Shown here: piece by piece, positions 1 through 64,000 of the stretch
How positions within the stretch are numbered: position 1 is the first letter of the stretch
How the letters are laid out: each line of letters starts with the position of its first letter
DNA from: an uncultured Anaerolineaceae bacterium
GTDB taxonomy: Bacteria; Chloroflexota; Anaerolineae; Anaerolineales; DRMV01
Direction: 5' to 3'
NCBI GenBank assembly: GCA_964446575.1
Contig: CAYUOX010000052.1
Coordinates: 180 to 64,179 of the forward strand
Length of the DNA stretch: 64,000 nucleotides
Made by a program: the position numbers and the translations under genes
Notes under the pieces: model-generated
The model's input: the letters and a program-made list of their open reading frames with translations, nothing else
The model's database searches: none
Told to the model about the DNA's origin: nothing

Positions 1-70
1 TGGGGGGAACGGGATTTGCGACCCGCGTACGTGCGCCATTCGTCCTGCTGTCCGTGCATGAGGCCTGTTT

Positions 71-405
71 TCACGCGTCGACCGCGGCTTGGGTGCGGTC
101 GGCCAAGAGCAACTTGTCCGGAATATGGTTTACGTGGCTGGTGACTGTGCGCTCGCCGATGTGCAAACGCCAGGCGATATGTCCTTGTTGCCCAGGCCTT
201 GGACGCTGAGGCGCGGCCCTTACCCTTCCCGCTCGGTCAGGTCCGCGAACGCGGTGGACGTTTCGGCGATATGGCGGGCACGCACGGTGTGGATTTTTTA
301 CACCAGCCGCGCGGTCACGCTGGGGTGCAGCATGACTTCGCCGCGGGTGGCGCGATGTACCGTGGTGGCCAGTTTCGCAAGGGCGCATTCGCGTTCCCGG
401 TGGAC
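71..405 (-). pseudogene. Decayed NarL/LuxR-family response-regulator remnant (linker plus C-terminal HTH only)
   Basis: Minus-strand translation gives the LuxR-type HTH 'IAWRLHIGERTVTSHVNHIPDKLLLADRTQAAVDA' (178..71) in one frame. The preceding 'VHRERECALAKLATTVHRATRGEVMLHPSVTARLV*' and 'FADLTEREG*GPRLSVQGLGNKDI' lie in another frame with in-frame TAA stops. No receiver domain is found upstream. Confidence 0.6.
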
Positions 406-550
406 TTAGCCCGCGTGGTGCGATGGGCGTTGCCCAGGCGGCGGAGGGGCTGAAAAAATTTGACTTCTCCAAGAAAATAGGTTATCTTCAAGATTGAAGA
501 ACGTATTCGGCCCGGTGGACGGGACACATTATCGCGACAAGGCCTGCCTT

Positions 551-579
551 TTGACATCGTGCCTTTCTCAAGGTATAAC
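551..579 (+). promoter_or_regulatory. Sigma70-type promoter candidate (TTGACA-17 nt-TATAAC)
   Basis: TTGACA at 551-556, an exact 17-nt spacer, and TATAAC at 574-579. It lies upstream of the 704 CDS inside the AT-rich island. Confidence 0.5.
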
Positions 580-703
580 TCCGTGCGCGGTGGCCAAACG
601 CGCTTTTTTCATCGGTATAAAAGATTCTTCTTGCCACAAGGCGTTCAAGAATTTTCGGTGTGCGAAGACCGATCTTTTTCGCCAAGTCAATAAGCGAGGT
701 TAT

Positions 704-1141
704 ATGTGTCTACGACTTTCAAGCCAAAAGATGTTACAGTACACAAAAACCGGTCGCTTAGCGGACGTTATGGCGCTTATCCAAGTGCTGGCCTTGGATG
801 ATGCCGCTCATCGAAGTGAACAAGGTCTGCAGCAGGAATTGCAAGGGATGCCCCGATCGGCTTCGTCTTGGACACAAGTGGCGAAAGAGCATCCAGAATT
901 TTTTCGAGTTGCTCCTAAAGGTTTGCACGTTATCTCGTTAATTGCGCGGCATGTTTTGCCGAAAGACGAATCTGGTCGCCGCCCTCCATTGCCCGAAGAA
1001 CTGGTAGGTCGTTTATTGCAGTCGGCTATTGAACTCTACGATCGGCAAGTTAGGCTGCGGGAGAGATGGACATATCTAATTCCAATTTGGGTTGCTTTGA
1101 TAGGTGGTATATTTGCGGTGATTACATCTCTGCTGAAATAA
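704..1141 (+). CDS. Hypothetical protein with C-terminal transmembrane anchor
   Basis: ATG at 704 is preceded by GAGG 5 nt upstream. The 145-aa product ends in the hydrophobic helix 'WTYLIPIWVALIGGIFAVITSLL'. I recognise no family. Composition is low-GC. Confidence 0.5.
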   Translation: MCLRLSSQKMLQYTKTGRLADVMALIQVLALDDAAHRSEQGLQQELQGMPRSASSWTQVAKEHPEFFRVAPKGLHVISLIARHVLPKDESGRRPPLPEELVGRLLQSAIELYDRQVRLRERWTYLIPIWVALIGGIFAVITSLLK

Positions 1142-1299
1142 AACTTGCGTGAATAATCTCTAAGACCATCTGCGTATTAAGCAATGGAGTGCGACAACTG
1201 GTAGGCAAGTCGGGCTGAGGTGCTTCGCCAGCCAATCGTGTTCGTGGACGGCCACGCCGCGGCGCAGACACCCTTGTTAGCCTACCCAGGAGAACCGCG

Positions 1300-1536
1300 G
1301 TGAAACCATTCAAAGTGCAATTGGCCATTACATTTGGAGCCCTTGTTATTGCCATGATTCTTGTCAAATGGCCATCGTTGGCAATTGATGGGATTACACT
1401 GACGCTTATCGTGATAGCCGTTGTTTTCTGGTTAGCGCCTTTTTTGTTTAAATCATCGTATTGCTTCTTTAGAATCACCGGAAGACTAACCGCACGTTCC
1501 GCGCTCACAGCCCCGCTGCGCATCAGCGGGTGCTAA
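1300..1536 (+). CDS. Small putative 2-TM membrane protein
   Basis: GTG start is preceded by AGGAGA at 1287-1292. Two hydrophobic segments are present (LAITFGALVIAMILV and ITLTLIVIAVVFWLAPFLF). I recognise no family. Confidence 0.35.
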   Translation: MKPFKVQLAITFGALVIAMILVKWPSLAIDGITLTLIVIAVVFWLAPFLFKSSYCFFRITGRLTARSALTAPLRISGC

Positions 1537-1600
1537 AGTTTAAGGCTTGGTGCCAGCGGTGCCGGGCCACGTTCGCAACGGCAATGGACCGCATGACGCC

Positions 1601-1629
1601 TTGCAAGCGTTTTTCTTGCTGCACACAAT
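1601..1629 (+). promoter_or_regulatory. Promoter candidate for ribE (TTGCAA-17 nt-CACAAT)
   Basis: TTGCAA at 1601-1606, a 17-nt spacer, and CACAAT at 1624-1629, about 30 nt before the ribE ATG. Confidence 0.35.
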
Positions 1630-1657
1630 GATGAGAACCTTACATGGAGGAAATGCA

Positions 1658-2260
1658 ATGTTTAGCGGAATCGTAGAGGAGGTCGGCCGCGTGGCTCATA
1701 TCGAGACGCGAGATGGACTTTACGTGTTCCAAATTCGCGCCGACACCGTTTTGAAAGGTACACACGTAGGTGATAGTCTTGCCGTCAATGGGGTTTGCTT
1801 GACCGTGACCTCGCTCTCCCCAACCACTTTTACGGTGGAAGTTGTTCCAGAGACCTTGCGGCGTACTAATCTGAGGTATTTGAAAGTCGGGCATTCAGTT
1901 AATTTGGAGCGTAGCCTGGCCGTAGGAGGACGTATTGGTGGCCATTTCGTCCAAGGCCATGTGGACGACGTAGGAGTCGTCCAGGCACAACATCCTGATG
2001 GTGAGTCGGTTGTGATGCGTTTTACGGCGCCGGAGCATGTAATGCGTTATGTCGTTCCCAAGGGCTTTATTGCTATTGATGGCGTGAGCTTGACCGTAGT
2101 TGAACGTGATGACGACAGTTTTACTGTGGCCTTTATTCCACATACCTTGAGTCATACTGTGGCAGGGCGCTATCAAATTGGAACCGTGGTCAATTTGGAA
2201 GCGGATATCGTGGGCAAGTACGTCGTTCATTGGCTGACTTCCCGGGGTATTCAGGCATAA
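1658..2260 (+). CDS. ribE: Riboflavin synthase (alpha chain)
   Basis: 'MFSGIVEEVGRV' N-terminus and the duplicated lumazine-binding repeat ('NGVCLTV', 'IDGVSLTV'). GGAGG RBS at 1646-1650. Product is 200 aa. Confidence 0.93.
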   Translation: MFSGIVEEVGRVAHIETRDGLYVFQIRADTVLKGTHVGDSLAVNGVCLTVTSLSPTTFTVEVVPETLRRTNLRYLKVGHSVNLERSLAVGGRIGGHFVQGHVDDVGVVQAQHPDGESVVMRFTAPEHVMRYVVPKGFIAIDGVSLTVVERDDDSFTVAFIPHTLSHTVAGRYQIGTVVNLEADIVGKYVVHWLTSRGIQA

Positions 2261-2534
2261 CAAAAGCGCCTTGTGAGTTATATCTTCGCCAGCCAGGCCA
2301 AGGCGGGTGACCGTGGGCCACGCCGCCACGGTGCGTGCGTTGGGCGCGGTGCCCTCGCCTCTCTTGTTCGGCCGCCCCCCGTCCTGCCCGCGCCGCCGCG
2401 CCCCGCCGCGCGCCGGCTTGGCCCTGCTTTCGGGGCGGTTTCGCACGCCAGGACTTACGGTTTTGGCGCGCTGTAACTTGACATGCACCGCGCGCAGGGC
2501 CATCATCAAAACAGCCCACACGAGGAGGTTTCCC

Positions 2535-3104
2535 ATGGCCATAGGGCGTTTCTGGGTGGCTTGGGCCTTGCTTTTGGCCGTGGCCGGCTGCCGTGGACCG
2601 ACTTCACCATCGCCGACGGCCACCACGCCCGACCCCCAAACCGCGGCGTGTCGTGAGGGCCTGACGCGTGCCCTGGAATTGGAGATGGCGCGCTACCAAA
2701 CTTGGCTGGCCCAGGCCAATGCCGAAGATGCCGCGCGCTATCGGGCCGCCTTGGCCTACTTGCGCGACCTTCAGCAGCACGTGCAGGCCGCAGCATCGCC
2801 GGCCGAGGCCGAAGCCCTGGCCTATCGTTACATCCCGCACATCGAGGAAGGCGCTTACGGCCGCGCGCCTCTTCCTGCCACGCGTACCTTGGTGCTCGCG
2901 CGGGCCTGGGTGGACGAGCCCCTGCCCGCGGCAGTGCACTACGCGGGCCAAACGCGTTCTGGCCCCTTCTATATCGCCACGGCCGCGACGGTGCCCTTAC
3001 GCGCACAGCAGCCCTACCGGATGACCGTGCGCTTGCTGATGCCGGGCACGTACCCCTTCCCCGAGTTCTATGTGTGCATCGTGGGGGCGGAGCCCGTGCC
3101 CTAA
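2535..3104 (+). CDS. Lipoprotein of unknown function
   Basis: GAGGAGG RBS at 2522-2528. Signal peptide with lipobox 'LLAVAGC'. Product is 189 aa. The longer ORF-track N-terminus is Arg/Pro-rich junk. Confidence 0.65.
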   Translation: MAIGRFWVAWALLLAVAGCRGPTSPSPTATTPDPQTAACREGLTRALELEMARYQTWLAQANAEDAARYRAALAYLRDLQQHVQAAASPAEAEALAYRYIPHIEEGAYGRAPLPATRTLVLARAWVDEPLPAAVHYAGQTRSGPFYIATAATVPLRAQQPYRMTVRLLMPGTYPFPEFYVCIVGAEPVP

Positions 3105-3225
3105 GGCGCGCTGTCCATCCCCAGACGACGCAAATCGAACTCGCGGACGATGCCCGCGGCCCCAACGCGCCTTATCATGTATCATGAGGACGGCAGTTCG
3201 ACGCCCCCGTCCGCCAGGAGGCAGC

Positions 3226-4389
3226 ATGACCGAAACCTCTGAATTGCAAGCGCTGGTTCAAGAATGGGAGTCCGCCTTAGGGCCCGAAGACCTGGCCAAG
3301 GCCCGCTACCAATTGCGCATGCGAGTGTGGCGGTTTGGAAGCACCCTGCTGCTGGCTGGGCTGCTCGCGCTGCTGTGGCTGCCTACGGGCTGGGCCGTTG
3401 CCCTGCGGGACGCGCTGCGGGCCAACGCCAATGGGTGGCGCACGTGGCTTTACATTCTGCTGCTGGGCGCGATGTCTTCGGCCCTATCCTTGCCTTTGGC
3501 GTGGTGGTTCGAGTTCCGGGTCGAGCAGCATTTGGGCACCTTGCGCCAATCTCTCCGCGGCTGGCTGCGTGATCACCTCAAGCAGGAGGCCCTGGCCGGG
3601 CTGGTGCAAAGCCTGCTGATGACGGGCCTTTACTTCATGTTTCGCCGCTGGCCTGAGCATTGGTTCGTGGGCATCGCCGTGGCTGTGGTGGTCTTCCTGG
3701 TGGTGTATTATCTGCTGCAGCCCGTGTTCTTGCGCTTGCAATACAAAGCCGAGCCGCTGGACGACCCCGATTTGCAGGCGCTACTAAAGGACCTCTTCGA
3801 GCGGGCCGGCGTGCCTTTTGCGGGCCTGGCGGTGCTCAGGGCCAGCGAGAAAACCGCGCGCGGCAACGCCGCGTTGGTACCCAAAGGCGCGGGCACGCAA
3901 GTGGTCGTGTTCGACACCCTGCTGCACGAGTTGAGCCCGCGCGCGTTGGCCGCGGTCGTCGCGCACGAGTTGGGGCACAAAGTGCATCGCGACATGCTGA
4001 AATTGATGCTCGTGCTGGGTGTGAGCCTGCTGGCCGCGCTAAGTCTGGGCTACGGCGTGCTGACCACCGTGGGGTATTGGGATGGCCTTCAGGGGCCCGC
4101 GGACGTGGCGACCTTACCCTTGCTTTGGTTGACTTTGGCTTGGTTGGGCGCGGGCTTGCAGATTTTGCTCAACGCGTATATGCGGCGCATCGAATTCGCC
4201 GCGGATGCGTACGCGCTGACCTTAACCCAAGACCCGGCCGCGTTGGAGGAAGCCTTTCGGGTGTTGGCCCGCCAGAACAAGGCCTTGCCCCAACCGCCCC
4301 TTTGGGTCGAGCGGCTGTTGGACAACCACCCCAGCCTGGCGCGGCGGGTATTGGCGTTGCGTCGAGCCGCGCGGCAAGCCCGCGGCTGA
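3226..4389 (+). CDS. M48-family (Ste24/HtpX-like) membrane zinc metallopeptidase
   Basis: AGGAGG RBS at 3216-3221. 'VVAHELGHKVHRD' HExxH motif, multiple N-terminal TM helices, and a C-terminal 'HPSLARR' motif typical of M48. Confidence 0.85.
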   Translation: MTETSELQALVQEWESALGPEDLAKARYQLRMRVWRFGSTLLLAGLLALLWLPTGWAVALRDALRANANGWRTWLYILLLGAMSSALSLPLAWWFEFRVEQHLGTLRQSLRGWLRDHLKQEALAGLVQSLLMTGLYFMFRRWPEHWFVGIAVAVVVFLVVYYLLQPVFLRLQYKAEPLDDPDLQALLKDLFERAGVPFAGLAVLRASEKTARGNAALVPKGAGTQVVVFDTLLHELSPRALAAVVAHELGHKVHRDMLKLMLVLGVSLLAALSLGYGVLTTVGYWDGLQGPADVATLPLLWLTLAWLGAGLQILLNAYMRRIEFAADAYALTLTQDPAALEEAFRVLARQNKALPQPPLWVERLLDNHPSLARRVLALRRAARQARG

Positions 4390-4488
4390 AGCGGTCGTCC
4401 GTGGCCGCCCTGGCCGAACCATGACGCGCGTCCCAGCCGGGTCGCAGCCGCGCCCCAGCCTGTTGCCAACCGCGGCGTCCACCCTGGA

Positions 4489-4710
4489 GGTGTTCGACAA
4501 TTTCACACGGGGGCACGGAGATCACGGAGGGAAGGAGCGCAGAAAGGGGGGAGGGTATGGAGGGCCGTTGGAAAAGCAAACCGGCGCGAATCTGCCGCGT
4601 TCTCTATTGGCGAGCGCTTCCAGGGAGCGTTTCGCTCCGCGCTGCCGATAGGCCCGGCAGGGTATGGGGCAAAACCACGGCTCACGGCGATACGTCGATT
4701 TTTCAAACCG
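4489..4710 (+). repeat. Dispersed intergenic repeat, copy A (MITE-like, with TIR-like ends)
   Basis: Aligns by eye along its length with 18899-19129 (reverse complement) and 33729-~33920. Conserved blocks are GGTGTTCRANAATTTCAC, CACGGNGANCAC, GGAGGRCCGTTGGRAAAGCAAACC and GGGGCAAAAC. The ends are GGTGTTCGACAATTT and AAATCGACG..TTTTTCAAACCG, an imperfect inverted repeat. Confidence 0.85.
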
Positions 4711-4723
4711 TCTCTGTCCACCC

Positions 4724-4752
4724 TTGACAACCTGGCAAGCCTGTCTTAACAT
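4724..4752 (+). promoter_or_regulatory. Promoter of the MarR gene (TTGACA-17 nt-TAACAT)
   Basis: TTGACA at 4724-4729, a 17-nt spacer, and TAACAT at 4747-4752, 32 nt before the ATG at 4784. Confidence 0.55.
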
Positions 4753-4783
4753 CTAAGCCATCTTAACTTTTGAGGCGGGTGGC

Positions 4784-5230
4784 ATGGCGTCTGGAGAGCC
4801 TTTGACCGAAACCCTTAGCCGGGTCTTGGGGCGAATCATGCACCTGTGGCTGCACGCGTCCCGCCGGTTCGCGCGTGAGCATGGGCTGTCGGTGGGCCAA
4901 CTCATGGTGTTGCGGCAGTTGCAATTTCGCGGGCCGTGCACCGTCTCAGACATCGCCCAACGGATGGGCGTGACCAATGCCGCGGCCAGCCAGGTCTTGG
5001 ACCGCTTGGTTGACCAAGGGTTGGTGGTGCGTCGCGAAAACCCCGCGGATCGACGCAGCAAGTCGGTGGTCTTGACCCCTTACGGCCGCCACGTGCTGGC
5101 TCAGGCCACCCAGTGGCATCAGGCCTGGTTGCGCGAGTTGCTGGGGCGCTTCTCGCCCGCAGAAGCGCAGGTCTTGCGGCAGGCGTTGGAGATTCTGGAC
5201 GCGCACTTGGCCGCGCCCAGCGACGATTGA
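4784..5230 (+). CDS. MarR-family transcriptional regulator
   Basis: Winged-helix MarR signature: 'LSVGQLMVLRQLQFRGPCTVSDIAQRMGVTNAAASQVLDRLVDQGLVVRRENPADRRSKSVVLTPYG'. Confidence 0.9.
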   Translation: MASGEPLTETLSRVLGRIMHLWLHASRRFAREHGLSVGQLMVLRQLQFRGPCTVSDIAQRMGVTNAAASQVLDRLVDQGLVVRRENPADRRSKSVVLTPYGRHVLAQATQWHQAWLRELLGRFSPAEAQVLRQALEILDAHLAAPSDD

Positions 5231-5285
5231 AGACCCGCGGAGCCCTGCCCGCGCGGAGCCCTTCCCCCTGGTTTTTGGAGGAGCC

Positions 5286-6473
5286 ATGACCCCAACTGCG
5301 GATGTGCTCATCATCGGAGCCGGCGTGCACGGCGCCAGTTTGGCTTTTCATTTGGCCCGCCGTGGCGTGCGGGTCGTGGTGTTAGAGCGGCATTTCGTCG
5401 CTGCCGGCGCGACGGGGCGTTCCAGTGGCCTGGTGCGTATGCATTACGACCTGCGTTTGGAAGCCGAATTGGTTTGGGCGTCGTACCCTTACTTTCGGCA
5501 TTGGGATGATCTCGTCGGCGCGGGCGATTGTGGCTTCGTGCGCACGGGCTTCTTGCGCCTGGTGCCGCCCGCGTACGAGGCCGCTTTGCGGGCCAACGTG
5601 CGCATGCAGCAGGAGTTGGGCATCCCAACGCTGTTGGTGCGCGCAGCCGACGTGCAGCGATTGGCGCCTTATCTGCGCACCGACGATTTCGAACTCGCGG
5701 CCTATGAACCCGAGTCGGGCTACGCGGACCCGCCGAGCACGGCCCAGGGCTTCTTGGCGGCCGCGCGGCGTTATGGGGCCGAACTGCACACCGGGGTCAC
5801 CGTGACCCAAATGCTGACCACACCCGACGGCAGCGCAATGCGCGGGGTGCGCACGGCCGACGGCCAGGTCTGGACCGCGTCCCAGGTCGTCCTCGCGGCG
5901 GGTGCATGGGCCCCGCGTTTGGCCGCAACGGTAGGCCTCGAGTTGCCCATGACCACTTGGAGCCATGATGTGATGTTTGTCCGCCGTCCGCGGGGCACCC
6001 GGTGGTCGCCGGCCGACTTGACGCTCATTGACGACATCAACGAGATGTATCTGCGTCCCGAGCGGGGCAATCTGACCTTGGTCGGCTTGGAGGTGGGCAA
6101 CCCTCTGGGCGAGGACCCCGACACCCCCACCGAGCATCCGCACCCAGGGTTTGTCGAGCGCGCCATCGCCCACGTGTTGCGCCGCGTGCCCGCGCTGGAG
6201 GCCGGTTCCCTACACAGCGCGCATCGGGGCTATGATGGCTTGTCTGACGACCAGCGCGCGATCTTGGGCCCCGCCGGCCCCGCGGGGCTGTGGCTCAATG
6301 TGGCCCACAGCGGTACGGGGTTCAAGATCGCGCCCGCGGTGGGCTTGGCCCTGAGCGAGTGGATGCTGGACGCCGCGCCGCGTACTGTGGACATTCGGCC
6401 CTTCGCCTGGACGCGCTTTGCCGAGGGGCGCCCCTTGCGCGCGGAACATCCGTACGCGGATATTTGGCGGTAA
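5286..6473 (+). CDS. FAD-dependent oxidoreductase (DAO / sarcosine-oxidase-beta-like family)
   Basis: N-terminal 'DVLIIGAGVHGASLAFHLARRGVRVVVLE' dinucleotide-binding fold. Product is 395 aa. GGAGGA RBS. Confidence 0.85.
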   Translation: MTPTADVLIIGAGVHGASLAFHLARRGVRVVVLERHFVAAGATGRSSGLVRMHYDLRLEAELVWASYPYFRHWDDLVGAGDCGFVRTGFLRLVPPAYEAALRANVRMQQELGIPTLLVRAADVQRLAPYLRTDDFELAAYEPESGYADPPSTAQGFLAAARRYGAELHTGVTVTQMLTTPDGSAMRGVRTADGQVWTASQVVLAAGAWAPRLAATVGLELPMTTWSHDVMFVRRPRGTRWSPADLTLIDDINEMYLRPERGNLTLVGLEVGNPLGEDPDTPTEHPHPGFVERAIAHVLRRVPALEAGSLHSAHRGYDGLSDDQRAILGPAGPAGLWLNVAHSGTGFKIAPAVGLALSEWMLDAAPRTVDIRPFAWTRFAEGRPLRAEHPYADIWR

Positions 6474-6565
6474 CGAACGAGGCGGTGCATCCAGGCGCTG
6501 GCCTGCGGTATAATCCCGCAAATCCCAGGGCGGGGTCTTCCCGCGCCCGTTCGGAGGGGCGCACT

Positions 6566-8197
6566 ATGCCAACGCCTGCATCCCCTTGGCCTGTGCCCGA
6601 CTTGGGCCCGTTGTCCGACGAAGAGATCCGCCGCCGTTTCAACTATCTCAAAGCCCGTCTGGTCTATCTCTACCGCGAAGAGTTGGTGCATTGGCACGCA
6701 CCGCGCACGGTGGTGGTGGTCCCCAGCCTGAGCCTGGACCAAGAAGTGCTGTCCAAGGTGACCGGGGTGCACTATTACGAAGAGCGCTTGCTTTACTATC
6801 TCATCCTGTTGCAACTGCCGCGCACCCAGGTCATCTTTGTCACCAGCCAGGCCGTGGACCCGGTCATCATCGACTATTTCATCAACCTGTTGCCTGGCGT
6901 GCCCGTGTCGCACGCGCGGGCTCGTCTGACCCTGTTGGACGCCCATGACGCGAGCCCGCGGGCCCTCACGGAGAAAATCCTCGAACGCCCTTGGTTGATT
7001 CGGCGCATTCGCGAGGCCATTCGCTACCCGCAAGCGGCCTATTTGGAGTGCTTCAATTCCACGCCGCTGGAGCGGGAACTGGCCGTGCGTTTGGGCATCC
7101 CCTTGTATGCCGTGGACCCGGATCTCATTCATCTGGGCACCAAGACGGGCAACCGCCGGGTGTTCGCGCGCGCGGGGGTGACCTATCCCCGCGGGTACGA
7201 GGACTTGCGCTCAGAGGCCGAGGTGATCGAAGCCTTGGCCGCGCTCAAGGCGCAAATTCCCGATTTGCGGCGCGCGGTGATCAAATTGAACGAGGGATTT
7301 TCGGGGGAGGGCAACGCGCTGTTTTCCTTCGAGGCCGCGCCCTCGGGGGAATCGGCCTTGCGGGCCTGGCTGCAGCGGGAGTTGCCGACACGCCTCCGCT
7401 TCGAAGCCGAGGACATGACTTACGACGAGTTCATGGCCAAATTCCAGCAAATGGGTGGCATTGTGGAAGAGTTCATCGAGGGCCAGGGCAAGCGCTCGCC
7501 CTCGGTGCAAGGGCTGATTAACCCCTTGGGCGAGGGCACCATTGTCTCGACGCACGACCAAATCTTAGGCGGCCCTACCGGACAAGTCTACTTGGGCGCG
7601 CGGTTCCCTGCCCGGCCCGAATATCGTCTGCAATTGCAAGAGATCGGCCGCCGGGTGGGCGAGGTGCTGAGCGCGGAAGGCGCGGTGGGGCGGTTCGCGG
7701 TGGACTTCGTGTCAGTGCCCCAACCCGATGGCTCATGGAAGCACTACGCGCTGGAGATCAACCTGCGCAAAGGCGGCACGACGCACCCGTTCATGACTTT
7801 GAAATTCCTGACCGATGGGCGTTTCGACCTGGAGACCGGCCTCTATTACGCGGCTGGCGGCCAGGCTTTGTATTACTACGCTTCGGACAATTTGAAGAAG
7901 GACCTTTACCGCGGCTTGACCCCCGAAGACTTGATGGACATTGTAGTGTGCGAGGGGTTGCATTACAACGCCGCGGCGCACGAGGGCGTGGTGTTCCATA
8001 TCGTGGGCGCGCTCTCTGAATACGGCAAACTGGGGGTGGTGGCCATTGCCCCGTCCTATGAGCGCTCCGAAGAACTGTATCACGAGACCGTGGCCGCGTT
8101 GGATCGGCACGCGAACGCGCCCCTCGCGTGTCGCCCGCGGCCGGGAACCGAGGAGCGCCACGCGCCGACGCATTTCCCGCCGTGGTGGCGAAGTTAA
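6566..8197 (+). CDS. ATP-grasp family ligase (PGM1-like peptide ligase / carboxylate-amine ligase related)
   Basis: ATG at 6566 with GGAGGGG RBS. The pre-ATP-grasp region 'VVVPSLSLDQEVLSKVTGVHYYEERLLYYLILLQLP' and the ATP-grasp core 'AVIKLNEGFSGEGN' resemble PGM1-related ligases. The upstream part of the track ORF overlaps the DAO gene and was rejected. Confidence 0.65.
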   Translation: MPTPASPWPVPDLGPLSDEEIRRRFNYLKARLVYLYREELVHWHAPRTVVVVPSLSLDQEVLSKVTGVHYYEERLLYYLILLQLPRTQVIFVTSQAVDPVIIDYFINLLPGVPVSHARARLTLLDAHDASPRALTEKILERPWLIRRIREAIRYPQAAYLECFNSTPLERELAVRLGIPLYAVDPDLIHLGTKTGNRRVFARAGVTYPRGYEDLRSEAEVIEALAALKAQIPDLRRAVIKLNEGFSGEGNALFSFEAAPSGESALRAWLQRELPTRLRFEAEDMTYDEFMAKFQQMGGIVEEFIEGQGKRSPSVQGLINPLGEGTIVSTHDQILGGPTGQVYLGARFPARPEYRLQLQEIGRRVGEVLSAEGAVGRFAVDFVSVPQPDGSWKHYALEINLRKGGTTHPFMTLKFLTDGRFDLETGLYYAAGGQALYYYASDNLKKDLYRGLTPEDLMDIVVCEGLHYNAAAHEGVVFHIVGALSEYGKLGVVAIAPSYERSEELYHETVAALDRHANAPLACRPRPGTEERHAPTHFPPWWRS

Positions 8198-8218
8198 CTG
8201 CTCGTCGGGAGGCCTCTC

Positions 8219-9115
8219 ATGTTCGACCCCACTGCTTTGTGGGCGCGCTCAACGCCGCCATCGTGGAAGCCCGACCTGCGCGGCCGCACGGCCGCGGTAT
8301 TGGTGCGCGGGGGTGGCGATTTGGCCAGCGGTGTGGTGTTGCGCTTGTGGCGGGCCGGCCTGCCTGTGGTGGTGACCGAGTTGCCCCAGCCCTTGGTCGT
8401 GCGGCGCAAGGTCTCGTTTGCCGAAGCGGTCTATCAAGGCCGCACGCAGGTGGACGGCGTGACCGCCGTACGGGTGCCCGCGGAACTGTCCGCAGTGCGG
8501 GCCGCGTGGCAGCGCGGCCAAGTGCCCGTGGTGGTTGATCCTCCGGCCCGGCTGCGCCTCGCCCTGGCCCCCGCGGTGCTGGTCGACGGCCGCATGACCA
8601 AACGGCCGCCCGACCTGGGCCTGGACGCGGCCGCGCTGGTGATCGGCTTGGGCCCAGGTTTCATCGCGGGCGAAAATTGCCACGCGGCCATTGAGACCAT
8701 GCGCGGCCATACCTTGGGCCGGGTCTTATGGCAAGGCGCGCCGCTGCCCGACACCGGCTTGCCCGAGGCCGTGCTCAAACATCAGGCCGACCGGGTGCTG
8801 CGCGCGCCCGCCGACGGCGTCCTCGAGACGTTGGTCGAGATCGGCCAGGTCGTCGAGGCCGGCACGCCTTTGTTGCGGGTGGCCGGCGAGGTGGTGCGCG
8901 CGCCTTTTCGGGGCGCGGTGCGCGGTTTGATGCATTCAGGCCTCCAAGTCACGCGCGGCCTCAAGGTGGGCGATTTAGACCCCCGCGCCGACCCGCGCTA
9001 CGCGTTTCTGGTGTCTGACAAGGCCTTGGCCATCGGCGGCGGTGTGCTGGAGGCTGTGCTGAGTTTTCCCGCGCTGCGGGCATGTTTCTATGCTGCCGCG
9101 TGCGCGGCTGCGTGA
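8219..9115 (+). CDS. Selenium-dependent molybdenum hydroxylase system protein, YqeB/EF2563 family
   Basis: 'VLVRGGGDLASGVVLRLWRAGLPVVVTELPQPLVVRRKVSFAEAVYQGRTQVDGVTA' matches the family's conserved N-terminus as I recall it. GGGAGG RBS. Confidence 0.7.
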   Translation: MFDPTALWARSTPPSWKPDLRGRTAAVLVRGGGDLASGVVLRLWRAGLPVVVTELPQPLVVRRKVSFAEAVYQGRTQVDGVTAVRVPAELSAVRAAWQRGQVPVVVDPPARLRLALAPAVLVDGRMTKRPPDLGLDAAALVIGLGPGFIAGENCHAAIETMRGHTLGRVLWQGAPLPDTGLPEAVLKHQADRVLRAPADGVLETLVEIGQVVEAGTPLLRVAGEVVRAPFRGAVRGLMHSGLQVTRGLKVGDLDPRADPRYAFLVSDKALAIGGGVLEAVLSFPALRACFYAAACAAA

Positions 9116-9118
9116 GCC

Positions 9119-10489
9119 ATGGTGCCTTCTTCGCCTTTGCGTTTGGCCGATGCGCTGCGCCTGCAAGGCCACGAGCACGTGGCGTTGGTCGGCGCGGGCG
9201 GCAAGACGCGCACCCTCTTCACTTTGGCCCGAGAGTTAGCACCGGCGCTGGTCGTGACCACGACCCACTTGGCGCGCGAGGAAGCCGCACAGGCCGACCT
9301 CCATTGGGTGTGGGACCCCCATCTCTCGGCCGTGGCCGCGCGCCAAGCCCTGGATCGGTGGTCCCGCCAAGGGGTGTTGCTGGTCACCGGCCCGGCTCAC
9401 GCCGCACGCTGGACCGCGACGCCCGCGCTGGCCGCAGTGCAGGCTTGGGCCCGCGCTCGCGGCCTGCCCGTGCTTATCGAGGCCGACGGGGCGGCCCGGC
9501 GTGATCTCAAAGCCCCGGCGTCGCACGAACCCGCTTGGCCGCCTTACGCCGACGGCGTGTTGGTGCTGGCCCACGCGGCCGCCGTAGGACAGCCCCTCAC
9601 GGCCGAGCGGGTGCACCGTGCCGAGCGTTTTGCCGCGTTGGCCGGGCTGCCCTTGGCCGCGCGGCTCACCGTGGACGCGATCGCGCGCGTCTTGCGGCAC
9701 CCCCAAGGGCCCACGCGCGGGGTCCCGCGCGGCGCGTGGGTGCGGGCCGTGCTGCGCGGCGAAGACGCCCTCACCCAGGCGCGAGCCGGGCGTTTGGCTC
9801 GCGCGTTGCTCGCCTCGCGAGGACCCTACACCGCCGCGGCGGTCGTGCACACCACCCCTCGCGGGCAGGTGCGGCCCGTGGCCGTGGAAGAGCCGCGCGC
9901 GGGGGCGGTCTTGGCCGCGGGGGCCGCGCGGCGCTTTGGCGGTCGCCCCAAAGTGCTGCTGCGCTGGCAGGGCGAGCCCTTGGTGCGCCGCGCGGCGCGG
10001 GTCGCGTGGGAAGCCGGCTTACGGCCGGTCGTGGTCGTCGTAGGCGCGTCCGCGGACGCCGTCACGGCTGCCGTGGCCGATTTGCCGGTGCGCGTGGTGC
10101 ACAATCCAGCCTGGCGCGCGGGCTTGTCCACCTCCGTGCGGGCCGCGCTGCAGGCCATCGTCGACGCGGCGCCCGCCACCGGGGCCGTGGTCTTCTTCCC
10201 CGCGGATCACCCCCACTTGCCGTTGCGCTTACCCCGGGCCCTGGTCGAGGCGCACGCCGCCACGCTGGCCCCGATTGTGGCACCGCTGCTCATGGGCCAA
10301 CGCCGCGGGCAGCCCGTGCTGTTCGACCAGCGCACATTCACCGACCTGGCCACGCTGCAAGGGGATGTGGGCGGACGCGCCTTGTGGCGCCGCTATCCCG
10401 CGCATGGCGTGCTCTGGCTGGATGAAGCCGTCGGCGAGGACATCGATACGCCGCAAGACTGGGTCCGCTGGCAGGAGAGGCCGCGATGA
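9119..10489 (+). CDS. Fusion protein: YqeC-family hydroxylase accessory protein + MobA/MocA-like molybdenum-cofactor nucleotidyltransferase
   Basis: N-terminal half has the YqeC-like P-loop 'HVALVGAGGKTRTLFTLARELAPALVVTTTHL'. C-terminal half is MocA/MobA-like: 'AVLAAGAARRFGGRPKVLLRWQGEPLVRR...VVFFPADHPHL...DIDTPQD'. Confidence 0.7.
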   Translation: MVPSSPLRLADALRLQGHEHVALVGAGGKTRTLFTLARELAPALVVTTTHLAREEAAQADLHWVWDPHLSAVAARQALDRWSRQGVLLVTGPAHAARWTATPALAAVQAWARARGLPVLIEADGAARRDLKAPASHEPAWPPYADGVLVLAHAAAVGQPLTAERVHRAERFAALAGLPLAARLTVDAIARVLRHPQGPTRGVPRGAWVRAVLRGEDALTQARAGRLARALLASRGPYTAAAVVHTTPRGQVRPVAVEEPRAGAVLAAGAARRFGGRPKVLLRWQGEPLVRRAARVAWEAGLRPVVVVVGASADAVTAAVADLPVRVVHNPAWRAGLSTSVRAALQAIVDAAPATGAVVFFPADHPHLPLRLPRALVEAHAATLAPIVAPLLMGQRRGQPVLFDQRTFTDLATLQGDVGGRALWRRYPAHGVLWLDEAVGEDIDTPQDWVRWQERPR

Positions 10490-11580
10490 GACGCTGGCTG
10501 GGCGTGTTGTTGCGCGTGACCGCGCGGGTGGTGGTCGGCTTCTTCCCCGCGGTCGCCCTGCTTTTCGTCATCCTCATCGAGCCGTGGGCGAACATCGCAC
10601 TGAAAGGGATGCTGATTCTGACCGCGCTGCTCTTGGCGGTCTTGTGGTGGCATTCTCGCCGAGACCCCGCGTTGCGTCAGGCTTTGTGGATCGCAGGCCT
10701 GTTCTTGGTAGTGACCATTGCCTGCGGCACCACCGCGGCCCTTTTCTTCGCGCGTCTGACTTGGCAGGATTTGTGGGCTCGGGCCGTGCACGCCACCGCG
10801 GTGCCCCCGTCGCCGCGCGCGACCGAACCGCCCTTGCCTTCCCAACAGCGGTTGTGGCACGAGGCCGCGCCCGAATGGCTGGCCCAATCGGTGTCGTGGG
10901 ATCTGCTGCCCTTGCCTGCCATGCCTTGGTGGCGCGCGGGGTTCTGGGAGGTGGCCGCGGAGCCCCAATGGCCCTACACCCGCTTCCTACCCGGCGGGGC
11001 GTATCAGGTCGTCGTGCCTCAACCCTTGCAGGCCGCGCTGCTTTTGGCCCCTTGGGGCCGCGCGCCCAGCGCGGATGTGACCATTCGGGCCCAACTCCGC
11101 TGGGAGGGGCTGTCGCGCGTGGGGGTGTGGGGGGTCGTGTGCCGCGCCCAAAACGCGACGCGTTTCTACGCCTTTACGGTGCGCGGGGATGACTGGGCCG
11201 CCATTTGGAAGCACACCCCCGACGGTGCGGTCAAATTGGCTCCTTGGACCCAGTGGCGGCTCCCCGAGCCAGAGCGGTCGCGGGGCGAGCCGCCCGTGGG
11301 CGTGGTGCCAGCGCCCACCGCGCCCGCGCCGGCTGCGGTCACGCCTACGGTGACGCCCACGCCGGGCCTGCCGCGCGTCCAAGGTCGCGCGCGGCTGACC
11401 GCGGTCTGCCGCGGTCGTACGCTGCAGTTGTATGTGGATGGCTTGCTCGCGGCCGAGGCCGAAGACCCCGATCCTTATGTCGGCGGTGCGGTGGGGTTGT
11501 GGGCCGTGGCCCCGCCGACCGGTGACTGGCAGGTGACTTGGCTGGACTTTGACGTGTATCTGGATGCACCGTCGCGATGA
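10486..11580 (+). CDS. Membrane-anchored hypothetical protein with Pro/Thr linker and beta-rich C-terminal parts
   Basis: ATGA overlap with the upstream gene. Three N-terminal TM helices. 'YAFTVRGDDWAAIWKH' and 'LQLYVDGLLAAEAEDP...GLWA' resemble a lectin/jelly-roll-like fold, which is inference. Confidence 0.55.
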   Translation: MRRWLGVLLRVTARVVVGFFPAVALLFVILIEPWANIALKGMLILTALLLAVLWWHSRRDPALRQALWIAGLFLVVTIACGTTAALFFARLTWQDLWARAVHATAVPPSPRATEPPLPSQQRLWHEAAPEWLAQSVSWDLLPLPAMPWWRAGFWEVAAEPQWPYTRFLPGGAYQVVVPQPLQAALLLAPWGRAPSADVTIRAQLRWEGLSRVGVWGVVCRAQNATRFYAFTVRGDDWAAIWKHTPDGAVKLAPWTQWRLPEPERSRGEPPVGVVPAPTAPAPAAVTPTVTPTPGLPRVQGRARLTAVCRGRTLQLYVDGLLAAEAEDPDPYVGGAVGLWAVAPPTGDWQVTWLDFDVYLDAPSR

Positions 11581-11604
11581 CTTCCCCGCGGGCCGCCGAC
11601 GCGC

Positions 11605-12771
11605 CTACCGGCCGGCGCCGAGATCCGCCGCGTGGGCCGCGACATAAGGCCGCACGCGCGGCGCGAGCCAGCCGTCGCGTTGATAGGCCGGATACACAGC
11701 CAGACGCTCGACCAACCGATACCCCGCGGCTTCGGTGACTTGACGCAACTCGTCCAGTTTGGGCCACGGCGCCTCAGGGTTGATGTGGTCGCGGGTCACG
11801 GGCGAGACACCGCCCCAATCGTTGGCCCCGGCCAACAGATACAGGCCATACGCGTCGGGCGCCAGGTTCGGGGGGGCTTGCACATTCATCTGCGGACCTA
11901 AAATCAGTCGGGCCAGCGCCAAGGTGCGGAGCATCTCCCAAACCGTGGGCTCGGGGTGCTGGGCCATGCGGGTGCCCGGTTTGGCCCGAAAGTTCTGCAC
12001 AATGACCTCTTGGATGTGCCCATAACGGCGGTGTAAATCGGCAATGGCGAACAAGGTATCGACCCGCTCCTCAGGGGTTTCGCCGATGCCGATGAGCAGC
12101 CCAGTGGTGAAGGGGATGCGCAGCCGCCCCGCGTCTTTGAGCATGCGCAGGCGCACGCGTGGGTGTTTGTCAGGGCAACCGAAGTGCGGCCCTCCGGGTT
12201 GCAGCAAGCGTTCGCTGACCGATTCCAGCATCAAGCCCATGCTGGCACTGACCTCACGCAGTTGGGCCATCTCGTCATAGTGCAGCACACCTGGGTTCAG
12301 GTGGGGCAACAAGCCGGTCTCATCCAGCACGCGTCCGGCCATGGCGTGCAGATAAGCCACTGTTGAGGGGTAACCCAAACGGGCCAGCGCCTGCCGCGCC
12401 GCGCGATGCCGGGCTTCGGGCCGGTCGCCCAGACTGAAGAGGGCTTCGCGGCAGCCGTGGGCCGCGCCCGCCCGAGCCAAGGCCAGCACCTCGTCGGGCG
12501 TCAGGTAGCGGGCCGCGGGGTCGCCAGGGTGCTTGACGAACGCGCAGTACGCGCAGCGATCGCGGCACAACGTGGTGAGGGGGATGAACACATTGCGGGA
12601 AAAGGACACCGTGCGGCCGTGGCCTTGGTGCGCCCACTCAGCCGCCAGGGCCATGAGCGCGGCCAGAACCGGGCCTTGCGCGCGGCTGAGGGCATAGGCT
12701 TCTTCGCGGGTGATGGTGCCGCGGCGGGCGACCCGGCGCACGATCGCGTCCAACGAAGAGGAGGGGCTCAT
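11605..12771 (-). CDS. cofG: FO synthase subunit 1 (7,8-didemethyl-8-hydroxy-5-deazariboflavin synthase CofG), radical SAM
   Basis: 'NVFIPLTTLCRDRCAYCAF' CofG-type CxxxCxxC motif, plus 'NDWGGVSPVTRDHINPEAPWP' at the C-terminus. Confidence 0.85.
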   Translation of the reverse strand: MSPSSSLDAIVRRVARRGTITREEAYALSRAQGPVLAALMALAAEWAHQGHGRTVSFSRNVFIPLTTLCRDRCAYCAFVKHPGDPAARYLTPDEVLALARAGAAHGCREALFSLGDRPEARHRAARQALARLGYPSTVAYLHAMAGRVLDETGLLPHLNPGVLHYDEMAQLREVSASMGLMLESVSERLLQPGGPHFGCPDKHPRVRLRMLKDAGRLRIPFTTGLLIGIGETPEERVDTLFAIADLHRRYGHIQEVIVQNFRAKPGTRMAQHPEPTVWEMLRTLALARLILGPQMNVQAPPNLAPDAYGLYLLAGANDWGGVSPVTRDHINPEAPWPKLDELRQVTEAAGYRLVERLAVYPAYQRDGWLAPRVRPYVAAHAADLGAGR

Positions 12772-14039
12772 GGCTCTGTGTTTTCACCCTGGGCAATGGC
12801 TTCGACCAACTGCGCGGCGCGCGTGAGCCCGTCGGCCGCGCGCAGGGTTTGGCCCAACGCGGCGGCTCGCGCGCGCAAATCAGCATCGTGCAGGGCCTGT
12901 TCCAGCGCGCGGGCCAGCGCCTGGGCCGTGAGCCGTCGCCGCGGGATGGGCGTAGGGCCGACGCCTAACGCAGCCACCCGTCGGCCCCAAAAGGGTTGGT
13001 CCATCAGATAGGGCACCACGACCGCGGGCACACCCGCGTGCAACCCCGCGGCCGTCGTGCCCGCGCCCCCATGGTGCACCACGGCCGCACAGCGGGGGAA
13101 CAGCCAAGTGTGGGGCACATCGTCGACCACCAAAATGTCCTCGGGCCGCGCACCCCGGCCCAAGCGGGCCCATCCCCCCAGCAGAATGCCCCGGCGGCCC
13201 ACCATGCGTAAGGCCTGGATCACCAACCGCGTCAGCCCTTCGGGGTCGGGGTCTACCATGCTTCCAAAGCCGATATAGACGGGCGGCGGACCGGCTTCGA
13301 GAAAGGCCTGCAGCGCGGGGTCGGGCTGCCAAGCCTCGTCGGGGGGCAACAGCCAATAGCCCGTGAGGTGCACCTCCGCGCCCCACTCCGGCGGTTTGGG
13401 CACCACCTGCTCGGGGAATGCGTACAGCATGGGTTTGGGGAAGGGGTCGGCCGAGGCAAAGTCGCGCCAAGGTCGTGGGGGCAAGCCCAACACTTGCGTG
13501 CGAAAGCGGTTCACGAAGGGCCGAGCCAGCCATCCCAGCACGCCGTTGACCCAGGTATAGGTGGCGCGGTTGTAGAGCCGTTGCCCCGGCCAGCCCCGCG
13601 GCCAGGCTGGGGCCAAGGGATGGGCAAACTGCGCGGTAGGCGTCAGGGGTTGCACGGCCGCGGTGATGGCCGGAATGCCCCGGTGGGCGGCAATGTCGGC
13701 AGCCACCATAGCCAAGGGCGAGAAGACCACCACATCCGCGTGACGCGCCTCGGCCTCGATGCGTCGGAAGATCGTGTCGGCCGTGCTTCGGCCGCTGCGG
13801 GCCAGTTCCAGCAATTGACGCGCGGGGTTGCGGTGCCCTACCCGCACCAACGAGGCCATATGGCGCTGCACTTTCGCGTCGAATGGTGCCGCGTGCAAAC
13901 CATAGCGTTGCACCAGCGGAACGAAGACCTGGTCGGCTACGATGGTGACCTGATGCCCGCGGCGTGCCAACGCCCAACCCAGCGCGACGAACGGTTGGAC
14001 ATCGCCCCGGCTGCCCAGGGCTGCGATGAGTACGCGCAT
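12768..14039 (-). CDS. GT1-family (MGT/UDP-glycosyltransferase-like) glycosyltransferase
   Basis: 'MRVLIAALGSRGDVQPFVALGWALARRGHQV' N-terminus and the C-terminal 'HHGGAGTTAAGLHAGVPAVVVPYLMDQPFWG' nucleotide-sugar motif. GAGGAGG RBS. ATGA overlap with cofG. Confidence 0.85.
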   Translation of the reverse strand: MRVLIAALGSRGDVQPFVALGWALARRGHQVTIVADQVFVPLVQRYGLHAAPFDAKVQRHMASLVRVGHRNPARQLLELARSGRSTADTIFRRIEAEARHADVVVFSPLAMVAADIAAHRGIPAITAAVQPLTPTAQFAHPLAPAWPRGWPGQRLYNRATYTWVNGVLGWLARPFVNRFRTQVLGLPPRPWRDFASADPFPKPMLYAFPEQVVPKPPEWGAEVHLTGYWLLPPDEAWQPDPALQAFLEAGPPPVYIGFGSMVDPDPEGLTRLVIQALRMVGRRGILLGGWARLGRGARPEDILVVDDVPHTWLFPRCAAVVHHGGAGTTAAGLHAGVPAVVVPYLMDQPFWGRRVAALGVGPTPIPRRRLTAQALARALEQALHDADLRARAAALGQTLRAADGLTRAAQLVEAIAQGENTEP

Positions 14040-14212
14040 GGACCTCCTCGGCCGCGAAAAGTGCCTCCCATGATACCACGAAACCCGTGGCTCGCGGTAC
14101 AATGCTACGCATCCCGCGACCCGGCCGGCGCGGCCGCGGGCGTCGTGACGCTCAGGCCGGGTCAGCATGGCCGCTGGCGCGCGGCGGCCCATCCGACCTG
14201 GTGCGAGGTGCT

Positions 14213-14632
14213 ATGACCACGCCATCGTCTGACTGGGAGCATCCTTGGCGTTTGCTGGCCGACGCGCTGCGCACCCTGTGGCGGCTGGGCGCGACCCCAC
14301 GGGCTGTGCGCCGCTTCGTCGTCTTGTATGTCGCCGTCGTGACCGTGTTGGTAGGCCTGGGCAGCGCGTTTTTGCTCATGTTCTTGGGCGTGCTGCGGGC
14401 CTTGTTTTTGGCCGCGCCCCTTTACCCCCGCGTTGCGGCCGGGCTGCGTTGGTTGGGCTGGGAGCCCCCCGCTCGCTTCGACGCCGCCCCCAGCCGTTGG
14501 CGCACCTTGCACACGGCCTTGTGGGTCGTGCTCAGCAGTGCCGCGGTGCTGGCGGGTGGATGGGTGCTGTGGAGCCAGGGCTTCTGCGCCCAAAACTGGC
14601 TTTGCAAACTCGGTTTGTTTTCCGGAGGCTAA
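14213..14632 (+). CDS. Small membrane protein, unknown function
   Basis: GAGGTG RBS at 14205-14210. Three hydrophobic helices. Product is 139 aa. Confidence 0.45.
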   Translation: MTTPSSDWEHPWRLLADALRTLWRLGATPRAVRRFVVLYVAVVTVLVGLGSAFLLMFLGVLRALFLAAPLYPRVAAGLRWLGWEPPARFDAAPSRWRTLHTALWVVLSSAAVLAGGWVLWSQGFCAQNWLCKLGLFSGG

Positions 14633-14693
14633 GACGGTCGCGCGCAGGTGACACGCGAGTTTTGTCGAATTTTACTCCCAGGGGGAGACCGCG

Positions 14694-17357
14694 ATGACTC
14701 TGCCGTCCAATCCCTACATCGCTGGCGAGCCGGTCGGCCGAACGTCCGCGTTCGTGGGCCGTGACGATGTGCTGCGGGAGATTTTGCACATCCTCCGCCA
14801 CCCCGCTCAGAACGCCATTACCCTGTTCGGGCAGCGCCGCATTGGCAAAACGTCCATCTTGCAATGGTTGGAGGTGCACCTGCCCACCCACGGCCCCTAT
14901 GTGCCCGTGTATTTCGACCTGATGGGTTGGGCCGGCCGACCCTTGGCCGAGATTTTGCAAGGGTTGGCCGAAGCGATTGCCCGCACGTTGGCCTTGCAGC
15001 CCCCGCGTTTGGGGGACGCGGCCGAACGGGCCTTCCGGGAAATTTGGTTGCCACATGCGCTGCAGACCCTGGCGCCTGACCAGGTGCTGGTGCTGCTCAT
15101 GGACGAGTTCGACGTTCAGGCCGACCCCGACACGGATCGCCAAATCAAGCATGACTTCTTCCGCTATATGCGCGACCTGCGCCAACTGAACCCTGCCCGG
15201 CTGCAATTCGTCTTTGTGCTGGGCCGTTCGTTAGACGACCTGGACATTGTGGCCCAAGGTCTGTTTAAGGACTTGCCGCACCGTCGGGTGTCGTTGTTGG
15301 ACCGTCACGCGACCGAGACCTTGGTGCGTTTGTCTGAGCGCGAGGGTTCGCTGACCTGGACCGACGACGCGGTGGCGCGCGTGTGGGAATGGACATCCGG
15401 CCATCCCTATTTGACCCAGGCGTTGTGCGCGGAGGTATGGGATGCTGCCTATGACGCGAGCCCTGAACCGCCGCCTGTGACGCCGGAAGCCGTGGACGAC
15501 GCGGTGCCGGGCACGCTGGAGCGTAGCGAGCACATGTTCGTCTGGCTGTGGGATGGCTTAGGTCCGGCCGAGAAGGTGGTGGCCGCCGCGCTGGCGCAAG
15601 CCGGCCCTGGGGTGGTTTCGGCCGAGCAGTTGCGTCGCATTTTGGCCGAAAGCGGGGTGCGCATTCTGTTGCGCGAACTGCAAGACGCACCGCGCATTTT
15701 GCAGTCGTGGGATATTCTGGCCCCGGCCAACGGCGGTTATCGTTTTCAGGTCGAATTGCTGCGCCGTTGGATTGCCGAGAACAAGCCCTTGGGACGCACG
15801 CAAGACGAATTGGACCGCCTCAACCCCGTGGCCGATAGCCTTTATCAGGCCGGCCGGGGACTGTATGAACAAGGCGACTGGCCCCGCGCGCGCGATTTGC
15901 TCCAGCAGGCCTTGGAATTGAACCCTTCGCATATGGGCGCGTTGGAACTGTTGGGTGAGATTTGTTTGGCCCAGGGCGAATTGGATGCTGCCCAGCATTA
16001 TTTAGAGCGTCTGGCTGACTTGGCCCCCGGCCGCGCCCGTTATCGCCTCAAGCAGATCTATCTGAAGCGCGCGGCCCAAGCCGCCACGCTCGAAGAACAA
16101 ATGACGTGGTACGACCGCATTTTGGCCTTGCTCCCCGATGACCCCGACGCGCGCGCGGCCCAAGAGGCGTTGCAACAGGCCCTCAATGAAGAGGCCGAGT
16201 TGGCCGAGCGCTTTGCCCAAGGCCGCGACGCGTTGCAACGCCGCGAGTGGCAGCAGGCCGTCGACGCGCTGCATTGGGTGGTGAGCCGCCGCCCTGATTA
16301 TCGCGAGGGCGCGGTGTGGGCCGCGGCCCTGTTAGCGCAGGCGGTTCAGCGCCAAGCGCGCCAGCCCCGCGGCCGCCGCTGGCCTTGGGCCTTGCTGGGC
16401 CTGGGCCTGGTCGCGCTGGTCTGGGGGTTGCTCTGGGCGCGGTCTGCGCCGCGCGCGGTTCGGTCGACCCCGACGACGGCATCGAGCGCGAGTCGCGATG
16501 GCCTCGCGCGGAGCCCGTCCCCCACTGCCAAGGCCGCGGCCGCACACAGCACAGCATCGCCCACCACGACCGCGACGCACACCCTGACCCCCACGGCCTC
16601 ACCAACGGCCACCCCCGTGCCAACCCCAACCCTGGGCGTGGGCAGTCGCTGGACGCGGCCCGGCGACCGCATGGTGATGGTGTACATTCCCGCGGGCTCT
16701 TTTCTCATGGGCAGCGAGTCGGGCGATGCGGACGAGCGGCCTTTGCATCAGGTGCAATTGGACGCGTTTTGGATGGATCGCCACGAAGTGACCAATGAGA
16801 TGTATCGGCTGTGCGTGAGCGCGCGGGTGTGCGAGCAGCCCGCGGTGCTCGGGGCCTTCGAGGACCCACGCTACGCGGATTACCCGGTTGCGTATGTGTC
16901 GTGGTATGACGCGCAAACGTATTGTCAGTGGATGGGTGGGCGGTTGCCCACCGAGGCCGAGTGGGAGTACGCGGCGCGCGGGGGCTTGGAGGGGATGATG
17001 TATCCGTGGGGCAATGAGGAGCCGGTGTGCACGCCGCATGCGCCCAACGGCGCGCAGTATCGGGCCTGTGGCACGGAGTTGGCGCCGGTGATGACGTATG
17101 GGCCCAACGGTTATGGCCTGTTTGACATGGCCGGCAACGTGTGGGAATGGGTGATGGACTGGTATCAGGCCGACTATTATCGGGTGTCGCCGGTGCGGCA
17201 ACCTTTGGGGCCTGAGTTTGGGGTGGCGCGGGTGCTGCGCGGGGGCAGCCGCATCAATTACGCGCTCGAACTGCGTGTAGCCAACCGCTCGTGGAACACT
17301 CCCGCGACCAAGCGGGGTTATATTGGCTTTCGTTGTGTGCGCCCGATGTGGCCATGA
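14694..17357 (+). CDS. Multidomain STAND-like ATPase: P-loop NTPase + wHTH + TPR repeats + TM helix + Ser/Thr/Pro linker + SUMF1/FGE-sulfatase-like domain
   Basis: Walker A 'GQRRIGKTS', Walker B 'VLVLLMDEFD', and 'SGHPYLTQAL'. TPR-like helices span about residues 390-560. TM segment 'WPWALLGLGLVALVWGLLWA'. C-terminus 'YIPAGSFLMGS...YVSWYDAQTYCQWMGGRLPTEAEWEYAARGG...AGNVWEWVMDWY...VLRGGS...GFRCVRP'. Confidence 0.85.
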   Translation: MTLPSNPYIAGEPVGRTSAFVGRDDVLREILHILRHPAQNAITLFGQRRIGKTSILQWLEVHLPTHGPYVPVYFDLMGWAGRPLAEILQGLAEAIARTLALQPPRLGDAAERAFREIWLPHALQTLAPDQVLVLLMDEFDVQADPDTDRQIKHDFFRYMRDLRQLNPARLQFVFVLGRSLDDLDIVAQGLFKDLPHRRVSLLDRHATETLVRLSEREGSLTWTDDAVARVWEWTSGHPYLTQALCAEVWDAAYDASPEPPPVTPEAVDDAVPGTLERSEHMFVWLWDGLGPAEKVVAAALAQAGPGVVSAEQLRRILAESGVRILLRELQDAPRILQSWDILAPANGGYRFQVELLRRWIAENKPLGRTQDELDRLNPVADSLYQAGRGLYEQGDWPRARDLLQQALELNPSHMGALELLGEICLAQGELDAAQHYLERLADLAPGRARYRLKQIYLKRAAQAATLEEQMTWYDRILALLPDDPDARAAQEALQQALNEEAELAERFAQGRDALQRREWQQAVDALHWVVSRRPDYREGAVWAAALLAQAVQRQARQPRGRRWPWALLGLGLVALVWGLLWARSAPRAVRSTPTTASSASRDGLARSPSPTAKAAAAHSTASPTTTATHTLTPTASPTATPVPTPTLGVGSRWTRPGDRMVMVYIPAGSFLMGSESGDADERPLHQVQLDAFWMDRHEVTNEMYRLCVSARVCEQPAVLGAFEDPRYADYPVAYVSWYDAQTYCQWMGGRLPTEAEWEYAARGGLEGMMYPWGNEEPVCTPHAPNGAQYRACGTELAPVMTYGPNGYGLFDMAGNVWEWVMDWYQADYYRVSPVRQPLGPEFGVARVLRGGSRINYALELRVANRSWNTPATKRGYIGFRCVRPMWP

Positions 17358-17423
17358 TTTTCTGCCACGGGCGAGGGTGAGGGGCACCTCAGGCGGCCCA
17401 GGCCGCCCAACACAGGAGGCAGC

Positions 17424-18707
17424 ATGACCAATCCGTTCATCTTTGGCGACCCGGTCCGCGCAGCCGATTTTCTGGACCGGGAGCGGGAACTGCGCCGCTT
17501 GCGCGACCGCATCTTGCGAGGCGCGTCGGCCATTGTGACCGCGGCGCCGGGCATGGGCAAGACCTCGTTGTTGTTGTATCTGGACGAAGCCCGTACGACC
17601 GTCTTTGGTCCCACGGCCCAGGGGTGGGTCTTCCACTTTTTGGATGCTTACACCATGGCCGGTTGGGACACGGCCGCGTTCTGGCGTGAGGCCTTGGAAC
17701 CGCTGGCCGCGTGTTCGCCGGCCTTGCAAGGGGCTTATCGGGCCGTGTTGGCCGCGGCCGACGATGTGTCGGCCCTGGAAGCCTTGTTCGAGCAGGCCGC
17801 AGCCGAGGGGCGGCGCCTGGTTTTGCTGCTCGACGAGTTCGAGGCCTTGTTGCACGAGCCTGGGCTGCATCGCGGACGGTTCTATGGCGTGTTGCGGTCT
17901 TTGGCGTCTCGGTTTGTGTCGTTTTCGCTGGTTTTGTCGTCGCGGCATTCGGCTGCCGAACTCAACGAGCGCACGCGCGATTTCGCCCAAGGCTCGCCTT
18001 ACTTCAACTTCGCGTCGGAGGTCACATTGCGGCCTTGGCCTATGCGAGCCGTCGACGCGCTGCTGCGCCGCGGCCAAGACCGCCTGGACGCGGCCGACCA
18101 AGCCTTTATCAAGCGCATCGCGGGGCGCCATCCGTATCTGTTGCAGGCCGCGGCCTATTATTTGTGGGACATGTATGAGGACGAAACCGGCCCCCTGGGG
18201 CGCCGCGAACGGGCTGGCCGAGAGTTTTTCGCCGAGGTCGCAGAGTCGCTGCTGCAAGACATTTGGCTCTCGTGGACGCCCTACATGCAAATGGCCTTCA
18301 CCTTGGTCGGCCTGGAGGACATGAGCGCGCATCTCCCCGACGGGCGCTCGTTCGACATTCGGGCCTTGCTGCGCGACCTGCCTCACTTGGCGCCTGAAAT
18401 GCGCAAGTTAGAGCAGCGCGGGTTTGTGCGCCCCGCACCGGACCGCGCTGTGGGCTACGCGCCCCAAGCCGAGGTCATGGTCTGGTACTTGGCTGAAACG
18501 CTAACCCGCGCGCTGCGGCCCGAAGGGGTGGATCTGGCCGCCTGGCTGGCCGCCCAAGAGTGGCAAGGCCTGCTGAAACGCGGCGAAATGCAAGCCCTGC
18601 AGCGGGCCTTGAACCGGGTCGGCGGGGTGTTGCAAGAAGGCGTGACTTTGCTCATCCGCGCCGCGGCTGAGGGCGCGGCCAACCGTTTGCGCGGGGGCGC
18701 GGCCTGA
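17424..18707 (+). CDS. STAND-like P-loop ATPase with C-terminal winged-helix region (paralog of the N-terminal module of the 14694 gene)
   Basis: 'NPFIFGDPV...FLDRERELRRL' parallels 'NPYIAGEPV...FVGRDDVLREI'. Walker A 'APGMGKTS', Walker B 'LVLLLDEFE', and 'GRHPYLLQAA'. AGGAGG RBS. Confidence 0.8.
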   Translation: MTNPFIFGDPVRAADFLDRERELRRLRDRILRGASAIVTAAPGMGKTSLLLYLDEARTTVFGPTAQGWVFHFLDAYTMAGWDTAAFWREALEPLAACSPALQGAYRAVLAAADDVSALEALFEQAAAEGRRLVLLLDEFEALLHEPGLHRGRFYGVLRSLASRFVSFSLVLSSRHSAAELNERTRDFAQGSPYFNFASEVTLRPWPMRAVDALLRRGQDRLDAADQAFIKRIAGRHPYLLQAAAYYLWDMYEDETGPLGRRERAGREFFAEVAESLLQDIWLSWTPYMQMAFTLVGLEDMSAHLPDGRSFDIRALLRDLPHLAPEMRKLEQRGFVRPAPDRAVGYAPQAEVMVWYLAETLTRALRPEGVDLAAWLAAQEWQGLLKRGEMQALQRALNRVGGVLQEGVTLLIRAAAEGAANRLRGGAA

Positions 18708-18898
18708 CCGCACGTCGCGCCTCTGGGCCGTGGCCGAATCTGCCCGGCGGCGCTTTGCCGCGCACGAGGTCCGAACCGCGGCCCTGGGGCGTGGTGGGGC
18801 CCTGCCCATCATGCCGCCGAGGCCGGGGTGGGGCCCCCATGTCCGCGCAGGGCGGCGTCTGCTCGCGCGGGCGCGCGACCATGGCGCGCTAACCGCGG

Positions 18899-19129
18899 GG
18901 CTGTTCGAAAAATCGACGAATCGCCCTGAGCCGTGGTTTTGCCCCCTGCCCTCCTGGGCCCATCCGCAGCGCTGAGCGGAATGGCCCTCCGAAATCGCGC
19001 ACACAAAAAGAAAGCGGCTGATTCACGCTGGTTTGCTTTCCCAACGGCCCTCCAGGCCCTGGAGGGCCTCCTTTCTTCTCTTCTTCACCCCGGTGCTCTC
19101 CGTGGCCCCGTGTGAAATTCTTGAACACC
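18899..19129 (-). repeat. Dispersed intergenic repeat, copy B (inverted orientation)
   Basis: Its reverse complement aligns with copy A over the whole length, including both ends (GGTGTTCAAGAATTTCAC ... TCGTCGATTTTTCGAACAGCC). It contains the extra palindrome GGCCCTCCAGGCCCTGGAGGGCC at 19046-19068. Confidence 0.85.
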
Positions 19130-19140
19130 CCCGTTAACCG

Positions 19141-19169
19141 TTGACCCGACGGGCGAACCCGCCTACAAT
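19141..19169 (+). promoter_or_regulatory. Promoter (TTGACC-17 nt-TACAAT) giving a probably leaderless mRNA
   Basis: TTGACC at 19141-19146, a 17-nt spacer, and TACAAT at 19164-19169. The ATG at 19177 lies only 7 nt after the -10 box and has no SD. Confidence 0.55.
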
Positions 19170-19176
19170 TGCTGCC

Positions 19177-21564
19177 ATGGCCGACTTTTTCGCCTGGTAT
19201 GCCCTGATCACGTTGGCCGGCTGGTTGGCGCTGCCGCTGGTGTGGCGCTTGTGGCCTGGCCTCCCTTCGCGGGGGTATCCGTACGCGCGGCCGGTGGGCT
19301 GGCTGCTGTGGGGGTTCGTCTACTGGTGGCTGGGCACCTTGGGTTTGGCGCGGCCCGGCGCAGGCGGCGCGTGGGCCGCGGGAGGACTGCTGTTGGGCTG
19401 CGCGGCCCTCGTGTTGGCACGACCGCGCGTGCGCGACCGTTTGCGCGCCTGGTTGCGGGCGCATTGGGCCTTGGTGGGAACCACCGAGGTGGTCTTCGCG
19501 GTGGCCTTCGCGGGGTGGGCCTTGGTGCGCGCGGCCGCGCCCGATATTGTGGGCACCGAAAAGCCCATGGAGTTGGCCTTCATTCAGGCCCTTTTGCGCA
19601 GCGAGGCCTTTCCGCCGCACGACCCTTGGCTTGCGGGGTACGCGATTTCTTACTATTACTTCGGCTATTTGCTCACCGCTCTGCTGGCGACGCTGGCCGG
19701 CACGCCGGGCCCGGTGGCGTTCAATTTGGCCGTGGCCCTCACCTTTGGCTTGGCCGCCAGCAGTGCCTATGGGTTGGGGTATGACCTGTTGGCTCCCCGC
19801 CTGCGTCCGCGCCCCGCGCGCGGGTGGGCCCTGCTCACGCCGCTCATGGTGCTGGTGGTGAGCAACTGGGAGGGCTTGCTCGAAGTGCTCCATCGTCGCG
19901 GCGTGTTTTGGCGCGGGACCACCTCGTCCTTTTGGGCCTGGCTGGACATTCTCAACCTGAACGAACCGCCGACCGGCACATCGTGGCCCCCACGCTTTTG
20001 GTGGTGGTGGCGGGCCAGCCGGGTGCTGCACGACACCTCCCTGAGCGGCGCGCACCAAGAAGTTATCGACGAATTCCCCTTCTTTTCGTTCCTGTTGGGC
20101 GATCTGCACCCTCATGTGTTGGCCATCCCCTTTGGGATGGTTGCGTTGGCGTTGGCGTTGCACCTCTATCGGCGGGGGACAGGCTTCGCGCGGGGCCGGC
20201 TGGGGTATCCGTGGCCTCATCTGGTGTTTTGGGCCGTGGTGTTGGGGGGGCTGTCCTTTTTGAACACATGGGACTTTCCTCTTTATGTGGCCTTGGCCGC
20301 GGCCGCGTGGGGGCTGCATGTGCGCCACCGCGGTGGTTATTGGCGCGCGGCCGCGCAGGAGGCGGCCCGTTGGGCTGTGACGGTGGGGCTGCTGGGGGTG
20401 GGGCTGTACTTGCCCTTCTACCTGGGCTTTGGCTCGCAAGCGCGCGGCTTTTTGCCCAACTTGCTCAATCCGTCTCGGGGCGCGCATTTGTGGGTGATGT
20501 TTGGCCCTTTGTGGGTGCCGCTGGCGTTGATGTTGGCCTTGGCCGCGCGGCGGGCCTCCTGGGCTGCGTTGGGGCGCGGGTTCGCCGCGGCCGCGGGTGT
20601 GACCGTGGGCCTGGCCGCGCTGGCGTGGCTCATGGCCGGCATCATGGGCCTCTTGCCCGCGGGCGACGCGTATCTCAGCCTGTACGCCGCGGCCGACATG
20701 GCCACCTTGGCCCGCGAGGCCTTGGCCCGGCAGGCGCGCGCGGTGGCCGGGCCGTTGACGTTGCTGCTGTTGGGCGGCTTGGCCGTGGGCCTGCTCCTCG
20801 CGGGTCGTGAGACGCGCGCGCAACGCGGCGGGGCCCGGCCCCAACCGGAGGGTTTCCCCCTGTTGTTGATCGCCTGGGGAGCGCTATTGGTGCAGGTCCC
20901 CAATTTCGTGTATTTGTGGGACCATTTCGGCACCCGCATGAACACGGTGTTCAAGTTTTACTACCAGGCTTGGCAGTTGTGGGCGGTGGCCGCGGCGTAT
21001 GCGTGGGTGTGGTTGGCGCGGCAGCGCTGGGCCTGGGTGCTGACCGGCTTGGCCGTGGCCGCGGGGCTGGTGTATCCGGCGTTGGCTTTGCCCGAGCGCG
21101 CGGCCCACTTTCGGCCGCCCCAGGGGTGGACGTTGGACGGGAGCGCGTGGCTGCAGCGCACCAACCCTGACGATTGGGCCGCGGCACAAGCCTTGGCTCG
21201 TGCGCCTTTGGGCACGTTGGCCGAGGCCGTAGGGGGGAGTTACTCGGAGTACGCGCGGCTGAGCACTTACAGCGGCCAGCCCGCGGTGGTGGGATGGCTG
21301 GGCCACGAGGGGCAGTGGCGGGGAGGTTACGCCGAGGTGGGCACGCGGCCGCAAGACATCGAGCGCCTTTACACCACCCGCAATTGGGAGACCGCCCGCG
21401 CCATTTTGGAGCGCTACGGCATTCGCTATGTGGCTTTGGGCGATCTGGAGCGGCGGACCTACGCGGCGCAGCCCGATTTGTGGGAGCGCCATTTGGTGGT
21501 GTGGTGGCGCCAAGGCACGACCACCATCTATTATTGGGCCCCCGAGGTTGCGCCCACGCGGTGA
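19177..21564 (+). CDS. DUF2298 'YYY' integral membrane protein (Chloroflexi/Archaea family, GT-C-like)
   Basis: 'DPWLAGYAISYYYFGYLL' YYY motif. More than 15 predicted TM helices. Product is 795 aa, with a soluble C-terminal domain. Confidence 0.85.
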   Translation: MADFFAWYALITLAGWLALPLVWRLWPGLPSRGYPYARPVGWLLWGFVYWWLGTLGLARPGAGGAWAAGGLLLGCAALVLARPRVRDRLRAWLRAHWALVGTTEVVFAVAFAGWALVRAAAPDIVGTEKPMELAFIQALLRSEAFPPHDPWLAGYAISYYYFGYLLTALLATLAGTPGPVAFNLAVALTFGLAASSAYGLGYDLLAPRLRPRPARGWALLTPLMVLVVSNWEGLLEVLHRRGVFWRGTTSSFWAWLDILNLNEPPTGTSWPPRFWWWWRASRVLHDTSLSGAHQEVIDEFPFFSFLLGDLHPHVLAIPFGMVALALALHLYRRGTGFARGRLGYPWPHLVFWAVVLGGLSFLNTWDFPLYVALAAAAWGLHVRHRGGYWRAAAQEAARWAVTVGLLGVGLYLPFYLGFGSQARGFLPNLLNPSRGAHLWVMFGPLWVPLALMLALAARRASWAALGRGFAAAAGVTVGLAALAWLMAGIMGLLPAGDAYLSLYAAADMATLAREALARQARAVAGPLTLLLLGGLAVGLLLAGRETRAQRGGARPQPEGFPLLLIAWGALLVQVPNFVYLWDHFGTRMNTVFKFYYQAWQLWAVAAAYAWVWLARQRWAWVLTGLAVAAGLVYPALALPERAAHFRPPQGWTLDGSAWLQRTNPDDWAAAQALARAPLGTLAEAVGGSYSEYARLSTYSGQPAVVGWLGHEGQWRGGYAEVGTRPQDIERLYTTRNWETARAILERYGIRYVALGDLERRTYAAQPDLWERHLVVWWRQGTTTIYYWAPEVAPTR

Positions 21565-21645
21565 GCCGCGGCAGCCGGGGAGGCCTCCCTGGGCGGGCAT
21601 GAGGCCGCGCGGCCGCACCCTTGCCTTGGGGGTACAGCCATGGCA

Positions 21646-21683
21646 GGAAAAAACCAGCGGGTCGGCTCCAGGCCGACCCGCTG
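21646..21683 (-). terminator. Rho-independent terminator of ilvE
   Basis: Perfect 12-bp stem CAGCGGGTCGGC / GCCGACCCGCTG (21655-21666 and 21672-21683). It is followed on the minus strand by GTTTTTTCC and begins 8 nt after the ilvE stop. Confidence 0.8.
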
Positions 21684-21691
21684 CGCATGGG

Positions 21692-22618
21692 CTACTTGTC
21701 GTACACCGGCACCAGCCAGTGCGCATAGCGCGGTTCTTGGCCGCGCACGACCCGGAAGAACATCTCCCGCAGGCGTGCGGTGATCGGCCCCATCTCGCCG
21801 CTGCCGATGGGTCGATGGTCCACGCGGGTGACCGCGGTGATTTGGGCCGCGGTGCCCGTGAGGAACAATTCGTCCGCGATGTACACCTCGGTGCGGTCGA
21901 TGTGGCGTTCTACCACGGGGATGCCCATGTCTTGGGCCAGTTTCATCACCGTGCGCCGGGTGATGCCTTCCAAGATGTTGTCGGTCACCGGCGGCGTGAT
22001 GAGCGTACCATCGCGCACAATGAACACGTTCTCCGCGCTGCCTTCCGCGATGTGTCCGTCTTGGGTGAGCACCAGGGCTTCGTCAAAGCCGGCCAGCGCC
22101 GCGTCGGTCTTGATAAGCGCGGTGTTCACGTAGGCCCCCGCGATCTTGCCGCGCGCAGGAATCATGTTGTCGTCGATGCGGCGCCAACCCGAGATGGTCA
22201 CATGCGCGCCGGTCTCGTTTTGGATGTAGCCGCCGAAAGGCACGCAGAACATGGTCAGGTCGGGCGTCAAGCCGTGCAGCCGCACGCCAATGATCTCATC
22301 GGACATGTACACCAACGGACGCACATAGACGTCGGTTCGATGCCCTTCCGCGGCCACCACCTGCTTGGCAATGTCGATGAGTTGCTCCACCGAGTAAGGC
22401 AATTCCATGCGCATCAAGCGCGCGGAAAGCAACAACCGGCGGAAATGGTCCGCCGGCCGAAAGAGATAAGCCTGTTCTTGCTCGTCGTTCCAATACGCGC
22501 GCAATCCGCCAAAGATGGCCGTGCCGTAATTGAGCGCGTGGGTCATCACGCCCACTTTGGCCTCGGTGTAGGGCACCATCTTGCCCCGAAAGAACGCGTA
22601 CTTTGGCAAAGTGCTCAT
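21692..22618 (-). CDS. ilvE: Branched-chain amino acid aminotransferase
   Basis: 'FFRGKMVPYTEAKVGVMTHALNYGTAIFGGLRAY' and the class IV aminotransferase core. AGGAGG lies 9 nt upstream of the ATG at 22618. Confidence 0.92.
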   Translation of the reverse strand: MSTLPKYAFFRGKMVPYTEAKVGVMTHALNYGTAIFGGLRAYWNDEQEQAYLFRPADHFRRLLLSARLMRMELPYSVEQLIDIAKQVVAAEGHRTDVYVRPLVYMSDEIIGVRLHGLTPDLTMFCVPFGGYIQNETGAHVTISGWRRIDDNMIPARGKIAGAYVNTALIKTDAALAGFDEALVLTQDGHIAEGSAENVFIVRDGTLITPPVTDNILEGITRRTVMKLAQDMGIPVVERHIDRTEVYIADELFLTGTAAQITAVTRVDHRPIGSGEMGPITARLREMFFRVVRGQEPRYAHWLVPVYDK

Positions 22619-22668
22619 GGGCGCCAACCTCCTGAGGGGATGAGAACCGTCCTGCTTGGTCCATGCTC

Positions 22669-22677
22669 ATTATACCA
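22669..22677 (-). promoter_or_regulatory. Extended -10 promoter candidate (TGgTATAAT) for ilvE
   Basis: The minus strand reads ...GGCTGGTATAATGAGC..., about 45 nt upstream of the ilvE start. Confidence 0.4.
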
Positions 22678-22693
22678 GCCCTGGGCGTTCGGC

Positions 22694-23284
22694 TTATGGT
22701 TGGGGTGTGGGGGACCCCTCCGGGGTTGGGCCGGGCGTGGGGCTGGGGGACGCAACTTCGATGACGATGAAGACGGGGTCGCCGAACAGCGTGCCTTGGG
22801 GATCGGCGGCTTGCCAAACGCTTTGATAGACGCCTGGCTCCGCGGGCGCGCGGAAGCGGACCTCGATGCGCGCCTCTTGGCCGGGCGGCGCGGGAAAGAG
22901 GGGCTGCTCGGGCTCCGCGTTCAACGGGTCGCCCGCGATGAAGCGCAAGGTGTAGCCTGGCCCCCACGGGCAGGTGCCCGCGTTGCGCACGCGCCACACC
23001 TTCAGCAGCGTGGCATGGGGCGGCACTTGGGTGCCGTCGGGGATGGTTTCGTCCGCGACGAAGCGCAGGTCGAGCCGGCAGGGGGTTGGCTGGTCCGGGG
23101 TGGCCGGGGGTGGGCTGGGGGAGGGTGCCTGAGGCCGGGCCGTGGCCGTGGGGGGCGCGGTAGGGGGCACGAAGGCCGGGGCAGAGGCTTGGGGGCTGGT
23201 GCGCAGCGGGCCTTGGCAGCCGCCCAACCCCAGGGCCACAGCGTATAGCCAAAGAAGAGCGCGGAAGCCCACGACGCGACGCAT
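22694..23284 (-). CDS. Lipoprotein with NBR1-FW / N_BRCA1_IG-like beta-sandwich domain
   Basis: Signal peptide and lipobox 'ALGLGGC', then a Pro-rich linker. 'FVADETIPDGTQVPPHATLLKVWRVRNAGTCPWGPGYTLRFIAGDPL...GVYQSVWQAADPQGTLFGDPVFIVIEV' matches the Nbr1 FW pattern. Confidence 0.75.
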   Translation of the reverse strand: MRRVVGFRALLWLYAVALGLGGCQGPLRTSPQASAPAFVPPTAPPTATARPQAPSPSPPPATPDQPTPCRLDLRFVADETIPDGTQVPPHATLLKVWRVRNAGTCPWGPGYTLRFIAGDPLNAEPEQPLFPAPPGQEARIEVRFRAPAEPGVYQSVWQAADPQGTLFGDPVFIVIEVASPSPTPGPTPEGSPTPQP

Positions 23285-23288
23285 TGGG

Positions 23289-24842
23289 TCAGCCTCCGCC
23301 CAGCAAGCGCAGCAGCACCCATTGCGCCACTCGCGGCGAGACATAGGCCTCCAAGGCCGCGGCCACGGCCAGCAGCGGCACGACCACGCCCACCATGACC
23401 CGCGTCCATTCACCCAGCGCGTGCAGCCAAAACGCGCCCAGCGTTTGCCCCCGCGCGGGGGTCGCCAACGACGCGCCCAGACGCATCACGGCCCCGCCGA
23501 AGATGAGAATGGCCGGAATTTCCACACTGCCGTGGGGCAGCACGAACCCCAGCAGATACCAGCCTGGCCCCAAGCCCAAAACCCGTTGCGCCAGAATCAG
23601 CCCGCCACCTAAGATGGCGAAGGGCACCATGAGGTACAGTAACCCCGCCACGCCGAACGAAAACAACCCCAAAAAGGCCAGCAACAACATGGCCCGTAAA
23701 TTGTGCCACCACAGCCCTAACCAACCTTCCCAACTGCCCAGGTTGGTCAACGGCCCCCAAGCGGTCATCTCGGTCGCGCCTTGCGCGCGCAGCATCTGCA
23801 CGCGCTCGGGGTCCAACTGGAATTCAGGCCAAGGGTAGCGCGCGACCCAAGCCGCGCCCAGGCCGAATGCGGCCAAGGCCAAGAGCGCGGCCAAGACGAT
23901 GGGTTTGCGCAGCGCGCGCAGGGACTCGCGCACCGGCCCGCGGTACCACTCCTTGAGGTTGGTCGCGCCGCCGGTGAACGCGTGCCAATAGGTGCGCCAC
24001 GCCCAGCGCAGATCCAGCAGGTCTAAGTCGCGGCCCAGCAGGCCCTCGCGGTTGAAGTGGGCCAGCCCCATGCGCACCAGCAGCACGCTGACCACCACCA
24101 AGCCCGCGACCACCGTCCACAGCACATCGAATTGACGCCAGAAGATGAGCACGCTTTCCCACTGCAGCAACAGGGCCACAGGGATGATGATGGCCGACGC
24201 CAGCAGGTTCGCGCCCCGCACCGAAGTGGCTTGGGTGGAAACCACCACCGCGCCGCTGACCATGACCAAGGCTTGGACGGTGCTCAAGAGCCAAACCACA
24301 AAGATCAGCAGCGGATCAGGACGCCACCCGGCCCGCCAAATCATGGTCCCTGCATAACTCAGCAAGCCTAAATAACTGCCTGCCAGGGGCAACAACAGCA
24401 CGGCCAACAGTTTGCCCACATACAACTGGGCGTCGCTCAGGGGCGCGGCCAGCAGCGGCTCGATGGTGCCGCGCTCTCGCTCACCGGCGAAACTTTCCAG
24501 CGCCACGACCAACGAGATGGAAATGGGAAAGAAGCCCACCACCAGCAGCAAGAAGGGGTACAAGCGCTCCGCGATGAGCACCGCGTCGAAGCGCTCCATG
24601 TAAGCCACCATGCGGCGGGCCGTGAAGTTGGCCAGCAAGGGAAAGAACAGGGTCAGGCCCAACAGCGGGGTGAGGATGCGCCAATCACGACGCTGGTCTT
24701 GCACTTCCCGTTGGGCAATGAGCAGAACCGGGCGCATCCAGGCACGGAACGCTTGCCAGCGCTGGCGCCAACGTGCCAACCGGGTGGCCGCGTAAGCGCG
24801 CAAGCGTTGCCCAGGCAGGGCGCGAGCCTCAAGCGTCGTCAT
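23289..24842 (-). CDS. ABC-2 type permease fused to a SpoIIM/DUF95-like membrane domain
   Basis: The N-terminal half is ABC-2 like ('ESFAGERERGTIEPLLAAPLSDAQLYVGKLLA'). The C-terminal half contains 'LPHGSVEIPAILIFGGAVMRLG', typical of the stage II sporulation protein M family. Confidence 0.7.
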   Translation of the reverse strand: MTTLEARALPGQRLRAYAATRLARWRQRWQAFRAWMRPVLLIAQREVQDQRRDWRILTPLLGLTLFFPLLANFTARRMVAYMERFDAVLIAERLYPFLLLVVGFFPISISLVVALESFAGERERGTIEPLLAAPLSDAQLYVGKLLAVLLLPLAGSYLGLLSYAGTMIWRAGWRPDPLLIFVVWLLSTVQALVMVSGAVVVSTQATSVRGANLLASAIIIPVALLLQWESVLIFWRQFDVLWTVVAGLVVVSVLLVRMGLAHFNREGLLGRDLDLLDLRWAWRTYWHAFTGGATNLKEWYRGPVRESLRALRKPIVLAALLALAAFGLGAAWVARYPWPEFQLDPERVQMLRAQGATEMTAWGPLTNLGSWEGWLGLWWHNLRAMLLLAFLGLFSFGVAGLLYLMVPFAILGGGLILAQRVLGLGPGWYLLGFVLPHGSVEIPAILIFGGAVMRLGASLATPARGQTLGAFWLHALGEWTRVMVGVVVPLLAVAAALEAYVSPRVAQWVLLRLLGGG

Positions 24843-25764
24843 GGCCTACGACCTCCAGATACACCTGCTCCAGGCTGCGGGGCACCGGGGCCAGGGTGAG
24901 CACGGGCCAGCCCTGGGCCAACAGGCCTTGGAGCAGCAACGGGTTCAGTTGGCCACTGCGCCCGCGGGTCCAACGAAAGCGAAAGCGGTCGGGCCCCACG
25001 TGGGTGACCTCGACAAAGGCCGGCAGGTCGGGCAGGGTGCCGTTCAAGGCGCGTCCGAGCACGACCTCAAATTCTGGCGGGCCCAGCCGGGCTTTGAGTT
25101 CTTCGGGGCTGCCTACGGCTGCGATGCGTCCCTGGTGCAAGATTGCGATGCGATCCGCGATTTGCTCGGCCTCGGTCAAATTGTGGGTGCACACCACGAT
25201 GGCCCGCTCGGATGAACGCAGTTCGCGAATTGCCGCCCGCACCCGATACGCGCTGGCCGGATCCATGGCCGAGGTTGGTTCGTCCAGCAGCAACACACGC
25301 GGCTCGTGCATCAGCGCGCGCGCCAGGGCCAATTTTTGGCGCATGCCTTTGGAATAGCCGCCTACCCGCCGTTGACGATGCGGCCACAGGTCAAAGAAGC
25401 GCAACCACTTTTCGACTCGCCGGCTTAGCACCGGCTCGTCCAGGCCATAGAGCCGGCCGAAAAAGTACAAATACTCTTCCGCGGTCATGCGTTTGTACAG
25501 ACCGTGCTGTTCGGTGAGCACCCCCACGGCCGCACGCACCTGCTGCGGCTGATGTCTTACGCTGTGGCCAGCCACCCACGCTCGCCCCCGGCTGGGCGTG
25601 AGCACCGCGGTCAACATGCGCAACGTGGTGGTCTTGCCCGCGCCGTTGGGGCCGAGTAAGGCCAGCACTTCGCCATAAGGGACCTGCAGATGCACGTCGC
25701 GCACAGCCCAAAAATCGTCGAACTGTTTGCCCAGGCCCTGTGCCAAAATGCCATATTCGTCCAT
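24829..25764 (-). CDS. ABC transporter ATP-binding protein
   Basis: Walker A 'GPNGAGKTT', signature 'YSKGMRQKLALA', and Walker B 'LLLDEPTSAMD'. Overlaps the permease start by 14 nt. Confidence 0.92.
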   Translation of the reverse strand: MDEYGILAQGLGKQFDDFWAVRDVHLQVPYGEVLALLGPNGAGKTTTLRMLTAVLTPSRGRAWVAGHSVRHQPQQVRAAVGVLTEQHGLYKRMTAEEYLYFFGRLYGLDEPVLSRRVEKWLRFFDLWPHRQRRVGGYSKGMRQKLALARALMHEPRVLLLDEPTSAMDPASAYRVRAAIRELRSSERAIVVCTHNLTEAEQIADRIAILHQGRIAAVGSPEELKARLGPPEFEVVLGRALNGTLPDLPAFVEVTHVGPDRFRFRWTRGRSGQLNPLLLQGLLAQGWPVLTLAPVPRSLEQVYLEVVGHDDA

Positions 25765-25802
25765 AAACGCCCCTTGCCTTGGGGGGAGATGCCACAGGCC
25801 AT

Positions 25803-25811
25803 AGTTTAGCA
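25803..25811 (-). promoter_or_regulatory. Extended -10 promoter candidate (TGcTAAACT) for the ABC operon
   Basis: The minus strand reads ...ATCATGCTAAACTATGG..., about 40 nt upstream of the ATG at 25764. Confidence 0.35.
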
Positions 25812-25983
25812 TGATTTTGGACTCCGGCGCGCGCGAGGAGGTTAAAGCCGGCTCAGAATTCTGCGGGCTTGGGCGGGACGGACCTGCCCTGGGGGCCAGC
25901 CGGGCTTGGTTTGGCGGACGGGCTTTTGCGGCCGTGGGCCTTCGCGATCCGAACGCGCGTGGGTTATACCCGCGCCGAGCGGT

Positions 25984-27678
25984 CTATGCCACGCGACCGT
26001 GCCCCAGCGCGTGGTGGGCGGCCAAATAGGCAAAGGTGAAGGCTGGCCCCAGGGTGCCACCCGCGCCAGGATACACCGGCCCCAAAGGCGCCGCGGCGGT
26101 GTTGCCGGCCGCATAAAGGCCTTGGATCACCCCGCCTTGCCGGTGACGCACTTGGCCCCACGGGGTGATCACCAGCCCGCCCTGGGTTCCCATGTCGCCC
26201 GGATACACCCGCAAGCCGTAAAAAGGGGGGCGTTCCAAGGCCGCGAGGGCCGGGTTGGGCCGGACGCGCGGGTCGGCATAATAGCGATCATACGCGCTGC
26301 GGCCTCGGCCGAAGTCAGGGTCTTGCCCCTGCTGCGCGTGGGCATTGAAGCGGGCCACGGTGCGCGCCAAGCCCTCGGCATCGATGCCCAATTGTTGGGC
26401 CAACGCGCGCACATTGGCCGCGCGTACCAGCCAGGTCTCGCGCAGCCGCGACGGAATAGCCCACCACGGCTGATAGCGCCCTGGCAGCAGCGGCCCTAAG
26501 GGATACGCGCTTCGGGCTCGGGCGTCGAGGATGAGATACGCGGGGATGCGTGGTTGCCCTTGTCGGTCAGGGGTGTACATGGCCCGCCCGACGTCCAAAT
26601 ACGGCGCGCTCTCGTTGACGAACCGCTGGCCCCACCGATCCACCAAAATCGCCCCCGGAAGCCCTTTTTCGATGACCAGCAGCCAGGCGTAGGCTGAACC
26701 TGGCACCAGCGTCACCGGGTTCCACCATAGCCGATCCAGCAGGCCTAAGGCCGCGCCAATGGCTTCTGCGGCTTGCAGTGCATCGCCCATGTCTGTGGTC
26801 GCGGCCGCGCTCCAGGCCGGGTCAGAGGGTGGGCGATGGAAGCGTTGCCGCAGGGCACGGCTGCGCGCGAACCCGCCCGCGGTGAGGATAAGCCCCCGTC
26901 GCACTCGCACCCGCAACACACCCTCGGGATGCCGCAGCACTGCACCGCGCACCTCGCGGCCACGGACGAGGATCTCTTCCAAGCGGGTCTCGAGCCAAAC
27001 AGGCGCCCCGCGAGCCTGAAGCGACGCGTACAAGCGGGCCACCAGCGCGTTGCCCAATGTCAGGCGCCCGTCGCGGCCCTGGGGGCCCTTGGGGCCGACC
27101 GTGTAGCGCACCATCTGCCGGGCCACGGTCAAGGCGCCCCGCCAGCCGCCGGCCACGGCCTGATGCGCCTCGGCCGCGGTAAGCATCACCCGGCCCAACA
27201 CCAGCGTTTGCGGATGGGGGGCGCGCAAATGACGCGCCGCGGGGCCCAGCGCGCGCCAGGGAAACGGCTCAGGCTCCAGCGTGCGACCACCCGCCATCCC
27301 GCCCGGCCGTTCTGGATAGTAGTCGGGATAGTGCGGCAGCGGCCGCGCGCGATAGTGGGTGCGACGCAGCAAATACGCTACCATACGCGGCGCGTGGGTG
27401 ACATACGCCTGGAGCATGTCCAACGGCCCGGCTTCGGGCAGGCTGCGCAGATAGGCCAACGCGCGCTCGGCATGGTCGACCACGCCGATCTGTGCCATTA
27501 GGGGGTGCTGGGGAATCCACAGCGCTCCGCCCGACATCGCGGTGGTGCCCCCCAGTACTGGCGCTTTGTCGATCAGCAGGGTTTGCGCGCCCAAATCGTG
27601 GGCCACCAGCGCGGCCACCATGCCTGCACCGCCCGCGCCAACGACCAGCACATCGACGGCCATGTCCCACGGGCTCAT
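25984..27678 (-). CDS. FAD-binding dehydrogenase, 3-ketosteroid-delta1-dehydrogenase (KstD)/fumarate-reductase-flavoprotein-like
   Basis: 'DVLVVGAGGAGMVAALVAHDLGAQTLLIDKAPVLGGTTAMSGGALWIP' N-terminus and the C-terminal 'GLYAAGNTAA...GAGGTLGPAFTFAYLAA'. ATGA overlap with the SDR gene. Confidence 0.85.
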   Translation of the reverse strand: MSPWDMAVDVLVVGAGGAGMVAALVAHDLGAQTLLIDKAPVLGGTTAMSGGALWIPQHPLMAQIGVVDHAERALAYLRSLPEAGPLDMLQAYVTHAPRMVAYLLRRTHYRARPLPHYPDYYPERPGGMAGGRTLEPEPFPWRALGPAARHLRAPHPQTLVLGRVMLTAAEAHQAVAGGWRGALTVARQMVRYTVGPKGPQGRDGRLTLGNALVARLYASLQARGAPVWLETRLEEILVRGREVRGAVLRHPEGVLRVRVRRGLILTAGGFARSRALRQRFHRPPSDPAWSAAATTDMGDALQAAEAIGAALGLLDRLWWNPVTLVPGSAYAWLLVIEKGLPGAILVDRWGQRFVNESAPYLDVGRAMYTPDRQGQPRIPAYLILDARARSAYPLGPLLPGRYQPWWAIPSRLRETWLVRAANVRALAQQLGIDAEGLARTVARFNAHAQQGQDPDFGRGRSAYDRYYADPRVRPNPALAALERPPFYGLRVYPGDMGTQGGLVITPWGQVRHRQGGVIQGLYAAGNTAAAPLGPVYPGAGGTLGPAFTFAYLAAHHALGHGRVA

Positions 27679-28673
27679 CCGACGCCTCCCCAAGCCCAGC
27701 GACGGGCCTGTCGCAGGTTCAGATAGGGCGATTGCCGCAAGAGGTAGAATCGCACCCATGGGCGCAAGGCGCGCAACCACGGGCGCCACAAACGCACCGC
27801 GCGCGCCAACTCGGCCAGATAGTCCGTGAATGTGCGCGTCTGGTAACGCAGCACGGCCTGACTTTCTGCGGTGTCCAACCAATCTGTGGGGTAGGGTATA
27901 GGCGAAAACGCGGCCGCGGGCAACATACCCAGGCCCAACGTGTCCATGATCCCTTGCACCATGTCGCGATAATACATCTGATTGGCCGGCCCGCCGCCGA
28001 TGTGCCATACTCGGCCCCACGCGGCTTCGGTTTCCAAGGCGTGGGCCACGGCCAGGGCCACATCGCGGCGATGCACGAACTCGATGCGATTGTCCAGGGG
28101 CACGTCGAACATGCCGGGGTCGAAGATCAGGCGCACGGGCAAAGCCGCGGCCAGGCGGAAGATGGCCCACGGCAGGCCAGATTGGCGCACCAACCGCTCC
28201 GCCAGCACTTTGTGCCGCGCGTAGTGCTCAACCGGCGAGGGCAGGTCGTGGACCCGGCGGGGCGGCGCGAGGTGCATGGTCCGGCCGTACACATGCAACG
28301 ACGAGGTAAACAGCAGGCGCGGGGGGCGCGGCTGAGCCTGCAGCGCGGCGATCAGTTTTTGCGTGCCGCCCAGGTTCACCGCGCGAGCCCAGACCGGCTC
28401 CTCCTCGCTGCCGCGGCCCGTGGCCGAAAGCCGCGGGATGACGAAGGCCGTGTGCACCACCGCGTCGGCGCCGGCCACGGCTGCGTGCAAGGCCGCGGGA
28501 TCGCGGATATCGCCCCACACGAACGCGACGCGCGGATAGCGCCGTCGGGCCCAGGCGCGGTTGCGGCGGGTCGGGCGCTCCAGTGCGCGCACGGTGTGCC
28601 CCCGCCGCAGCAGTTCGTCCAACACGGCTTGGCCGATGTTGCCCAGCGCGCCGGTGACCAGCACTGTGCTCAT
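27675..28673 (-). CDS. NAD(P)-dependent epimerase/dehydratase-family (extended SDR) protein
   Basis: 'MSTVLVTGALGNIGQAVLDELLRRGHTV' Rossmann motif and 'YARHK' (YxxxK). GGAGGG RBS. Confidence 0.85.
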   Translation of the reverse strand: MSTVLVTGALGNIGQAVLDELLRRGHTVRALERPTRRNRAWARRRYPRVAFVWGDIRDPAALHAAVAGADAVVHTAFVIPRLSATGRGSEEEPVWARAVNLGGTQKLIAALQAQPRPPRLLFTSSLHVYGRTMHLAPPRRVHDLPSPVEHYARHKVLAERLVRQSGLPWAIFRLAAALPVRLIFDPGMFDVPLDNRIEFVHRRDVALAVAHALETEAAWGRVWHIGGGPANQMYYRDMVQGIMDTLGLGMLPAAAFSPIPYPTDWLDTAESQAVLRYQTRTFTDYLAELARAVRLWRPWLRALRPWVRFYLLRQSPYLNLRQARRWAWGGVG

Positions 28674-29269
28674 GGGGAACCCTCCGGTGCGGCCGCGGCC
28701 GGCGCGGTGTCGGCGAGCAGCCGCTGCAGCCCTGTCTGCAGCACTGCGGTGTCGTGGGCCGCGGGGTCGTGCAGCGTAGCCCGCAGTAGCACACCCGTGG
28801 CAAAGGCCACCAACGCGCGCGCGGTTTGAGCAGGGCTTCGATGGCCGGCCCGCCGCAGATAGTCGGCCAAGATGTGCTCGAAGCCGCGAAAGGGCGCGAT
28901 GACCTGCGGCCGAATGGTGGGGTCGTGCGCGGCTTGGTGCCAGAAGGTCAGCAGCAGCGGAATGCGGCTTTGCGTATCGCGCAGGGCTTGGGCGAAAGTC
29001 TGGGCCATGGCCGCGCGCGCGGCGCGCCAATCCGCGGCGTGGGCGAGGGCGGCGCGCAAGCCGTCCTCCAAGCGCTGCACCCACGCTTCCAGCACGGCCT
29101 GAAAGATGGCCTGTTTGGATGGGAAGTGGTGGTAAAACGCGCCTTTGCTCACGCCGGCCCGGTGGCAAATTTCGGCCACGCTGACGGCATCGTATCCGCG
29201 CTGGGCAAAGGCCTCTTCGGCCGCGCGCAACAGGCGGCCTCGGGTGCGTTGGGGTTGTTTCGGGGGCAT
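28670..29269 (-). CDS. TetR/AcrR-family transcriptional regulator
   Basis: 'RLLRAAEEAFAQRGYDAVSVAEICHRAGVSKGAFYHHFPSKQAIF' TetR HTH. ATGA overlap with the SDR gene. Confidence 0.92.
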   Translation of the reverse strand: MPPKQPQRTRGRLLRAAEEAFAQRGYDAVSVAEICHRAGVSKGAFYHHFPSKQAIFQAVLEAWVQRLEDGLRAALAHAADWRAARAAMAQTFAQALRDTQSRIPLLLTFWHQAAHDPTIRPQVIAPFRGFEHILADYLRRAGHRSPAQTARALVAFATGVLLRATLHDPAAHDTAVLQTGLQRLLADTAPAAAAPEGSP

Positions 29270-29313
29270 GGTGGGGTGCTCCTGGTGAAGGCCCTCGGGC
29301 GGGCCTCTTCTTC

Positions 29314-29338
29314 ATTCCGACCGGTCGGTATGATTGTA
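29314..29338 (-). promoter_or_regulatory. TetR-operon -10 box (TACAAT) plus palindromic operator candidate
   Basis: Minus strand has TACAAT (29338..29333), immediately followed by ATACCGACCGGTCGGAAT. The core CCGACCGGTCGG (29317-29328) is a perfect 12-bp palindrome overlapping the predicted +1. Confidence 0.5.
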
Positions 29339-29440
29339 ACACGCTTAAGTCTTCTCGTCCACCGCACCAGCCGGGCCCGCGAGGCCCCGGATTTGCGGCC
29401 CCGTGTTCAAGCCAGGCCCGCGCGCAGGCTCTCGGCGAGG

Positions 29441-30310
29441 TCAATTGGGCTCCGCGGCCGGCGCTGCCTGGGCACCAGGCTCGCGGCTATGACGCGGATA
29501 AGTACCCAACACGCGCAGGAACGCCGCGATTTCAGCCAGATGATGCAGCGCGCGCTGTCCGGCCCCTTGATGGGCATGACCCAAGAAGTCCAGATAGAAG
29601 CGATATTCCCAGGGGTGGCCCGGCAGGGGCCGCGATTCGATTTTGGTCAGGTTGATGTCGCGCAGGGCGAACACGCTCAACGCTTTGAACAGCGCGCCAG
29701 GCTGATGGGGCAGCGTGAACACGATGGAGGTCTTATACCCTTGCGGGGGCTCGGGGCCTTGGTAGGGATGTCGTGCGATGACCAAGAAGCGGGTGAAGTT
29801 GGCGGGGTTGTCTTCCAGGCCGGCTTTGAGGATGGTCAGGCCATAGACTTCCGCGGCCCGACGGGAAGCGATGGCCGCCATGTCGGTGCGTCCGCTTTCG
29901 CGCAATGCCCGCGCCGCGCCCGCGGTGTCCTCCGCGGGGATGGGCTCCAAGCCCAGGGCTTGCAGGGAGTTCTCGCATTGGGCCAGTGCCTGGGGGTGCG
30001 AAGCCACATAGCGCACCTGGTCCAGTGAAACGCCTGGCAACGCGAGCAGGTAGTGCCGCACCCGGAAGGGGTATTCCCCCACAATGTGCACGGGGTAGCG
30101 CAGCAGCAGGTCGTAATTGCGATGGATGCTGCCGGCCAGCGAGTTCTCGATGGGAAGCATGCCGAAGTCGGCGCGGCCGTCGGTGACCGCTTCGAACACA
30201 TCCTCGAAGCGGCGGCAGGGCAGGGTTTGCGGCGGCTGGGGGAAGAACTCCCAAGCCGCGGCTTCGCTGTAGGCACCGGGTTCGCCTTGGAACGCGACGA
30301 TGGGGGGCAT
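29441..30310 (-). CDS. pheA: Prephenate dehydratase
   Basis: 'IVAFQGEPGAYSEAAA...LPIENSLAGSIHRNYDLL' PDT domain and the C-terminal ACT domain 'TSIVFTLPHQPGALFKALSVFALRDINLTKIESRP'. AGGAGG RBS. Confidence 0.92.
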   Translation of the reverse strand: MPPIVAFQGEPGAYSEAAAWEFFPQPPQTLPCRRFEDVFEAVTDGRADFGMLPIENSLAGSIHRNYDLLLRYPVHIVGEYPFRVRHYLLALPGVSLDQVRYVASHPQALAQCENSLQALGLEPIPAEDTAGAARALRESGRTDMAAIASRRAAEVYGLTILKAGLEDNPANFTRFLVIARHPYQGPEPPQGYKTSIVFTLPHQPGALFKALSVFALRDINLTKIESRPLPGHPWEYRFYLDFLGHAHQGAGQRALHHLAEIAAFLRVLGTYPRHSREPGAQAAPAAEPN

Positions 30311-30320
30311 GGGGCACCTC

Positions 30321-30358
30321 CTGAAAAGCAAAACGCCCGGCCGGGAGGGCCGGGCGTT
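30321..30358 (-). terminator. Rho-independent terminator after the SBP gene, abutting the pheA SD
   Basis: 11-bp stem AACGCCCGGCC / GGCCGGGCGTT (30332-30342 and 30348-30358). It is followed on the minus strand by TTTTGCTTTTC, which runs directly into the AGGAGG of pheA. Confidence 0.75.
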
Positions 30359-30377
30359 GTCGGCGGATTGCCGAGGG

Positions 30378-31565
30378 TTATTGGCCCATCTCCGGCGGGC
30401 ACACCATCTTGTATTGCTCAAACTCGTGGTTCTCGTTGATGCGCACGATGATGGCGCACTTGATGGGGTCGCCTTCTTCGTTGAAGCGCATCTTGCCCGT
30501 CACGCCGTCGAACTCGGTAATGCCGGCCAGGGCGTCGCGGATGCATTGGCGATCTTGCGCCACGTCACCCGTCAGTTGGCCGCATTGCTCGATCGCGGTC
30601 TGCAGCAGGTGCACCGAGTCCCAAGTCAGCGCGGCCACATCATCGGGCAGTTCACCATACTTGGCCTCGAACGCGTCGATGAATTCCTTGGTCTTGCCCG
30701 TGGCGCCCTTGGTGGCCCAGTGGGTGCTGAAGAAGTAGCCCACACAGTCGTCGCCGCACAGTTTCATCAGTTCCGCGGAGCCCCACGAGTCGCTGCCCAG
30801 GATGGGCTTGTCCCAGCCCAGGTCCTTGGCCTGTTTGACGATCAGCGGCACCTCGCTGTAGTACTGCGGCGTGAACAGCACATCGGCATCGGAGTTGATG
30901 ATGTTGGTCAATTGCGCGCTGAAGTCCTTGTCGCCGGTGGTGAAGGACTCAAACGCGACCACTTCCATCCCCAAGTCTTCGGCCGCGGCCTTGAAGAACT
31001 CGGCCAAGCCCTTGGGGTAGTCGCTGGCGATGTCGTAGAGCACGGCCACCTTTTGGGCGCCGAACTCGTCTTTGGCGAACTGGGCGAGCACTTGACCCTG
31101 GAAGTCATCCAAGAACGCGGCCCGGAACACGAACGGCCGACCCAGGGTCGTGCGCGGGTTGGTGGACCAGGGGCTGATCATGGGGGTCTTATGCTTGTCG
31201 GCCACTTCGCCCGTGGGCACGGCTTGCTTGGACGAATAGGGGCCGATGATGGCCAGCACCTGGTCTTCGGTGATCAACTTGGTGGCAGCGGCCACGGCCG
31301 ATTCGGCCTTGGCCTCGTTGTCTTCGTGGATCACCTCGACGGTGTACTCGACGCCGCCCACGGTGATTTTGCCGCCGATTTCTTCCAACCACATCTCAAT
31401 GGCCCGCTTGCCGTTTTCCCCCACCTTGGGGATGTCGCCGGTCATGGGCGCCACATGTCCGATCTTAATCACGCCGCCGTACGCGGCCCGGGGCGCCCGC
31501 TGACAACCACCCACCAAAGCGGCTACGGCCAGCACGACCAGTACCCAAAAGGCCCATCGTCGCAT
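30378..31565 (-). CDS. ABC transporter substrate-binding lipoprotein (LivJ/branched-chain amino acid-binding family)
   Basis: Lipobox 'ALVGGC'. 'IKIGHVAPMTGDIPKVGENGKRAIEMWLEE...IIGPYSSKQAVP' is type-I periplasmic binding fold. GAAGGAGGAG RBS. Confidence 0.88.
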   Translation of the reverse strand: MRRWAFWVLVVLAVAALVGGCQRAPRAAYGGVIKIGHVAPMTGDIPKVGENGKRAIEMWLEEIGGKITVGGVEYTVEVIHEDNEAKAESAVAAATKLITEDQVLAIIGPYSSKQAVPTGEVADKHKTPMISPWSTNPRTTLGRPFVFRAAFLDDFQGQVLAQFAKDEFGAQKVAVLYDIASDYPKGLAEFFKAAAEDLGMEVVAFESFTTGDKDFSAQLTNIINSDADVLFTPQYYSEVPLIVKQAKDLGWDKPILGSDSWGSAELMKLCGDDCVGYFFSTHWATKGATGKTKEFIDAFEAKYGELPDDVAALTWDSVHLLQTAIEQCGQLTGDVAQDRQCIRDALAGITEFDGVTGKMRFNEEGDPIKCAIIVRINENHEFEQYKMVCPPEMGQ

Positions 31566-31614
31566 CGTTCTCCTCCTTCGGGGATTTGGAGCGTGGCGGA
31601 TAAAGGCACTTTTC

Positions 31615-31643
31615 AGTTTAGAGGATGGGCGCTTTTTTGTCAA
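31615..31643 (-). promoter_or_regulatory. Promoter of the SBP gene (TTGACA-17 nt-TAAACT)
   Basis: Minus strand has TTGACA (31643..31638), a 17-nt spacer, and TAAACT (31620..31615). Confidence 0.55.
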
Positions 31644-31839
31644 GGTGACGGTCTGATTTTGATATAATGCCCTGACCGTTGAAGAATCGATGATGGATTG
31701 GGCTTTTCTGGGCCAGGGAACAGTGATTTTGGCGCGCGTGCGCCCGCGAGCGCGCGTGACCGCCGCGTGCCAGGGTCGCCACGCGCGCCGGGGCCAGGTT
31801 TCGGCCTGGCCCCGGCGACGGCTACCGCGCGTTCGGGGT

Positions 31840-33177
31840 TCAGGCGGTTTCCAGATAGCGCGCCACCTCCCAGTCGGTCACTTGCATGCGATATTCGGCC
31901 ACCTCGGCCTTCTTGGCCCGCATGAACGCGGCGTACAAACGCTCGCCCAGCGCGGCCTGAAGCACCTCGTCGCGCTCCAATTCGTCCAAGGCCTCTTCCA
32001 GCGAGCCTGGCAGGGATTGCACGCCTTTGGCCCGCCGCTCTTCTTCGCTGAGTTCATACAGGTTGATGTGGTCCATCGCGGGCGGCGGTGTCAACTTCCG
32101 ATCGATGCCGTCCAGGCCCGCAGCCAGCATGGCCGCGAAGGCCAAATACGGGTTCGCGGAGGGATCGGGGAAGCGCAGTTCCATTCGCACGGACTTGGAT
32201 TTGCCCTCTTTGGGCCGCGGAATGCGCACCAAGGCCGAGCGGTTGATTTGGGCCCAGGCGATGTACACCGGCGCTTCGTAGCCGGGCACCAGGCGCTTGT
32301 AGGAGTTCACCGTGGGCGCCACTACCGCGGTCAGCGCACGCGCGTGGGCCAATTGCCCGGCCAAGAACGCGTATGCCAAATCGGAGAGCAAATAGGGGTC
32401 GTTGGGCGCGTAGAACAGATTGTTTCCTTGCGTGTCGAACAAGGATTGGTGGCAGTGCATGCCGGAGCCGTTGATGCCATACACGGGTTTGGGCATGAAC
32501 GACGCGATCAAGCCGTGTTGATGCGCGATGGCCTTGACGGTGTATTTGAGGGTGACCACGTTGTCCGCGGCGACCAGGGCATCGGCAAAGCGAAAGTCGA
32601 TTTCGTGTTGCCCCAGCGCGACTTCGTGATGGCCCATTTCGATGTCCAGGCCCATGCTGGTGAGCGCGTCCATGAGTTGCGTGCGCACGCGCACGGCTTC
32701 GTCGTTGGCCGAAAAGTCGAAATATCCCCCCACATCATGGGGCACGGGCCGCACTGCATCGCCGTTGCGCTTGAACAAGAAAAACTCGGGTTCGGGCCCG
32801 ATGTTGTAGATCCAGCCCCGGGTTTCGCGCAGGCGGGCCAACATGCGCTTGAGATTGCCGCGCGGGTCACCGACAAAAGGTGTGCCGTCGGGCAAGTAGA
32901 CATCACAGAAAATGCGGGCCCGGCGCCGTTCTTCAGGCGTCCAAGGCAGCACCGCATAGGTGTCGATGTCGAGCACCAAACGCATGTCGCTTTCTTGAAT
33001 GCGCGCGAACCCCTCGATGGACGAGCCGTCGAACCACACGCCGTCTTCTAAGGCTTCGGGCAATTTGCTGACCGGAATGTCAACGCTTTTGACCGCGCCG
33101 GTCACATCGGTAAATTGCAGAGAGATGAAGCGAACGCGGTCTTCACGCACGCGGGTCATCAGTTCGTCGCGGGTCAT
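31840..33177 (-). CDS. glnA: Glutamine synthetase, type I
   Basis: 'VRFISLQFTDVTGAVKSVDIP', 'FDGSSIEGF' and 'GSGMHCHQSLF' motifs. GGAGGTG RBS before the ATG at 33177. The upstream 67 codons of the track ORF were rejected. Confidence 0.95.
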   Translation of the reverse strand: MTRDELMTRVREDRVRFISLQFTDVTGAVKSVDIPVSKLPEALEDGVWFDGSSIEGFARIQESDMRLVLDIDTYAVLPWTPEERRRARIFCDVYLPDGTPFVGDPRGNLKRMLARLRETRGWIYNIGPEPEFFLFKRNGDAVRPVPHDVGGYFDFSANDEAVRVRTQLMDALTSMGLDIEMGHHEVALGQHEIDFRFADALVAADNVVTLKYTVKAIAHQHGLIASFMPKPVYGINGSGMHCHQSLFDTQGNNLFYAPNDPYLLSDLAYAFLAGQLAHARALTAVVAPTVNSYKRLVPGYEAPVYIAWAQINRSALVRIPRPKEGKSKSVRMELRFPDPSANPYLAFAAMLAAGLDGIDRKLTPPPAMDHINLYELSEEERRAKGVQSLPGSLEEALDELERDEVLQAALGERLYAAFMRAKKAEVAEYRMQVTDWEVARYLETA

Positions 33178-33681
33178 AAGCACCTCCAAAAAAGGAATGA
33201 GATAGCCTCTTGTGGCCGGGCCTGGCCGGAAGACCACGGTTTCTCGAGCCCAGGGCGGGTTGGCTCGAGGCGCCTGTTTAAAGCAAACAGGCACGCCGGG
33301 CGTGCCTGCGGGTTTGCGTTCCCATTGTAAACGGCCGCCCCTTCCAAAGCGCGCGACCAGGGCCATGCCCTGGGCCACTGGGCCGGCCTTGGCCCACCCG
33401 TCGCCGGATGGTTTTCAGCACGGCCCTTTGCCGGAAGGGGAAGAGCGAGGCCCGTGGCCAGGCCTCGGAGGCATCCGCTGAACTGTCCGATTTTCCCCGG
33501 CGGTGGAGCCGGTGCCACGTCCAGGGGATACACCCTGGCCCATCGCACCGACCGCTCGGGTTAGCACTCCCCTCGCGGGGAGGAACCTCCACCTCGTAGC
33601 CTCACGGTGCTGCAAAGAGATACCCGTGAGGCCCAGCCGCTACTCTTCCTATGCGGTTGTTGTGGGCCTGGAGCCCAATTG
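33178..33681 (-). ncRNA. Long, highly structured 5' leader or independent ncRNA upstream of glnA (unclassified)
   Basis: It lies downstream of a consensus promoter. Perfect stems include 33600-33631, 33567-33582 (GNRA-type loop GCGA), 33357-33373 and 33243-33269. An intrinsic terminator lies at 33276-33308. No convincing ORF is present. Confidence 0.4.
33276..33308 (-). terminator. Intrinsic terminator inside the glnA upstream region
   Basis: The minus strand reads CAGGCACG-CCCGG-CGTGCCTG followed by TTTGCTTTAAA, about 100 nt upstream of the glnA ATG. Confidence 0.6.
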
Positions 33682-33687
33682 CAGGCC

Positions 33688-33716
33688 ATTCTACGCGCAC
33701 TTGGGCGTCCTGTCAA
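33688..33716 (-). promoter_or_regulatory. Near-consensus promoter (TTGACA-17 nt-TAGAAT) reading toward glnA
   Basis: Minus strand has TTGACA (33716..33711), a 17-nt spacer, and TAGAAT (33693..33688). Confidence 0.6.
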
Positions 33717-33728
33717 GGGCGCGAGCGG

Positions 33729-33920
33729 GGTGTTCGAAAATTTCACCCGGGGACACGGTGAGCACGGCGGGAGGGAGTACAGAAAGGGGATTTTAGGGCA
33801 TGGAGGACCGTTGGAAAAGCAAACCGGCGTGAATTTGCCCCTTTCGCGATTTGCGCGCGATTCTGGGGGCGTTCTGCTCCGCGCTGCGGATGAGCCCGGG
33901 AGGGCATGGGGCAAAACATG
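33729..33920 (+). repeat. Dispersed intergenic repeat, copy C (3'-truncated or diverged)
   Basis: Aligns with copy A from GGTGTTCGAAAATTTCAC through GGGGCAAAAC. Similarity is lost after ~33918, near the 3' end of the GT39-like gene. Confidence 0.8.
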
Positions 33921-33955
33921 GAGAGCGCGAAGGTGTCCGGCGTCCCTCGCGCCCG

Positions 33956-35398
33956 TTAGTAGTCGAAATGGGCTTCATGGCCATGTGGCCCCAGCAGCAC
34001 CCTCCAGCGGGCGCGCTGGGCCCAGAGGTCTGCCCCCCAAGCGGCCAGCAGCAGGGCTTGGGCGGCGCGTCCGGCCCAACGCCGCCATGCGCCGCCGGGC
34101 GCGGCTTCGGCCGCGCGCCATTGCTCGCGATAGGCCCAAGTCCAGGCTGCGGCCGAGGCGAGGAAAGGCACCAGGGCCAAGTGCATGCGCGGGTCGGCCA
34201 AAATGAGCGCGTGGGGCGCGGTGTAGGCGAGGGCGAAGGCCAGGGCCCAAGCCCAGCCGGGGCCACGGCGTCCGTGGGCCCAAGTGCGTATCGCCATCAT
34301 CATGAGCAGGGCGAAAGGACTCAGCCACACTACCAGGACCCCGATAAGCACCGCGCGCGGCCAGGCTCCCAGTACGCCGTTGCTGTATAAATACATGAGC
34401 ACCCGCTTTTCCAGACCATAGAACGCGGTCAGGCGATGGAGCGTTCGGCGCAGAAATTCGCCCACGCCCTCTTGGCGGATGAACGCCCACGCGCGCGCCC
34501 GCGCCACTGCGTCTCGTTCGGCATCGTCCACGATGTACAGCAACTCCTGCGCCGCGGGCGGGTAGAACGTGCCGTCGCCGTCGGGATGCGCGCCGATGTA
34601 CAGATTGTAGCCGCCCGAGGTCTCGAGCCAGACCCAGCGGCCATGCAAGCGGGCGTTGCGCACCAGCCAAGGGCCACAAAGGGCGACCAGCACGGCCAGC
34701 GCGGTGACCACGCTGCGCGCGCGGGCCCTCTTGGCCGTCCACGCGCGCGCGAGCACCAGCGGGACGAACACCGCGGCCACCGAGCGGGTCAGCATGGCCA
34801 GCCCCAACACCCCGGCCGTGGCCGCGGCCCAGCGCGGCGCGGCCGATGCCCGCGGCCCGCGAACCAACAGCACCAGCAACCCCAGGCTCAACGGCAAGAA
34901 CAAGTTCTCGGTTGCCAAGGCCAGTGGCAACAACACCAGCATAGGATACGCACTGACCGCGCCCGCGGCCATATCTGCCGCGCGCGGCCGCGCGGGCATT
35001 AGCGCGCGAGCCAATGCCCAAGTCAGCGGGGCCACCAGCGCGCCCAGCACGGCCTGTGCCAGCCGCGCCGCAAACCAGCGATGCTCCAAGCCGGCCACGC
35101 GATACCACACGGCCAAAAACGCGGGGTACAAGGGGCCGCGAAACGAGGTCGGCAGCCCGCGCGGATCATAGTCAGGATGCGTCGTCGGATCGAAATCAAT
35201 GTACCGTTGAATGAGGGCCACATCCTCCAGCGCGTACCAGCGAAAGCCTTGCCCCGCGGCCAGGCTACGGGCCAGCATGTCATATTGGAACATGTCGTCC
35301 AAACCAATGCCCAGCCCGCGGCCGGCCAGCACCGCGGCCAAGCGTAGCACCAACGCCACCGCAAACCACCACCAGGCGCGACGCGCGGCGGCCCTCAT
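33956..35398 (-). CDS. GT-C fold membrane glycosyltransferase (GT39/PMT_2, ArnT-like)
   Basis: 480 aa and polytopic. The N-terminal loop 'GIGLDDMFQYDMLARSLAAGQGF' and 'PLYPAFLA' are typical of dolichyl-/undecaprenyl-phosphate-sugar-dependent transferases. Confidence 0.7.
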   Translation of the reverse strand: MRAAARRAWWWFAVALVLRLAAVLAGRGLGIGLDDMFQYDMLARSLAAGQGFRWYALEDVALIQRYIDFDPTTHPDYDPRGLPTSFRGPLYPAFLAVWYRVAGLEHRWFAARLAQAVLGALVAPLTWALARALMPARPRAADMAAGAVSAYPMLVLLPLALATENLFLPLSLGLLVLLVRGPRASAAPRWAAATAGVLGLAMLTRSVAAVFVPLVLARAWTAKRARARSVVTALAVLVALCGPWLVRNARLHGRWVWLETSGGYNLYIGAHPDGDGTFYPPAAQELLYIVDDAERDAVARARAWAFIRQEGVGEFLRRTLHRLTAFYGLEKRVLMYLYSNGVLGAWPRAVLIGVLVVWLSPFALLMMMAIRTWAHGRRGPGWAWALAFALAYTAPHALILADPRMHLALVPFLASAAAWTWAYREQWRAAEAAPGGAWRRWAGRAAQALLLAAWGADLWAQRARWRVLLGPHGHEAHFDY

Positions 35399-35399
35399 G

Positions 35400-36209
35400 T
35401 TACGCCTCCGGTGTCAGGGTGTAACACTCTTCGCGCCGGTCATCCAGCACCGGAAACCCGGCGCGACGTTGCGCGGTTTGGCCGAAATCCAGCGTGGCGT
35501 ACACAATGCCTTCGCGCGTCCCGCCGTGCTGTTGCACGTGCCCCCACGGGTCGACCACCATTGAGCCGCCGCCGAAGGGGCCATAGCGCCCTGGCCCCAC
35601 TCGATTGACCGCGGCCACAAAGAGCACGTTTTCGACCGCGCGCGCCTGCACGAGCACATCCCAATGCGCGCGGCGAGCCATGGGCCACGCGGCCATCAGC
35701 AGCAGGCCTTGCGCGCCGGCCAACGCGTACGCTCGGGCCAACTCCGGAAACCGCACATCATAGCACACCAGCACCCCCACGCGGCCCCACGGCAGTTCCC
35801 ATAGCCGTGGCGCACAGCCTGGGCTTAGGGCTTGGTCTTCGTGCATGCCGCTAAACAGGTGAATTTTGCGGTAGGGCGGCAGCACCTGCCCCTGCGGCCC
35901 TACGGCGATGGCCGTGTTATACCGCCGACCGTCGGCGTCGCGTTCCAGCAGCGAACCCACCAGCCATAGGCCGTAAGTTTGGGCCCAGGCGCGCATTTGG
36001 CGCACCGTCTCGCCTTGGGGGATGGGCTCCGCCAGGGCCGTGGCCGCGGTGAGGTCCATGCCCGTGGTCCACAGTTCGGGCAGCATCACCAGCCGCGCGC
36101 CTCGGGACGCGGCGCGCGCCACCGCCGCGCGCGCCCGGTCGCGATTGGCCTCGACTTGGGCATCGCGCACGGCCATCTGCACCAACGCGACGGTCACCGA
36201 CGGTCCCAT
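35400..36209 (-). CDS. Carbon-nitrogen hydrolase (nitrilase superfamily)
   Basis: 'VALVQMAV...ANRDRA...GARLVMLPELWTTG' (catalytic Glu), 'YRKIHLF' (Lys) and 'GVLVCYDVRFPE' (Cys). Confidence 0.88.
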   Translation of the reverse strand: MGPSVTVALVQMAVRDAQVEANRDRARAAVARAASRGARLVMLPELWTTGMDLTAATALAEPIPQGETVRQMRAWAQTYGLWLVGSLLERDADGRRYNTAIAVGPQGQVLPPYRKIHLFSGMHEDQALSPGCAPRLWELPWGRVGVLVCYDVRFPELARAYALAGAQGLLLMAAWPMARRAHWDVLVQARAVENVLFVAAVNRVGPGRYGPFGGGSMVVDPWGHVQQHGGTREGIVYATLDFGQTAQRRAGFPVLDDRREECYTLTPEA

Positions 36210-36222
36210 ATGGCCTCCTGGT

Positions 36223-37926
36223 TTAGGGCTCGGCCCGAAAGCGTCGCAGCACAATGCCCCAGTCTTCGGTTTCGTTGTAATAGCGGGCCACGTCTTCCAA
36301 GTAGGGCGTCAAATCTTGATAAGGCGGTCGATCATACAGCGCGCGGCCCAACAAGGCATAGTCCAGCCCAATGCGGCGTAAATAGTCGACACGACGGCCT
36401 TGCTGCATGGCGTGCAAATACGCGTAACTGCTGATCAAGCCATCGAGGTTCACCACAGTGCGATCACGCACAAAATAGCCCAAACTTCCGGCTCCGGTGG
36501 CGCCGACGAGGGCGCCGGGTTCGGTATGCGCTTCGACCCAGCGCGCGTAGTCGATGTACATGTGCACACCCGGACGGTCGTGGGCATATGTGCGCACGAT
36601 GCGCCGCGTGAGCGGGACGCCGCCTACCAGCAGCAAGCCCGCGGCCAGCGCGGGCCAAGCCCAACGGGGCCAGGGCCGCGAGCGCACTTTTGCCGGCAGA
36701 TTTTCCCATATCACCTGCGCGGCCAAGGCCATGAGAATGTAGACCAGCAGGTGTTGACTCACCCAATACCAATGGCGCACGCCCATGTGCCGGGCGATGG
36801 TGTAATAGCCCGCGTGGGCGATCGCCCCTACTAACCAAGGCAGCACCCAAGCGCGTTGGACCACCGGCCACCACGCGCGGCGCGTGAACCAGAGCATGAG
36901 ACCGACGATGGTCAGCCCGACGGCCGCCAAGGGTAAACCCTCTCGCCAGGTTTGCAATTCGGGTAGGCCCCAGGCCAAAAAGGTGGCTTCGTGGCGGTGG
37001 TAGAAGTCCCACAGGGGGGTGAGCAAGGGCGACCACGGGCGACCTGGCCGCGGGTCCAAATTGGCCTTGAGCAGGGCAATGGGCCAGGGGTCGGCGCTGG
37101 GGGCGCCATAGGGTGTGCCCTGGCCAAAGGTGCCCCACCAAGCCTTGACCTGACCGCTGACGGGCACGATGCCGCCCACGTAAGCCCAACTCCACAGCAA
37201 GTAGCCGCCCACCAAAACCAGGGGCGGGCCTGCCCAGGCCAGCAGCCAACGCAGGGCCGGCTGCCAGGCGCGGGTGCGCAGCCACGGCCACCACACGCGA
37301 TGTTGTTGGACCAGCATGGCCAACACGACGGCCATGGCCACGAAGATATTGTCCAGCCGCGCCAAAAGGGCCAGGGCCAGGCTCAGGCCCCAGGCGACCC
37401 AAGCGCGGTGCTCATTGCGTGTAGCCAACAAACGAAGGCTGGCCAGCCACAGCCCGGCCAAAGTCAGGGCGTTGAGCGCGCTCTCGATGCTGCCTACCGA
37501 ATACGCGAACACCACGCGCGGGCTGAACACCCACGCCACGGCCAGGGCCCACGCCACACCGCGGGCCATCACGCGACGCGCGGCCCGGTAGAGCACAAGG
37601 CCCGTGAGGCCGTGCAGCAGGCCGGTGAGCAACACCACGCCCCGCAGCGGCAGAATGAGATCGCCGCCGCGGCTCAACAAGGCGTACACTCCCACCAGCA
37701 ACAGCATCCACAGCGGGTGGAACCCATTGGTCGGCCCAAAGCCGTCGAAGGTGACCCCGCGACCCAACACGATATTGCGGGCTACCGTGAAATAGTAAAA
37801 CGCATCGTCGATGTGGAACCAGTTGAGCAGCGAATACTCCGACGCGGTGGCCACATAGCCGTGCACAGCCACGACCCAGGCCAGCAGCGCGGCCTCTTCC
37901 CACGACAAACGCAAACGACGCAACAT
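36223..37926 (-). CDS. Large polytopic membrane protein, GT-C glycosyltransferase-like
   Basis: 567 aa with more than 12 TM helices. The first-loop motif is 'HIDDAFYYFTVARNIVLGRGVTFDG...TNGFHPLW'. Confidence 0.6.
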   Translation of the reverse strand: MLRRLRLSWEEAALLAWVVAVHGYVATASEYSLLNWFHIDDAFYYFTVARNIVLGRGVTFDGFGPTNGFHPLWMLLLVGVYALLSRGGDLILPLRGVVLLTGLLHGLTGLVLYRAARRVMARGVAWALAVAWVFSPRVVFAYSVGSIESALNALTLAGLWLASLRLLATRNEHRAWVAWGLSLALALLARLDNIFVAMAVVLAMLVQQHRVWWPWLRTRAWQPALRWLLAWAGPPLVLVGGYLLWSWAYVGGIVPVSGQVKAWWGTFGQGTPYGAPSADPWPIALLKANLDPRPGRPWSPLLTPLWDFYHRHEATFLAWGLPELQTWREGLPLAAVGLTIVGLMLWFTRRAWWPVVQRAWVLPWLVGAIAHAGYYTIARHMGVRHWYWVSQHLLVYILMALAAQVIWENLPAKVRSRPWPRWAWPALAAGLLLVGGVPLTRRIVRTYAHDRPGVHMYIDYARWVEAHTEPGALVGATGAGSLGYFVRDRTVVNLDGLISSYAYLHAMQQGRRVDYLRRIGLDYALLGRALYDRPPYQDLTPYLEDVARYYNETEDWGIVLRRFRAEP

Positions 37927-38050
37927 AGTGGCTCCTGCGGCGCGAGGATGGTTTCGATTGTACCGCGAATGCGGCTTTGACGCTGCCCTGACGGCCCGGC
38001 TTTAAGATGCGCGTGTCGGTTCTGAGGCTTCGACTCTGAGGAGGCGAATC

Positions 38051-39565
38051 ATGGGCAAAATCCGCGGATGGGTGTTGGGGCTGGGTCTCTTGGCGTTGTG
38101 GCTGGGGCTTTGGGGGACAGGCTCCGCGTGGGCCAACGCCGCGCCCCCCGAAAGCGCCAGTGGCGCCGGACCCGCACCCGACGCGTCGTCCACCCAGGTG
38201 CGCATGGTGTCCGAGCGCGTCGTGCTCACCGTCGCGGCCGATGGGCGCCGAGCCACCGTGCACGGGCAATACTGGCTGCGCAACGAGGGCGCGCAAACCG
38301 AAACCCTGGCCGTACGTTTTCCCTTGTCCTATTTGACTGACGAAGGCAGCGCGCGTGCGCCTTGCCCTGAAATTCGCGATTTGCAAATCCAGGTCGATGG
38401 CCGCGCGGTGTCGTGGTCCCGGCAGCCAGGGCCCGCCACGTCGTTTTGTCATGCTGACACCGCCCCCTGGGCCGTGTTCGAGGTCACTTTCCCGCCGGGG
38501 CAGGAGGTCGTGATCGAAGCGACCTACACCCAAGACGCGTGGGGGCATGAGCCTTATTGGGTGCTGACTTACATCGTCGAAACCGGCGCGGGGTGGTATG
38601 GCACCATTGGCCAAGGTGAAATCCAAGTGGTCATGCCTTACTCGGTCTCGCCGGCCAACATTGTGCTGGACGGTCCGTATGGCCATGGCTCCATTGGCTA
38701 CGGGCGCACGACGCCCGAGCCGCGTTTGGAAGGCCAAACCCTGACTTGGACCTTCAATGACCTGGAGCCCGATGCGCAAGACAACCTTTGGGTGTTGTAT
38801 GTAGACCCCGCGTTGTGGGCCGAGGTCGAGGCGCGCCGCGCCGACGTGCGCGCCCGGCCCCAAGATGGCGATGCCTGGGGCTTCTTGGGGTTGGCCTTGA
38901 AGCGGGTGTTGGCCGTGCCGATAGGGTGGGACATGGCGCGAGGGCTGCGCACCGATCCGGGCGCGCAGGCGTTGCTGCGCGAAGCGTTGGACGCCTACGC
39001 GCAGGCGGTGGCCTTGCGGCCCAACGACCCTGATTGGCACTTTGGCTATGGGGAACTCCTGACCGCGGCCGCGCAAACGTTGCTCGACACGGGGGGCGAC
39101 CCGGCCCAGGCCCACGCCTACCGGGCCGAGGCCGCGCGCGAATTGGCGCAAGCCTTGGCGTTGGATCCGCAGCACGCGAAGACGCGCGCGTTTTTGCAGA
39201 ACTACGGCCGCCTGCTGGAGGGCTGGGTCACAGTGCAAGGCGATGTGGTGACTTTCGTAGGGTTGACGGCCACCCCGCCCGCGCCCACACCGCGGCCTGG
39301 CGCGGCCACACCCACGCCGAACGCGGGGCAAGCCCTGCCCCCAGGGGAGCCTGAGGCCACGCCCACGGCGGCCGAACCATTTGTGCCTGCGCCAGTTGGG
39401 CCTTCGGTAGGCACCGCGGCCGACGAGCCGGTTGCCAGCAGCAACGGTTGGCTGTGGTGGCTGTTGGCCTTAGGGCTGTGCGGTGGGGTGTTCGCGGTAG
39501 GGGTGGGCCTGCTGTGGCTTTTGGGGCGCTCCCGTCGCGAGCAGCCTCCTCGGGAGGGGCGCTAA
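38051..39565 (+). CDS. Secreted, C-terminally membrane-anchored protein of unknown function
   Basis: GAGGAGG RBS. Signal peptide 'LLALWLGLWGTGSAWA', then a beta-rich domain, a helical TPR-like region, a Pro/Thr linker and the terminal TM 'WLWWLLALGLCGGVFAVGVGLLWLL'. Confidence 0.65.
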   Translation: MGKIRGWVLGLGLLALWLGLWGTGSAWANAAPPESASGAGPAPDASSTQVRMVSERVVLTVAADGRRATVHGQYWLRNEGAQTETLAVRFPLSYLTDEGSARAPCPEIRDLQIQVDGRAVSWSRQPGPATSFCHADTAPWAVFEVTFPPGQEVVIEATYTQDAWGHEPYWVLTYIVETGAGWYGTIGQGEIQVVMPYSVSPANIVLDGPYGHGSIGYGRTTPEPRLEGQTLTWTFNDLEPDAQDNLWVLYVDPALWAEVEARRADVRARPQDGDAWGFLGLALKRVLAVPIGWDMARGLRTDPGAQALLREALDAYAQAVALRPNDPDWHFGYGELLTAAAQTLLDTGGDPAQAHAYRAEAARELAQALALDPQHAKTRAFLQNYGRLLEGWVTVQGDVVTFVGLTATPPAPTPRPGAATPTPNAGQALPPGEPEATPTAAEPFVPAPVGPSVGTAADEPVASSNGWLWWLLALGLCGGVFAVGVGLLWLLGRSRREQPPREGR

Positions 39566-39695
39566 GGCTGTGTCGAGCGCGCGGCATAGGCGGGGCGCGG
39601 CGCGCGGCCGCGTGCTGGGCGGGTGTGCGAGCCGACGCCCCGCGCCGTGCGCGGAGCCGTTCCCCCACTCATGTGGCCGCGTGCCCCGGCAAGGG

Positions 39696-41630
39696 CTATG
39701 AGGAGTCCGGGTCTTGGGCTTGCCGCCGGGCCTCTTGTTCCATGTCCACCAGCACGCGCACCAGTTCTTCCAGAGCGACTTTTTGCTTGCGATACAGTTC
39801 GGCTTCTGAGAGGGCCAGCCGGCGGGCCACTTCGCGGCCTTTTTGGCCTTTGAGGAACTTCAGATCCAAAATGTTATAGAGCAGCCACTCGGCGGTGAAG
39901 CGGCGTTCGCCCGCGGGGCGCAGGCGTTCGACCGCGTCGCGCAATACGTCGCGCAGCGCGTGCATGGGATGGTCGTAGCCGGCTTGTTCCCGCACTTGCT
40001 GCACGATGCGCCATTGCAACAGCGGGCTGGCGCTCAGTTTGGGGCCGCCCCAGTAGTGCCGCAATGCGTCGCGCACCCATTGGGCCAACTCAGGCTCGGG
40101 GGGAAGGTCGTCCAAGGGGGCCAGCACGCGGGCGCGGTCATAGCGCGCGGCGGCCCGCAGCCGCGGCAGGGCTGTGGAGGGGGGAGGGCCGGCTTCCAGG
40201 GCGTGGAGCAAGCGTTGCCCACGCTGCCATTCGGCCAAGGCCCAAGTCATGCGCTCCAGCAGGGGGCGCAGCGCGCGCCACGCGTCCGTGTCGTCGGCGG
40301 GATGCGCGGGGGCTTGGTCTGGGCGGCGCACGCCCACCACGCCCCACAGGCGGGCCTCGGGTTCGGGCCCGCGCAAGGGGAACACCCACCAGCCATCCCA
40401 CGTGAAACCGCGGGCGGGCGGCGTGGCCGTGTGGGCTTGGGCCTCGCGTTCTGCCCAGGCCGTGAGCGCGGCCGCGGGGGGCAGTGGGCCGGCCTCGCCG
40501 CTCACGATCCACTGTTGCACTTGGCCGTCTTCTACCAGCGCAACCCACGCAGCCGGCACTTGCAGCCGATCGCACGCCGCGGCCAAAAGCGCTTCCAGCA
40601 GTTGGCGCACGTCGTGGTCGGTGAAGAGGTTTTGCTGCAGCCGCCACAGCGCGAGCCAGCGCGGGCCCTCTTTCCAGCCCAGCACCCATGCCTCCCACCA
40701 CGGGATGAAAACATCCCACAGGTGTTGGATCAACAGCAAGGCCAGCAGCATGCTCAGCGGCACCAGCCAGGTGTAGGCCGTGCCCCAACGGGCTTCGCTG
40801 ACGCGACGCACCGCGGTGGTGAGCCCCAGGACGGCGATCGCGGTCACAGGGCCCCGGGCCAACCAACGCATCAGGCGCATTTGGACCCACCGGTCGGGCA
40901 GGGGGGCGTTGAAAAAGGCCACCGCGTAGGCCATGATGACCAAGAGCAGCATCACAGCCACGTGGTCCAGCAAGGCCAGCAGCCAGAACGCGGCTTCCCA
41001 GCGCCCGCCGGTGGGAAAGCCCAAGGTGAGGTAGGGGAAGGAGCCGATGCCCACGACCCCGGCGCCGGCCAGCAAGTAGGTCATCCGCCGGCGTGAGACA
41101 GGGCTAAACGTGCGTTGGCGGGCCCGCCAAAGGTTGATCCACGCCCAGAGCATGATGCTGCTGTAATAAAGGGCGAAGGGCACTACGCCCCACGCGGGGC
41201 GAAAGTGGGGCGCGGGTTCGGGGTGCACGCCCTGCCATAGCCATTGGGGGCGCAGCAGCATCACCGCGGTGCCCAGCCCCGCGAGGCCATACACCAGCCG
41301 CACTGCAAAACGACGGCGGCCGCGCGAAGGGCGGCCCGTGGTGGCCAGCACCGCGTCGGAAAAGTGGAGATAGGCCGCGGGCAGCCACAGCGCGCCCAGC
41401 CACAACACCGTGAGCCACAAACGCTGCCCTTCTGGATCAGGGGTTGCGCTGCTGAGGGCTTTGCCGCCATATAAGGCCCCCAGCGCGGCCAACAGCACGA
41501 CATAGGCCGCGGTGATGCGCTGGCGCAGGTTGTAGGTCAAGGCATAGAGCAGCAGGCCCAGGGCGATGATGCCCACGCCCGCGGCCAGGGTTTGGTCCAG
41601 GGTTTGCAGCAGTTGGAGCGCTACGCTCAT
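39696..41630 (-). CDS. Polytopic membrane-bound transcriptional regulator (7TM-type sensor-like N-terminus, central GAF-like region, C-terminal sigma70-region4/LuxR-like HTH)
   Basis: About 9 TM helices in the first 340 aa. The C-terminus 'KGQKGREVARRLALSEAELYRKQKVALEELVRVL' is HTH-like. Confidence 0.6.
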   Translation of the reverse strand: MSVALQLLQTLDQTLAAGVGIIALGLLLYALTYNLRQRITAAYVVLLAALGALYGGKALSSATPDPEGQRLWLTVLWLGALWLPAAYLHFSDAVLATTGRPSRGRRRFAVRLVYGLAGLGTAVMLLRPQWLWQGVHPEPAPHFRPAWGVVPFALYYSSIMLWAWINLWRARQRTFSPVSRRRMTYLLAGAGVVGIGSFPYLTLGFPTGGRWEAAFWLLALLDHVAVMLLLVIMAYAVAFFNAPLPDRWVQMRLMRWLARGPVTAIAVLGLTTAVRRVSEARWGTAYTWLVPLSMLLALLLIQHLWDVFIPWWEAWVLGWKEGPRWLALWRLQQNLFTDHDVRQLLEALLAAACDRLQVPAAWVALVEDGQVQQWIVSGEAGPLPPAAALTAWAEREAQAHTATPPARGFTWDGWWVFPLRGPEPEARLWGVVGVRRPDQAPAHPADDTDAWRALRPLLERMTWALAEWQRGQRLLHALEAGPPPSTALPRLRAAARYDRARVLAPLDDLPPEPELAQWVRDALRHYWGGPKLSASPLLQWRIVQQVREQAGYDHPMHALRDVLRDAVERLRPAGERRFTAEWLLYNILDLKFLKGQKGREVARRLALSEAELYRKQKVALEELVRVLVDMEQEARRQAQDPDSS

Positions 41631-41649
41631 GGCAGGGTCTCGCGCGCGT

Positions 41650-42309
41650 TCAGCCGCCCACCTGGAAGCGCACCCGGCAAGGGGGCCATGGGTTGCCCGC
41701 GTTGTCGATGACCACCAGTTGCAGCACGTATTCGCCGGGGGGCAGCAGGTCGGTGTCCCAGCCCGCGACCAAGACGGCGTCGGTTTTGGGCGTTCGGCCG
41801 ACCTCGATGGTGAGGAAGAGGGGCTGATCCGCGGGCGCGAATTCGACTTTGTAGAAGCCAAAGTTTTCGATCGCGGCCGTGCCTCGGATGTCGATCTCGC
41901 CGCGGACTTGGGCGCCGTCTTGGGGGTAGGCGATGAACACGTGTTGTGGGTCGCATTGGCTTTCCATTTCTTCCAGCGCGGGCAGGGCCGGGGTCGGCGT
42001 GGCTTCAGGGGCGGCTGGGGTGCCCGTGCCCAGGGGCAAGGGCGTCAAATCAGAGGCCAAGGATGTCGGCGCGGTGGGCGGGCTTAAACTCAAAGCCGAG
42101 ACCATAAACACGAACAGCATCAGGCTGGCACTGAGCAACATGCCCATTACGCTTTGTTGTAACCGCTGACGCGCGTGTTCCTCTTCCAACCGAAACGTGG
42201 CGCTGCGCAGGTCGTTCCAAGCCAGCCAAGCCCGGCGCATGAACAAAAGCAGCCCGACCAACAGCAGCAAATAGAGAAAGCGGTCGTAACGCACAAGCAA
42301 GGACAGCAT
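41650..42309 (-). CDS. Membrane protein with extracytoplasmic Ig-like/beta-sandwich domain
   Basis: Two TM helices and a Pro/Thr linker, then 'VRGEIDIRGTAAIENFGFYKVEFAP...PPGEYVLQLVVIDNAGN'. It lies 19 nt upstream of the regulator gene. Confidence 0.55.
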   Translation of the reverse strand: MLSLLVRYDRFLYLLLLVGLLLFMRRAWLAWNDLRSATFRLEEEHARQRLQQSVMGMLLSASLMLFVFMVSALSLSPPTAPTSLASDLTPLPLGTGTPAAPEATPTPALPALEEMESQCDPQHVFIAYPQDGAQVRGEIDIRGTAAIENFGFYKVEFAPADQPLFLTIEVGRTPKTDAVLVAGWDTDLLPPGEYVLQLVVIDNAGNPWPPCRVRFQVGG

Positions 42310-42355
42310 GGTCGTGCCCCAGGAGGGGAAAAAGGTTCTCGCGAGGTGGTATGGT

Positions 42356-42394
42356 AACACAAAGCGAAGCGGGGGCCAAATCCTCGGCCCCCGC
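42356..42394 (-). terminator. Rho-independent terminator after the PNP gene
   Basis: Stem GCGGGGGCC / GGCCCCCGC (42369-42377 and 42386-42394), followed on the minus strand by TTCGCTTTGTGTT. Confidence 0.7.
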
Positions 42395-42409
42395 CTCCAT
42401 GCATGTGCG

Positions 42410-43276
42410 TCACAAGCGGGCCAATATACCCTCCAAGAGCGCGGCCAGTCGGGGTGTCATCACCCGGCCGGCTTCCAAGACTTCCTCGTGGGTGGTGGTG
42501 GTTTCTCCGTCCAAGTTGGCGCGGTTGCTGATGCCCGAAACGCCCAGCACCCGCATGCCGCTGTGCACCGCGGTGACGACCTCGGGCACGGTGGACATGC
42601 CCACCGCATCCACGCCGATGCTGCGCAAGAAGCGCAGGTCCGCGGGGGTTTCGAACTGCGGCCCCGCGATGCCAATGTACACACCTTCGCGCAGCACAAT
42701 TCCCTTTTCCGCGGCCACGGCGCGGGCCAAGTCCATGAGTTCACGGTCGTAGGCCCGTCCCATGTCTGGGAAACGGGGCCCGAACGCATCCAAGTTGGGG
42801 CCGCGCAGGGGCGAAAGCCCAGCCATGCCCATGAGGTTGATGTGATCACGAATGAGCATCAGGTCGCCGGGCTCGAATTCGGGGTTGACGCCACCGGCCG
42901 CGTTCGTGACAAAGAAGAACTCCGCGCCCAGACGACGCATGACCCGTACCGGGAGCCCGATTTGGGCCATGGTATAGCCCTCGTAGTAGTGGGCCCGGCC
43001 TTGCATAATCATCACGGCTTGACCTGACCAATAGCCCAAGATGAGTTTGCCCGCGTGCCCCCAAACGGTGGACTCGGGCCAATCGGGAATGTCCTCGTAG
43101 GGGATGGTCGCCACGACTTCGGCGGCGGACTCGGCCACCGCGCCCAGCCCCGAGCCCAAAATCAACCCTACCCGGGGGGTGAATTCCGGCGCGCGCTCGC
43201 GGATGGCCTGGGCCACCGCGTCGATGTCCTCAACGGTGAAAAAGTGGGGTTTTTGCAATTGCGGACGAACGCCCAT
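42410..43276 (-). CDS. Purine nucleoside phosphorylase (PNP/MTAP trimeric family)
   Basis: 'LILGSGLG', 'GHAGKLILG', 'MQGRAHYYEG', 'VTNAAGG' and 'VGMSTVPEV' motifs. Confidence 0.9.
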   Translation of the reverse strand: MGVRPQLQKPHFFTVEDIDAVAQAIRERAPEFTPRVGLILGSGLGAVAESAAEVVATIPYEDIPDWPESTVWGHAGKLILGYWSGQAVMIMQGRAHYYEGYTMAQIGLPVRVMRRLGAEFFFVTNAAGGVNPEFEPGDLMLIRDHINLMGMAGLSPLRGPNLDAFGPRFPDMGRAYDRELMDLARAVAAEKGIVLREGVYIGIAGPQFETPADLRFLRSIGVDAVGMSTVPEVVTAVHSGMRVLGVSGISNRANLDGETTTTHEEVLEAGRVMTPRLAALLEGILARL

Positions 43277-43277
43277 G

Positions 43278-44294
43278 TCAACCTTCCTTGGCGTCCTCTC
43301 CCCGTCCCCCCGGGGTGCGCAGTTCGGTCAAATCTTGTGGCAGCCACTCTTCGGCCCCCGCCCCCATGCGGATCTCACCGGTGGGCTGCAGAATGGGCAA
43401 AGTGTCCACCTGAACGTCTTGGCAAGCCCGGCTCAGACGGCGCAGCAAGAAGCGGGTGGACAAGGGGTTGGTGTGGCCAAACACGATTTGCAGCGTGTCG
43501 GCCGGAATGCCTTTGCGGGCCAACCGATAGGCGGCCGTGTTGCGCAACGCTTGCGGCGTGAGAGATTTGCGCAGGCGCAAAATTTCGCCCCACGAGCGCA
43601 GCGATTGCCACAGGCTCTGGCGGCTGATGGGGCGCCCCAATTGGCTGAGGAACAGGCCGCGCTCGCCCCCTGTCGGATTGAACCGCTCGCGCAAGATCAA
43701 ATAGCGGCGCAGCGGCTCGCGCGCCGCCCGCACCGGGATCCACATCGACTTTTCGACCAGGTCAGGAATGCGTACCCGGCTGTGCTCCAGATTCACATCG
43801 TCCACTTGAAAGCGAATGAGCCATTCGCTGGGAAAGCCCCATTCCACGAACAGCGCGATGATGGCCAGGTCGCGAATGGCGCGCGGGGTGTTGACCTGCA
43901 CCAGGCTCTCCCAGATTTGGCGCAGTTCATCGCTGCTGAGGCACAAGATGTCTTGCGACTGGTGGGCCTTTTCTAAATATTCGGTCAGTTCGACGGTGCG
44001 CGGCACGAAGCCCTCGGTCATGTGCCCCGCGGACTGCAGATAACGCTGGAAACTGCGCAACGACGCCAAGCGGCGCATCAGGGTGCTGCGGCGATAACGT
44101 TGGGCCTGATCGGCCAAGTAGGCTTTGCATCGCTCAGGGGTCAAATCCGCGACCTCGGGTTCGCGCCCCAACTCGGCCTTGAGGAAGTCATAAAATTGCT
44201 GGATGTCTTCCAGATAACCGACCAGCGTCATCTGCCGGTATCCTTGGCGCTCTAAAAATGCCCGGAACTCGTCGATCAAACCTCGCAGTTGCAT
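43278..44294 (-). CDS. Tyrosine-recombinase (XerC/XerD)-like protein, apparently with degenerate active site
   Basis: The SAM-like N-domain 'LIDEFRAFLERQGYRQMTLVGYLEDIQQF' and the core fold are recognisable. Box II reads 'LTPQALRNTAAYRL...FGHTNPLSTRFLLRRL' in place of the usual HxLRH...GH...Y. Confidence 0.7.
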   Translation of the reverse strand: MQLRGLIDEFRAFLERQGYRQMTLVGYLEDIQQFYDFLKAELGREPEVADLTPERCKAYLADQAQRYRRSTLMRRLASLRSFQRYLQSAGHMTEGFVPRTVELTEYLEKAHQSQDILCLSSDELRQIWESLVQVNTPRAIRDLAIIALFVEWGFPSEWLIRFQVDDVNLEHSRVRIPDLVEKSMWIPVRAAREPLRRYLILRERFNPTGGERGLFLSQLGRPISRQSLWQSLRSWGEILRLRKSLTPQALRNTAAYRLARKGIPADTLQIVFGHTNPLSTRFLLRRLSRACQDVQVDTLPILQPTGEIRMGAGAEEWLPQDLTELRTPGGRGEDAKEG

Positions 44295-44393
44295 GGGAGT
44301 CCTCCATTGAAGGCCAACGGCCTTGAAATCCGTTCGCCTTGCCGTTGGGGAAGGCGAATTTTAAGGCAAAACAATAGGTTGGCGTGCATGTTT

Positions 44394-44422
44394 ATCATAC
44401 CAGCAAAGCCGAATGTTGTCAA
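44394..44422 (-). promoter_or_regulatory. Near-consensus promoter (TTGACA-17 nt-TATGAT) for the xer-like/PNP operon
   Basis: Minus strand has TTGACA (44422..44417), a 17-nt spacer, and TATGAT (44399..44394), in an AT-rich intergenic segment. Confidence 0.6.
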
Positions 44423-44457
44423 TAAATATACAACCCAATGCTTGTGTGTAAGGTGTG

Positions 44458-45411
44458 CTACGAGGCCGACCGACTTCGGCGCAGGTGCTCCAAAACGGCT
44501 TGCAGTTCGGGCGGAAGGGGGGCCTCGAATGTGCGCGGCGTGGGTTCGCCGGGCAGGCGTAGGGTCAAGCGATGCGCGTGCAAAAAATGGCGTTCCAGGG
44601 GCAGGCGGCCTTTGTGGCGCGGGGCATAAAGGGCATCGCCCGCGATGGGCGTGCCTAAGAACGCCGCGTGCACCCGAATTTGATGCGTGCGCCCCGTAAT
44701 CGGCCGAAAGCGCACCAGCGCGTAGCCCGGAAACCGCTCCAGCACTTCAAATTCGGTGTAGGCCTCGCGGCCTCGACCTGGGGTGGTCACGCGCATGCGC
44801 TGACGATGCGCGGGGTCGCGTTCGATGGGCGCTTCGATGCGCCCGCGCCCGGCCGGCGGATGTCCGATGACCAGTCCTATGTACTCCTTGCGCACTTGGC
44901 GCGCCCGAAATTGGTCTTGCAAGAATTGGTGCGCGGCGTCGTTCTTGGCTAAAATCAGCACGCCCGAGGTATCCTTGTCCAGCCGATGGACCAAGCCAGG
45001 GCGCAACACGCCGCCGACTCCGGCCATGTCGGGCGCGTGAGCCAATGCCGCGTGCACCAGCGTGCCGCGGTCGTGGCCCGGCGAGGGGTGCACGACCATG
45101 CCTGCGGGCTTGTCCACCACCAGCACATCTTCGTTTTCGAACAGCACCCGCAGCGGGATGGGTTCGGGCTCAATGGTGGCCGGTTGCGGGGGCGGCACGC
45201 GCACCACGACCGTTGCCGCGCGATCCAGCCAGTAGCCGGGTTTGGTGATCACACGGCCGTCCACCGTCACCCGCCCTTCGCGAATCCAGTTCTGAACACG
45301 GGCGCGTGAATATGTGCCCTGGAGGGCTTGGACGAGGAAGCGATCCAGCCGTTGGCGTGGCTGTTGGGCCGTTGGTCGAAACGCGAAGGCGCGCGTCTGC
45401 GATTCGTTCAT
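44458..45411 (-). CDS. rluD: RluA-family 23S rRNA pseudouridine synthase (RluD-like)
   Basis: S4 domain 'RLDRFLVQAL...RVQNWIREGRVTVDG' and catalytic motif 'HRLDKDTSGVLILAKN'. Confidence 0.9.
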   Translation of the reverse strand: MNESQTRAFAFRPTAQQPRQRLDRFLVQALQGTYSRARVQNWIREGRVTVDGRVITKPGYWLDRAATVVVRVPPPQPATIEPEPIPLRVLFENEDVLVVDKPAGMVVHPSPGHDRGTLVHAALAHAPDMAGVGGVLRPGLVHRLDKDTSGVLILAKNDAAHQFLQDQFRARQVRKEYIGLVIGHPPAGRGRIEAPIERDPAHRQRMRVTTPGRGREAYTEFEVLERFPGYALVRFRPITGRTHQIRVHAAFLGTPIAGDALYAPRHKGRLPLERHFLHAHRLTLRLPGEPTPRTFEAPLPPELQAVLEHLRRSRSAS

Positions 45412-46046
45412 GGCCGCTCACCCGCAGGGGGCCGGGGTGGTTGGGCATCGGCCTCGGACCCCGCGGCCGGCGCCGCGGATTGGGACGCGGCTACGGTCGT
45501 GGAGTCTTCGGGCGTTTCGTCGAGCAGGGTGCTCCACAGCAGGCAGACGACGCCCAAGGTGATGGCGACATCGGCCAAGTTGAACACCGGGAAGCGTGCC
45601 ACCGCGATGAAATCGGTGACCGAGCCATGCATGACTCGATCCCACAGGTTGCCCAGCGCGCCGCCGACTTGCAAGGCCAAGCCCCAGCGCAGGCAGCGCG
45701 CTTCCAGGGCCGCGTGGCGAAAGTGCCACACCACGAACGCGATGACGAACACCGCCACCCATAGCAGCATGTCGTTGGCGCCTTGGTAGAGGCCAAAGGC
45801 CGCACCGGTGTTGCGCCAGTGGACGATGCGAATCCATTGCCGCCACGGCGCGGGCCAAGGAGCCCAAATCTGTGCGAAGGGCAAGTACGCGCGCACCAGG
45901 GCTTTGGTCCACTGATCCAGCAGCGCGACGGCCAGGCCAACGCTGATGAGCAGGCGGTAGCGAACCCACAGGCTGGGCCGCGCCGCGGTTGCGGTTGAGG
46001 ATTTGTCCTCTGGGGCAGGGGCGGAGTTCGCGGACGATAGGCTCAT
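45408..46046 (-). CDS. lspA: Lipoprotein signal peptidase (signal peptidase II)
   Basis: 'LLDQWTKALV', 'WRNTGAAFG' and 'VTDFIAV...FPVFNLADVAITLG' motifs. AGGAGG lies 8 nt upstream of the ATG at 46046. ATGA overlap with rluD. Confidence 0.88.
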   Translation of the reverse strand: MSLSSANSAPAPEDKSSTATAARPSLWVRYRLLISVGLAVALLDQWTKALVRAYLPFAQIWAPWPAPWRQWIRIVHWRNTGAAFGLYQGANDMLLWVAVFVIAFVVWHFRHAALEARCLRWGLALQVGGALGNLWDRVMHGSVTDFIAVARFPVFNLADVAITLGVVCLLWSTLLDETPEDSTTVAASQSAAPAAGSEADAQPPRPPAGERP

Positions 46047-46090
46047 GTGCATCGCCTCCTGGCTCGTGGGATTGGGGCGTACCGGCGCGT

Positions 46091-46558
46091 TCACCCACGC
46101 CAAAGCGCCGCCGGGGGCGGACACGGCCCGAGGAGGCCCACGCCGTGGGTAGGGCAACCGTGGCGGCAGTCGCTGGCCCCGAAGCCAGGCTGGGGCACAA
46201 AGGCGCCCGGAAGGGCAAGCCAGGCTTGGGCCCACTGGCACTCCCACGGCCGTGGGGTGGGTGAGGGCGCGAGGGTCCAGCCCCAAGCCACGGGATGGGC
46301 CAGGGCCCGCAGCGCGTCGATGTGCCATGGCCCCTGGCCATGGCCGCGCAGATGACGCCCCAACCGGGCTCGAATGCCGCCAGGCCCCCGGGCTTGGCCC
46401 GCGTAGACGTACAGCCCCGCGGGCCAGATTCGATGAGGCCCTGGCCCTGCGCGCACCCGAGCGGGTTGTGTCAGGCACAGGGCCAACCAGTACGCGCCCG
46501 GCCGGGCCGGTAGGCCTTCCACCCAAAACTCGGCGTGCGCCTGAGGGCCCAAGTTCAT
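46091..46558 (-). CDS. DUF123 (GIY-YIG-like) domain protein
   Basis: 'GAYWLAL...PAGLYVYAGQARGPGGIRARLGRHLR....PWHIDAL' matches the DUF123 pattern (YxYVGSA...RxxRH...HWHIDYL). ATGA overlap with the permease stop. Confidence 0.65.
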   Translation of the reverse strand: MNLGPQAHAEFWVEGLPARPGAYWLALCLTQPARVRAGPGPHRIWPAGLYVYAGQARGPGGIRARLGRHLRGHGQGPWHIDALRALAHPVAWGWTLAPSPTPRPWECQWAQAWLALPGAFVPQPGFGASDCRHGCPTHGVGLLGPCPPPAALWRG

Positions 46559-47988
46559 GTTTGAGGCGCGTCCTGGCGACTGCGAATGTAGCCGTAATAC
46601 AGCACCACCCCGAACAGGGTCCAAAGGATGGTCGCGTACCACGCCAAGGGGCTGGCCTCGAACAGGTGTCCGGCCAAGAAGCCCTGAATGACGACGGTGG
46701 CGATGGGCAGATAGGGCACCAGCGGGACGCGGAACGCGCGCGGCAAGTCGGGGTGGGTCTTGCGCAGTCGGATGAGGGTGATGTTGGTGAGCAAGAAGAG
46801 CACTAAGAAGGTCAACGACGCGCCGCCCGCGACATCAGCCACCGGCAGGGCCACGCCCATGAAGGCAATGAGCAGGCCGCTCATCAAGATGGCCCAGTGC
46901 GGGGTGCGGGTGCGCGGGTGTACTTCGCCGAAAAAGGCCGGCAGATCACGGCCGCGGCCCATGGCGAACGACACGCGCGAACTGGAGTACACCGTCGCGT
47001 TGAGCGCAGAAGTGGTCGACGCCAGGCCACCGATGAGCATGAGTACCCGACCGTAGGGCATGATGAATTCCGCGATGCGCACCATGCCGCGCTCGCCGTG
47101 CTCGGCCAGGTATTGCCACGGCTGCATGCCCAAAATCTCTTGCACCGGCACGCCCACGGCCACGAAGGCCACAATGAGATAGATGGCCACCACAATGCCA
47201 ATGGACAAGAAGATGGCGCGTGGCAGGTTGCGCTCGGGCTCATAAAGTTCTTCGCCCGTCTGCGCGATGATTTCATAGCCTTCGAAGGCCACGAAGGTCA
47301 ACCCCATGGCCGCAAACACACCGGCCCATCCGTTTGGCAAGGCCGGCCGAAAGTTTTCCCAGACCAGCGCAGCGTCGGGCGCGTTGAGCATGGCTTTGAT
47401 GCCAAAACCCGAGATGGTCAGCAACACCGCGACTTTAGTAATGGTCACAATGTTGCCCACCAGGCCCGTTTCCGACGCGCCGCGGTAGTTGATGAACAAG
47501 AACAACGCCACAACCAAGACCACCAAGCCTTTGATGAGCCATTGCTCGACACTCAACCCCAGCCAGGCTGGTTCGCGGCTGATGTGCACGCCCGCGAGTT
47601 CCATCAACTCCACGAAGAAAGTGGCAAACAGGACCGCGTACAGACTGCACGCCACCGAATGGCTGAACCACGAAATCCAGCCCGAGAAGAAGCCCCAAAA
47701 GCGCGACAGACCTTCGCGCACCCAGAGGTAGCCACCGCCGGCTTCGGGCATCGCCGCGCCCAGTTCGGCATAGGTGAGCCCGGTCAGGCTGGTGACAATG
47801 CCGTTGAGCAGAAAGGCCAACAGCAACCCCACTGGGCCCGCTTTGCCGGCCGCGATGCCGGTCAGACCGAAGATGCCCGCGCCGATCATGGCGCCCACGC
47901 CGATCATGGTGGCCTCCAGCAGGCCCAGACTGCGCTTGAGGCTGTGCGCCTCGTCATAGTGGTGTCGCAAATCGGTTGAAGCGCTCAT
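46555..47988 (-). CDS. APC-superfamily amino acid permease
   Basis: 'LKRSLGLLEATMIGVGAMIGAGIFGLTG' N-terminal signature, 12 TM helices, 477 aa. Confidence 0.88.
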   Translation of the reverse strand: MSASTDLRHHYDEAHSLKRSLGLLEATMIGVGAMIGAGIFGLTGIAAGKAGPVGLLLAFLLNGIVTSLTGLTYAELGAAMPEAGGGYLWVREGLSRFWGFFSGWISWFSHSVACSLYAVLFATFFVELMELAGVHISREPAWLGLSVEQWLIKGLVVLVVALFLFINYRGASETGLVGNIVTITKVAVLLTISGFGIKAMLNAPDAALVWENFRPALPNGWAGVFAAMGLTFVAFEGYEIIAQTGEELYEPERNLPRAIFLSIGIVVAIYLIVAFVAVGVPVQEILGMQPWQYLAEHGERGMVRIAEFIMPYGRVLMLIGGLASTTSALNATVYSSSRVSFAMGRGRDLPAFFGEVHPRTRTPHWAILMSGLLIAFMGVALPVADVAGGASLTFLVLFLLTNITLIRLRKTHPDLPRAFRVPLVPYLPIATVVIQGFLAGHLFEASPLAWYATILWTLFGVVLYYGYIRSRQDAPQT

Positions 47989-48019
47989 CGTCCTTGACTC
48001 CGTGGGAGAAGCGACACGG

Positions 48020-48058
48020 CCAAAAAGAACCGGTTCCACCCGGAACCGGCCTTTTGGT
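48020..48058 (-). terminator. Intrinsic terminator/attenuator hairpin in the permease 5' leader
   Basis: The minus strand reads CCAAAAGG-CCGGTTCC-GGGT-GGAACCGG-TTCTTTTTGG. It lies between the predicted promoter (48109-48137) and the ATG (47988). Confidence 0.6.
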
Positions 48059-48108
48059 CGACCACGATGCCGTTCGGCCCCTGGGAGCGGGGCACGCCAC
48101 GCGGCGCC

Positions 48109-48137
48109 AGTATAGCACAAACCCGCGGCGTTGTGAA
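48109..48137 (-). promoter_or_regulatory. Promoter (TTCACA-17 nt-TGcTATACT) for the permease operon
   Basis: Minus strand has TTCACA (48137..48132), a 17-nt spacer ending in TGC, and TATACT (48114..48109). Confidence 0.55.
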
Positions 48138-48362
48138 GATATATCGCGCGCGGGCCGCCGACTGGGTTCGGAGCCGCGCGCGACCGCCCACGGAGGCCGA
48201 GGCCGTGGGCCCGCGGGCGCCAACGCGCGGGCTGGCGTATTGCCATTGCCAGCGCACGCGCGCCTGTTGGCCTTGAACGGGTAGGGCCAATGTCGCTTGA
48301 CCACGGCCTTGGTCCGGACAAGCCACTTGGCCCGACTTGACGCGTCCGGTGGCCCCCCTACA

Positions 48363-48830
48363 TTACTTGAAATGCACCTCGAACACGCATTCCTCCGCGC
48401 CGGTGGCCGCGCACGTCACCTCGCGCACTTCGACCTCACGGCCCAAAGCGACGTGCAAAAATCCGGCCCAATAACCTGCGATAGGGTGGCAGACAGGCTT
48501 CTTGCTGCGGATGTTCGTCGCCAGTACCGACTCCCGCACATACAGGGTCCAAGGTCCATCCCCTCGCACCAGCCGCGCTTGCCCCCAGCGCGAGAGGTTA
48601 AACGCCAGCACCAGGGCCTCGAGCAGTTGCTCGCCCTCCAAATGCAGGCGCTGGGCCAAGAGCCGCGCGCCTTGTTGCCCGCCCGTCTTGCCCGCGCGGT
48701 ACAACAACGCGCCCAGCCCAAACCCCATCATTTTGCGCACCGACTCGTACAGGGCCACAATCCCTTGCTTATCGATTAAAACCGACTCAGCCAGTACGGC
48801 CTCGGTCACGCGTTGGGGATCAATACTCAT
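48363..48830 (-). CDS. V4R (4-vinyl reductase) domain protein
   Basis: The C-terminal 'CHPIAGYWAGFL...EVREVTCAATGAEECVFEV' Cys pattern is typical of V4R. AGGAGG lies 6 nt upstream of the ATG at 48830. Confidence 0.7.
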   Translation of the reverse strand: MSIDPQRVTEAVLAESVLIDKQGIVALYESVRKMMGFGLGALLYRAGKTGGQQGARLLAQRLHLEGEQLLEALVLAFNLSRWGQARLVRGDGPWTLYVRESVLATNIRSKKPVCHPIAGYWAGFLHVALGREVEVREVTCAATGAEECVFEVHFK

Positions 48831-48948
48831 GGGCAACCTCCTATGCGCATTGGCGCGTTTTTAGCATAGCAAATTTTTCTTCACTTGAGAAGAGGACGGG
48901 CTCCGGGCGTGCTATACTGCCTTTCATCACCCAGGGCAGGAGGTGGCC

Positions 48949-49821
48949 ATGTTTCCTCATTGGCGGCCGGTCTGGCTGGTGGTGCTGTGGGGGGTGGGGT
49001 GGTTGGGGGGATGCGCTCCGCTTGGGCCCGCGCGCGCCGCGACCAGGACGGCGGCTCCCCCACCGCAGCCGACGCGCACGGCCCCGGCCATGGCGTCATC
49101 GCCCGCGTCGTGGTGGCGTCCCGCGCCGGGCTTGCGTTGGCAATGGCAACTCACCGGCCCCATCGACCTGGACGTGCCCGTCGAGGTCATGGACATCGAC
49201 CTGGATGTGCCCGCGACCGTGGTGGATGCGCTTCATCGCCGCGGGGTGCGGGTGATCTGCTACATTAGCGTGGGCTCATACGAAGATTGGCGCGCGGACG
49301 CGGCGCGCTTTCCGGCGGAGGTGCTGGGCAACGCGTATGAGGGGTGGCCGGGCGAGCGTTGGCTGGACATCCGTCGGTTGGATGTGCTGGCCCCCATCCT
49401 GCGCGCGCGCCTGGACCGCTGTGCGGCCAAGGGCTTTGATGGGGTGGAGCCTGACAACCTCATGGTGTATCCCGAGGACACGGGCTTTGCCATTACCTAT
49501 GCTGACAACATCGCGTACGCACGTTGGCTGGCCGCCGAGGCCCACGCGCGGGGTTTGGCCATTGGCCTGAAGAACGGGCCCGACATGGTCACGGACCTGG
49601 TGGAGGAATATGACTTTGCCATAGTCGAAGAGGCCTTTGACCAGGGCTTTGCCGAGGCGTTCGTGCCCTTTGTCGCGCGCGGCAAAGCCGTCTTCGCGGC
49701 GGAATACACCGACACCGCGGTCGACTGGCCGCGTGCGTGTGCGCGAGCGCGGCAATTGGGCTTCAGCCTCATCCTCAAACACCGTGACCTGGACGCTTGG
49801 GTGCGGTTTTGTGGGGAGTAG
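48949..49821 (+). CDS. GH114-family endo-alpha-1,4-polygalactosaminidase-like lipoprotein
   Basis: Lipobox 'WLGGC'. 'WQWQLTGPID...DIDLD...GVRVICYISVGSYEDWRAD...GFDGVEPDN' motifs. AGGAGG RBS. Confidence 0.8.
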   Translation: MFPHWRPVWLVVLWGVGWLGGCAPLGPARAATRTAAPPPQPTRTAPAMASSPASWWRPAPGLRWQWQLTGPIDLDVPVEVMDIDLDVPATVVDALHRRGVRVICYISVGSYEDWRADAARFPAEVLGNAYEGWPGERWLDIRRLDVLAPILRARLDRCAAKGFDGVEPDNLMVYPEDTGFAITYADNIAYARWLAAEAHARGLAIGLKNGPDMVTDLVEEYDFAIVEEAFDQGFAEAFVPFVARGKAVFAAEYTDTAVDWPRACARARQLGFSLILKHRDLDAWVRFCGE

Positions 49822-49942
49822 GGGCGTATAGCCATTTGGAGCCTTAAAGTCCAAAACAAGGCATCGCCGTATGGGCGCGTTTTTCCGCTTTCGTTGCCCT
49901 GCACCGCGCCTCGGCTGGGTTTGACACGCCCTTGGCTACGCA

Positions 49943-52321
49943 TCAAAGGATCCACCCCGCGACGATGGGGTGTTTCCCCTCGGCCACGGGCGCGCCTCGC
50001 CCGCGGCGGCTTTGCCAGGGGGCTTCGTCCGCGCGGATGCGTTTGGCCGCGCCGCGGGCAAAGTACAGGGTTACCCGGGTGGCATCGCGCGGGCTGCGCT
50101 TCACCCGCAGCCCCGCGACCAACTGCGCGCCCTTGGGCAGTGGCCAGGCCACCACCCCCGCGCCGTGCCGCCGCTGCTTGGGAAAGTCTTCCCACGCGAC
50201 CCGCTTGGCCCGACCCGCGGATGAGAGGAGCAGCAGCCCGTGTTTCGCGACTGTGTCGGTCGCCGCGGCCGCGACCACTTGGTCCCCTGCCGCAATCTTG
50301 ATGCCCCGCACGCCGCCAGCGCCCAGCCCTTGGGCCCGAACTTCGGCCAAGTCGAAGCGAATGCCCATGCCCCCGCGGGAGAGGAGCAGCACTTCGCCCG
50401 CGGGCGGCACGGCCAAGGCCGCCACCAGACGGTCGCGCGCCGGCACCCGGGCCAGCAAAAAGGGCTCACCGCCCGGGCCGGGGAGGGCATCCCAGGTGGT
50501 CTTCTTGACCTGCCCACCGGCGCTTACGGTGAGCACCCCTGCCTTGTCGTCGGCTTGGCTTGGGATGGCGAGCAAGCCAACCAGAGGCCGGGCTTGTCCT
50601 CGGTGCCAGCCTACCCCCTGGGCTGGGTCTTCGACTTCCGGCAGGCTACCCACTGCCAGCACGGCCGCAGACCCATCTTCCCCCACCGCCAACAGCGCGC
50701 CGCCCCGGGGCACCTGCACGGCCCAGCGCACGGCCCCTCGGCCCCAGGTCTTGGGTTTGACCCCGGCGGGCAGACGCGCCAGCCGGCCCGCGGCGTCGGC
50801 CACCACCCAAACCGGGCCGGTGGCTTGGGCTTGGCTCCCCAGGCGCGTGCGCCGTGGATCGCCGTAGCGGGCTTTGAGTTCGCGCAGTTCCGCGGCTACG
50901 GCTTGGCGCAGGGCCGCGGGTGAGGCCAGCAATTTTTCCAATTCGCGAATGCGCTTCTTGACGGTCCGGTGCTCGTCTTCCAACTTTTTGCGCTCTAACG
51001 CGGCTAAGCGCCGGAGCGGCATGTCCAGAATGGCCTGCGCTTGGGCTTCGCTGAACTTGAAACGCTTGCGCAGGTTGGCGCGCGCGGTGTCGACGCGGCG
51101 TGAGCGGCGAATGATGGCGATGACCTCGTCCAGGTGCTGCAAGGCCCGCAGCAACCCTTCGAGGATGTGCTGGCGTTGCCGAAGTTGGGCAAGTTCGTGC
51201 TCGCTGCGCCGGCGGACGACCTCCAGCCGGTGCTCCAAATAGACCCGCAGCAGTTGCTTGAGCGACAACACCCGGGGCGTGGCGTCCACCAGGGCCAGCA
51301 GGATGATGCTGTAGGTGATTTCCAGCGCGGTGTGCCGAAAGACCTCGTCCAATACGGCTTGGGGATCCGCGCCTTTGGCCAGCACCAGCACGACCCGCAT
51401 CCCGCGGCGGTCTGACTCGTCGCGCAGGTCGGCCAGGCCGTGCAGTTTGCCGTTGCGCACCAAAGCGGCCACTTGTTCGATCCAACGGGCTTTGTTGACG
51501 GTGTAAGGCAGTTCGGTGACCACCCACTGTTGGCGGCCACGGCCGGGGGTCTCCAAATGCACACGTCCGCGCACCCGAATGCGGCCCCGGCCGGTGCTGT
51601 AGGCGGCTCGCAAGCCATCGTCGCCTTGCGAATCCGCGACGATTTCGCCGCCGGTGGGAAAATCGGGTCCTGGAATGAAGCGCATCAGGTCGGCCAGCCC
51701 GACCTCGTCCAGCCGCTGCCAGTGCTCCAACATGTAGACCAGCGCGTCCACCACCTCGCCCAAGTTGTGCGGCGGGATGTTGGTGGCCATGCCTACCGCG
51801 ATGCCCGTTGAGCCGTTGACCAGCAAATTGGGCAGCGCGGCTGGCAGCACGGTGGGCTCGTCCAGGCTGCCATCGAAGTTGGGGGCCCATTCGACAGTGG
51901 CTTTGCCCAGATCGCGCAGCAGTTCCAACGCAATAGGTGCGAGCCGTGCCTCGGTATAACGCATGGCCGCGGGCGGGTCCCCGTCCACCGAGCCGAAGTT
52001 GCCTTGCCCATCGACCAAGGGGTAACGCATGGAGAACGGCTGCGCCATGCGGGCCAGGGCCTCATACACGGCTTGGTCGCCGTGAGGATGATATTTGCCC
52101 AGTACCTCGCCCACGATGCGCGCGCTCTTGCGATGAGGCTTGTCAGGCGTCAGGCCCATTTGTTGCATGGCATACAGCAGCCGGCGTTGCACCGGCTTGA
52201 GGCCATCCCGGGCGTCGGGCAGGGCCCGGGCCACGATGACGCTCATGGCGTAATCCAAATAGGCCTGCTGCATTTCTTGAACGATGTCGATGGGGACCAC
52301 GCGGGAAGTGGTTGGGGGCAT
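49943..52321 (-). CDS. gyrA: DNA gyrase/topoisomerase IV subunit A (GyrA-like) with divergent C-terminal domain
   Basis: '[32 protein letters not shown]', '[18 protein letters not shown]' and '[10 protein letters not shown]' (catalytic Tyr). Product is 792 aa. Confidence 0.85.
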
Positions 52322-52344
52322 GGGGTTCCCTCACGCAAAGGGTA

Positions 52345-53337
52345 TCAGGCGGCCCACACGGCTTGATAGGCGGCGGCGAACAGGGCGGGCGTGCCGCCGG
52401 TGTGCCAAAACAGCACCCGGGTGTTTGGGGGAAAGGCATCCGCTCGGGCCAGGCCCAGCAGCCCGGCCAGGCCGCGGCCCGTGTAGACGGGGTCGACCAG
52501 CAAGCCCTCGCGGCGCGCGGCCAGGCGAATGGCCTCGGCCTCGGCCGCGGTGAACACCGCGTAGCCGGGCTCGGCCCAACGGTCGTAGACTTCGATGTCG
52601 GCCGCGCGCACGGTCGCGGGCAACCCCCACAAGGCCAACGCTTGGTTGGCCAGGTCAGCCACCCGCGCCGCCAGCACCGCGCGGGGTTCGTCCACGCTGA
52701 TGCCGATGATGCGGCCCGTGAAGCCCAGGGCCCGCGCGCCGGCCACCAGCCCGGCTTGGGTACCGCCCGACGATGAGGCCAGCACGATGACCTCGGGCGG
52801 CGGGTGCATTTGGGCCAACAGTTCGGCCAGCGCGTCCGCGTACGCGGTCGCGCCCAATGCGTTGGAGCCGCCGTAAGGAATCAGGTACGGCCGACGACCT
52901 TGGTCGCGCAATTGGGCTACCGTGGCGTGCAACGCCTGATCGCGGTGCGCGCGGTCGGTCCACACCAAGCGCGCGCCAAAGAGCGCGTCCAGGGCCAGGT
53001 TGCCCCCGGCCTGGGCCGGTGTTTGGGGTTCGCCGGCCAACACCAACACCGCCTCCAGCCCCAATCGGGCCGCCGCGGCCGCGGTTTGTCGGCAGTGGTT
53101 CGATTGGGTCGCGCCCGCGGTCACCAGCACATCCGCGGCTTGGGCTTGCGCGTCGGCCAGCAGATATTCCAACTTGCGGGTCTTGTTGCCGCCGAAAGCC
53201 AAGCCGGTCAAGTCGTCGCGCTTGACCCACAAATCGAGCCTGGTGGGCAACGCCGCGGCCAGCCGAGGCAGTGGTTGCACCGGCGTAGGCCGAACGGCCA
53301 GGTTCAGGCGGGGCAATGCGTGCCAAGGGAGGGTCAT
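52345..53337 (-). CDS. PLP-dependent D-cysteine desulfhydrase / ACC deaminase family protein
   Basis: 'LWVKRDDLTGLAFGGNKTRKLEYLLADA...VTAGATQSNHCRQTAAAAARLGL'. Confidence 0.88.
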   Translation of the reverse strand: MTLPWHALPRLNLAVRPTPVQPLPRLAAALPTRLDLWVKRDDLTGLAFGGNKTRKLEYLLADAQAQAADVLVTAGATQSNHCRQTAAAAARLGLEAVLVLAGEPQTPAQAGGNLALDALFGARLVWTDRAHRDQALHATVAQLRDQGRRPYLIPYGGSNALGATAYADALAELLAQMHPPPEVIVLASSSGGTQAGLVAGARALGFTGRIIGISVDEPRAVLAARVADLANQALALWGLPATVRAADIEVYDRWAEPGYAVFTAAEAEAIRLAARREGLLVDPVYTGRGLAGLLGLARADAFPPNTRVLFWHTGGTPALFAAAYQAVWAA

Positions 53338-53353
53338 GGCATTTCTCTCCGAC

Positions 53354-54442
53354 TCAGGGCCACCACATGTACAGCAACGTCGGCGCCGGCCCCAGGGATT
53401 CGGGCCACTTCATGGCCGTGCTCAGCGAGATTCCCCCACCTGACCACACCCCGTTCAGCAGCGCGGCCAAGGGCGAGTAACCCGGGTAGTAGCGCACCAC
53501 ACGCGGCGGGCCTTCGATGTGCCCCATCTTCGCGGCTTTGGCGATGGCGTCGTCCTCATAGCCCAGCGCGTCGATGAGCCCCAGTTCGACCGCGTCCTCG
53601 GCCAGATAAACACGACCGTCGGCCAGTTCGCGCACCTTGTTCACTTCCATGTCTCGGCCTTTGGCCACCACTTGGATGAAATTGTCGTGAACTTCTTGCA
53701 GCATGTCCTCAAAATACGCGCGTTCTTCAGGCGTCATGGCGCGATACACGCTGCCCATGTCCTTGGCCTCGCCCGCGGTAATCACCTCGGCCTCCAAGCC
53801 GATCTTTTCCATGAGCCCTTGCGCGTTGAGAAAGACCGCGATCACGCCGATGGAGCCGGTCATGGTGTTGGGATTGGCGATGATGTAGTCTGCGGCCATG
53901 CTGATGTAATAACCACCCGAAGCCGCGACTTCGTCCATGTACACGATGAGGGGCTTGTCGACCTGGTTCAGCGCGTGATAGAGCCGATCGCTGGCCACCA
54001 CGCTACCGCCGGGGGTGTTCACATGCAACACGATGGCCCGCACGTCGGGGTCATCTTCCAGTTGGCGCACCAGGGGGATGATGTCTGCGGCCGCGGCTTG
54101 GGTGTTCGCGGCCCAGGGCGAAGTTTGCCCTTCGCTCACAATAGGGCCGACCACCTGCACAATGGCCACCGTGGGCCCGCTGAAGGGGCCTGAGACATGT
54201 TCGCTGTACACCGAACTGGCCACGGGCGCGCCGGCCGAAGCGCTCATGCCGGCCAGCGCGCTCCCAGCGAAGCACGAAAACATCAGGATGCTCAGGCCGC
54301 ATGCGGGCAGCAAAAAGCCTAAGGCCACGCCGATGAGGCTCCAGCGGGCCAAGCGGGCCGCGCCCCCGTCGGTGGACGGCGCGCGCGGCGGGGTCCGACG
54401 CGAGGATGTCGCCGGCTGCGGGGGCAGCGCGGAGTGAGTCAT
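53354..54442 (-). CDS. sppA: Signal peptide peptidase SppA (36K type)
   Basis: N-terminal TM, 'NTPGGSVVASD', 'MDEVAASGGYYISMAAD' and 'TGSIGV' (S49 family). Confidence 0.88.
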   Translation of the reverse strand: MTHSALPPQPATSSRRTPPRAPSTDGGAARLARWSLIGVALGFLLPACGLSILMFSCFAGSALAGMSASAGAPVASSVYSEHVSGPFSGPTVAIVQVVGPIVSEGQTSPWAANTQAAAADIIPLVRQLEDDPDVRAIVLHVNTPGGSVVASDRLYHALNQVDKPLIVYMDEVAASGGYYISMAADYIIANPNTMTGSIGVIAVFLNAQGLMEKIGLEAEVITAGEAKDMGSVYRAMTPEERAYFEDMLQEVHDNFIQVVAKGRDMEVNKVRELADGRVYLAEDAVELGLIDALGYEDDAIAKAAKMGHIEGPPRVVRYYPGYSPLAALLNGVWSGGGISLSTAMKWPESLGPAPTLLYMWWP

Positions 54443-54490
54443 GCTCTTCCTCCCAGGCGAGGGGATAGGCGGCCGTGCGGGCCCGCGTTC

Positions 54491-54499
54491 ATCTTATCA
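54491..54499 (-). promoter_or_regulatory. Extended -10 promoter candidate (TGaTAAGAT) for sppA-dcyD-gyrA
   Basis: The minus strand reads ...AAATGTGATAAGATGAAC..., about 50 nt upstream of the sppA ATG. Confidence 0.35.
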
Positions 54500-54854
54500 C
54501 ATTTCGCGGCTTTCGCCGATGGTGGCCGGTGATGGCGCGCGCAGCGCGTTTTTGGCTTCACCCAGCCCCATGCCGCGCCCCGAACCTGGACGGCTCGCGT
54601 GGGTGCGCCGCGGGGGCCGCGCCTGGCGCGGCCTTCGCATTGCCGCGCGCCGAGGCGATGCGAGTTTTGGTGAAGGGGGGCTTGGGCAGCCCTGCCCCAG
54701 TTAGGGGCGCTGTGACCCGCGCGGCAGGGCCGGAGCCCAGCCCCGCGAAGGCCGCGAATTCGCGAGGCCGCATCGCTCCGGCCCTGGGTCCTGGTATCCG
54801 AGACGCGCCACAACGGCCCGCCCGCGCGTCCAGTAGGGGTGCCTTGGCCGCGGC

Positions 54855-56642
54855 TCATTCCTCCAACAAGGGGATGATTTGGAAGCGCTCCACATCCACC
54901 AGCCCTTTGTCGGAGATGCGCAGTTCAGGAATGACCACCAGCGCCAGCAGACTGAGTTGCATGTTCGCGTCTTCCATGTCGCAGCCGCAGGCCCGAAAGC
55001 CTTCCAGCACACGGCGGGCTTTATCCGCGACCACTTCGGCCCGTTCCGTCGACATAAGGCCGGCGATGGGCAGTTCCACCAACCCGATGACCTGACCGTC
55101 TTTGACCACGACCTGACCGCCGCCGACTTCGGCCAATTTGTTCGCGGCCACGGCCATGCTTTCTTCGTCCGTGCCCACCACCAGCATGTGATGGCTGTCG
55201 TGGGCCACGGTTGAGGCTACCGCGCAGGGCTCGCGGAAGCCAAAGCCGTGCACCAACCCCATCTGCACTTGGCCCGTGCCCCGGTGGCGTTCCACCAGTG
55301 CAACCTTGGCGACATCGTAATCATAATTGGCCCGAACCTCGCCGGCCTCGATGGGCAGTTCCATGACCAAGTGCTTCGTGGGCGCTTGCCCCTCGACCAC
55401 GCCGATGACATGGGCGCGCACCCGCCCCATGTACGCGGCCGTGGGGATGCGAAAATCGTCCGCGGTGAGCGGGCGGGCCAAGTGGACCGATTGCCGGGCC
55501 CAGTCGGGGTAGGTATAGGGCGGCAACTCCGCGACCCAGCGCCCGTTTTCGGCCAGCCAGCGTCCTTTGGCCATGACCCGCACCGCGCGGAAGGCCTTCA
55601 GGTCAGGCACCAGCAGAATGTCCGCGTAGCGGCCTGGCGCGATCAACCCCACATCCCGGCTCACGCCAAAGTGCTCAGCCGTGTTCAGCGTGGCCATTTG
55701 GATTGCGGTGATGGGCGGTACGCCATGGCGGATGGCTTCCCGCACGACCCGATCCATGTGGCCCTCGTGCACCAACGTGCCCGCGTGACAGTCATCGGTG
55801 CACAGCAAGAAGTGCCGCGGATCCAGCCCGTGCTCGGTGATGGCAGGCACTTGGGCGGCCACATCGCGCCAGCCCGAGCCCAAGCGCAGCATGGCCTTCA
55901 TGCCTTGGCGCACGCGCGCGATCGCGTCTTCCGCGCGCGTGCCTTCGTGATCGTCCTCGGGCCCGCCGGCCACATAGCCGTGGAAGGGCAAGCCCAAGTC
56001 GAGACTGGCGTAGTGCCCGCCAATGACCTTGCCTGCGGCCGCGGTCGCGGCCATTTCGTCCAACATCTTGCTGTCGCCGTTGAACACGCCCGGAAAGTTC
56101 ATCATCTCGCCCAGGCCAATGATGCCTTCCCACTGCATGGCCTCGGCCACGTCGTCGGGCGTGATGGTCGCGCCCGCGGTCTCCAGCCCCGGCGCGGAGG
56201 GGACGCACGAAGGTACCTGCACCCACACATGGATGGGTTGCACTTGGGCCTCGTCCACCATCAGCCGCACGCCCTTGAGACCGAACACATTGGCGATCTC
56301 ATGGGGATCCACGAACATGCCCGTGGTACCCCAAGGCACCACGGCCCGCACGAATTCGGTGACCGTGACCATGCCCGATTCGATGTGCATGTGGGCATCC
56401 AACAAGCCGGGCACCAAATACATGCCTTGGGCGTCGACGACCTGGGTGTGCTCGCCGATGGTGTGCGACGCGTCGGGCCCGACGAACGCGATGCGTTCGC
56501 CTTTGATGGCGATATCGGTGCCGGGCAAAATCTCGCCCGACTGCACGCTCACCCAGCGCCCGTTGCGGATGACGATGTCCGCGGGTGCACGGCCCATGGC
56601 TACGTCCACTAAGGCTTTACGCCACGCGCTCCAGGGGTGCAT
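54855..56642 (-). CDS. ade: Adenine deaminase
   Basis: 'GLLDAHMHIESGMVT', 'VDPHEIANV' and an amidohydrolase fold plus the C-terminal Adenine_deam_C-like region. AAGGAGGAAG RBS before the ATG at 56642. Confidence 0.88.
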   Translation of the reverse strand: MHPWSAWRKALVDVAMGRAPADIVIRNGRWVSVQSGEILPGTDIAIKGERIAFVGPDASHTIGEHTQVVDAQGMYLVPGLLDAHMHIESGMVTVTEFVRAVVPWGTTGMFVDPHEIANVFGLKGVRLMVDEAQVQPIHVWVQVPSCVPSAPGLETAGATITPDDVAEAMQWEGIIGLGEMMNFPGVFNGDSKMLDEMAATAAAGKVIGGHYASLDLGLPFHGYVAGGPEDDHEGTRAEDAIARVRQGMKAMLRLGSGWRDVAAQVPAITEHGLDPRHFLLCTDDCHAGTLVHEGHMDRVVREAIRHGVPPITAIQMATLNTAEHFGVSRDVGLIAPGRYADILLVPDLKAFRAVRVMAKGRWLAENGRWVAELPPYTYPDWARQSVHLARPLTADDFRIPTAAYMGRVRAHVIGVVEGQAPTKHLVMELPIEAGEVRANYDYDVAKVALVERHRGTGQVQMGLVHGFGFREPCAVASTVAHDSHHMLVVGTDEESMAVAANKLAEVGGGQVVVKDGQVIGLVELPIAGLMSTERAEVVADKARRVLEGFRACGCDMEDANMQLSLLALVVIPELRISDKGLVDVERFQIIPLLEE

Positions 56643-56712
56643 TGGTTCTTCCTCCTTGGGGGATGGGCTCCGCGCGGGCCAGGGCCCGCCGCGGGCGGGT
56701 GATGTTGTTTCT

Positions 56713-56741
56713 ACTTTAGAGCCGCGCGACCCCGTTGTCAA
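56713..56741 (-). promoter_or_regulatory. Near-consensus promoter (TTGACA-17 nt-TAAAGT) for ade
   Basis: Minus strand has TTGACA (56741..56736), a 17-nt spacer, and TAAAGT (56718..56713). Confidence 0.55.
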
Positions 56742-56789
56742 GGGGCCAGGGCGCGAACTCCCAAGGGCGGAATGCGGCCATGCCCGCGC

Positions 56790-58241
56790 TCACCGTGGCC
56801 GCTGATGCGCGCGCCATCCGCCTGCCAATGCTGCCAGCGCTGCTCCGCGTTGGTCGGGGTAGACGAACGCGTCCCATTGGTCGCGCGCGGCCCGTTGCGC
56901 GTCCTCGGGCGCGACCATGGCCCAGCCTTGGAGCGCCGCGACCGCGGCCTCTTGCCGTGGCCCGACCGCGGGCACCGCGTGCGCGGCTTGCCACAACGCA
57001 GCCCATGGCGCGCGGTCCGGGTATGCCTCCCGCCAGAGCCGTGCGATTTCAGCCAACGCTTGGCCCCGATAGCGCGGCTCGGGGATGGCGCGGGCTTGTT
57101 CCAAGCCCTGGTGCAGTGTTTCAGGCTCGGGCCACGCGCGCAGCAAATGCTGCAGCAACACGACCTGCTGCCATGGTGCAGGCTCGCGCGCGGCCCAGTC
57201 CATGCCGTAGAGCCAACCTTGGGCCGCGTCGTGCGTCGCGCCCAAACACCGTAGCGCGCGCACCCACATGGCCGCCAAGGGCGCGAAGAAGCGGGGGTAA
57301 CCGATCTCCGCGATGAGGGGCCACAAGGCCACCAAAGCCGCGATCGCGCCTAAGGCTTCATACGCGGGAAGGGCCGCGCGTAGCACTCGGGCTCGGTCGT
57401 CCATATAACCTAACCGCTCGGCTTCGGCCACGGCCTGCTCCAGCAGCGGGGTGGCGTGGTCGCGCGCGGCAACTGCAATCCACGCGCGCGCGGCCCAGGC
57501 CAAGGCCTCGCCACGATAAGGCCCAACCGGCACTTCTTGCGCGGCGCGCGCGGCCTCGGCCGCGGCCTCGTGATTCGCGGTCAGCCGGGCCAAGATCGCC
57601 CAGGCTTGCGCTCGGCTATAGGCGTCGGTCATGCGGCGCGCGCGGGCCCAAAGGTCTTCCACCAGCGGCCGCGCGCGCGTGTCGTGCAATGTGGCTGCGG
57701 CTTCGCGCAGGGCCAGGGCCACAAAGGGGTCGTCCCATTGGAGCAGCGCGCCGCGCAAGGCCGTGAACGGCGCGGGCGCGTTAGGCCAGCGTTGTGCGGC
57801 CACCAGCCAGGCCAGCCAGAGGCGCACCTGGGCCCAAGGGTCGTCCTCCGCGGCGGGGCGCGGGGCGTGGCGGAGCATGTCGGGCTGGTCGACCGAAGCC
57901 GCCGCGCGCAGCAGCGTGGCCCACGCGTCAGGGCCGGCCGTGGGGTCGGTGATGGTCTGGGCCGCGCGTTGGCCGAGCGCCAACCACGCGCGCGCCAACC
58001 CTGGCGTGGGGCTCAATTCCGCCCCGCGCGCGGCCAGGGGCACGATTTGGCCCGCGGGGAGCCCTTGGTCCAGCCGTTGTCGCGCGGCGTGAAGTGCGCG
58101 CGTGACCCCAGGCGCGCCTTCGAGGGCCCACGCGGCCTCCGCGGCGTGCAGCAGGCCCGCGACCTGGCGAGGCGTGGGGCCCAGGGGTGGTTCCGTGATG
58201 AAGGCATCCAGCGCGTGCAGCAGCCAAGACAGGGTTGTCAT
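56790..58241 (-). CDS. Ala/Trp-rich all-alpha repeat protein, unknown function
   Basis: 483-aa ORF with helical-repeat-like periodicity (recurrent 'AxAWAxLA' or 'RAQAWAILARL' type segments). The opposing-strand ORFs are Arg/Gly junk. AGGAG lies 7 nt before the ATG at 58241. Confidence 0.5.
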   Translation of the reverse strand: MTTLSWLLHALDAFITEPPLGPTPRQVAGLLHAAEAAWALEGAPGVTRALHAARQRLDQGLPAGQIVPLAARGAELSPTPGLARAWLALGQRAAQTITDPTAGPDAWATLLRAAASVDQPDMLRHAPRPAAEDDPWAQVRLWLAWLVAAQRWPNAPAPFTALRGALLQWDDPFVALALREAAATLHDTRARPLVEDLWARARRMTDAYSRAQAWAILARLTANHEAAAEAARAAQEVPVGPYRGEALAWAARAWIAVAARDHATPLLEQAVAEAERLGYMDDRARVLRAALPAYEALGAIAALVALWPLIAEIGYPRFFAPLAAMWVRALRCLGATHDAAQGWLYGMDWAAREPAPWQQVVLLQHLLRAWPEPETLHQGLEQARAIPEPRYRGQALAEIARLWREAYPDRAPWAALWQAAHAVPAVGPRQEAAVAALQGWAMVAPEDAQRAARDQWDAFVYPDQRGAALAALAGGWRAHQRPR

Positions 58242-58461
58242 GCGCATACTCCTATGGGCAGGGCCTTCAGCATAGCAGATGGCCGGGGGGTTGTCAAACC
58301 AGGCCGCGCAACGGGCGTGGTGGCCGGCGCGGGGGCAAAGCGCCCGCGCTTTAACAAAAGACTGATATTTTGTTTACGCGTCTCTTACAGCCAAAGCCTA
58401 CTTTATCAAGTGAAGCCACGGGGCAAAATCTGGTACCAACCTGAAACCAAAGGAGGCAAAG

Positions 58462-58902
58462 ATGAGCCTGATGTATTACGATCCCTTCCGCCGGATGCAG
58501 CGGCTGATGAATTTGCTGAGCGGGCTGGTGCCCGAGGAGGTGGGCGTGACCGACGCGCGGCAGACCGCGGCGCTGAGCGTGCCCATGAATGTGATCGCGG
58601 AAGAGGACGCGTTCGTCATCACCGCTTGGGTGCCGGGGTTGGATGTGGACGATTTGCGCATTGAGGTGGTGGACGATACGGTTACCATCGAGGGCGAGTT
58701 CCCGGCTTTGGAAGAGGACGAGAACCGGCAGATCCTGTTGCAGGAGATCCCCTTTGGGCGCTTCAAGCGGGTGATCACGCTGCCCACCACGTTGGAGGCT
58801 GGCGAGGCTGAGGCCGAATTGCGCAATGGCGTGTTGACCCTGCGCATTCCCAAGGCCGAGGCGTTGCGGCCCAAGACCATCAAGATCAAGGCCGCCAAAT
58901 AA
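58462..58902 (+). CDS. Hsp20/alpha-crystallin small heat-shock protein
   Basis: AAGGAGG RBS. 'PMNVIAEEDAFVITAWVPGLDVDDLRIEVVDDTVTIEGE...FGRFKRVITLPTTLEAGEAEAELRNGVLTLRIPK'. Confidence 0.92.
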   Translation: MSLMYYDPFRRMQRLMNLLSGLVPEEVGVTDARQTAALSVPMNVIAEEDAFVITAWVPGLDVDDLRIEVVDDTVTIEGEFPALEEDENRQILLQEIPFGRFKRVITLPTTLEAGEAEAELRNGVLTLRIPKAEALRPKTIKIKAAK

Positions 58903-58935
58903 GCATCAGCACGCGGCTCACCTCATGAGCATCCA

Positions 58936-58971
58936 GGACCGCGTCCGTGGGGGCGCGGTCCGTTTCTTTTT
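58936..58971 (+). terminator. Rho-independent terminator of hsp20
   Basis: Stem GGACCGCG / CGCGGTCC (58936-58943 and 58954-58961), followed by GTTTCTTTTT. Confidence 0.75.
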
Positions 58972-59053
58972 GGTGCGGAACGCGCGAGCGCGCGGCCCCG
59001 GCCGTCCGCGGAGCCGTCCCGCGGTACAATTCCGACGCGGAGGTGGATCTTCG

Positions 59054-59773
59054 ATGGCTGCCTTAACTCCTGAACAGCGCCGAGCCCTATTGGCTTATTT
59101 GGGCCAATTCGTGACCGAGCACAAGAAGCGCCGCATGCGCGCGGTATTGCCCTGGCGCACCCGGCACGTGGCTTTGGTGTTGGAGGACATCTATCAGCCT
59201 CAGAACGCCAGTGCCACGCTGCGCACCGCGGAGATCTTGGGCGTGCTCGACATCTACATCGTTGAGAACCGCAACTCGTATCGCCTCAACCCCGACGTCA
59301 CCTTGGGGGCCAACAAGTGGGTCAATTTGCACCGCTTTCGGCAGCGAGACGAGGACAACACGGCCCGCGCGTTGGCCGAACTGCGACGGCGAGGCTACAC
59401 CCTGGTGGCCACATCGCCCCATCGCGAGGGGTATACGCCCGAAGATATCCCGTTGGAACAGCCGTTGGCCTTTTGGTTCGGCAATGAGTTGGAGGGGCTC
59501 AGCCAGCAGGCCTTGGACGCGGCTGACCTGTATGTGCGCTTGCCCATGTTCGGCTTCACCGAGAGTTACAACATCTCGGTCAGCGTGGCCATTACGTTGT
59601 ACACGGTGATACGCCGCTTGCATCAGGCAGACCACATCCCTTGGCGGCTGAGCCCCGAAGAGCAAGAAGAAGTGCTGCTCACCTGGTACCGGCGGGTCAT
59701 CGGCTCCAAGGTGCAGCACATTGAGAAGGACTTTTGGCGCCGTCAGGCTCGCGGGCGCGCCGCGAGCCCATAG
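59054..59773 (+). CDS. trmH: SpoU/TrmH-family tRNA (guanosine-2'-O)-methyltransferase
   Basis: 'VALVLEDIYQPQNASATLRTAEILGV', 'FGNELEGLS' and 'IPMFGFTESYNISVSVAITLY' SPOUT motifs. Confidence 0.85.
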   Translation: MAALTPEQRRALLAYLGQFVTEHKKRRMRAVLPWRTRHVALVLEDIYQPQNASATLRTAEILGVLDIYIVENRNSYRLNPDVTLGANKWVNLHRFRQRDEDNTARALAELRRRGYTLVATSPHREGYTPEDIPLEQPLAFWFGNELEGLSQQALDAADLYVRLPMFGFTESYNISVSVAITLYTVIRRLHQADHIPWRLSPEEQEEVLLTWYRRVIGSKVQHIEKDFWRRQARGRAASP

Positions 59774-59790
59774 TCAGGACTCGCGGCGCG

Positions 59791-61083
59791 CTATTTGCGC
59801 GTCAGCCGATAGATCACCCCCGCGCCATAATCGGCCAAATAGATCTCGCCTTGCTCATCCAGGCCGAAGGTCGAGATGTGGAAGGGCGTTTCCCACAGCA
59901 AGCGGCTTTCCCAGCCTTGGTCCGTGGCCCGCAGGCCCCAGATCCGGCCAGTGCAAAAGTCCCCATACAAGTAGATGCCGTCCAATTCAGGAAGTTCACG
60001 GCCGCGATACACCTCGCCGCCGGTGATCGAGCAGCCCAGGTCGTGGCCATATTCCGCCACCGGAAAGATCAGCGTCACGCCGGGGGGTGGCGTGTCCTCA
60101 TAGGGGTGCGAACCTTCGTAATAGTCCCAGCCAAAGTTGGCGCCACCGCCTGCGCCCGCGGGCCAGAAGTTCACCTCTTCCCACAGATTCTGCCCCACAT
60201 CGGCGATGTAGAGGTCGCCAGTCTCGCGGTCGAACGCATAACGCCAAGGGTTGCGCAGGCCCCAGGCCCAAATTTCCGCGCGTCCGCCCTGGCCATCGGC
60301 AAAGGGGTTGTCGGGGGGAATGCCATACCGCGGGCCTGCGTCCACATCCAGGCGCAGCATTTTGCCCAACAAGGTGTTCAAGTTCTGGGCCCGGTCTTCG
60401 GGGTCGCCTGCCGCGCCGCCGTCGCCCAGGCCGATGTAGAGATAACCATCAGGCCCGAAGGCCAAGTGGCCGCCGTTGTGGTTGCCATAGGGTTGTTCCA
60501 CACGCAGCAGGATCTCCTCGGTGGTTGGGTCGCCGTGGTTGCTGGTGGGCGGGTCAACGCGATAGCGGGCAACCACCGTGTCGCCGTTGTGATCCGTGTA
60601 GTTGAGGAAGAACACCCCATTTTGGGCAAACTGCGGGTGAAAGGCCAGGCCCAACAGCCCTTGTTCAGATTCGCGGTTGCCCACGCGGTCGCGCAGATCC
60701 AAAAACGGCTCGGGCAGGCGCTGGCCGTTTTGCACAATCCATATCACGCCGGGTTGTTCGAGCACGAACACCCGTTGGGTCCCGTCCATGGGCGCGACGA
60801 TGGATGTGGGCTGGCGAAAGCCCTCGGCAAAGGGCTGCCATACCAGCGCGTCTGGGTCGGGCCAGGCGGGCGCCTGCGTGGGCTGGGCGGCTGGAGTGGC
60901 GGAGGGCGTGATCGCCGTCGCCGCGGCGGGGGCTGTGGGGGCCTCGGGCGTGGGTTGGGCGGTGTGGGTCACAGAGGGCAGGGTGGGCGTTGGCGCAAGG
61001 GAGGCCTGTCCCCCGCAAGCGGCCAAAGCCCAGCCGAACAGCACCCAGACCCCAAGCAGGGGGCGAAGACGAAGGCGCGTCAT
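59791..61083 (-). CDS. PQQ-dependent sugar (glucose/sorbosone) dehydrogenase-family lipoprotein
   Basis: Lipobox 'ALAAC' and a Pro/Thr linker. 'EQGLLGLAFHP', 'HNGGHLAFGPDGYLYIGLGDGG' and 'LGKMLRLDV' beta-propeller motifs. Confidence 0.88.
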   Translation of the reverse strand: MTRLRLRPLLGVWVLFGWALAACGGQASLAPTPTLPSVTHTAQPTPEAPTAPAAATAITPSATPAAQPTQAPAWPDPDALVWQPFAEGFRQPTSIVAPMDGTQRVFVLEQPGVIWIVQNGQRLPEPFLDLRDRVGNRESEQGLLGLAFHPQFAQNGVFFLNYTDHNGDTVVARYRVDPPTSNHGDPTTEEILLRVEQPYGNHNGGHLAFGPDGYLYIGLGDGGAAGDPEDRAQNLNTLLGKMLRLDVDAGPRYGIPPDNPFADGQGGRAEIWAWGLRNPWRYAFDRETGDLYIADVGQNLWEEVNFWPAGAGGGANFGWDYYEGSHPYEDTPPPGVTLIFPVAEYGHDLGCSITGGEVYRGRELPELDGIYLYGDFCTGRIWGLRATDQGWESRLLWETPFHISTFGLDEQGEIYLADYGAGVIYRLTRK

Positions 61084-61086
61084 GCG

Positions 61087-61404
61087 TCACTCCTGCGAGG
61101 ACGAGGATGGCTTCACGCGTCCCGTCACCGTAGACCGTGCCTGCAAGGCTTGCCGATACTCTTCGACCACGTCTTTGGGGGCCAATTCTAAAAAGAGGCC
61201 CACGCCGATCATGAGCACTACCGCGTCGTCCAACGGCGTAGGGATGAGGTCGGGCACGATGAAGTAGATCAGCGCGGCGATGGGCAAGATCTTGAGGTAC
61301 CACGGCACGCGCGAATCGGCCAGCAGGCGCAGGGTCAGGCGGATGTGATCTAAGCCTGGCCGAAACTTGCGCCGGTCGGAACTGCGTTTGGGCAACAGGT
61401 TCAT
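61087..61404 (-). CDS. DUF1232 (YkvA-like) membrane protein
   Basis: 'YLKILPIAALIYFIVPDLIPTPLDDAVVLMIGVGLF'. ATGA overlap with the pgk stop. Confidence 0.7.
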   Translation of the reverse strand: MNLLPKRSSDRRKFRPGLDHIRLTLRLLADSRVPWYLKILPIAALIYFIVPDLIPTPLDDAVVLMIGVGLFLELAPKDVVEEYRQALQARSTVTGRVKPSSSSQE

Positions 61405-62582
61405 GCTCGGTCCTCCAACACTTCCACCGCGGGCAGGGGCTCGCCGGCCAGCAACTTGAGCGTAGCCCCGCCGCCGGTGGAGATGTGGTCGATGCGGTCG
61501 GCCAGGCCGGACTGGTGCAGCGCGGCCACGGAATCACCGCCGCCGACCAGGGAGAAGCCGGGGCTTTCGGCCACCAAGCGGGCCACCGCGAAGGTGCCCT
61601 GGGCAAAGGGCGGCAATTCGAACACGCCCATGGGGCCGTTCCAGATGATGGACCCCGCGGTGCGAAGGTGCGGCGCGAAGCGTTCCACGGTCGCGGGGCC
61701 GATGTCCAGGGCCATCCAACCGTCGGGCACGCCCTCGGCCACGGTAACCCGCTGCGTGCGCGCGTCCGCGGCCAAGCGGTCCGCGACGATGAGATCCTCA
61801 GGCAGCACAATCTTGTCGCCGTAGGTCTCCAGCAGCGCGATGGCTGTCTCGCGCGCCTGAACTTCGACCAGGCTTTTCGCCATGCGGTAGCCTTGGGCGG
61901 CCAAGAAGGTGTTGGCCATGCCGCCGCCGATGAGCAGCCGGTCCGCCCGTGGCAGCAAGTTGTGCAGCACTTTGATCTTGTCGCTGATCTTCGCGCCGCC
62001 CAAGAGGGTGACCAACGGCCGGGCTGGGGCTTCTAAAAGGCGGGTGATGGTGTCTACCTCTTTGGCCAGGAGGAACCCGGCCACCGCGGGCAGGTAGCGC
62101 GCCACACCAACGGTGGACGCGTGCATCCGGTGGGCTGTGCCAAACGCGTCGTTGACGAAGATGTGGGCCAAGCCGGCCAAGCGCTGGGCAAAGTCGGGGT
62201 CATTGCGGGTTTCGCCAGGATCGAAGCGGGTGTTCTCGAGCAGCAGCACTTGGCCAGGACGCAGCGCGGCGGCCTTGGCTTGGGCGTCGGGCCCCGCGGG
62301 GTCGGTCGCGAACGCTACCTCGCGGCCCAGGAGCGCGGTCAACGGCTCTACGACTGGGCGCAGCGAAAACGCGGGGTCGGGTCGCCCCTTAGGCCGTCCC
62401 AAGTGGGAGGCCAACACCAAAGCCGCGCCGTGTTCCAGCAGGTAGTTCAGTGTCGGCAGGGTGGCGCGGATGCGCGTGTCGTCGGTCACATGGCCGTCTT
62501 GGATGGGCACGTTGAAGTCCACGCGCACCAGAACGGTGCGGCCGGCAACCGAAATGTCACGAACGGTTTTCTTGCGAAACAT
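61401..62582 (-). CDS. pgk: Phosphoglycerate kinase
   Basis: 'RVDFNVPIQDGHVTDDTRIRATLPTLNYLL', 'ASHLGRPKG' and 'STGGGA'. The start at 62582 gives 393 aa. Confidence 0.95.
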   Translation of the reverse strand: MFRKKTVRDISVAGRTVLVRVDFNVPIQDGHVTDDTRIRATLPTLNYLLEHGAALVLASHLGRPKGRPDPAFSLRPVVEPLTALLGREVAFATDPAGPDAQAKAAALRPGQVLLLENTRFDPGETRNDPDFAQRLAGLAHIFVNDAFGTAHRMHASTVGVARYLPAVAGFLLAKEVDTITRLLEAPARPLVTLLGGAKISDKIKVLHNLLPRADRLLIGGGMANTFLAAQGYRMAKSLVEVQARETAIALLETYGDKIVLPEDLIVADRLAADARTQRVTVAEGVPDGWMALDIGPATVERFAPHLRTAGSIIWNGPMGVFELPPFAQGTFAVARLVAESPGFSLVGGGDSVAALHQSGLADRIDHISTGGGATLKLLAGEPLPAVEVLEDRA

Positions 62583-62698
62583 GGCGCACTCTCCGGTGGG
62601 TGTCGAACCAGGCTCGGGCGGGTGTGGATGGAAATAGTATACCAGCCGCGCGTCCGCGCGCCGCGTGGGGTGGGGTGTGTGGTTCGCGCGGCCGTGCT

Positions 62699-63727
62699 TC
62701 ATGCCCGCAGCACGGCCGCGAACGCGTCGATGGCGGCCGCGATGTGTTCATCCTCGATGCCGTAGTGGGTGACCAAACGCAACCGCCGCGGTCCAACCGG
62801 GTGCACGCGCACGCCCTGGTGGGCCAACGCGCGAGCCAGTTGCGCCGCGGTGCGGGGTGGCTCCAGATCCACATACACCATATTGGTGTGCACGCGCGCC
62901 AGGTCCACGCGCAGGCCGGGCATGGTGGCCAAGGCCTCGGCCAAGCGTCGAGCGCGGGCGTGGTCATCGGCCAAGCGGTCGACCATTTGCGTCAGCGCGA
63001 CAATGCCCGCGGCCGCGATGATGCCGGCTTGGCGCATACCGCCGCCCAACACCTTACGCGCGCGCCGCGCTTCGGCGATGAAATCCGCGGGGCCCAGCAG
63101 CAGCGAGCCGATGGGCGCGCTGAGGCCTTTGCTCAGGCACACCATGACCGTGTCGGCCGTAGCGGCGATCTCGCGCGCGGGCACCCCCAGCGCGACCGCG
63201 GCGTTGAACAGCCGCGCGCCGTCCATGTGCACGCGCAAACCGTGGCGGTCGGCCCGTTCCCGCAGTGCGCGCAGGTAGGGCAAGCCCAGCGCGGCGCCAT
63301 AACGGCGGTTGTGGGTGTTTTCGATGGCAATTAAGCGGGTGCGGGGGAAGTGGATGTTCTCAGGGCGAATCGCGGCCTCAACCTCGTCCAAATCCAACGT
63401 GCCGTCGTCTTGATTGGTCACCACGCGCGGTTGCACGCCGGCCAGGGCGGCCATGCCGCCTTGCTCGTACAGGTACATATGGGCCAAATGTCCGACGATG
63501 ACCTCGTCGCCTCGGCCGCAGTGGGCCAGCACCGCGGCCAGATTCCCCTGGGTGCCCGAAGTCACCAACAGCGCGGCTTCCTTGCCCAGCATGGCCGCCG
63601 CCAGCGCTTCCAGACGGTTGACGGTGGGATCTTCGCCATAAACATCGTCGCCCACTTCGGCCTCATACATGGCGCGACGCATGGCGGGCGTTGGTTGCGT
63701 GACCGTATCACTGCGTAAATCGATCAT
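62699..63727 (-). CDS. ltaE: Low-specificity L-threonine aldolase
   Basis: '[19 protein letters not shown]...[15 protein letters not shown]' and '[10 protein letters not shown]' (PLP lysine). Confidence 0.9.
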
Positions 63728-64000
63728 CCTTCACCTCGATGATGGGGAAAGGCTGGGCGGGCGGCGGAGCGCAAGGCCGGATGTTGCATCAGCCACCGGA
63801 TGACCTGCCAAGTGCCCTCGCCGTAGCCGCTGCGTTGGGCCGCGGCCCGCATCGCGGCCAATGTGGGGTCGTGGGGCTGCGTCCAGCGGGCCACCAAACG
63901 CGCGGCACGCTCAGGATGGGGCTCGTAGACCCCCGCGCCCAACTGGGTCACAAACGCGGGATTGCGCGCCTCTTGGCCGGGCAAGTGGCCGGTGAGAATC
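63724..64000 (-). CDS. 3' end of an unidentified CDS continuing beyond the window
   Basis: The open frame runs off the right edge ('[36 protein letters not shown]...'). ATGA overlap with the ltaE start. Confidence 0.4.

Follow-up and report, generated by a model that had tools for sequence, protein, structure and literature searches.

A probable MITE-like repeat family of about 230 bp, with copies next to promoters, in an uncultured Chloroflexota bacterium

Miniature non-autonomous DNA transposons (MITEs) are exemplified in bacteria by Correia/NEMIS in Neisseria, RUP in Streptococcus pneumoniae, ERIC/IRU in enterobacteria and MIC231 in Bacillus cereus. These elements measure 100–400 bp and may affect the expression of nearby genes. 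REPs, another kind of repeated bacterial DNA, are 20–40-bp palindromes that are often clustered and do not carry target-site duplications (TSDs). Here, we describe a repeat from one uncultured Chloroflexota bacterium that, compared by description, resembles the bacterial MITEs in being small and non-coding, with terminal inverted repeats (TIRs) and putative short flanking duplications. It is likewise intergenic and dispersed, has no transposase of its own, lies near gene starts and includes truncated or decayed copies. In our view, it probably represents a miniature DNA transposon of the non-autonomous kind, about 230 bp long and found only in this organism.

The window, meaning the whole 64-kb stretch of DNA that was analysed, is part of the 82.7-kb metagenomic contig ENA ERZ27262694 k141_88058. 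Its genes include gyrA/parC-like, glnA, pheA, rluD-like, xerC-like and lspA genes, and they are those of an ordinary chromosome. A first-pass annotation, made from the sequence alone, had placed three intergenic copies of the repeat in the window, and both their positions and their strands were confirmed by alignment and by an nhmmer profile. Copy A (4486–4715, plus strand; ~230 nt) and copy B (18896–19131, minus strand; ~235 nt) are full length according to alignment, nhmmer and self-BLAST, and the BLAST and nhmmer boundaries agree in both. Copy C (33725–33921, plus strand), rightly described before as short on its 3' side, is missing ~45 nt there and with them the 3' TIR. The earlier boundaries were correct in location, but the ends of all three copies reach a few nucleotides further out, and the full-length element measures 230–236 bp.

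A three-way MAFFT alignment of copies A, B and C gave a mean column identity of 80%. Pairwise identities of 75–81% are of the order that had been estimated by eye (two-thirds to three-quarters) but slightly above it. When the window was searched with a profile built from these copies, nhmmer returned three matches (E values of 1e-81, 5e-77 and 2e-71) and no fourth at E ≤ 10. Additionally, self-BLAST identified A, B and C as the sole internal repeats of the window, and the 5' terminal 18-mer of the element occurs three times in it, compared with 0.02 expected occurrences. Because alignment, profile search, self-BLAST and 18-mer count all agree, the similarity is real and lies far above the GC-rich background that the first-pass annotation had named as a possible source of it.

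The TIR of the family is 14 bp long (GGGGYGTTCGAAAA). The 5' consensus GGGGTGTTCGAAAA agrees at 13 of 14 positions with the reverse complement of the 3' end of a further copy, D (described below), which reads GGGGCGTTCGAAAA; none of 5000 shuffles was as good. In copy B, the TIRs are located at 19131–19118 (GGGGTGTTCAAGAA) and, on the plus strand, at 18898–18911 (GGGCTGTTCGAAAA), and 19 of 5000 shuffles scored as well as this pair. The 5' TIR of copy C is perfect (33727–33740, GGGGTGTTCGAAAA). Copy A starts with G-GAGGTGTTCGACAA and has a degenerate 3' terminus (…GATTTTTCAAACCGTCTCT), so that its TIR is not significant (2110 of 5000 shuffles as good). An inverted repeat had previously been reported in both full-length copies; the shuffle tests uphold it for the family and for B but not for A, in which the 3' end has degenerated. 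Across the sampled DNA, the 14-mer is present at six of the seven intact element termini, the exception being this 3' end of A, and elsewhere a single match with two mismatches was observed, inside the rluD-like gene (45134–45147). Integron attC-type core sites (RYYYAAC/GTTRRRY) were also sought by eye at the element ends and gave no match.

Target-site duplications had not been visible in the first-pass annotation. Contrary to that reading, direct repeats of ~9 bp flank the copies, with 9/9 identical positions in A and 8/9 in both B and C. In the case of copy A, GTCCACCCT occurs at 4477–4485 and again at 4716–4724, where a −35 hexamer begins with its final T. The match widens to 11/12 over GTCCACCCTGGA (4477–4488) and GTCCACCCTTGA (4716–4727), and these extended flanks bracket the element exactly; one of 5000 shuffles did as well, and the real-genome background, sampled at 20,000 random positions in the window itself, gave p~0.0014. 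The flanking repeats of copy B, read on the minus strand, are CGGTTAACG on the 5' side (19132–19140, abutting a −35 hexamer) and CGGTTAGCG on the 3' side (18887–18895), with 9/12 identities over the wider span, 111 of 5000 shuffles as good and a background p~0.07. For copy C, the candidate repeats are AGGGCGCGA (33716–33724) and AGAGCGCGA (33922–33930), offset by 2 nt and likewise identical at 9/12 positions over the wider span; with 488 of 5000 shuffles and a background p~0.07, this pair alone is not significant.

The flanks of A, B and C are significant only in combination (p~6e-4), and the offset of the repeats from the TIR varies by 0–2 nt in B and C. The comparison covers these three copies, since D and another further copy, E, each lack one end. 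The duplication is therefore convincing in A and only suggestive in B and C, and a length of ~9 bp fits the flanks best. If the flanking repeat of copy C is real, it would be a TSD on a copy with a single TIR and would require a later internal deletion ending almost at the terminus.

Copies D and E were found outside the window. Copy D (contig L068, 571–732; also L112, ~9961–10145) is missing ~85 nt at its 5' end, while the 3' end is complete. It was among the matches to a 20-base core pattern in the JGI metagenomes, which numbered only three (A, B and D), all in sample 3300028908. Copy E (L110, 10108 to ~10231) retains the 5' module together with the core as far as the first T-rich stretch; beyond that point, the sequence is unrelated. 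With D and E added, pairwise identities range from 69 to 85%. The ends are shared, both of them between A and B, the 5' end also by C and E and the 3' end by D, which marks the repeat as a discrete unit. The family thus comprises at least five copies on three contigs (the window, L112/L068 and L110/L111), all from the same samples, at 66% GC and from one uncultured Chloroflexota organism, of which ~105 kb of DNA was examined in all. Homologues of the flanking M48 peptidase, and the cluster-mate of the GyrA-like protein, are labelled Chloroflexi, Chloroflexota or Anaerolineae. Near-identical contigs are present in JGI 3300028908 and Logan SRR8542060; copy A was recovered in all three assemblies of the same population, and the short-read contigs (Logan, JGI) are broken within the element or at its edge, as is usual at repeats.

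Searches of wider collections returned no further members. Among the GTDB representatives (596 Gb), a core 17-mer had 63 matches, which equals the chance expectation, and none of them fitted the element profile. In IMG/VR, the core and the 5' terminal motif had 2 and 33 matches, respectively, all of them chance or coding, and a distant-mode blastn search of PLSDB found no match to the element. In the DNA fetched from relatives, no copy was observed near the homologues of the M48 peptidase (73, 65 and 61% identity) or of GlnA (at least 90%). These relatives lack synteny at all three element sites, and for this reason no empty site could be aligned or seen; the reconstructed empty-site sequences read …GCGGCGTCCACCCTTGACAACC… for A and …GCGCTAACCGTTGACCCG… for B. 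A literature search on MITEs in Chloroflexi returned nothing relevant. The earlier suggestion of a genome-wide family is weakly supported by the count of at least five copies, all in one organism, and the best reading is a species-restricted family of low copy number. With only five copies, the family statistics are thin.

The surroundings of copies A, B and C have a feature in common. Nine sigma-70-like sites (TTGACA-17±1-TATAAT, at least 10/12) were identified in the window, and three of these abut the three copies, each lying outside the element, 8–10 bp from its terminus and directed away from it. The site at A (4724–4752, plus strand; TTGACA-17-TAACAT, 10/12) is 8 nt from the 3' terminus and serves a marR-family gene or operon with its ATG at 4784. 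The site at B (19141–19169, plus strand; TTGACC-17-TACAAT, 10/12) is 9 nt from the 5' terminus; its −10 hexamer ends 7 nt before the ATG of a DUF2298 gene (19177), so that the mRNA is apparently leaderless. Look-ups of this gene and of a 480-aa gene, with the start codons chosen here, returned no record. The site at C (33688–33716, minus strand; TTGACA-17-TAGAAT, 11/12), with its −35 hexamer 10 nt from the 5' terminus, drives the glnA leader. In all three cases, 14–15 nt separate the terminal GAAC/AAAC of the inverted repeat from the −35 hexamer, irrespective of the element end involved, which is the 3' end in A and the 5' end in B and C. On the promoter side, the flanking repeat reaches up to the −35 hexamer or overlaps it by one base. 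The −35 and −10 hexamers are outside the repeated sequence, and the spacers of the three promoters are not alignable. The A/T-rich terminal repeat falls at about −52 to −63 of the adjoining promoters, and other strong promoters of the organism also have A/T-rich upstream tracts. Each of the three copies occupies a spacer between two co-directional genes, after the stop codon of the first and before the promoter of the second.

If insertion is assumed to be tolerated anywhere in the spacers of about 99, 190 and 40 nt, the rough chance that all three copies occupy the last few spacer positions is 1e-4 to 1e-5. No promoter was found next to the intact 3' end of D or the intact 5' end of E, each of which has lost its other end. 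The adjacency suggests insertion targeting or a promoter-upstream function and serves as a lead from three copies. From the fixed distance of 8–10 bp between terminus and −35 hexamer, we infer either a preference of insertion for the upstream promoter edge or retention only at that place; a functional role of the A/T-rich terminus may also be reflected in it.

This arrangement could also be explained by a repeat that is not a transposon but a cis-regulatory cassette upstream of promoters, spread by recombination or duplication and kept by selection. Such a cassette might contain regulator sites (the CACGG-N-CACGG doublets present in each of the two end modules would be an example), a UP-like A/T tract, or an insulator or terminator. 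The fixed spacing at three of the nine strong promoter-like sites speaks for it, as do the position of the A/T-rich termini and their counterparts upstream of other strong promoters, two small hairpin-plus-T-run sites on the element sense strand in A and D, and the manner in which every copy separates an upstream co-directional gene from the promoter that follows. Its weight is reduced by the varying orientation to the promoter, by the functionally unrelated downstream genes (marR operon, DUF2298, glnA) and by copies D and E, which adjoin no promoter; furthermore, judged by textbook positions, the A/T tract lies about half a helical turn upstream of the canonical distal UP subsite. Internal conservation points the same way. 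The alignment has 89 variable columns, its longest invariant run of 10 columns is of a length expected by permutation (p=0.53), and a runs test gave p=0.075. The motifs once quoted as strongly conserved blocks are thus present, but they cluster no more than random scatter would, and the chance level of this clustering means that there is no sign of internal functional constraint. TIRs and flanking duplications, for their part, indicate spread by transposition. We therefore regard a cassette of this kind as rather unlikely as an explanation of the repeat, though it is compatible with a MITE having regulatory side effects. The regulatory option raised in the first-pass annotation gains a hint from the fixed position at strong promoters but survives only as such a possible side effect. 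Transposition and promoter placement could also be read jointly, and here we are doubtful: a transposase would select the ~9 bp that border the −35 hexamer of active sigma-70 promoters on its upstream side, guided perhaps by promoter-bound RNA polymerase or by the geometry of promoter DNA. The element would then act as a mobile upstream module, with a UP-like A/T tract and an insulator against read-through from the preceding gene, and would form a bacterial analogue of Ty3/Tf1-type promoter-targeted integration.

That the repeat gives rise to small structured RNAs, as genes of their own or as cis-acting elements, appears quite improbable to us. A size of ~230 nt and an intergenic location would suit them, a 5-bp hairpin followed by ATTTTTC is found near the 3' end, where a GU/GC swap in D preserves pairing, and columns 111–144 of the alignment could form a hairpin whose loop varies. 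Against these features, Rfam returned no hit in the window at the gathering threshold, and over copies A and C there was none at E ≤ 10 either. The minimum free energy z-scores of A are +0.20 and +0.98; those of B are −2.0 on both strands, and this symmetry reflects DNA palindromes, namely the TIRs and a perfect palindrome private to this copy (19046–19068). The RNAalifold covariation term is unfavourable on both strands (+0.56 and +0.62 kcal/mol, from four sequences and hence at low power), with 2 of 44 and 0 of 30 compensatory pairs and several pairs broken. No promoter-like site occupies a conserved position inside or upstream of the element, copies missing either end persist, and there are no relatives beyond one species, so the sRNA option entertained earlier is unsupported. 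A tRNA-derived origin was dismissed as well, the window being without any tRNA or tmRNA. Degenerate small protein genes or their fragments are more improbable still. They would be read in a plus-strand frame from the GTG of GGTGTTC (MFxNFTRGHGEH…GGPLEKQTG…), which runs without a stop for about 40 codons from its beginning in A, B, C and E; the 5' half contains only indels whose lengths are divisible by 3, third codon positions account for five of the six variable columns within the first 36 nt, and gene callers predicted ORFs over D and E. Codon periodicity is nevertheless confined to those 36 nt, beyond which the variable columns by codon position number 3/5/3, 6/6/4, 4/2/5 and 3/2/2. The frames of the full-length copies are shifted relative to C and D by +1 nt in A and +2 nt in B, the start codon is not conserved (TGG in E), and a ribosome-binding site at usable spacing is absent. 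Searches with the peptide of this frame, as a profile against 1.84 billion representative proteins and against 5.8 billion clusters, found only the two spurious ORF calls over D and E, from the same organism. Pfam had no match in the element frames, and long stop-free frames are common at 66% GC. We rejected the small-protein reading on its broken frames, its periodicity limited to 36 nt and its want of outside homologues, in line with the original remark that the copies have no consistent ORF.

We thus return to the MITE-like element as the best explanation. This interpretation, already proposed on first inspection, is strengthened by the significant TIR, the ~9-bp flanking duplications, the additional copies D and E, and the absence of an ORF and of a transposase. 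With respect to the latter, no transposase gene was found among the main ORFs of the window, as had been noted before, nor beside copies D and E. The 14-bp TIRs would be recognised by a transposase supplied in trans from another part of the genome, and a staggered cut at insertion would duplicate ~9 bp of target. Inserted copies would later diverge to the identities observed among the five, and deletion or rearrangement would then trim them, C and E losing 3' parts and D its 5' part. At promoters, insertion would displace the sequence formerly upstream, its place at about −52 to −63 being taken by the A/T-rich repeat. The repeat, its TIRs and flanking repeats, the truncations, the want of coding and RNA signals and the adjacency to promoters are observed, whereas the action of a transposase in trans, the targeting and any influence on transcription are proposed. 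The truncated ends fit post-insertion deletion: the missing 5' part of D abuts an apparently headless minus-strand gene fragment, the homology of E ends, by eye, at the apparent stop codon of a convergent ORF, and 36 nt separate the truncated end of C from the stop codon of the gene upstream. No autonomous insertion sequence (IS) with matching ends was found in the ~105 kb of the organism.

Since the element behaves like the bacterial MITEs and has no sequence match outside its own organism in the collections searched, it is counted as a new family, previously undescribed and of an ordinary kind. As such, it represents a routine addition, species-restricted and low in copy number, from an uncultured Chloroflexota MAG. 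Its practical effects are modest, consisting of breaks in short-read assemblies and of spurious ORFs from gene callers (P0101, P0102), and the truncated copies C, D and E may mark points of rearrangement or deletion. The placement at promoters, if true genome-wide, would be a naturally occurring case of a bacterial transposon choosing promoter edges as targets, or of an upstream promoter module that is mobile.

A separate observation concerns the glnA gene (ATG at 33177, Shine-Dalgarno sequence GGAGG), whose leader of ~500 nt is driven by the promoter next to copy C. The Rfam glmS ribozyme model is matched from end to end by part of this leader (33370–33652, minus strand), with a score of 22.4 bits, below the gathering score of 37, and E values of 0.003–0.006. 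The blocks AGCG-CUG, ACGAGG, GGAGGUU, GCGGAUGCCUCC (12/12) and AAAAC are kept; the alignment marks most of the displayed stem positions as compensated pairs, flags no non-canonical pair and contains two large insertions of 102 and 36 nt. The fold of the region is unusually stable (z = −2.97), and a terminator-like hairpin lies between it and glnA. In two relatives with GlnA proteins at least 90% identical, only ~85 nt precede the gene and there is no such leader, the locus being rearranged with respect to this organism. As far as we know, it would be unusual for a ribozyme of the glmS type to precede glutamine synthetase instead of glmS, and the putative glmS-ribozyme-like leader would be of interest to riboswitch researchers if it is catalytically competent.

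Compared with described systems, the element differs from Correia and RUP, which are of the IS630 type with a TA duplication, in its putative TSD of ~9 bp. Its count of at least five copies contrasts with the tens to hundreds in families of the Correia, RUP, ERIC and MIC231 type, and it has no sequence similarity to anything in Rfam, PLSDB, IMG/VR or the GTDB representatives, nor in the JGI metagenomes beyond one sample. The form of its TIR (GG-initial, with an A/T run of the TTCGAAAA type), together with the ~9-bp duplication, tentatively likens the element to the IS256, ISL3 and IS4-type groups, in which GG-initial TIRs precede an A/T run and target duplications measure 8–9 bp; no transposase gene or full-length IS with such ends was found in the ~105 kb. 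REP and BIME sequences are similarly intergenic, repeated and non-coding, but the present repeat spans 230 bp, is bounded by TIRs and flanking duplications and, apart from the private palindrome of B, has no dominant palindrome. We know of no bacterial MITE family with a fixed placement relative to the −35 hexamer. By analogy, the copies at promoters recall putative mobile promoters and UP-element-like sequences, in which homologous intergenic DNA lies directly upstream of the promoters of unrelated genes; unlike in mobile promoters, the −35 and −10 hexamers here are outside the repeat. The likeness to UP-element-like sequences would extend to an A/T-rich tract upstream of the −35 hexamer in a GC-rich genome, placed at about −52 to −63 in this family and at −40 to −57 in the canonical UP element.

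Three of the nine sigma-70-like promoter sites in the window (at least 10/12) were located 8-10 nt beyond a terminus of one of the three MITE-like repeat copies, at 4724-4752 (+) beside copy A, 19141-19169 (+) beside copy B and 33716-33688 (-) beside copy C. All three are directed away from the adjacent copy. Several of the other strong promoter sites in the window carry "CC" ahead of TTGACA or A/T-rich tracts upstream. At copy B, the ATG of the DUF2298 gene starts 7 nt past the end of the -10 hexamer TACAAT (window 19169-19177), a distance that suggests, at the sequence level, a leaderless mRNA for this gene.

The copies at window 4486-4715 (A), 18896-19131 (B) and 33725-33921 (C) exhibit near-even spacing, about 14.4 and 14.8 kb from centre to centre, and mutually inverted orientations (A versus B, and B versus C). 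Copy A possesses its own flanking duplication, which argues for insertion as a single unit, so this arrangement is probably a coincidence. Copy B alone features a perfect palindrome with 11-bp arms, GGCCCTCCAGG-C-CCTGGAGGGCC (window 19046-19068), which arose from a private 6-nt insertion. A run rich in T and C comes directly after this palindrome on the plus strand, where the palindrome was scored as terminator-like.

Additional features were observed on other contigs of this organism and in comparisons between assemblies. The truncated 5' end of copy D adjoins a protein-like stop-free frame on the minus strand, HFALGGQPLPIETVHYLEGEAERHFLVPNDLVGIMGNAPFLAGWLVLDFLRERASLWVPPPSRADAAV* (L068:337-560, corresponding to L112 upstream of copy D), with neither a plausible start codon nor a Pfam match. 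The deletion that truncated copy D may have left this frame behind as the remnant of a gene. The same copy D contig encodes an FMN riboswitch (98 bits; L112:12749-12891, plus strand) upstream of an ABC-transporter-like operon. Directly downstream of copy E, an indel of ~150 nt distinguishes the ENA contig (L110 ~10345-10495) from the JGI contig (L111 ~7288), and it sits in the apparent 3' part of a minus-strand ORF. A second indel between the two assemblies, of 38 nt at window 1369-1408 relative to JGI contig L065 from the same population, represents either strain variation or an assembly difference. JGI contig L067 (Ga0256914_1002791) corresponds to window 33218-18894, ending 2 nt past the outer terminus of copy B on one side and within the glnA leader on the other; these end points may hint at structural heterogeneity there in the population. 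Two Logan contigs (L066 and L107) are broken within the conserved core of copy A.

The GC content is 53% at window 1-2000 versus ~66% in the remaining window. Between copies A and B, window 6290-14192 encodes ATP-grasp/PGM1_C, YqeC/NTP_transf_3, radical SAM and glycosyltransferase proteins, after which come genes for AAA_16-TPR-FGE-sulfatase and STAND NTPase proteins; this could be a biosynthetic cluster. Comparison of window 31840-33177 with L117, L118 and L108 revealed that glnA in relatives adjoins a DUF4405-DUF2202-Ala_racemase_N-FHA-purH cluster, whereas the DUF2202-Ala_racemase_N-purH genes of this organism lie ~35 kb from glnA, past the window end. Judged from this gene order, the glnA neighbourhood, the site of copy C, is therefore rearranged.

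The leader of glnA (33177-~33680, minus strand) also differs from that of relatives with at least 90% identical GlnA (L117 and L118), in which just ~85 nt lie upstream and the glmS-like leader described here is absent. Between the glmS-like region and the glnA ATG, we identified a terminator-like hairpin, CAGGCACG-CCCG-CGTGCCTG followed by TTTGCTTT (~33306-33278). Window 33370-33652 (minus strand) matches the glmS ribozyme (RF00234) over its full length, yet below threshold (22.4 bits, E 0.003; the gathering score is 37), with a fold z-score of -2.97. The core blocks of the ribozyme are kept, including GCGGAUGCCUCC at 12/12, and two large insertions interrupt the match. This glmS-like region has the strong promoter adjacent to copy C on one side and, on the other, not glmS but the gene for glutamine synthetase.

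Follow-up and report, generated by a model that had tools for sequence, protein, structure and literature searches.

A conserved pair of paralogous STAND NTPases as a candidate sensor-plus-helper module with a predicted membrane-spanning sensor

Introduction

Among described systems, the proteobacterial two-gene nSTAND2 ("MNS-like STAND") operon comes closest to the gene pair analyzed here; it was described computationally with the layout "[X]+STAND+wHTH -> STAND+wHTH+TPRs+effector" (Kaur et al. 2021, eLife 10:e70394, PMC8195603, Fig. 6C and source data). As presented in that figure and its source data, the operon consists of two adjacent co-directional genes, each encoding a STAND NTPase with a winged helix. 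One partner carries TPRs and a variable C-terminus, and the second is short, comprising STAND+wHTH and optionally one further domain; a hetero-oligomer is predicted, and the genomic context is mobile and variable. Our pair resembles the operon in each of these respects, and many members of its two protein families show weak similarity to the Pfam nSTAND2 model. [quoted passage not shown] In addition, the long partner of pairs of our type usually has a predicted membrane-spanning arrangement with an outside binding domain, effectors (if any) are often on the short partner, and the hosts are mainly Chloroflexota, as opposed to the Proteobacteria and one Calditrichaeota entry in two parts of the source data.

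STAND-FGS fusions have already been published as conflict-system sensors (Kaur et al. 2020 PMC7159879; Kaur et al. 2021 PMC8195603). Like gene 1 of our pair, these proteins combine a STAND module with a C-terminal FGS domain that has no enzymatic residues and is proposed to bind invader molecules. Like pairs of our type, they occur preferentially in multicellular bacteria, and they are associated with diversity-generating retroelements (DGRs), as is one relative of our pair (L020), which has a reverse transcriptase, template repeat and variable region. The published fusions are single-NTPase proteins whose core is of the NACHT, nSTAND1, Npun2340/2341, KAP or AP-GTPase type, and in most cases an effector or EAD occupies the N-terminus. 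In contrast, gene 1 belongs to another STAND family, near SSO1545, AAA_35 and ATPase_2, has TPRs between the NTPase and a predicted TM helix, and has an obligatory paralogous partner gene. DGR-targeted STAND/C-type-lectin sensors, some with a predicted periplasmic lectin domain, have also been reported (Dore et al. 2023, 10.1101/2023.09.22.558884). EAD7, bDLD1, TIR, NUDIX and CHAT domains have been tied to the conflict systems found in multicellular prokaryotes (Kaur et al. 2020, 2021).

The pair also matches Avs3 and Avs4 (8dgc, 8dgf) in STAND fold and in its proposed logic of a C-terminal sensor with NTPase-driven oligomerization. Each Avs protein, however, is one polypeptide that combines an N-terminal nuclease or protease effector with a cytoplasmic TPR-like sensor for phage proteins. 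The paired sensor/helper NLRs of plants and animals, such as RGA5/RGA4, RRS1/RPS4 and NAIP/NLRC4, are genetically linked paralogues, one specialized in recognition via variable integrated domains and the other in output. Our pair likewise comprises two linked paralogous STAND/NLR proteins, a likeness of analogy and not of orthology; the eukaryotic pairs are cytosolic, whereas the gene 1 sensor is predicted to span the membrane. The original prediction regarded the arrangement as uncharacterized, which needs qualification, since a two-gene STAND operon, STAND-FGS fusions and periplasmic STAND-lectin sensors are published. New relative to these systems are the intact motifs in both ATPases and the sensor arm predicted to lie across the membrane.

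Results and Discussion

The two genes were analyzed within a window of 64 kb (the whole stretch of DNA studied), and both open reading frames lie exactly where the original prediction had placed them (Table 1). Their protein families are referred to as F1 (gene 1) and F2 (gene 2). Public assemblies contain a protein identical to the gene 1 product.

Table 1 Coordinates of features at the two-gene locus, in window positions.
Feature	Position	Strand	Description and basis
Gene 1 (F1)	14694..17357	+	887 aa; NOD, TPR, predicted TM helix, linker, predicted FGE-like ectodomain; ORF translation and Pfam
Nucleotide-binding, helical and winged-helix module	14694..15818	+	Gene 1 aa 1-375; AF2, Foldseek, motifs
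TPR-like helical repeats	15819..16373	+	Gene 1 aa 376-560; Pfam TPR_16, TPR_19, TPR_2; AF2
Predicted single transmembrane helix PWALLGLGLVALVWGLLWA	16383..16439	+	Gene 1 aa 564-582; hydropathy
Low-complexity Thr/Ala/Ser/Pro-rich linker	16440..16673	+	Gene 1 aa 583-660; composition
FGE-sulfatase (C-type-lectin-fold, "FGS") domain without catalytic Cys pair	16677..17342	+	Gene 1 aa 662-883; PF03781
Spacer between gene 1 and gene 2	17358..17423	+	66 nt; AGGAGG Shine-Dalgarno 7 nt before gene 2 ATG
Gene 2 (F2)	17424..18707	+	427 aa; stand-alone paralogous STAND module: NBD, helical domain, winged helix
Terminator-like hairpin (weak)	19046..19068	+	10-bp stem, 8 G-C pairs, T-rich tail; consensus scan alone

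Gene 1 and gene 2 are paralogous P-loop NTPases. Four motifs are shared, comprising an N-terminal motif (NPYIAGEPV in gene 1, NPFIFGDPV in gene 2), Walker A (GQRRIGKTS, AAPGMGKTS), Walker B (LVLLMDEFD, LVLLLDEFE) and an HPYL motif (GHPYLTQ, RHPYLLQ). The Walker A pattern quoted originally, GxxGxGKTS, fits neither protein exactly; the site reads GxxxxGKTS in gene 1 and AxxGxGKTS in gene 2. The two proteins align by BLASTP with 27% identity over 274 aa (E 0.001), and hhalign matches the F1 and F2 family profiles across the nucleotide-binding, helical and winged-helix parts (probability 99.7%, E 4.9e-26, 333 columns), confirming the paralogy proposed previously.

The module was assigned to STAND-like ATPases and to no housekeeping family, in agreement with the initial proposal. 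Pfam matches across the pair include AAA_16, ATPase_2, AAA_35, nSTAND1 and nSTAND2, and fold matches are to STAND/AAA+ structures (SSO1545, PABY2304, MalT, Avs3/4, NRC3 and Dark), with Apaf-1-type structures among them. For gene 2 itself, Pfam matches are AAA_16, nSTAND1 (27.8 bits, cut-off 27.1), AAA_35 and nSTAND2. AF2 models were obtained with pLDDT values of 93.9 (gene 1 aa 1-375) and 92.7 (gene 2). The top Foldseek matches of the gene 1 module are 2qen, 2qby, 6mfv (a STAND-TPR protein) and 2fna, and gene 2 matches 2qen, 2fna, ORC/Cdc6, MalT (8bob), Avs4/3, NRC3 and Dark. Structurally, both models are closest to the archaeal "Walker-type ATPases" PABY2304 (2qen) and SSO1545 (2fna), with TM-scores (normalized to target length) of 0.71 and 0.62, respectively, for gene 1 and 0.60 and 0.56 for gene 2. 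Both archaeal proteins share the domain order of nucleotide-binding domain, helical domain and winged helix, and the P. horikoshii protein 6mfv has an NTPase followed by TPRs, as does gene 1. These three archaeal proteins nevertheless show just 13-16% sequence identity to the window proteins and are soluble, single-gene proteins of unknown function that, unlike gene 1, have no TM helix or ectodomain. Throughout both families, the Walker A Lys and the Walker B Asp-Glu vary little or not at all (K52, D137 and E138 of the gene 1 module are invariant in 27 family members), and from this conservation both ATPases look active. Gene 2 also has a conserved C-terminal helical extension (aa ~370-424), and its family comprises 780 50%-identity clusters (E<=1e-30).

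The TPR-like repeats, Ser/Thr/Pro/Ala linker and FGE-sulfatase fold originally described in gene 1 were all recovered. Pfam places TPR at aa 380-450, and aa 376-560 are all-helical in the AF2 model; Thr (17), Ala (14), Ser (11) and Pro (11) make up 53 of the 78 linker residues; and PF03781 is matched with E 1.1e-63. Support was also obtained for the single TM helix. Its 19-mer is strongly hydrophobic (Kyte-Doolittle mean 1.84), its N-side and C-side flanks carry net charges of +5 and +3, respectively, and 10 of 12 FGE-type homologues have a TM segment at the equivalent position. On these three criteria, gene 1 is predicted to encode a bitopic protein. At least one FGE-type relative (L056) is without a TM segment, suggesting that the FGE-like domain can function in the cytoplasm too.

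Alignment with the solved Streptomyces FGE 6muj pairs RGGSYLCHDSYCNRYRV with RGGSRI---NYALELRV. The CxxxxC loop of solved FGEs is replaced in gene 1 and is three residues shorter, and both Cu-binding catalytic Cys are missing, as anticipated. The description of the domain as "cysteine-less" is incorrect, since it contains six Cys (707, 713, 744, 779, 792 and 881). The catalytic pair is missing in all 12 homologous FGE-like domains examined, and the C-terminal stretch of these homologues is hypervariable and is the DGR variable region in L020. These observations suggest that the gene 1 domain, which is predicted to be extracytoplasmic, is most likely a non-catalytic, ligand-binding domain, as first proposed.

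Conservation of the two genes as neighbors had been put forward as a check. Of 81 related loci from different species, 58 carry co-directional F1 and F2 genes within 2.5 kb; the majority of the unpaired loci are truncated by contig ends. F1 precedes F2 in 33 loci and follows it in 25. In 43 of the 58 pairs the gap, measured up to longest-ORF start calls, is <100 nt or the ORFs overlap, and natural F1-TPR-F2 fusion proteins occur in four loci (L002, L045, L082 and L084). The two families are deeply diverged, yet pairs always contain one of each type. No third conserved gene family was found around the pair, with the commonest flanking family present in 6 loci. Adjacency, close gaps, fusions and the lack of a third conserved family argue for functional linkage of the two genes. 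Flanking genes are wholly different from locus to locus, and an integrase adjoins the pair on one contig. The hosts are mainly filamentous Chloroflexota, Beggiatoaceae, cyanobacteria and myxobacteria.

The ends of the proteins vary extensively among relatives. The F1 C-terminus is FGE in 12 loci, and elsewhere is WD40, BNR/sortilin, Big_2 or a lectin-like 3-keto-disaccharide-hydrolase fold, often preceded by a TM helix, or a periplasmic solute-binding domain (P0346). Some F1 relatives finish with solute-binding, chloride-channel/CBS or RelA-type TGS-ACT domains, and TIR, NUDIX and CHAT are also present. Extra domains in F2 relatives are a DUF559 nuclease, EAD7, Metallophos with bDLD1 (bacterial Death-like domain) and a Ser/Thr kinase. 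In L020, a DGR lies between F1 and F2 and targets the F1 FGE domain. Its reverse transcriptase matches RVT_1 (E 2.6e-18), and comparison of its 93-nt template repeat with the F1 FGE C-terminus shows 19 mismatches, 19/19 of them at template adenines. An intact DGR is nearby in only this one of the 12 FGE-type loci, and in the 64-kb window no template repeat or reverse transcriptase was found, a difference from DGR-diversified STAND-FGS sensors.

In line with the original prediction, domain-profile searches (including Pfam and PADLOC) revealed no recognizable effector domain in either window protein. PADLOC returned nothing significant for the two proteins (best E 5e-4 to 2e-3 over short P-loop stretches). 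The neighbors in the window encode a radical SAM enzyme, a glycosyltransferase, YqeC/MobA, a DUF2298 membrane protein and an ABC-2 permease, so that the surroundings of this copy look like ordinary metabolism and membrane genes and not the defence island that had been considered.

We propose, with somewhat better than even confidence, that the two genes constitute a single horizontally mobile, self-contained unit of conflict or defence type, in which two paralogous STAND (NLR-like) NTPases act as sensor and helper. A sensor role for F1 is suggested by its C-terminus being swapped among many binding domains and by the DGR in L020, and an output role for F2 by the nuclease, EAD7, Metallophos-bDLD1 and kinase domains of its relatives; this division of roles is drawn by analogy. 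The conflict flavor is suggested by TIR, NUDIX, CHAT, EAD7 and bDLD1 in relatives together with the mainly filamentous or multicellular-type hosts. In the proposed mechanism, the gene 1 ATPase switch and TPR array would lie on the cytoplasmic side, a single helix would cross the membrane, and the Ser/Thr/Pro-rich stalk would hold the non-catalytic FGE/C-type-lectin-fold domain in the extracellular space to bind a ligand, probably a glycan or surface protein of an invader or other cell. Binding would be relayed via the helix and TPR array, releasing auto-inhibition of the gene 1 ATPase and allowing ADP-to-ATP exchange. The activated module might then nucleate a hetero-oligomer with the gene 2 protein, as a sensor NLR recruits a helper NLR, and the gene 2 protein would supply the output. 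Relatives would draw this output from a fused domain, namely a kinase, a nuclease, a phosphoesterase with a Death-like adaptor, or an EAD7 adaptor; for this copy, the conserved C-terminal helices of gene 2 or an unlinked partner would have to supply it.

The pair might instead be an ordinary signal-transduction receptor, in which a TM STAND switch senses an environmental or cell-to-cell cue (polysaccharide, peptide) in filamentous bacteria and the output is regulation of physiology or development, with no immune or conflict role. We consider this possible but rather unlikely. This copy has no toxic effector or PADLOC match and sits among housekeeping-type genes, the solute-binding, chloride-channel/CBS and TGS-ACT ends of F1 and the Ser/Thr kinases of F2 are also typical of signaling, and STAND proteins like MalT (fold match 8bob) are regulators. 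However, other relatives carry TIR, CHAT, NUDIX, DUF559 nuclease, EAD7 or bacterial Death-like domains, the L020 ectodomain is hypermutated by a DGR, the loci share no genomic context, with an integrase beside one, and domain shuffling among close relatives is extreme, all of which is typical of conflict systems. A quite improbable alternative is that the pair is a plain member of the nSTAND2 operon of Kaur et al. 2021, differing only in the C-terminal domain. The architectural grammar described there ("[X]+STAND+wHTH" beside "STAND+wHTH+TPRs+[Y]") is shared, and the Pfam nSTAND2 model matches 14/24 F2 and 7/27 F1 members at E<1e-3 (best E-values 1.4e-12 and 1.3e-8, respectively). The eroded NTP-binding site that defines one operon partner is absent from F1 and F2, though, and neither window protein reaches the Pfam cut-off (gene 2 scores 19.1 bits against 24, and gene 1 has no match). 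A published nSTAND2 sequence likewise has no significant match to the F1 or F2 profile, and the entries in two parts of the source table, with HEPN/GT4 effectors, include no TM, FGS or Chloroflexota.

That the gene 1 C-terminal domain is an enzyme, making gene 1 an ATP-regulated extracytoplasmic modifying enzyme, is very improbable. The strongest sequence matches of this domain are true FGEs (6muj and 2q17, E ~5e-46), and full-length relatives bear the NCBI label "SUMF1/EgtB/PvdO family nonheme iron enzyme", but the loss of both catalytic Cys and the shortened loop hold for 12/12 homologous domains, gene 1 scores far under the cut-offs of the EgtB, SenA, PvdO and GldK equivalog models, and a hypervariable DGR-target stretch is compatible with a binding surface but not with an active site. 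The least probable reading, in which gene 1 and gene 2 are local duplicates without functional coupling that each act alone, would suit this copy by itself, which shows only adjacency and 27% identity. It is already contradicted by the conservation data, given the adjacency across phyla in both orders, the one-of-each-type composition of pairs from deeply diverged families, and the natural F1-F2 fusions.

For the proposed sensor-plus-helper pair, a consensus scan found no convincing terminator between gene 1 and gene 2, and co-transcription is likely. The terminator-like hairpin, ~340 nt 3' of gene 2, may mark the end of the two-gene unit.

Organization and paralogy of the two genes

Gene 1, the representative of family F1, encodes an NTPase module followed by TPRs, a predicted TM helix, a linker and an FGE-like domain, the putative ectodomain. 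Gene 2, the representative of family F2, encodes a stand-alone paralogous NTPase with a winged helix. The genes are separated by a 66-nt spacer, with AGGAGG just 5' of the gene 2 ATG, and a terminator scan found no convincing terminator between them. The motifs listed in the original prediction are indeed present in both translated ORFs: NPYIAGEPV (gene 1) and NPFIFGDPV (gene 2) at the N-terminus, LVLLMDEFD and LVLLLDEFE at Walker B, and GHPYLTQ and RHPYLLQ as the HPYL motif. The Walker A pattern it gave was imprecise when compared with the actual GQRRIGKTS and AAPGMGKTS.

The two proteins had also been called paralogues, and both pairwise and profile comparisons agree. BLASTP aligns them with 27% identity over 274 aa (E 0.001), and the F1 and F2 family profiles align over 333 columns (probability 99.7%, E 4.9e-26), indicating that the paralogy spans the entire nucleotide-binding, helical and winged-helix module. 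In gene 1, the TPR region covers aa 376-560 and is followed by the ectodomain (Pfam and AlphaFold2 model). The part of gene 2 that follows the NTPase is a short helical extension only, as seen in its AlphaFold2 model, and residues W374, L375, G387, E388, G406, I411, A415 and G417 of the C-terminal helices (aa ~370-424) show complete or almost complete conservation.

Positions of the gene pair, its domains and associated features, and domains found at the variable ends of family members. L numbers denote homologous loci and P numbers public-record relatives.
Feature	Sequence or locus	Position	Strand	Details
Gene 1	window	14694..17357	+	887 aa
Gene 2	window	17424..18707	+	427 aa
Strong hairpin with T-rich tail	window	19046-19068		3' of gene 2; terminator scan
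AAA_16, AAA_22, ATPase_2	gene 1	aa 20-180		Pfam
TPRs	gene 1	aa 380-450		Pfam
Hydrophobic 19-mer	gene 1	aa 564-582		only one; Kyte-Doolittle scan
78-residue stretch	gene 1	after the 19-mer		two-thirds Thr, Ala, Ser, Pro; composition
FGE-sulfatase	gene 1	aa 662-883		Pfam, E 1.1e-63
Reverse transcriptase gene	L020	4082-5365		RVT_1, E 2.6e-18
Template repeat	L020	5736-5828		93 nt; 80% identity to 3' end of F1 FGE
Variable region	L020	3998-4090		3' end of F1 FGE domain
Tandem repeats	L020	6766-6954 and 1284-1376
Tandem repeats	L063	6588-6839
Tandem repeats	L012	3123-3490 and 4342-4489
FGE-like domain	window, L006, L012, L020, L023, L024, L035, L046, L056, L063, L070, L071	F1 C-terminus		12 loci
WD40 propellers	L004, L008, L029, L051, L054, L066, L068, L073	F1 C-terminus
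Sortilin/BNR propeller	L081	F1 C-terminus
Big_2	L076	F1 C-terminus
3-keto-disaccharide-hydrolase fold	L074	F1 C-terminus		lectin-like
NUDIX	L058	F1 C-terminus
RelA-type TGS-ACT	L059	F1 C-terminus
CHAT and another STAND	L069	F1 C-terminus
TIR	P0001	F1 C-terminus
Solute-binding and chloride-channel/CBS domains	P0346, P0270	F1 C-terminus
DUF559 nuclease	P0130	F2 variant
Inserted EAD7	P0167	F2 variant
Metallophos and bacterial Death-like domain 1	L061	F2 variant
Ser/Thr kinases	L066 (twice), L079, L081	F2 variants

Class of the NTPase modules

A STAND module is expected to combine intact Walker motifs with a nucleotide-binding domain, a helical domain bearing a GxP-type motif, and a winged helix. 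Both proteins have this arrangement, gene 1 additionally has a C-terminal repeat/sensor region, and a G[HG]HPYL motif is conserved at the position expected for the STAND module. Walker A and Walker B residues are invariant or nearly so across the F1 and F2 families. Profile matches of the two representatives themselves are close to the cut-offs: on nSTAND1, gene 2 reaches 27.8 bits (marginal; cut-off 27.1), its matches to AAA_16, AAA_35, nSTAND2 and NACHT fall short of the respective cut-offs, and gene 1 is above cut-off on AAA_16 only (33.1 versus 32.6 bits for the N-terminal 400 aa; 29.9 in a full-length scan). Family members reach E-values as low as 1.4e-12 on nSTAND2, for an F2 protein, and 4e-13 on AAA_35. 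Across the families the matches form a consistent pattern: AAA_35 is found in 24/24 and nSTAND2 in 14/24 F2 members, and F1 N-termini match ATPase_2 and AAA_16 in 25/27, AAA_35 in 16/27, nSTAND2 in 7/27 and nSTAND1 in 6/27. A profile search of the PDB with the F2 family returned P-loop noise only (E>0.1).

AlphaFold2 models, built from input alignments of ~120 sequences, had a pLDDT of 92.7 (pTM 0.90) for gene 2 and of 93.9 for aa 1-565 of gene 1. When these were compared with the PDB by Foldseek, the archaeal Walker-type ATPases PABY2304 (2qen) and SSO1545 (2fna) ranked first, followed by ORC/Cdc6, MalT (8bob), Avs4, Avs3, tomato NRC3 and Drosophila Dark and, for gene 1, by the P. horikoshii STAND-TPR protein 6mfv. 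Foldseek probability was 1.0 for SSO1545, PABY2304, MalT, Avs3/4, NRC3, Dark and 6mfv. In Leipe et al. 2004, SSO1545 is reportedly one of the founding members of the MNS clade of STANDs. ORC/Cdc6 and other AAA+ proteins obtain scores like those of STANDs, so that fold alone does not tell a STAND from an ORC-like AAA+ protein. Despite these equal scores, an ORC/Cdc6-type replication role was rejected: the architecture of TPRs, TM segment and ectodomain and the nSTAND- and NACHT-type profile matches speak against it, and the context is not one of DNA binding. The 'STAND-like' reading is supported, although fold scores by themselves are compatible with an ORC-type AAA+ protein. We make the structural statements on the pair with high confidence.

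Conservation of the pair

If the two proteins act together, their genes are expected to remain neighbors in other genomes. Chloroflexota (Anaerolineae, Caldilineae, Ardenticatenia, Promineifilaceae) are rich in homologues of gene 2 and of the N-terminal part of gene 1, which also abound in Beggiatoaceae, cyanobacteria and a few others; the F2 family alone comprises 780 clusters at 50% identity (E<=1e-30) in a library of 1.84 billion proteins. For three gene 2 homologues that were looked up, a gene-1-like protein lies immediately upstream on the same strand in 3/3, ending in a TIR domain, a second gene-2-like module and a WD40 domain, respectively. A scan with the gene 2 alignment against one genome per GTDB species gave 287 stretches confirmed by tblastn; 80 loci were fetched and every ORF in them was classified with F1 and F2 HMMs. 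F1 and F2 genes are found on the same strand and within 2.5 kb of each other in 58/81 loci, and this conservation of the pair is the principal new finding. F1 precedes F2 in 33 of these, as in the window, and F2 precedes F1 in 25, which represent a more distant clade. The gap is below 100 nt, or the ORFs overlap, in 43/58 pairs; since ORFs were called from the earliest start codon following a stop, an artefact of start calling is the probable cause of the larger overlaps.

A pair is lacking in 23 loci; most of these are cut by a contig end near the gene, and in 3/23 both modules are fused in one protein. Sufficient flanking sequence on each side and yet no partner was seen in only ~2-4 loci. 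Natural F1/F2 fusions were observed in L002, L045, L082 and L084; in L002 the F1 NTPase, TPRs and F2 form one 974-aa protein, which is followed by another F2, and the fusion protein of L045 has 866 aa. A family search over the loci found no third conserved gene family around the pair, the commonest flanking family being present in 6 loci. The genomic context is wholly different between loci, and an integrase adjoins the pair on one contig. Arrays of several F1/F2 genes in a row were also seen, in L082 1945-13301 (Okeania sp., up to eight family ORFs), L080 (Aetokthonos hydrillicola), L066, L079 and L081; these cyanobacterial and Chloroflexota arrays suggest local amplification of the module.

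Variable end domains

In F1 proteins the NTPase and TPRs are constant and the domain that follows them is exchanged (see the table). Pfam scans of representative proteins served to assign these C-terminal domains, since BLAST clustering merged most of them through TPR similarity. A lone hydrophobic helix at ~aa 570-650, before the last domain, is seen in many F1 proteins, and others have 6-10 helices; among FGE-type proteins a TM segment precedes the FGE domain in 10/12. F2 proteins are mostly bare (~420-440 aa), with a few variants that carry a further domain. This distribution indicates that binding domains cluster on F1, while effector or adaptor domains are found mostly on F2 and sometimes on F1, and it points to a division of labour between the two families.

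The full architecture of gene 1 is common, PF03781 being found in about 55 of the best 120 matches to the full-length protein. In gene 1 itself the domain scores 215.7 bits and covers model positions 5-255 of 255, and FGEs in the PDB match it at E ~5e-46. Residue-level alignment to 6muj, 2q17 and 6s07 places the catalytic loop of solved FGEs (RGGSYLCHDSYCNRYRV) opposite 'RGGSRI---NYALELRV', in which both Cys are replaced and the loop is 3 residues shorter. This confirms the predicted loss of the catalytic Cys pair; the description of the domain as 'cysteine-less' was wrong, as it contains six Cys. The Cu-binding Cys pair of the RGGSxxCxxxxC loop is missing in 12/12 homologous domains, among which the stretch bounded by the conserved 'RGGS' and 'GFRC' motifs is hypervariable. 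The FGE-like domain is a predicted binding module. An alternative role like that of PorK/GldK was set aside: the NCBIfam score is 151 bits (cut-off 350), and no gliding or T9SS genes are present nearby. Relatives with the ATPase-TPR-FGE architecture are named 'SUMF1/EgtB/PvdO family nonheme iron enzyme' by NCBI and 'formylglycine-generating enzyme required for sulfatase activity' by JGI, and public records with such enzyme names include P0246, P0247, P0254, P0261, P0285 and P0298. Since the catalytic Cys pair is missing in the domains examined, these names are probably misleading; the missing residues would expose a systematic mis-annotation under the NCBI name.

A diversity-generating retroelement at a homologous locus

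In L020, from an Anaerolineales MAG, a complete diversity-generating retroelement (DGR; reverse transcriptase and template repeat) is inserted between F1 and F2. Mismatches between the two repeat copies fall at adenines of the downstream (template) copy in 19/19 cases. This pattern is the DGR signature, and the target is the C-terminus of the F1 FGE-like ectodomain. L070 has a reverse transcriptase-like fragment directly after F1, and L060 has a reverse transcriptase-like ORF at the contig end. When the 11 FGE-type loci other than the window were searched by sensitive blastn, L020 alone had a template repeat. In the window, neither a template repeat nor a reverse transcriptase was found over 64 kb by a whole-window repeat search, tblastn with the L020 reverse transcriptase and sensitive blastn with the 3' end of gene 1 as query. 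Compared with its closest relative, gene 1 is 68% identical in the C-terminal stretch and 73% in the rest of the domain. Given this small gap and the lack of template and reverse transcriptase in 64 kb, the window copy is not demonstrably diversified; the DGR target is a feature of the homologous locus L020.

Comparison with described systems

The closest described system is a two-gene 'MNS-like STAND (nSTAND2)' operon (Kaur et al. 2021, PMC8195603). Both of its proteins have an arginine finger, a toroidal hetero-multimer is predicted, NTP-binding motifs are eroded in one partner, and the source-table entries covered are from Proteobacteria, with one Calditrichaeota protein. The F1/F2 pair is similar in having adjacent, co-directional STAND and wHTH genes, one of which continues into TPRs and a variable C-terminal domain. 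Unlike in the nSTAND2 operon, the Lys of Walker A and the Asp-Glu of Walker B are retained in F1 as well as in F2, so that neither module is inactive; the published nSTAND2 reads 'VLVTPP----LTDASS' at the corresponding site. Gene 1 also ends in an FGE-like domain, whereas the TPR-bearing partner of the nSTAND2 operon carries a HEPN or GT4 effector, and neither HEPN nor GT4 was found in gene 1, gene 2 or the relatives scanned. Pfam PF20702 (nSTAND2) gives 19.1 bits for gene 2 (cut-off 24) and no match for gene 1, and hhalign of the published WP_094198012.1 with the F1 and F2 profiles gives a probability of <1%, though the GxP regions align. As the match to this one published sequence is not significant, membership of the pair in nSTAND2 was set aside and the pair is not filed under that family.

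Fusions of STANDs with FGS domains have been described with NACHT, nSTAND1 or Npun2340/2341 cores, often with EADs and DGRs (Kaur et al. 2020, PMC7159879; Kaur et al. 2021, PMC8195603). According to Dore et al. 2023 (bioRxiv 10.1101/2023.09.22.558884), 'antigen sensors' of the STAND/C-type-lectin kind are targets of DGRs in multicellular bacteria, and a periplasmic location is predicted for some of these sensors. The idea of a STAND with a non-catalytic FGE-fold sensor is therefore already known. A 2026 Nature survey of STANDs (PMC13581612) makes no mention of two-gene, Chloroflexota or AAA_35 systems. We found no published description of the F1/F2 family, of an obligatory pair of active paralogues, of the TPR-TM-ectodomain layout or of effectors placed on the short partner. 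The Aravind-lab catalogue already contains both the components and the logic; the F1/F2 family is large and cleanly delimited. It is not rare, given its number of F2 clusters and dozens of full-length gene 1 look-alikes, and it occurs mainly in little-studied filamentous Chloroflexota, Beggiatoaceae and cyanobacteria.

Proposed mechanism

Gene 1 would be inserted N-in/C-out; it has no signal peptide, a large, presumably cytoplasmic ATPase and a net charge of +5 before and +3 after its helix. A location outside the cytoplasm would fit the stalk and the six Cys of the FGE-like domain. The lectin-fold domain would then bind a ligand from outside, and a signal may run through the helix and the TPR array, lifting auto-inhibition of the NTPase. 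The ATP-bound gene 1 module would draw gene 2 into a hetero-oligomer, with gene 2 delivering the output. Physical coupling of the two proteins is a prediction that we regard as likely. The window copy has no effector in either gene 1 or gene 2, and the output could come from the conserved C-terminal helices of gene 2, from gene 1 helices that cluster and act on the membrane, or from an unlinked partner. Taken as a whole, this picture is somewhat favored.

The original prediction offered a sensing switch or a defence module as roles. With PADLOC-DB 2.0, defence-system models gave no significant match for either protein, the best hits being PDC-S27 (E 0.0016) and mad8 (E 0.00049) over short P-loop stretches only. 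The window copy is a plain family member with no effector, no DGR in 64 kb and no defence-island context. For the pair, a role in conflict or defence is fairly probable, with ordinary signalling as the alternative.

Sensor/helper NLR pairs occur in plants and animals, and the F1/F2 pair may be seen as resembling them. To our knowledge, the STAND/NLR-like immune proteins characterised in bacteria each consist of one cytosolic polypeptide and detect phage proteins intracellularly. The F1/F2 family would add an obligatory pair of active paralogous STANDs and a transmembrane layout, in which the recognition domain is extracellular and its lectin fold is open to retroelement diversification; the pair would be an NLR-like bacterial receptor in a form that has two chains and spans the membrane. 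A tentative reading, which we consider rather doubtful, is that these pairs are bacterial 'outside-in' NLR-like receptors, in which a membrane-spanning sensor STAND with an exchangeable ectodomain, DGR-hypermutated in some lineages, activates a paralogous cytoplasmic helper STAND. If true, such a pair would amount to a two-chain innate receptor exposed at the surface, adaptive-like in places, that differs from all cytosolic systems of the Avs/bNACHT type as well as from the inactive/active pair published for nSTAND2. The fusions and effector-bearing relatives are concrete constructs for probing how two STAND modules cooperate.

Flanking genes and repeats

Gene 1 is immediately preceded by a small ORF in the same orientation (14245-14697, +), for which Pfam gives no match. 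This longest-ORF call runs into the gene 1 start codon; in the public record the ORF has 126 aa (~14252-14632). Directly following the pair, at 19141-21564 (+), is a gene for a large DUF2298 membrane protein (E 2e-105), a neighbor not conserved in the other loci. The repeat search also revealed an element of ~190 nt, consisting of three contiguous direct-repeat blocks, in two copies 29.2 kb apart (4489-4675 and 33729-33917; 82-85% identity), and a search of the whole window against Rfam gave no match; intergenic sequence, a small RNA and the end of a mobile element are candidate explanations for the element. In several homologous loci, short tandem repeats (48, 42, 46 and 74 nt) lie between the two genes or a short way upstream of them, and L020 has a related copy at the start of F1 as well. 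REP-like elements, regulatory arrays and insertion scars are candidate explanations for these tandem repeats. In L012, a PD-(D/E)XK nuclease gene (3421-4260; PDDEXK_3, E 2.9e-49) is located between F1 and F2, where the other loci have a gap of <100 nt, and it may be inserted or accessory.

Follow-up and report, generated by a model that had tools for sequence, protein, structure and literature searches.

The glnA leader

The window, which is the whole stretch of 64,000 nucleotides of DNA analysed here, carries on its minus strand a glnA gene (31840..33177) encoding a type I glutamine synthetase of 445 aa with the Pfam domains Gln-synt_N and Gln-synt_C, and this GlnA is 70–91% identical to the GlnA of Anaerolineae MAGs. 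The ATG start codon (33177-33175) is preceded by a GGAGG Shine-Dalgarno (SD) sequence (33187-33183), the two together spanning 33175..33187 (-). Farther upstream on the same strand is a sigma-70-type promoter (33688..33716), where a TTGACA -35 element (33716-33711) is followed after a 17-nt spacer by a TAGAAT -10 element (33693-33688); it matches at 11 of 12 positions and sits exactly where an initial annotation of this DNA had placed it. A stretch of 1.5 kb holds 3 sites with 11/12 matches, where shuffled sequence would lead one to expect 0.1. Transcription is predicted to start at ~33681 (-), and the minus strand between the promoter and glnA is non-coding over ~500 nt. The open reading frames listed inside this region are typical high-GC artefacts; related loci show indels there that are not multiples of three, along with compensatory base changes, and the initial annotation was right to see no credible ORF between the promoter and the glnA ATG (33177). 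Folding of a 513-nt stretch of the leader beats 100 of 100 shuffles (z = -3.3).

The perfect stems that the initial annotation had listed for this region are all present, and each is either a helix conserved in ~70 non-redundant relatives or a stem specific to the window. Furthermore, the order that it had proposed, namely an own promoter, a long structured RNA, a terminator-like hairpin, and then glnA, is kept in >100 related loci. The first of the stems, GGCCCA/TGGGCC, is a small hairpin in the 5′ leader (33642..33681, -), a segment of ~40 nt upstream of the predicted cleavage site that would be released if the RNA is cleaved. This segment contains the small hairpin GGGC/GCCC and a conserved block, ACAACAACCGCAUAGGAAGAGU, with the family consensus AACAAYUGAAUA..GGAGAAAU; a search of the alignment columns gave no covarying partner for AACAAYUGAAUA. 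The last of the stems, CTCGAGCC/GGCTCGAG (33269-33243), is the hairpin CUCGAGCC...GGCUCGAG (33243..33269, -) between the terminator-like hairpin and the SD sequence; it is present as described, but it is specific to the window and absent from related loci. A stable hairpin immediately 5′ of an SD sequence could block 5′-to-3′ decay instead of allowing it, a consideration that counts against the explanation favoured below.

Relationship to the glmS ribozyme

At gathering thresholds, Rfam returns no match anywhere in the window. The relationship to the glmS ribozyme is revealed only by a permissive Rfam search, in which 33652-33338 (-) matches the full RF00234 model (1-167) with E=0.007 and 22.4 bits; the gathering score is 37 bits, and insertions of 102 nt and 36 nt penalise the match. 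Relatives in the alignment of the window copy score 46.2, 36.2, 31.1, and 28.7 bits, and copies with a matching core that are linked to glmS genes score 59.0, 49.4, 42.6, 34.3, 33.4, and 32.3 bits. The Rfam gathering threshold for glmS cuts through one continuous clade, and elements of this clade are therefore under-annotated in Chloroflexota genomes.

The ribozyme body spans 33338..33640 (-), with coordinates taken from alignment A2, whose nhmmer profile was used in the homologue search; the element has ~300 positions and the alignments have 500–640 columns. For the canonical core we used the pairing scheme of PMC7125110, in which a double pseudoknot joins nt 2-7 with 52-56 (P2.2) and nt 28-30 with 43-45 (P2.1). 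Read along the minus strand, the elements are the P2.2 5′ strand (33639-33634), P1 (33633-33598, the CCTCACGG/CCGTGAGG stem of the initial annotation), the P2.1 5′ strand CGA (33596-33594), the P2 5′ strand GGAGG (33590-33586), an inserted GNRA hairpin, Pi1 (33582-33567, previously noted as CTCCCC-GCGA-GGGGAG), and an inserted helix, Pi2 (33560-33496), within which lies a 55-nt insert specific to the window (33555-33501). These are followed by the 3′ strands of P2.1 (UCG, 33490-33488), P2.2 (CAGCG, 33480-33476), and P2 (CCUCC, 33471-33467), and then by P3 (33466-33447, the GAGGCC/GGCCTC stem), the P3.1 5′ strand (33441-33434), P4/P4.1 (33433-33376), the P5 hairpin (33373-33357, CCAGGGC-ATG-GCCCTGG), and the P3.1 3′ strand (GGAAGGGG, 33347-33338).

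The predicted scissile bond lies between A(-1) at 33641 and G1 at 33640 (33640..33641, -), within AGCGGCUG, and aligns to the RF00234 consensus A/GCGCC (the slash marks the bond); the AGCG at this site is invariant in 69 relatives. The window shares the core strings AGCG, ACGAGG, GGAGG, AUCG, and CAGCGGAUGCCUCC with RF00234, and the catalytic-core set A/GCG, (G)ACGAGG, GGAGG, AUCG, and CNGCGGAUGCCUCC is both complete in the window and invariant in the 69 relatives. Of the alignment columns, between 44 and 60 never vary, and the window copy retains every one.

The initial annotation had proposed to look for homologous regions upstream of glnA and for covariation within them, and both exist: such regions are found in 50 of 80 genomes, and across the 69 non-redundant sequences both partners have changed in 41 of the 65 pairs, including 5/6 pairs in P1, 5/6 in P3, 6/7 in P4.1, and 3/3 in P4. 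In the same sequences the share of cells that are paired is 94.0%, compared with 36–49% when partners are slid and 81% after shuffling, and the observed level is reached by 0 of 500 shuffles. P2.2 cells are paired in 97.7% and P2.1 cells in 99.0% of cases, but these pairs hardly vary, so that pairing is shown for the two pseudoknot helices and covariation is not. A shifted bulge at position 4 maintains P2.2; the T. tengcongensis core tolerated this kind of rearrangement in experiments (PMC7125110).

From these comparisons, we conclude that 33652-33338 (-) is a structurally complete, divergent glmS-type ribozyme that is predicted to be self-cleaving, and that it belongs to a Chloroflexota/Anaerolineae glmS subtype whose core has gained two additional stems. 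Thus, the initial annotation was correct as to the kind of RNA, a metabolite-sensing one, but not in taking it for a new RNA without known relatives.

Genomic context of the unit

Among 80 species-level related Anaerolineae genomes, the 50 that have the unit upstream of glnA have it on the same strand and within 4 kb. Thermanaerothrix solaris (locus L016), a relative that can be cultivated, has the unit directly before glnA. A gene-blind scan of metagenomes with the RNA motif gave 120 loci, in which the first downstream gene is ada-like in 36, glnA in 34, GOGAT-like (glutamate-synthase-like) in 14, glmS in 11, eamA in 8, and another gene in 5, with too little downstream sequence in the remaining 12. 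Where the ada-like context is readable, the ada-like gene is followed by eamA-glnA or by a GOGAT-like gene. The site motif is AGCGCAUG at the glmS loci and AGCGGCUG at the others, and it divides perfectly by context: among loci with an identified downstream gene, AGCGCATG occurs in 8 of 8 glmS contexts and in 0 elsewhere. The downstream gene in the window is glnA, not glmS, and neither the window nor any of 82 glnA loci (L001-L082) gave a glmS gene with an approximate E. coli GlmS query, which is adequate because it detected glmS in the 11 metagenome loci. By its motif and context the window copy belongs to a distinct subfamily that occurs before glnA, GOGAT-like, eamA, or ada-like genes and never before glmS, and this subfamily is apparently a large, so far undescribed branch of the glmS family.

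In many related loci a 6S RNA gene, scoring 57–82 bits, lies just upstream of the ribozyme. In about a third of the related loci it is directly upstream on the same strand and apparently forms one transcript with the downstream mRNA, and in 14 loci it lies 26–31 nt upstream without an intervening promoter; L018 and L031 are examples of such 6S-fused loci. The window itself gives no match to 6S RNA (RF00013) by Rfam or nhmmer, and none to the glutamine riboswitch (RF01739) or other nitrogen-related RNA families in 33000-34100 with the E cutoff relaxed to 10, in agreement with the initial annotation, which had matched the leader to neither 6S RNA nor the glutamine riboswitch.

The terminator that had been annotated at 33276-33308 is a conserved terminator-like hairpin with a U-rich tail, CAGGCACGCC-CGG-GGCGUGCCUG followed by UUUGCUUUAAAC (33276..33308, -). 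Its stem (~33309-33287) has 10 pairs, 7 of them G-C, and is followed by U-rich TTTGCTTTAAA / UUUGCUUUAAA, so that the window sequence contains the G+C-rich hairpin and U-rich tract of an intrinsic terminator. A GGCAYGCC-loop-GGCRUGCC hairpin with a U-tract is found at a fixed distance 3′ of the ribozyme in 33/41 ada, 7/11 eamA, and 32/55 glnA contexts; it covaries at 5 of 9 pairs in the 69 sequences, and most members have 7–9 U in the 10 nt 3′ of it. We considered and rejected a glnA-specific role for this hairpin, which stays by the ribozyme when ada or eamA intervenes and is found in 0 of 29 such cases before glnA. A pairing of the core strand GGAUGCC with the 5′ arm of the terminator was likewise dropped, as it had no covariation support, and a DNA operator is unlikely because the loop varies in length from 3 to 7 nt.

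Proposed function and comparison with known systems

The best explanation, to which we give somewhat better than an even chance, is that glucosamine-6-phosphate (GlcN6P) triggers self-cleavage of the glnA leader and thereby lowers glutamine synthetase expression. Transcription would start near 33681 and proceed through the ribozyme. When abundant, GlcN6P would act as cofactor, and the RNA would cut itself at the A33641/G33640 bond. GlcN6P derives from glutamine and fructose-6-phosphate, and its level could thus serve as a read-out of glutamine and amino-sugar sufficiency. The cut would leave a 5′-OH on the glnA leader, which would lead to rapid decay and to less glutamine synthetase; we infer the decay step from glmS mRNAs, which decay rapidly after cleavage according to the summary of Collins et al. 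2007 in PMC5473149. The hairpin at 33308-33288 is probably a partial intrinsic terminator that would set basal read-through into glnA. A broader proposal, which we hold a little short of evenly balanced, is that a paralogous branch of glmS ribozymes was recruited in Anaerolineae for control of GS-GOGAT genes (glnA and glutamate-synthase-like genes), with GlcN6P or a new ligand as the nitrogen-status signal for glutamine synthetase, and that in about a third of the loci metabolite-dependent cleavage by the ribozyme, 26–31 nt past the 6S RNA, would also free that RNA from a common precursor.

The rival that survives best, though we consider it unlikely, is that the unit is an autonomous non-coding RNA, an alternative that the initial annotation had also offered, with a length of ~400 nt. 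Promoter, ribozyme, and terminator, sometimes behind 6S RNA, would then make up a transcript that ends at 33288; the proximity of glnA would be conserved synteny, and any effect on glnA would arise through incidental read-through or in trans. A strong promoter paired with a good terminator would also be expected of a stand-alone sRNA, which counts against GlcN6P-triggered control of glnA. An own promoter, with its -10 end 28–54 nt before the cleavage site, is found in 75 of the 78 units without an adjacent 6S gene (background 6%), the U-tract is canonical in ada and eamA contexts (8.0–8.4 U in 10 nt), and the 6S RNA gene directly upstream in 14 loci points to clustered non-coding RNAs. Where the context is ada-like, which is the largest class, the unit is followed at 82–566 nt by a gene for an Ada-type DNA-repair regulator that has no obvious nitrogen link, a further point against nitrogen control. 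The hairpin positions covary with their hairpin partners alone, with no sign of alternative pairing: no antiterminator was found, as variable hairpin columns share mutual information of 0.74–0.88 with their own partners and <=0.41 with the next best column, the invariant positions being uninformative. However, the unit is always upstream of, and on the same strand as, a glnA, eamA, or GOGAT-like gene. The hairpin in these three contexts ends ~23–40 nt before the start codon, which leaves no room for a further promoter, so that the gene can be transcribed only through the unit. No promoter-like site occurs in the window between 33288 and glnA at 33177 either, and the U-tract is weaker where glnA is directly downstream, with a mean of 6.7 U.

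A second rival, more doubtful than autonomy, keeps the fold and changes the trigger. Cofactor specificity would have been altered or lost, and the RNA would respond to another amine metabolite or cut constitutively, as a processing site that parts the downstream mRNA from 6S RNA or from the leader. Only at positions 4, 5, and 26 does the core depart from that of glmS-linked copies, and these differences count against GlcN6P as trigger. Positions 4 and 5, beside the scissile bond, are systematically GC rather than CA, and position 26, an invariant G in glmS-linked copies, is variable and unconstrained in the subfamily of the window. In the canonical core, position 26 forms a base triple with the P2.2 pair G7-C52. 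Few mutations make a glmS ribozyme cofactor-independent (PMC5311495), and in the 14 loci where the site follows a 6S gene without a promoter between them, a cut would free the 6S RNA. On the other hand, the cofactor-pocket nucleotides G1, C2, the A-U-C-G of P2.1, and CAGCGG with G57 are invariant and identical to those of glmS-linked copies. There is no change at U43 or G57, where mutation removes the dependence on GlcN6P; by offset mapping they correspond to B. anthracis positions 51 and 65, and in B. anthracis it is the mutation of G65 that contributes most to losing the use of GlcN6P (PMC5311495). A ribozyme of 300 nt would also be a costly means of constitutive cutting.

It is very improbable that the element is a decayed relic, a former, now inactive glmS ribozyme that the glnA leader retains only for its value as structured spacer RNA. 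The low Rfam score of the window copy (22.4 bits) and its own 55-nt insertion would fit decay, as would loss of the element in the closest relatives. The two closest GlnA relatives, L001 and L013, have the homologous promoter and the hairpin but no ribozyme, which also counts against the GlcN6P explanation; their alternative leader matches nothing in Rfam and has no other homologue in the loci compared. Nevertheless, all family-invariant core positions are intact in the window, the insertion lies within Pi2, where other members have up to ~90 nt, and compensatory changes keep the helices across loci whose GlnA proteins are only 66–91% identical. The original reading, in which a riboswitch or protein-titrated attenuator of a new kind stands apart from all known RNA families, fits the lack of any Rfam gathering-level score in the whole window but retains next to no probability, since it is refuted by the RF00234 scores of the window, its relatives, and the glmS-linked copies, by full-length homology in sequence and structure to glmS ribozymes with both pseudoknots included, and by copies with a matching core that precede genuine glmS genes; the initial annotation had itself named an Rfam match to an established family as the result that would speak against its claim of no known match, and RF00234 at 22.4 bits is such a hit.

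The glmS ribozyme is a textbook riboswitch class bound to one gene and, to our knowledge, the only natural ribozyme with a metabolite cofactor. The reviews consulted present it solely as a regulator of glmS, and our literature search, whose scope lay outside the McCown et al. 2011 survey and 2012 review, found no reports tying glmS ribozymes to glnA, 6S RNA, or Anaerolineae. The unusual part of the locus is the gene that the RNA precedes, not the RNA class. If functional, the element would widen the glmS ribozyme regulon to central nitrogen assimilation, would suggest that GlcN6P is a nitrogen-sufficiency signal in Chloroflexota, and would provide a natural case in which a metabolite-dependent ribozyme links a non-coding RNA to an mRNA.

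Like the glmS ribozymes of Bacillus subtilis, B. anthracis, and Thermoanaerobacter tengcongensis (RF00234), the window RNA has the cleavage site A/GCG, P1 with the double-pseudoknot core ACGAGG-GGAGG...AUCG...C(A/G)GCGGAUGCCUCC, P3, a P4/P4.1 peripheral domain with AAAAC and ACAAGG loops, and a 5′ leader placement shortly after the promoter. Unlike them, it precedes glnA (elsewhere GOGAT-like, eamA, or ada-like genes) rather than glmS, its family has two extra helices between GGAGGUU and AAAAUCG, its P2.2 includes A53 and has a bulge at position 4, its subfamily does not conserve position 26, and a conserved terminator-like hairpin lies 3′ of it. With the glmS-linked ribozymes of Chloroflexota (e.g., L084, L097, L118, and L163) it shares the clade-specific core AUCAGCGGAUGCCUC, GGAGGUUCC, the inserted hairpins, and the peripheral domain, and Rfam scores overlap (32–59 bits); theirs, in contrast, have the site motif AGCGCAUG and an invariant G26, the GGCAYGCC hairpin in only 1/10, and an upstream 6S gene in 0/9. 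In six of them the P3.1 3′ strand (CAGGAGGGG) doubles as the glmS Shine-Dalgarno sequence.

McCown, Roth and Breaker are said to have described in 2011 Deinococcus-Thermus glmS variants with extra stems in the catalytic core and an altered periphery, a precedent for a lineage-specific variant that scores poorly in standard models. All but two of their 463 representatives reportedly lay in glmS mRNAs, whereas here a subfamily of >100 loci is tied to other genes. The glutamine riboswitch (glnA RNA motif, RF01739) of cyanobacteria and marine metagenomes offers a functional parallel, nitrogen-status metabolite sensing in a nitrogen-assimilation leader, but it is a small, non-catalytic glutamine-binding aptamer without sequence or structure relationship to the window RNA. 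Finally, at ssrS-ygfA of E. coli, 6S RNA is co-transcribed with a downstream gene, much as 6S RNA stands directly upstream in the 6S-fused third of related loci, from which the window differs in having no 6S gene; unlike at ssrS-ygfA, the predicted ribozyme 26–31 nt past 6S RNA in those relatives could separate the two RNAs.

The RNA upstream of glnA and its family

The initial annotation described a structured leader or noncoding RNA with its own promoter and terminator upstream of glnA, and these features are all present on the minus strand of the window. The promoter, TTGACA-17-TAGAAT (33716-33688), matches the consensus at 11/12 positions, and promoter-like sites of that kind number 3 in 1.5 kb against 0.1 expected. 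The glnA start codon is an ATG at 33177 with GGAGG 5′ of it (33187-33183), and the product carries Gln-synt_N and Gln-synt_C domains. A 10-pair hairpin followed by UUUGCUUUAAA (33309-33287) fits the terminator pattern, and the 513 nt from promoter to ATG fold better than all shuffles (z = -3.3). The whole intergenic region is ~780 nt, with the upstream gene ending at 33956. The ~240 nt between the promoter and the stop of this upstream ORF (33717-33955, minus strand) were also noted; the 480-aa ORF has no Pfam match, and a second, weaker promoter-like site, TTTCCA-16-TAAAAT (9/12), lies at 33817-33790 (minus strand).

No Rfam family reaches its gathering score anywhere in the window, but a permissive scan of 33000-34100 aligned 33652-33370 to the glmS ribozyme model RF00234 over its whole length (1-167), with 22.4 bits (E=0.007) against a gathering score of 37. 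The matched stretch has A/GCG at the cleavage site (the slash marking the cut), ACGAGG, GGAGG and GCGGAUGCCUCC as diagnostic strings, as well as the peripheral loops AAAAC...GGCGAC...CCAAGG, and its score is low because of insertions of 102 nt and 36 nt. Relatives retrieved through glnA score 46.2, 36.2, 31.1 and 28.7 bits, on both sides of 37, so the RF00234 threshold cuts one continuous clade. By this alignment the window RNA is a glmS-type ribozyme. The earlier reading of a real, well-organised RNA therefore stands, and the kind of function was rightly guessed, but the RNA is not a new class.

Relatives and gene contexts

The initial annotation proposed looking for homologous regions upstream of glnA in related Chloroflexota. 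We fetched 80 species-level loci via GlnA (all Anaerolineae/Chloroflexota MAGs or isolates, GlnA identity 70-91%), and a profile search found the element in 50 of them, on the glnA strand and at most 4 kb upstream. Some loci have it about 300 nt from glnA; in others an EamA-family transporter gene intervenes, alone or together with the gene for an Ada-type regulator, which has AraC HTH and O6-methylguanine methyltransferase domains. Among these glnA-retrieved loci, a glmS gene never lies between element and glnA. The intervention of Ada-type and EamA genes recurs, as at 2157-3014 and 3040-3972 of locus L080 and in about 36 further loci.

Because this first set was retrieved through glnA, we also scanned metagenome contigs independently of glnA for a clade-specific RNA motif (ATCAGCGGATGCCTC, spacer, YCCCYTY), a search covering the lineages with that core. 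It yielded 120 loci, in which the first gene downstream is Ada-like (36), glnA (34), a glutamate synthase (GOGAT)-like ORF (14), glmS (11), eamA (8) or another gene (5); in 12 the downstream sequence is too short to assign one. The Ada-like loci continue as ada-eamA-glnA (14), ada-eamA (8) or ada-GOGAT-like (3), or show ada only until the sequence ends (11). The long GOGAT-like form (824 aa) has Pfam Glu_synthase and Glu_syn_central domains, and a 467-aa form, itself without a Pfam match, is ~39% identical to its N-terminal half. The shorter form directly follows the ribozyme-hairpin unit in L162, L128, L164, L182, L193, L194, L093, L095 and L158, and an 824-839-aa form does so in L135 and L191.

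Copies before genuine glmS genes share the core and score 32-59 bits in Rfam, and the cleavage-site motif separates the two groups cleanly: it is AGCGCAUG in 8/8 scorable glmS contexts and AGCGGCUG (69 loci), AGCGUAUG (10) or AGCGUCUG (2) in non-glmS contexts. A further motif, AGCGACUG, was also seen. All members of the glmS group keep the G at position 26 (in GACGAGG), and the position is unconstrained in the other group; the window copy belongs to this second, "glnA-type" group. In six glmS-linked copies (L084, L118, L172, L163, L147 and L097), the 3′ strand of helix P3.1 (CAGGAGGGG), whose partner CCCCUCCUG lies 3′ of P3, is the Shine-Dalgarno of glmS, 5-8 nt 5′ of the ATG, so the ribozyme fold would sequester the ribosome-binding site. 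The equivalent GGAAGGG strand of glnA-type units is invariant, but no start codon follows it. The L163 contig additionally bears a T-box leader (2443-2672, minus strand; 89.2 bits, just under the gathering score of 93) adjoining two tRNA genes.

Structure and hairpin of the unit

Alignment A2, of 69 non-redundant glnA-type units, gave a computed fold of 59 pairs, 36 of them with compensatory changes. Scored next against a hand-drawn structure including both pseudoknots, A2 had standard pairs in 94.0% of cells versus 81.1% in shuffles, with none of the 500 as high, and 36-49% after sliding the partners by 1-3 columns; the covariation score was 0.433 versus 0.06-0.12 in the slid controls. Both sides changed in 41/65 pairs. 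Covariation is strong in P1 (5/6 pairs), P3 (5/6), P4.1 (6/7), the inserted helices Pi1 (GNRA loop; 6/6) and Pi2 (5/5) and the terminator hairpin (5/9), and P2, P2.1, P2.2 and P3.1 are paired and nearly invariant, with little or no covariation signal. Pi2 holds the 55 nt that are extra in the window copy (33555-33501); other members have up to about 90 nt there. Just 5′ of the cleavage site, a block at 33663-33642 (minus strand; A2 columns 9-35) is strongly conserved in glnA-type units (consensus UUAACAAYUGAAUA..GGAGAAAU, including the palindrome CAAUUG). Nothing in A2 covaries with this block, and the Rfam glmS consensus lacks it; it might be bound by a protein, be cut by an RNase or belong to the first-transcribed stretch.

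In all non-glmS contexts, a GGCAYGCC-loop-GGCRUGCC hairpin with a U-rich tract lies 3′ of the ribozyme at a fixed distance. The strict pattern occurs in 33/41 units in the ada context, 7/11 before eamA, 32/55 before glnA and 1/10 before glmS. In loci interrupted by ada or eamA the hairpin remains with the ribozyme and is found before glnA in 0/29, so it is part of the RNA unit and not of glnA. Its stem sequence (33288-33308, minus strand; A2 columns 601-625) is conserved across very divergent loci, with 4/9 pairs invariant, which to our knowledge is not a trait of ordinary intrinsic terminators; no covarying alternative partner for its arms appears in A2. The U-tract is weaker before direct glnA (mean 6.7 U in 10 nt versus 8.0-8.4 before ada and eamA). 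The hairpin is probably a leaky terminator.

Predicted function and comparison with known glmS ribozymes

That the unit recurs with both glutamine synthetase (GS) and GOGAT-like genes suggests that it would regulate nitrogen assimilation. We predict that a transcript from near 33681 would fold into the ribozyme and, with glucosamine-6-phosphate (GlcN6P) as cofactor, would be cut between A33641 and G33640; the 5′-OH product would then be degraded faster, as in glmS mRNAs (Collins et al. 2007, as summarised in PMC5473149), and less GS would be made. Since GlcN6P is made from glutamine, a high level could plausibly report nitrogen sufficiency. We lean, with some reserve, towards this mechanism as a whole. 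Counting against it, the two loci whose GlnA is closest to that of the window (90-91% identity; alternative leaders L001:3540-3915 and L013:3620-3935) have an unrelated ~300-nt structured RNA instead, with conserved block CAGCGAUGGCGGCAG...CUCGCAUCGCUAAGGGGCGC, between a promoter homologous to that of the window (CCTTGACAG...GCGnTAGAATG) and a homologous terminator hairpin. This RNA matches nothing in Rfam and has no further homologue in the collected loci; it could be a second leader RNA of glnA, having taken the place of the ribozyme module.

Also counting against this mechanism, the first gene in the largest context class encodes an Ada-type DNA-repair regulator and lies 82-566 nt past a strong terminator, which looks more like a neighbour gene than one behind a leader and would suit a stand-alone RNA ending at the hairpin. 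We consider this unlikely, although it deserves attention. Where glnA follows directly, the hairpin mostly ends 25-40 nt from its start (range 25-310, with a median of 33.5; 112 nt in the window); it ends about 24 nt from eamA and 23-37 nt from the GOGAT-like ORF, so these genes can be transcribed only through the unit.

A sigma-70-like site (at least 9/12 matches, mostly 10-11/12, with the -10 end 28-54 nt before the cleavage site) occurs in 75 of the 78 glnA-type units that no 6S gene adjoins, against a background of 6% of windows. The units outside these 78 have a 6S RNA gene upstream on the same strand (RF00013, 57-82 bits), for example L010:3436-3612, L018:3197-3373, L031:1341-1516 and L009:2351-2527; none is present in the window. 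Where the sequence extends far enough upstream, such a gene directly precedes the ribozyme in about one-third of loci, and in 0/9 glmS-linked copies. The distance from the 6S 3′ end to the predicted cleavage site is as short as 26-31 nt in 14 loci, which have no promoter in that gap; there, cleavage would release 6S RNA from a common precursor. The same fold might serve as a processing site, for instance to free 6S RNA, with its cofactor changed or lost, which we hold to be less probable still: mutations at B. anthracis positions 49, 51 and 65 remove GlcN6P dependence (PMC5311495), but U43 and G57, to which 51 and 65 map by offset, are unchanged and the same in both groups. An inactive relic is very improbable, as the window copy keeps all family-invariant positions, and an unrelated new riboswitch is barely credible for an RNA that aligns to the full RF00234 model.

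In the T. tengcongensis core, P2.2 consists of C2-G56, G3-C55, C4-G54, C5-G53 and G7-C52 with A6 bulged, 28-30 are paired with 43-45, and shifted-bulge P2.2 variants keep far more activity than mismatched ones (PMC7125110). The Chloroflexota 3′ strand differs, reading C52-A53-G54-C55-G56, and the pairing runs C4, A5 bulged, U6 in glmS-linked copies and G4 bulged, C5, U6 in the glnA type. As far as our literature search reached, a large subfamily divorced from glmS is new, as are its ties to GS/GOGAT genes and 6S RNA and the promoter and terminator hairpin that it carries. Of the 463 ribozymes in the principal glmS ribozyme survey, all except two reportedly lie in glmS mRNAs, and the survey is said to include Deinococcus-Thermus variants with extra core stems.
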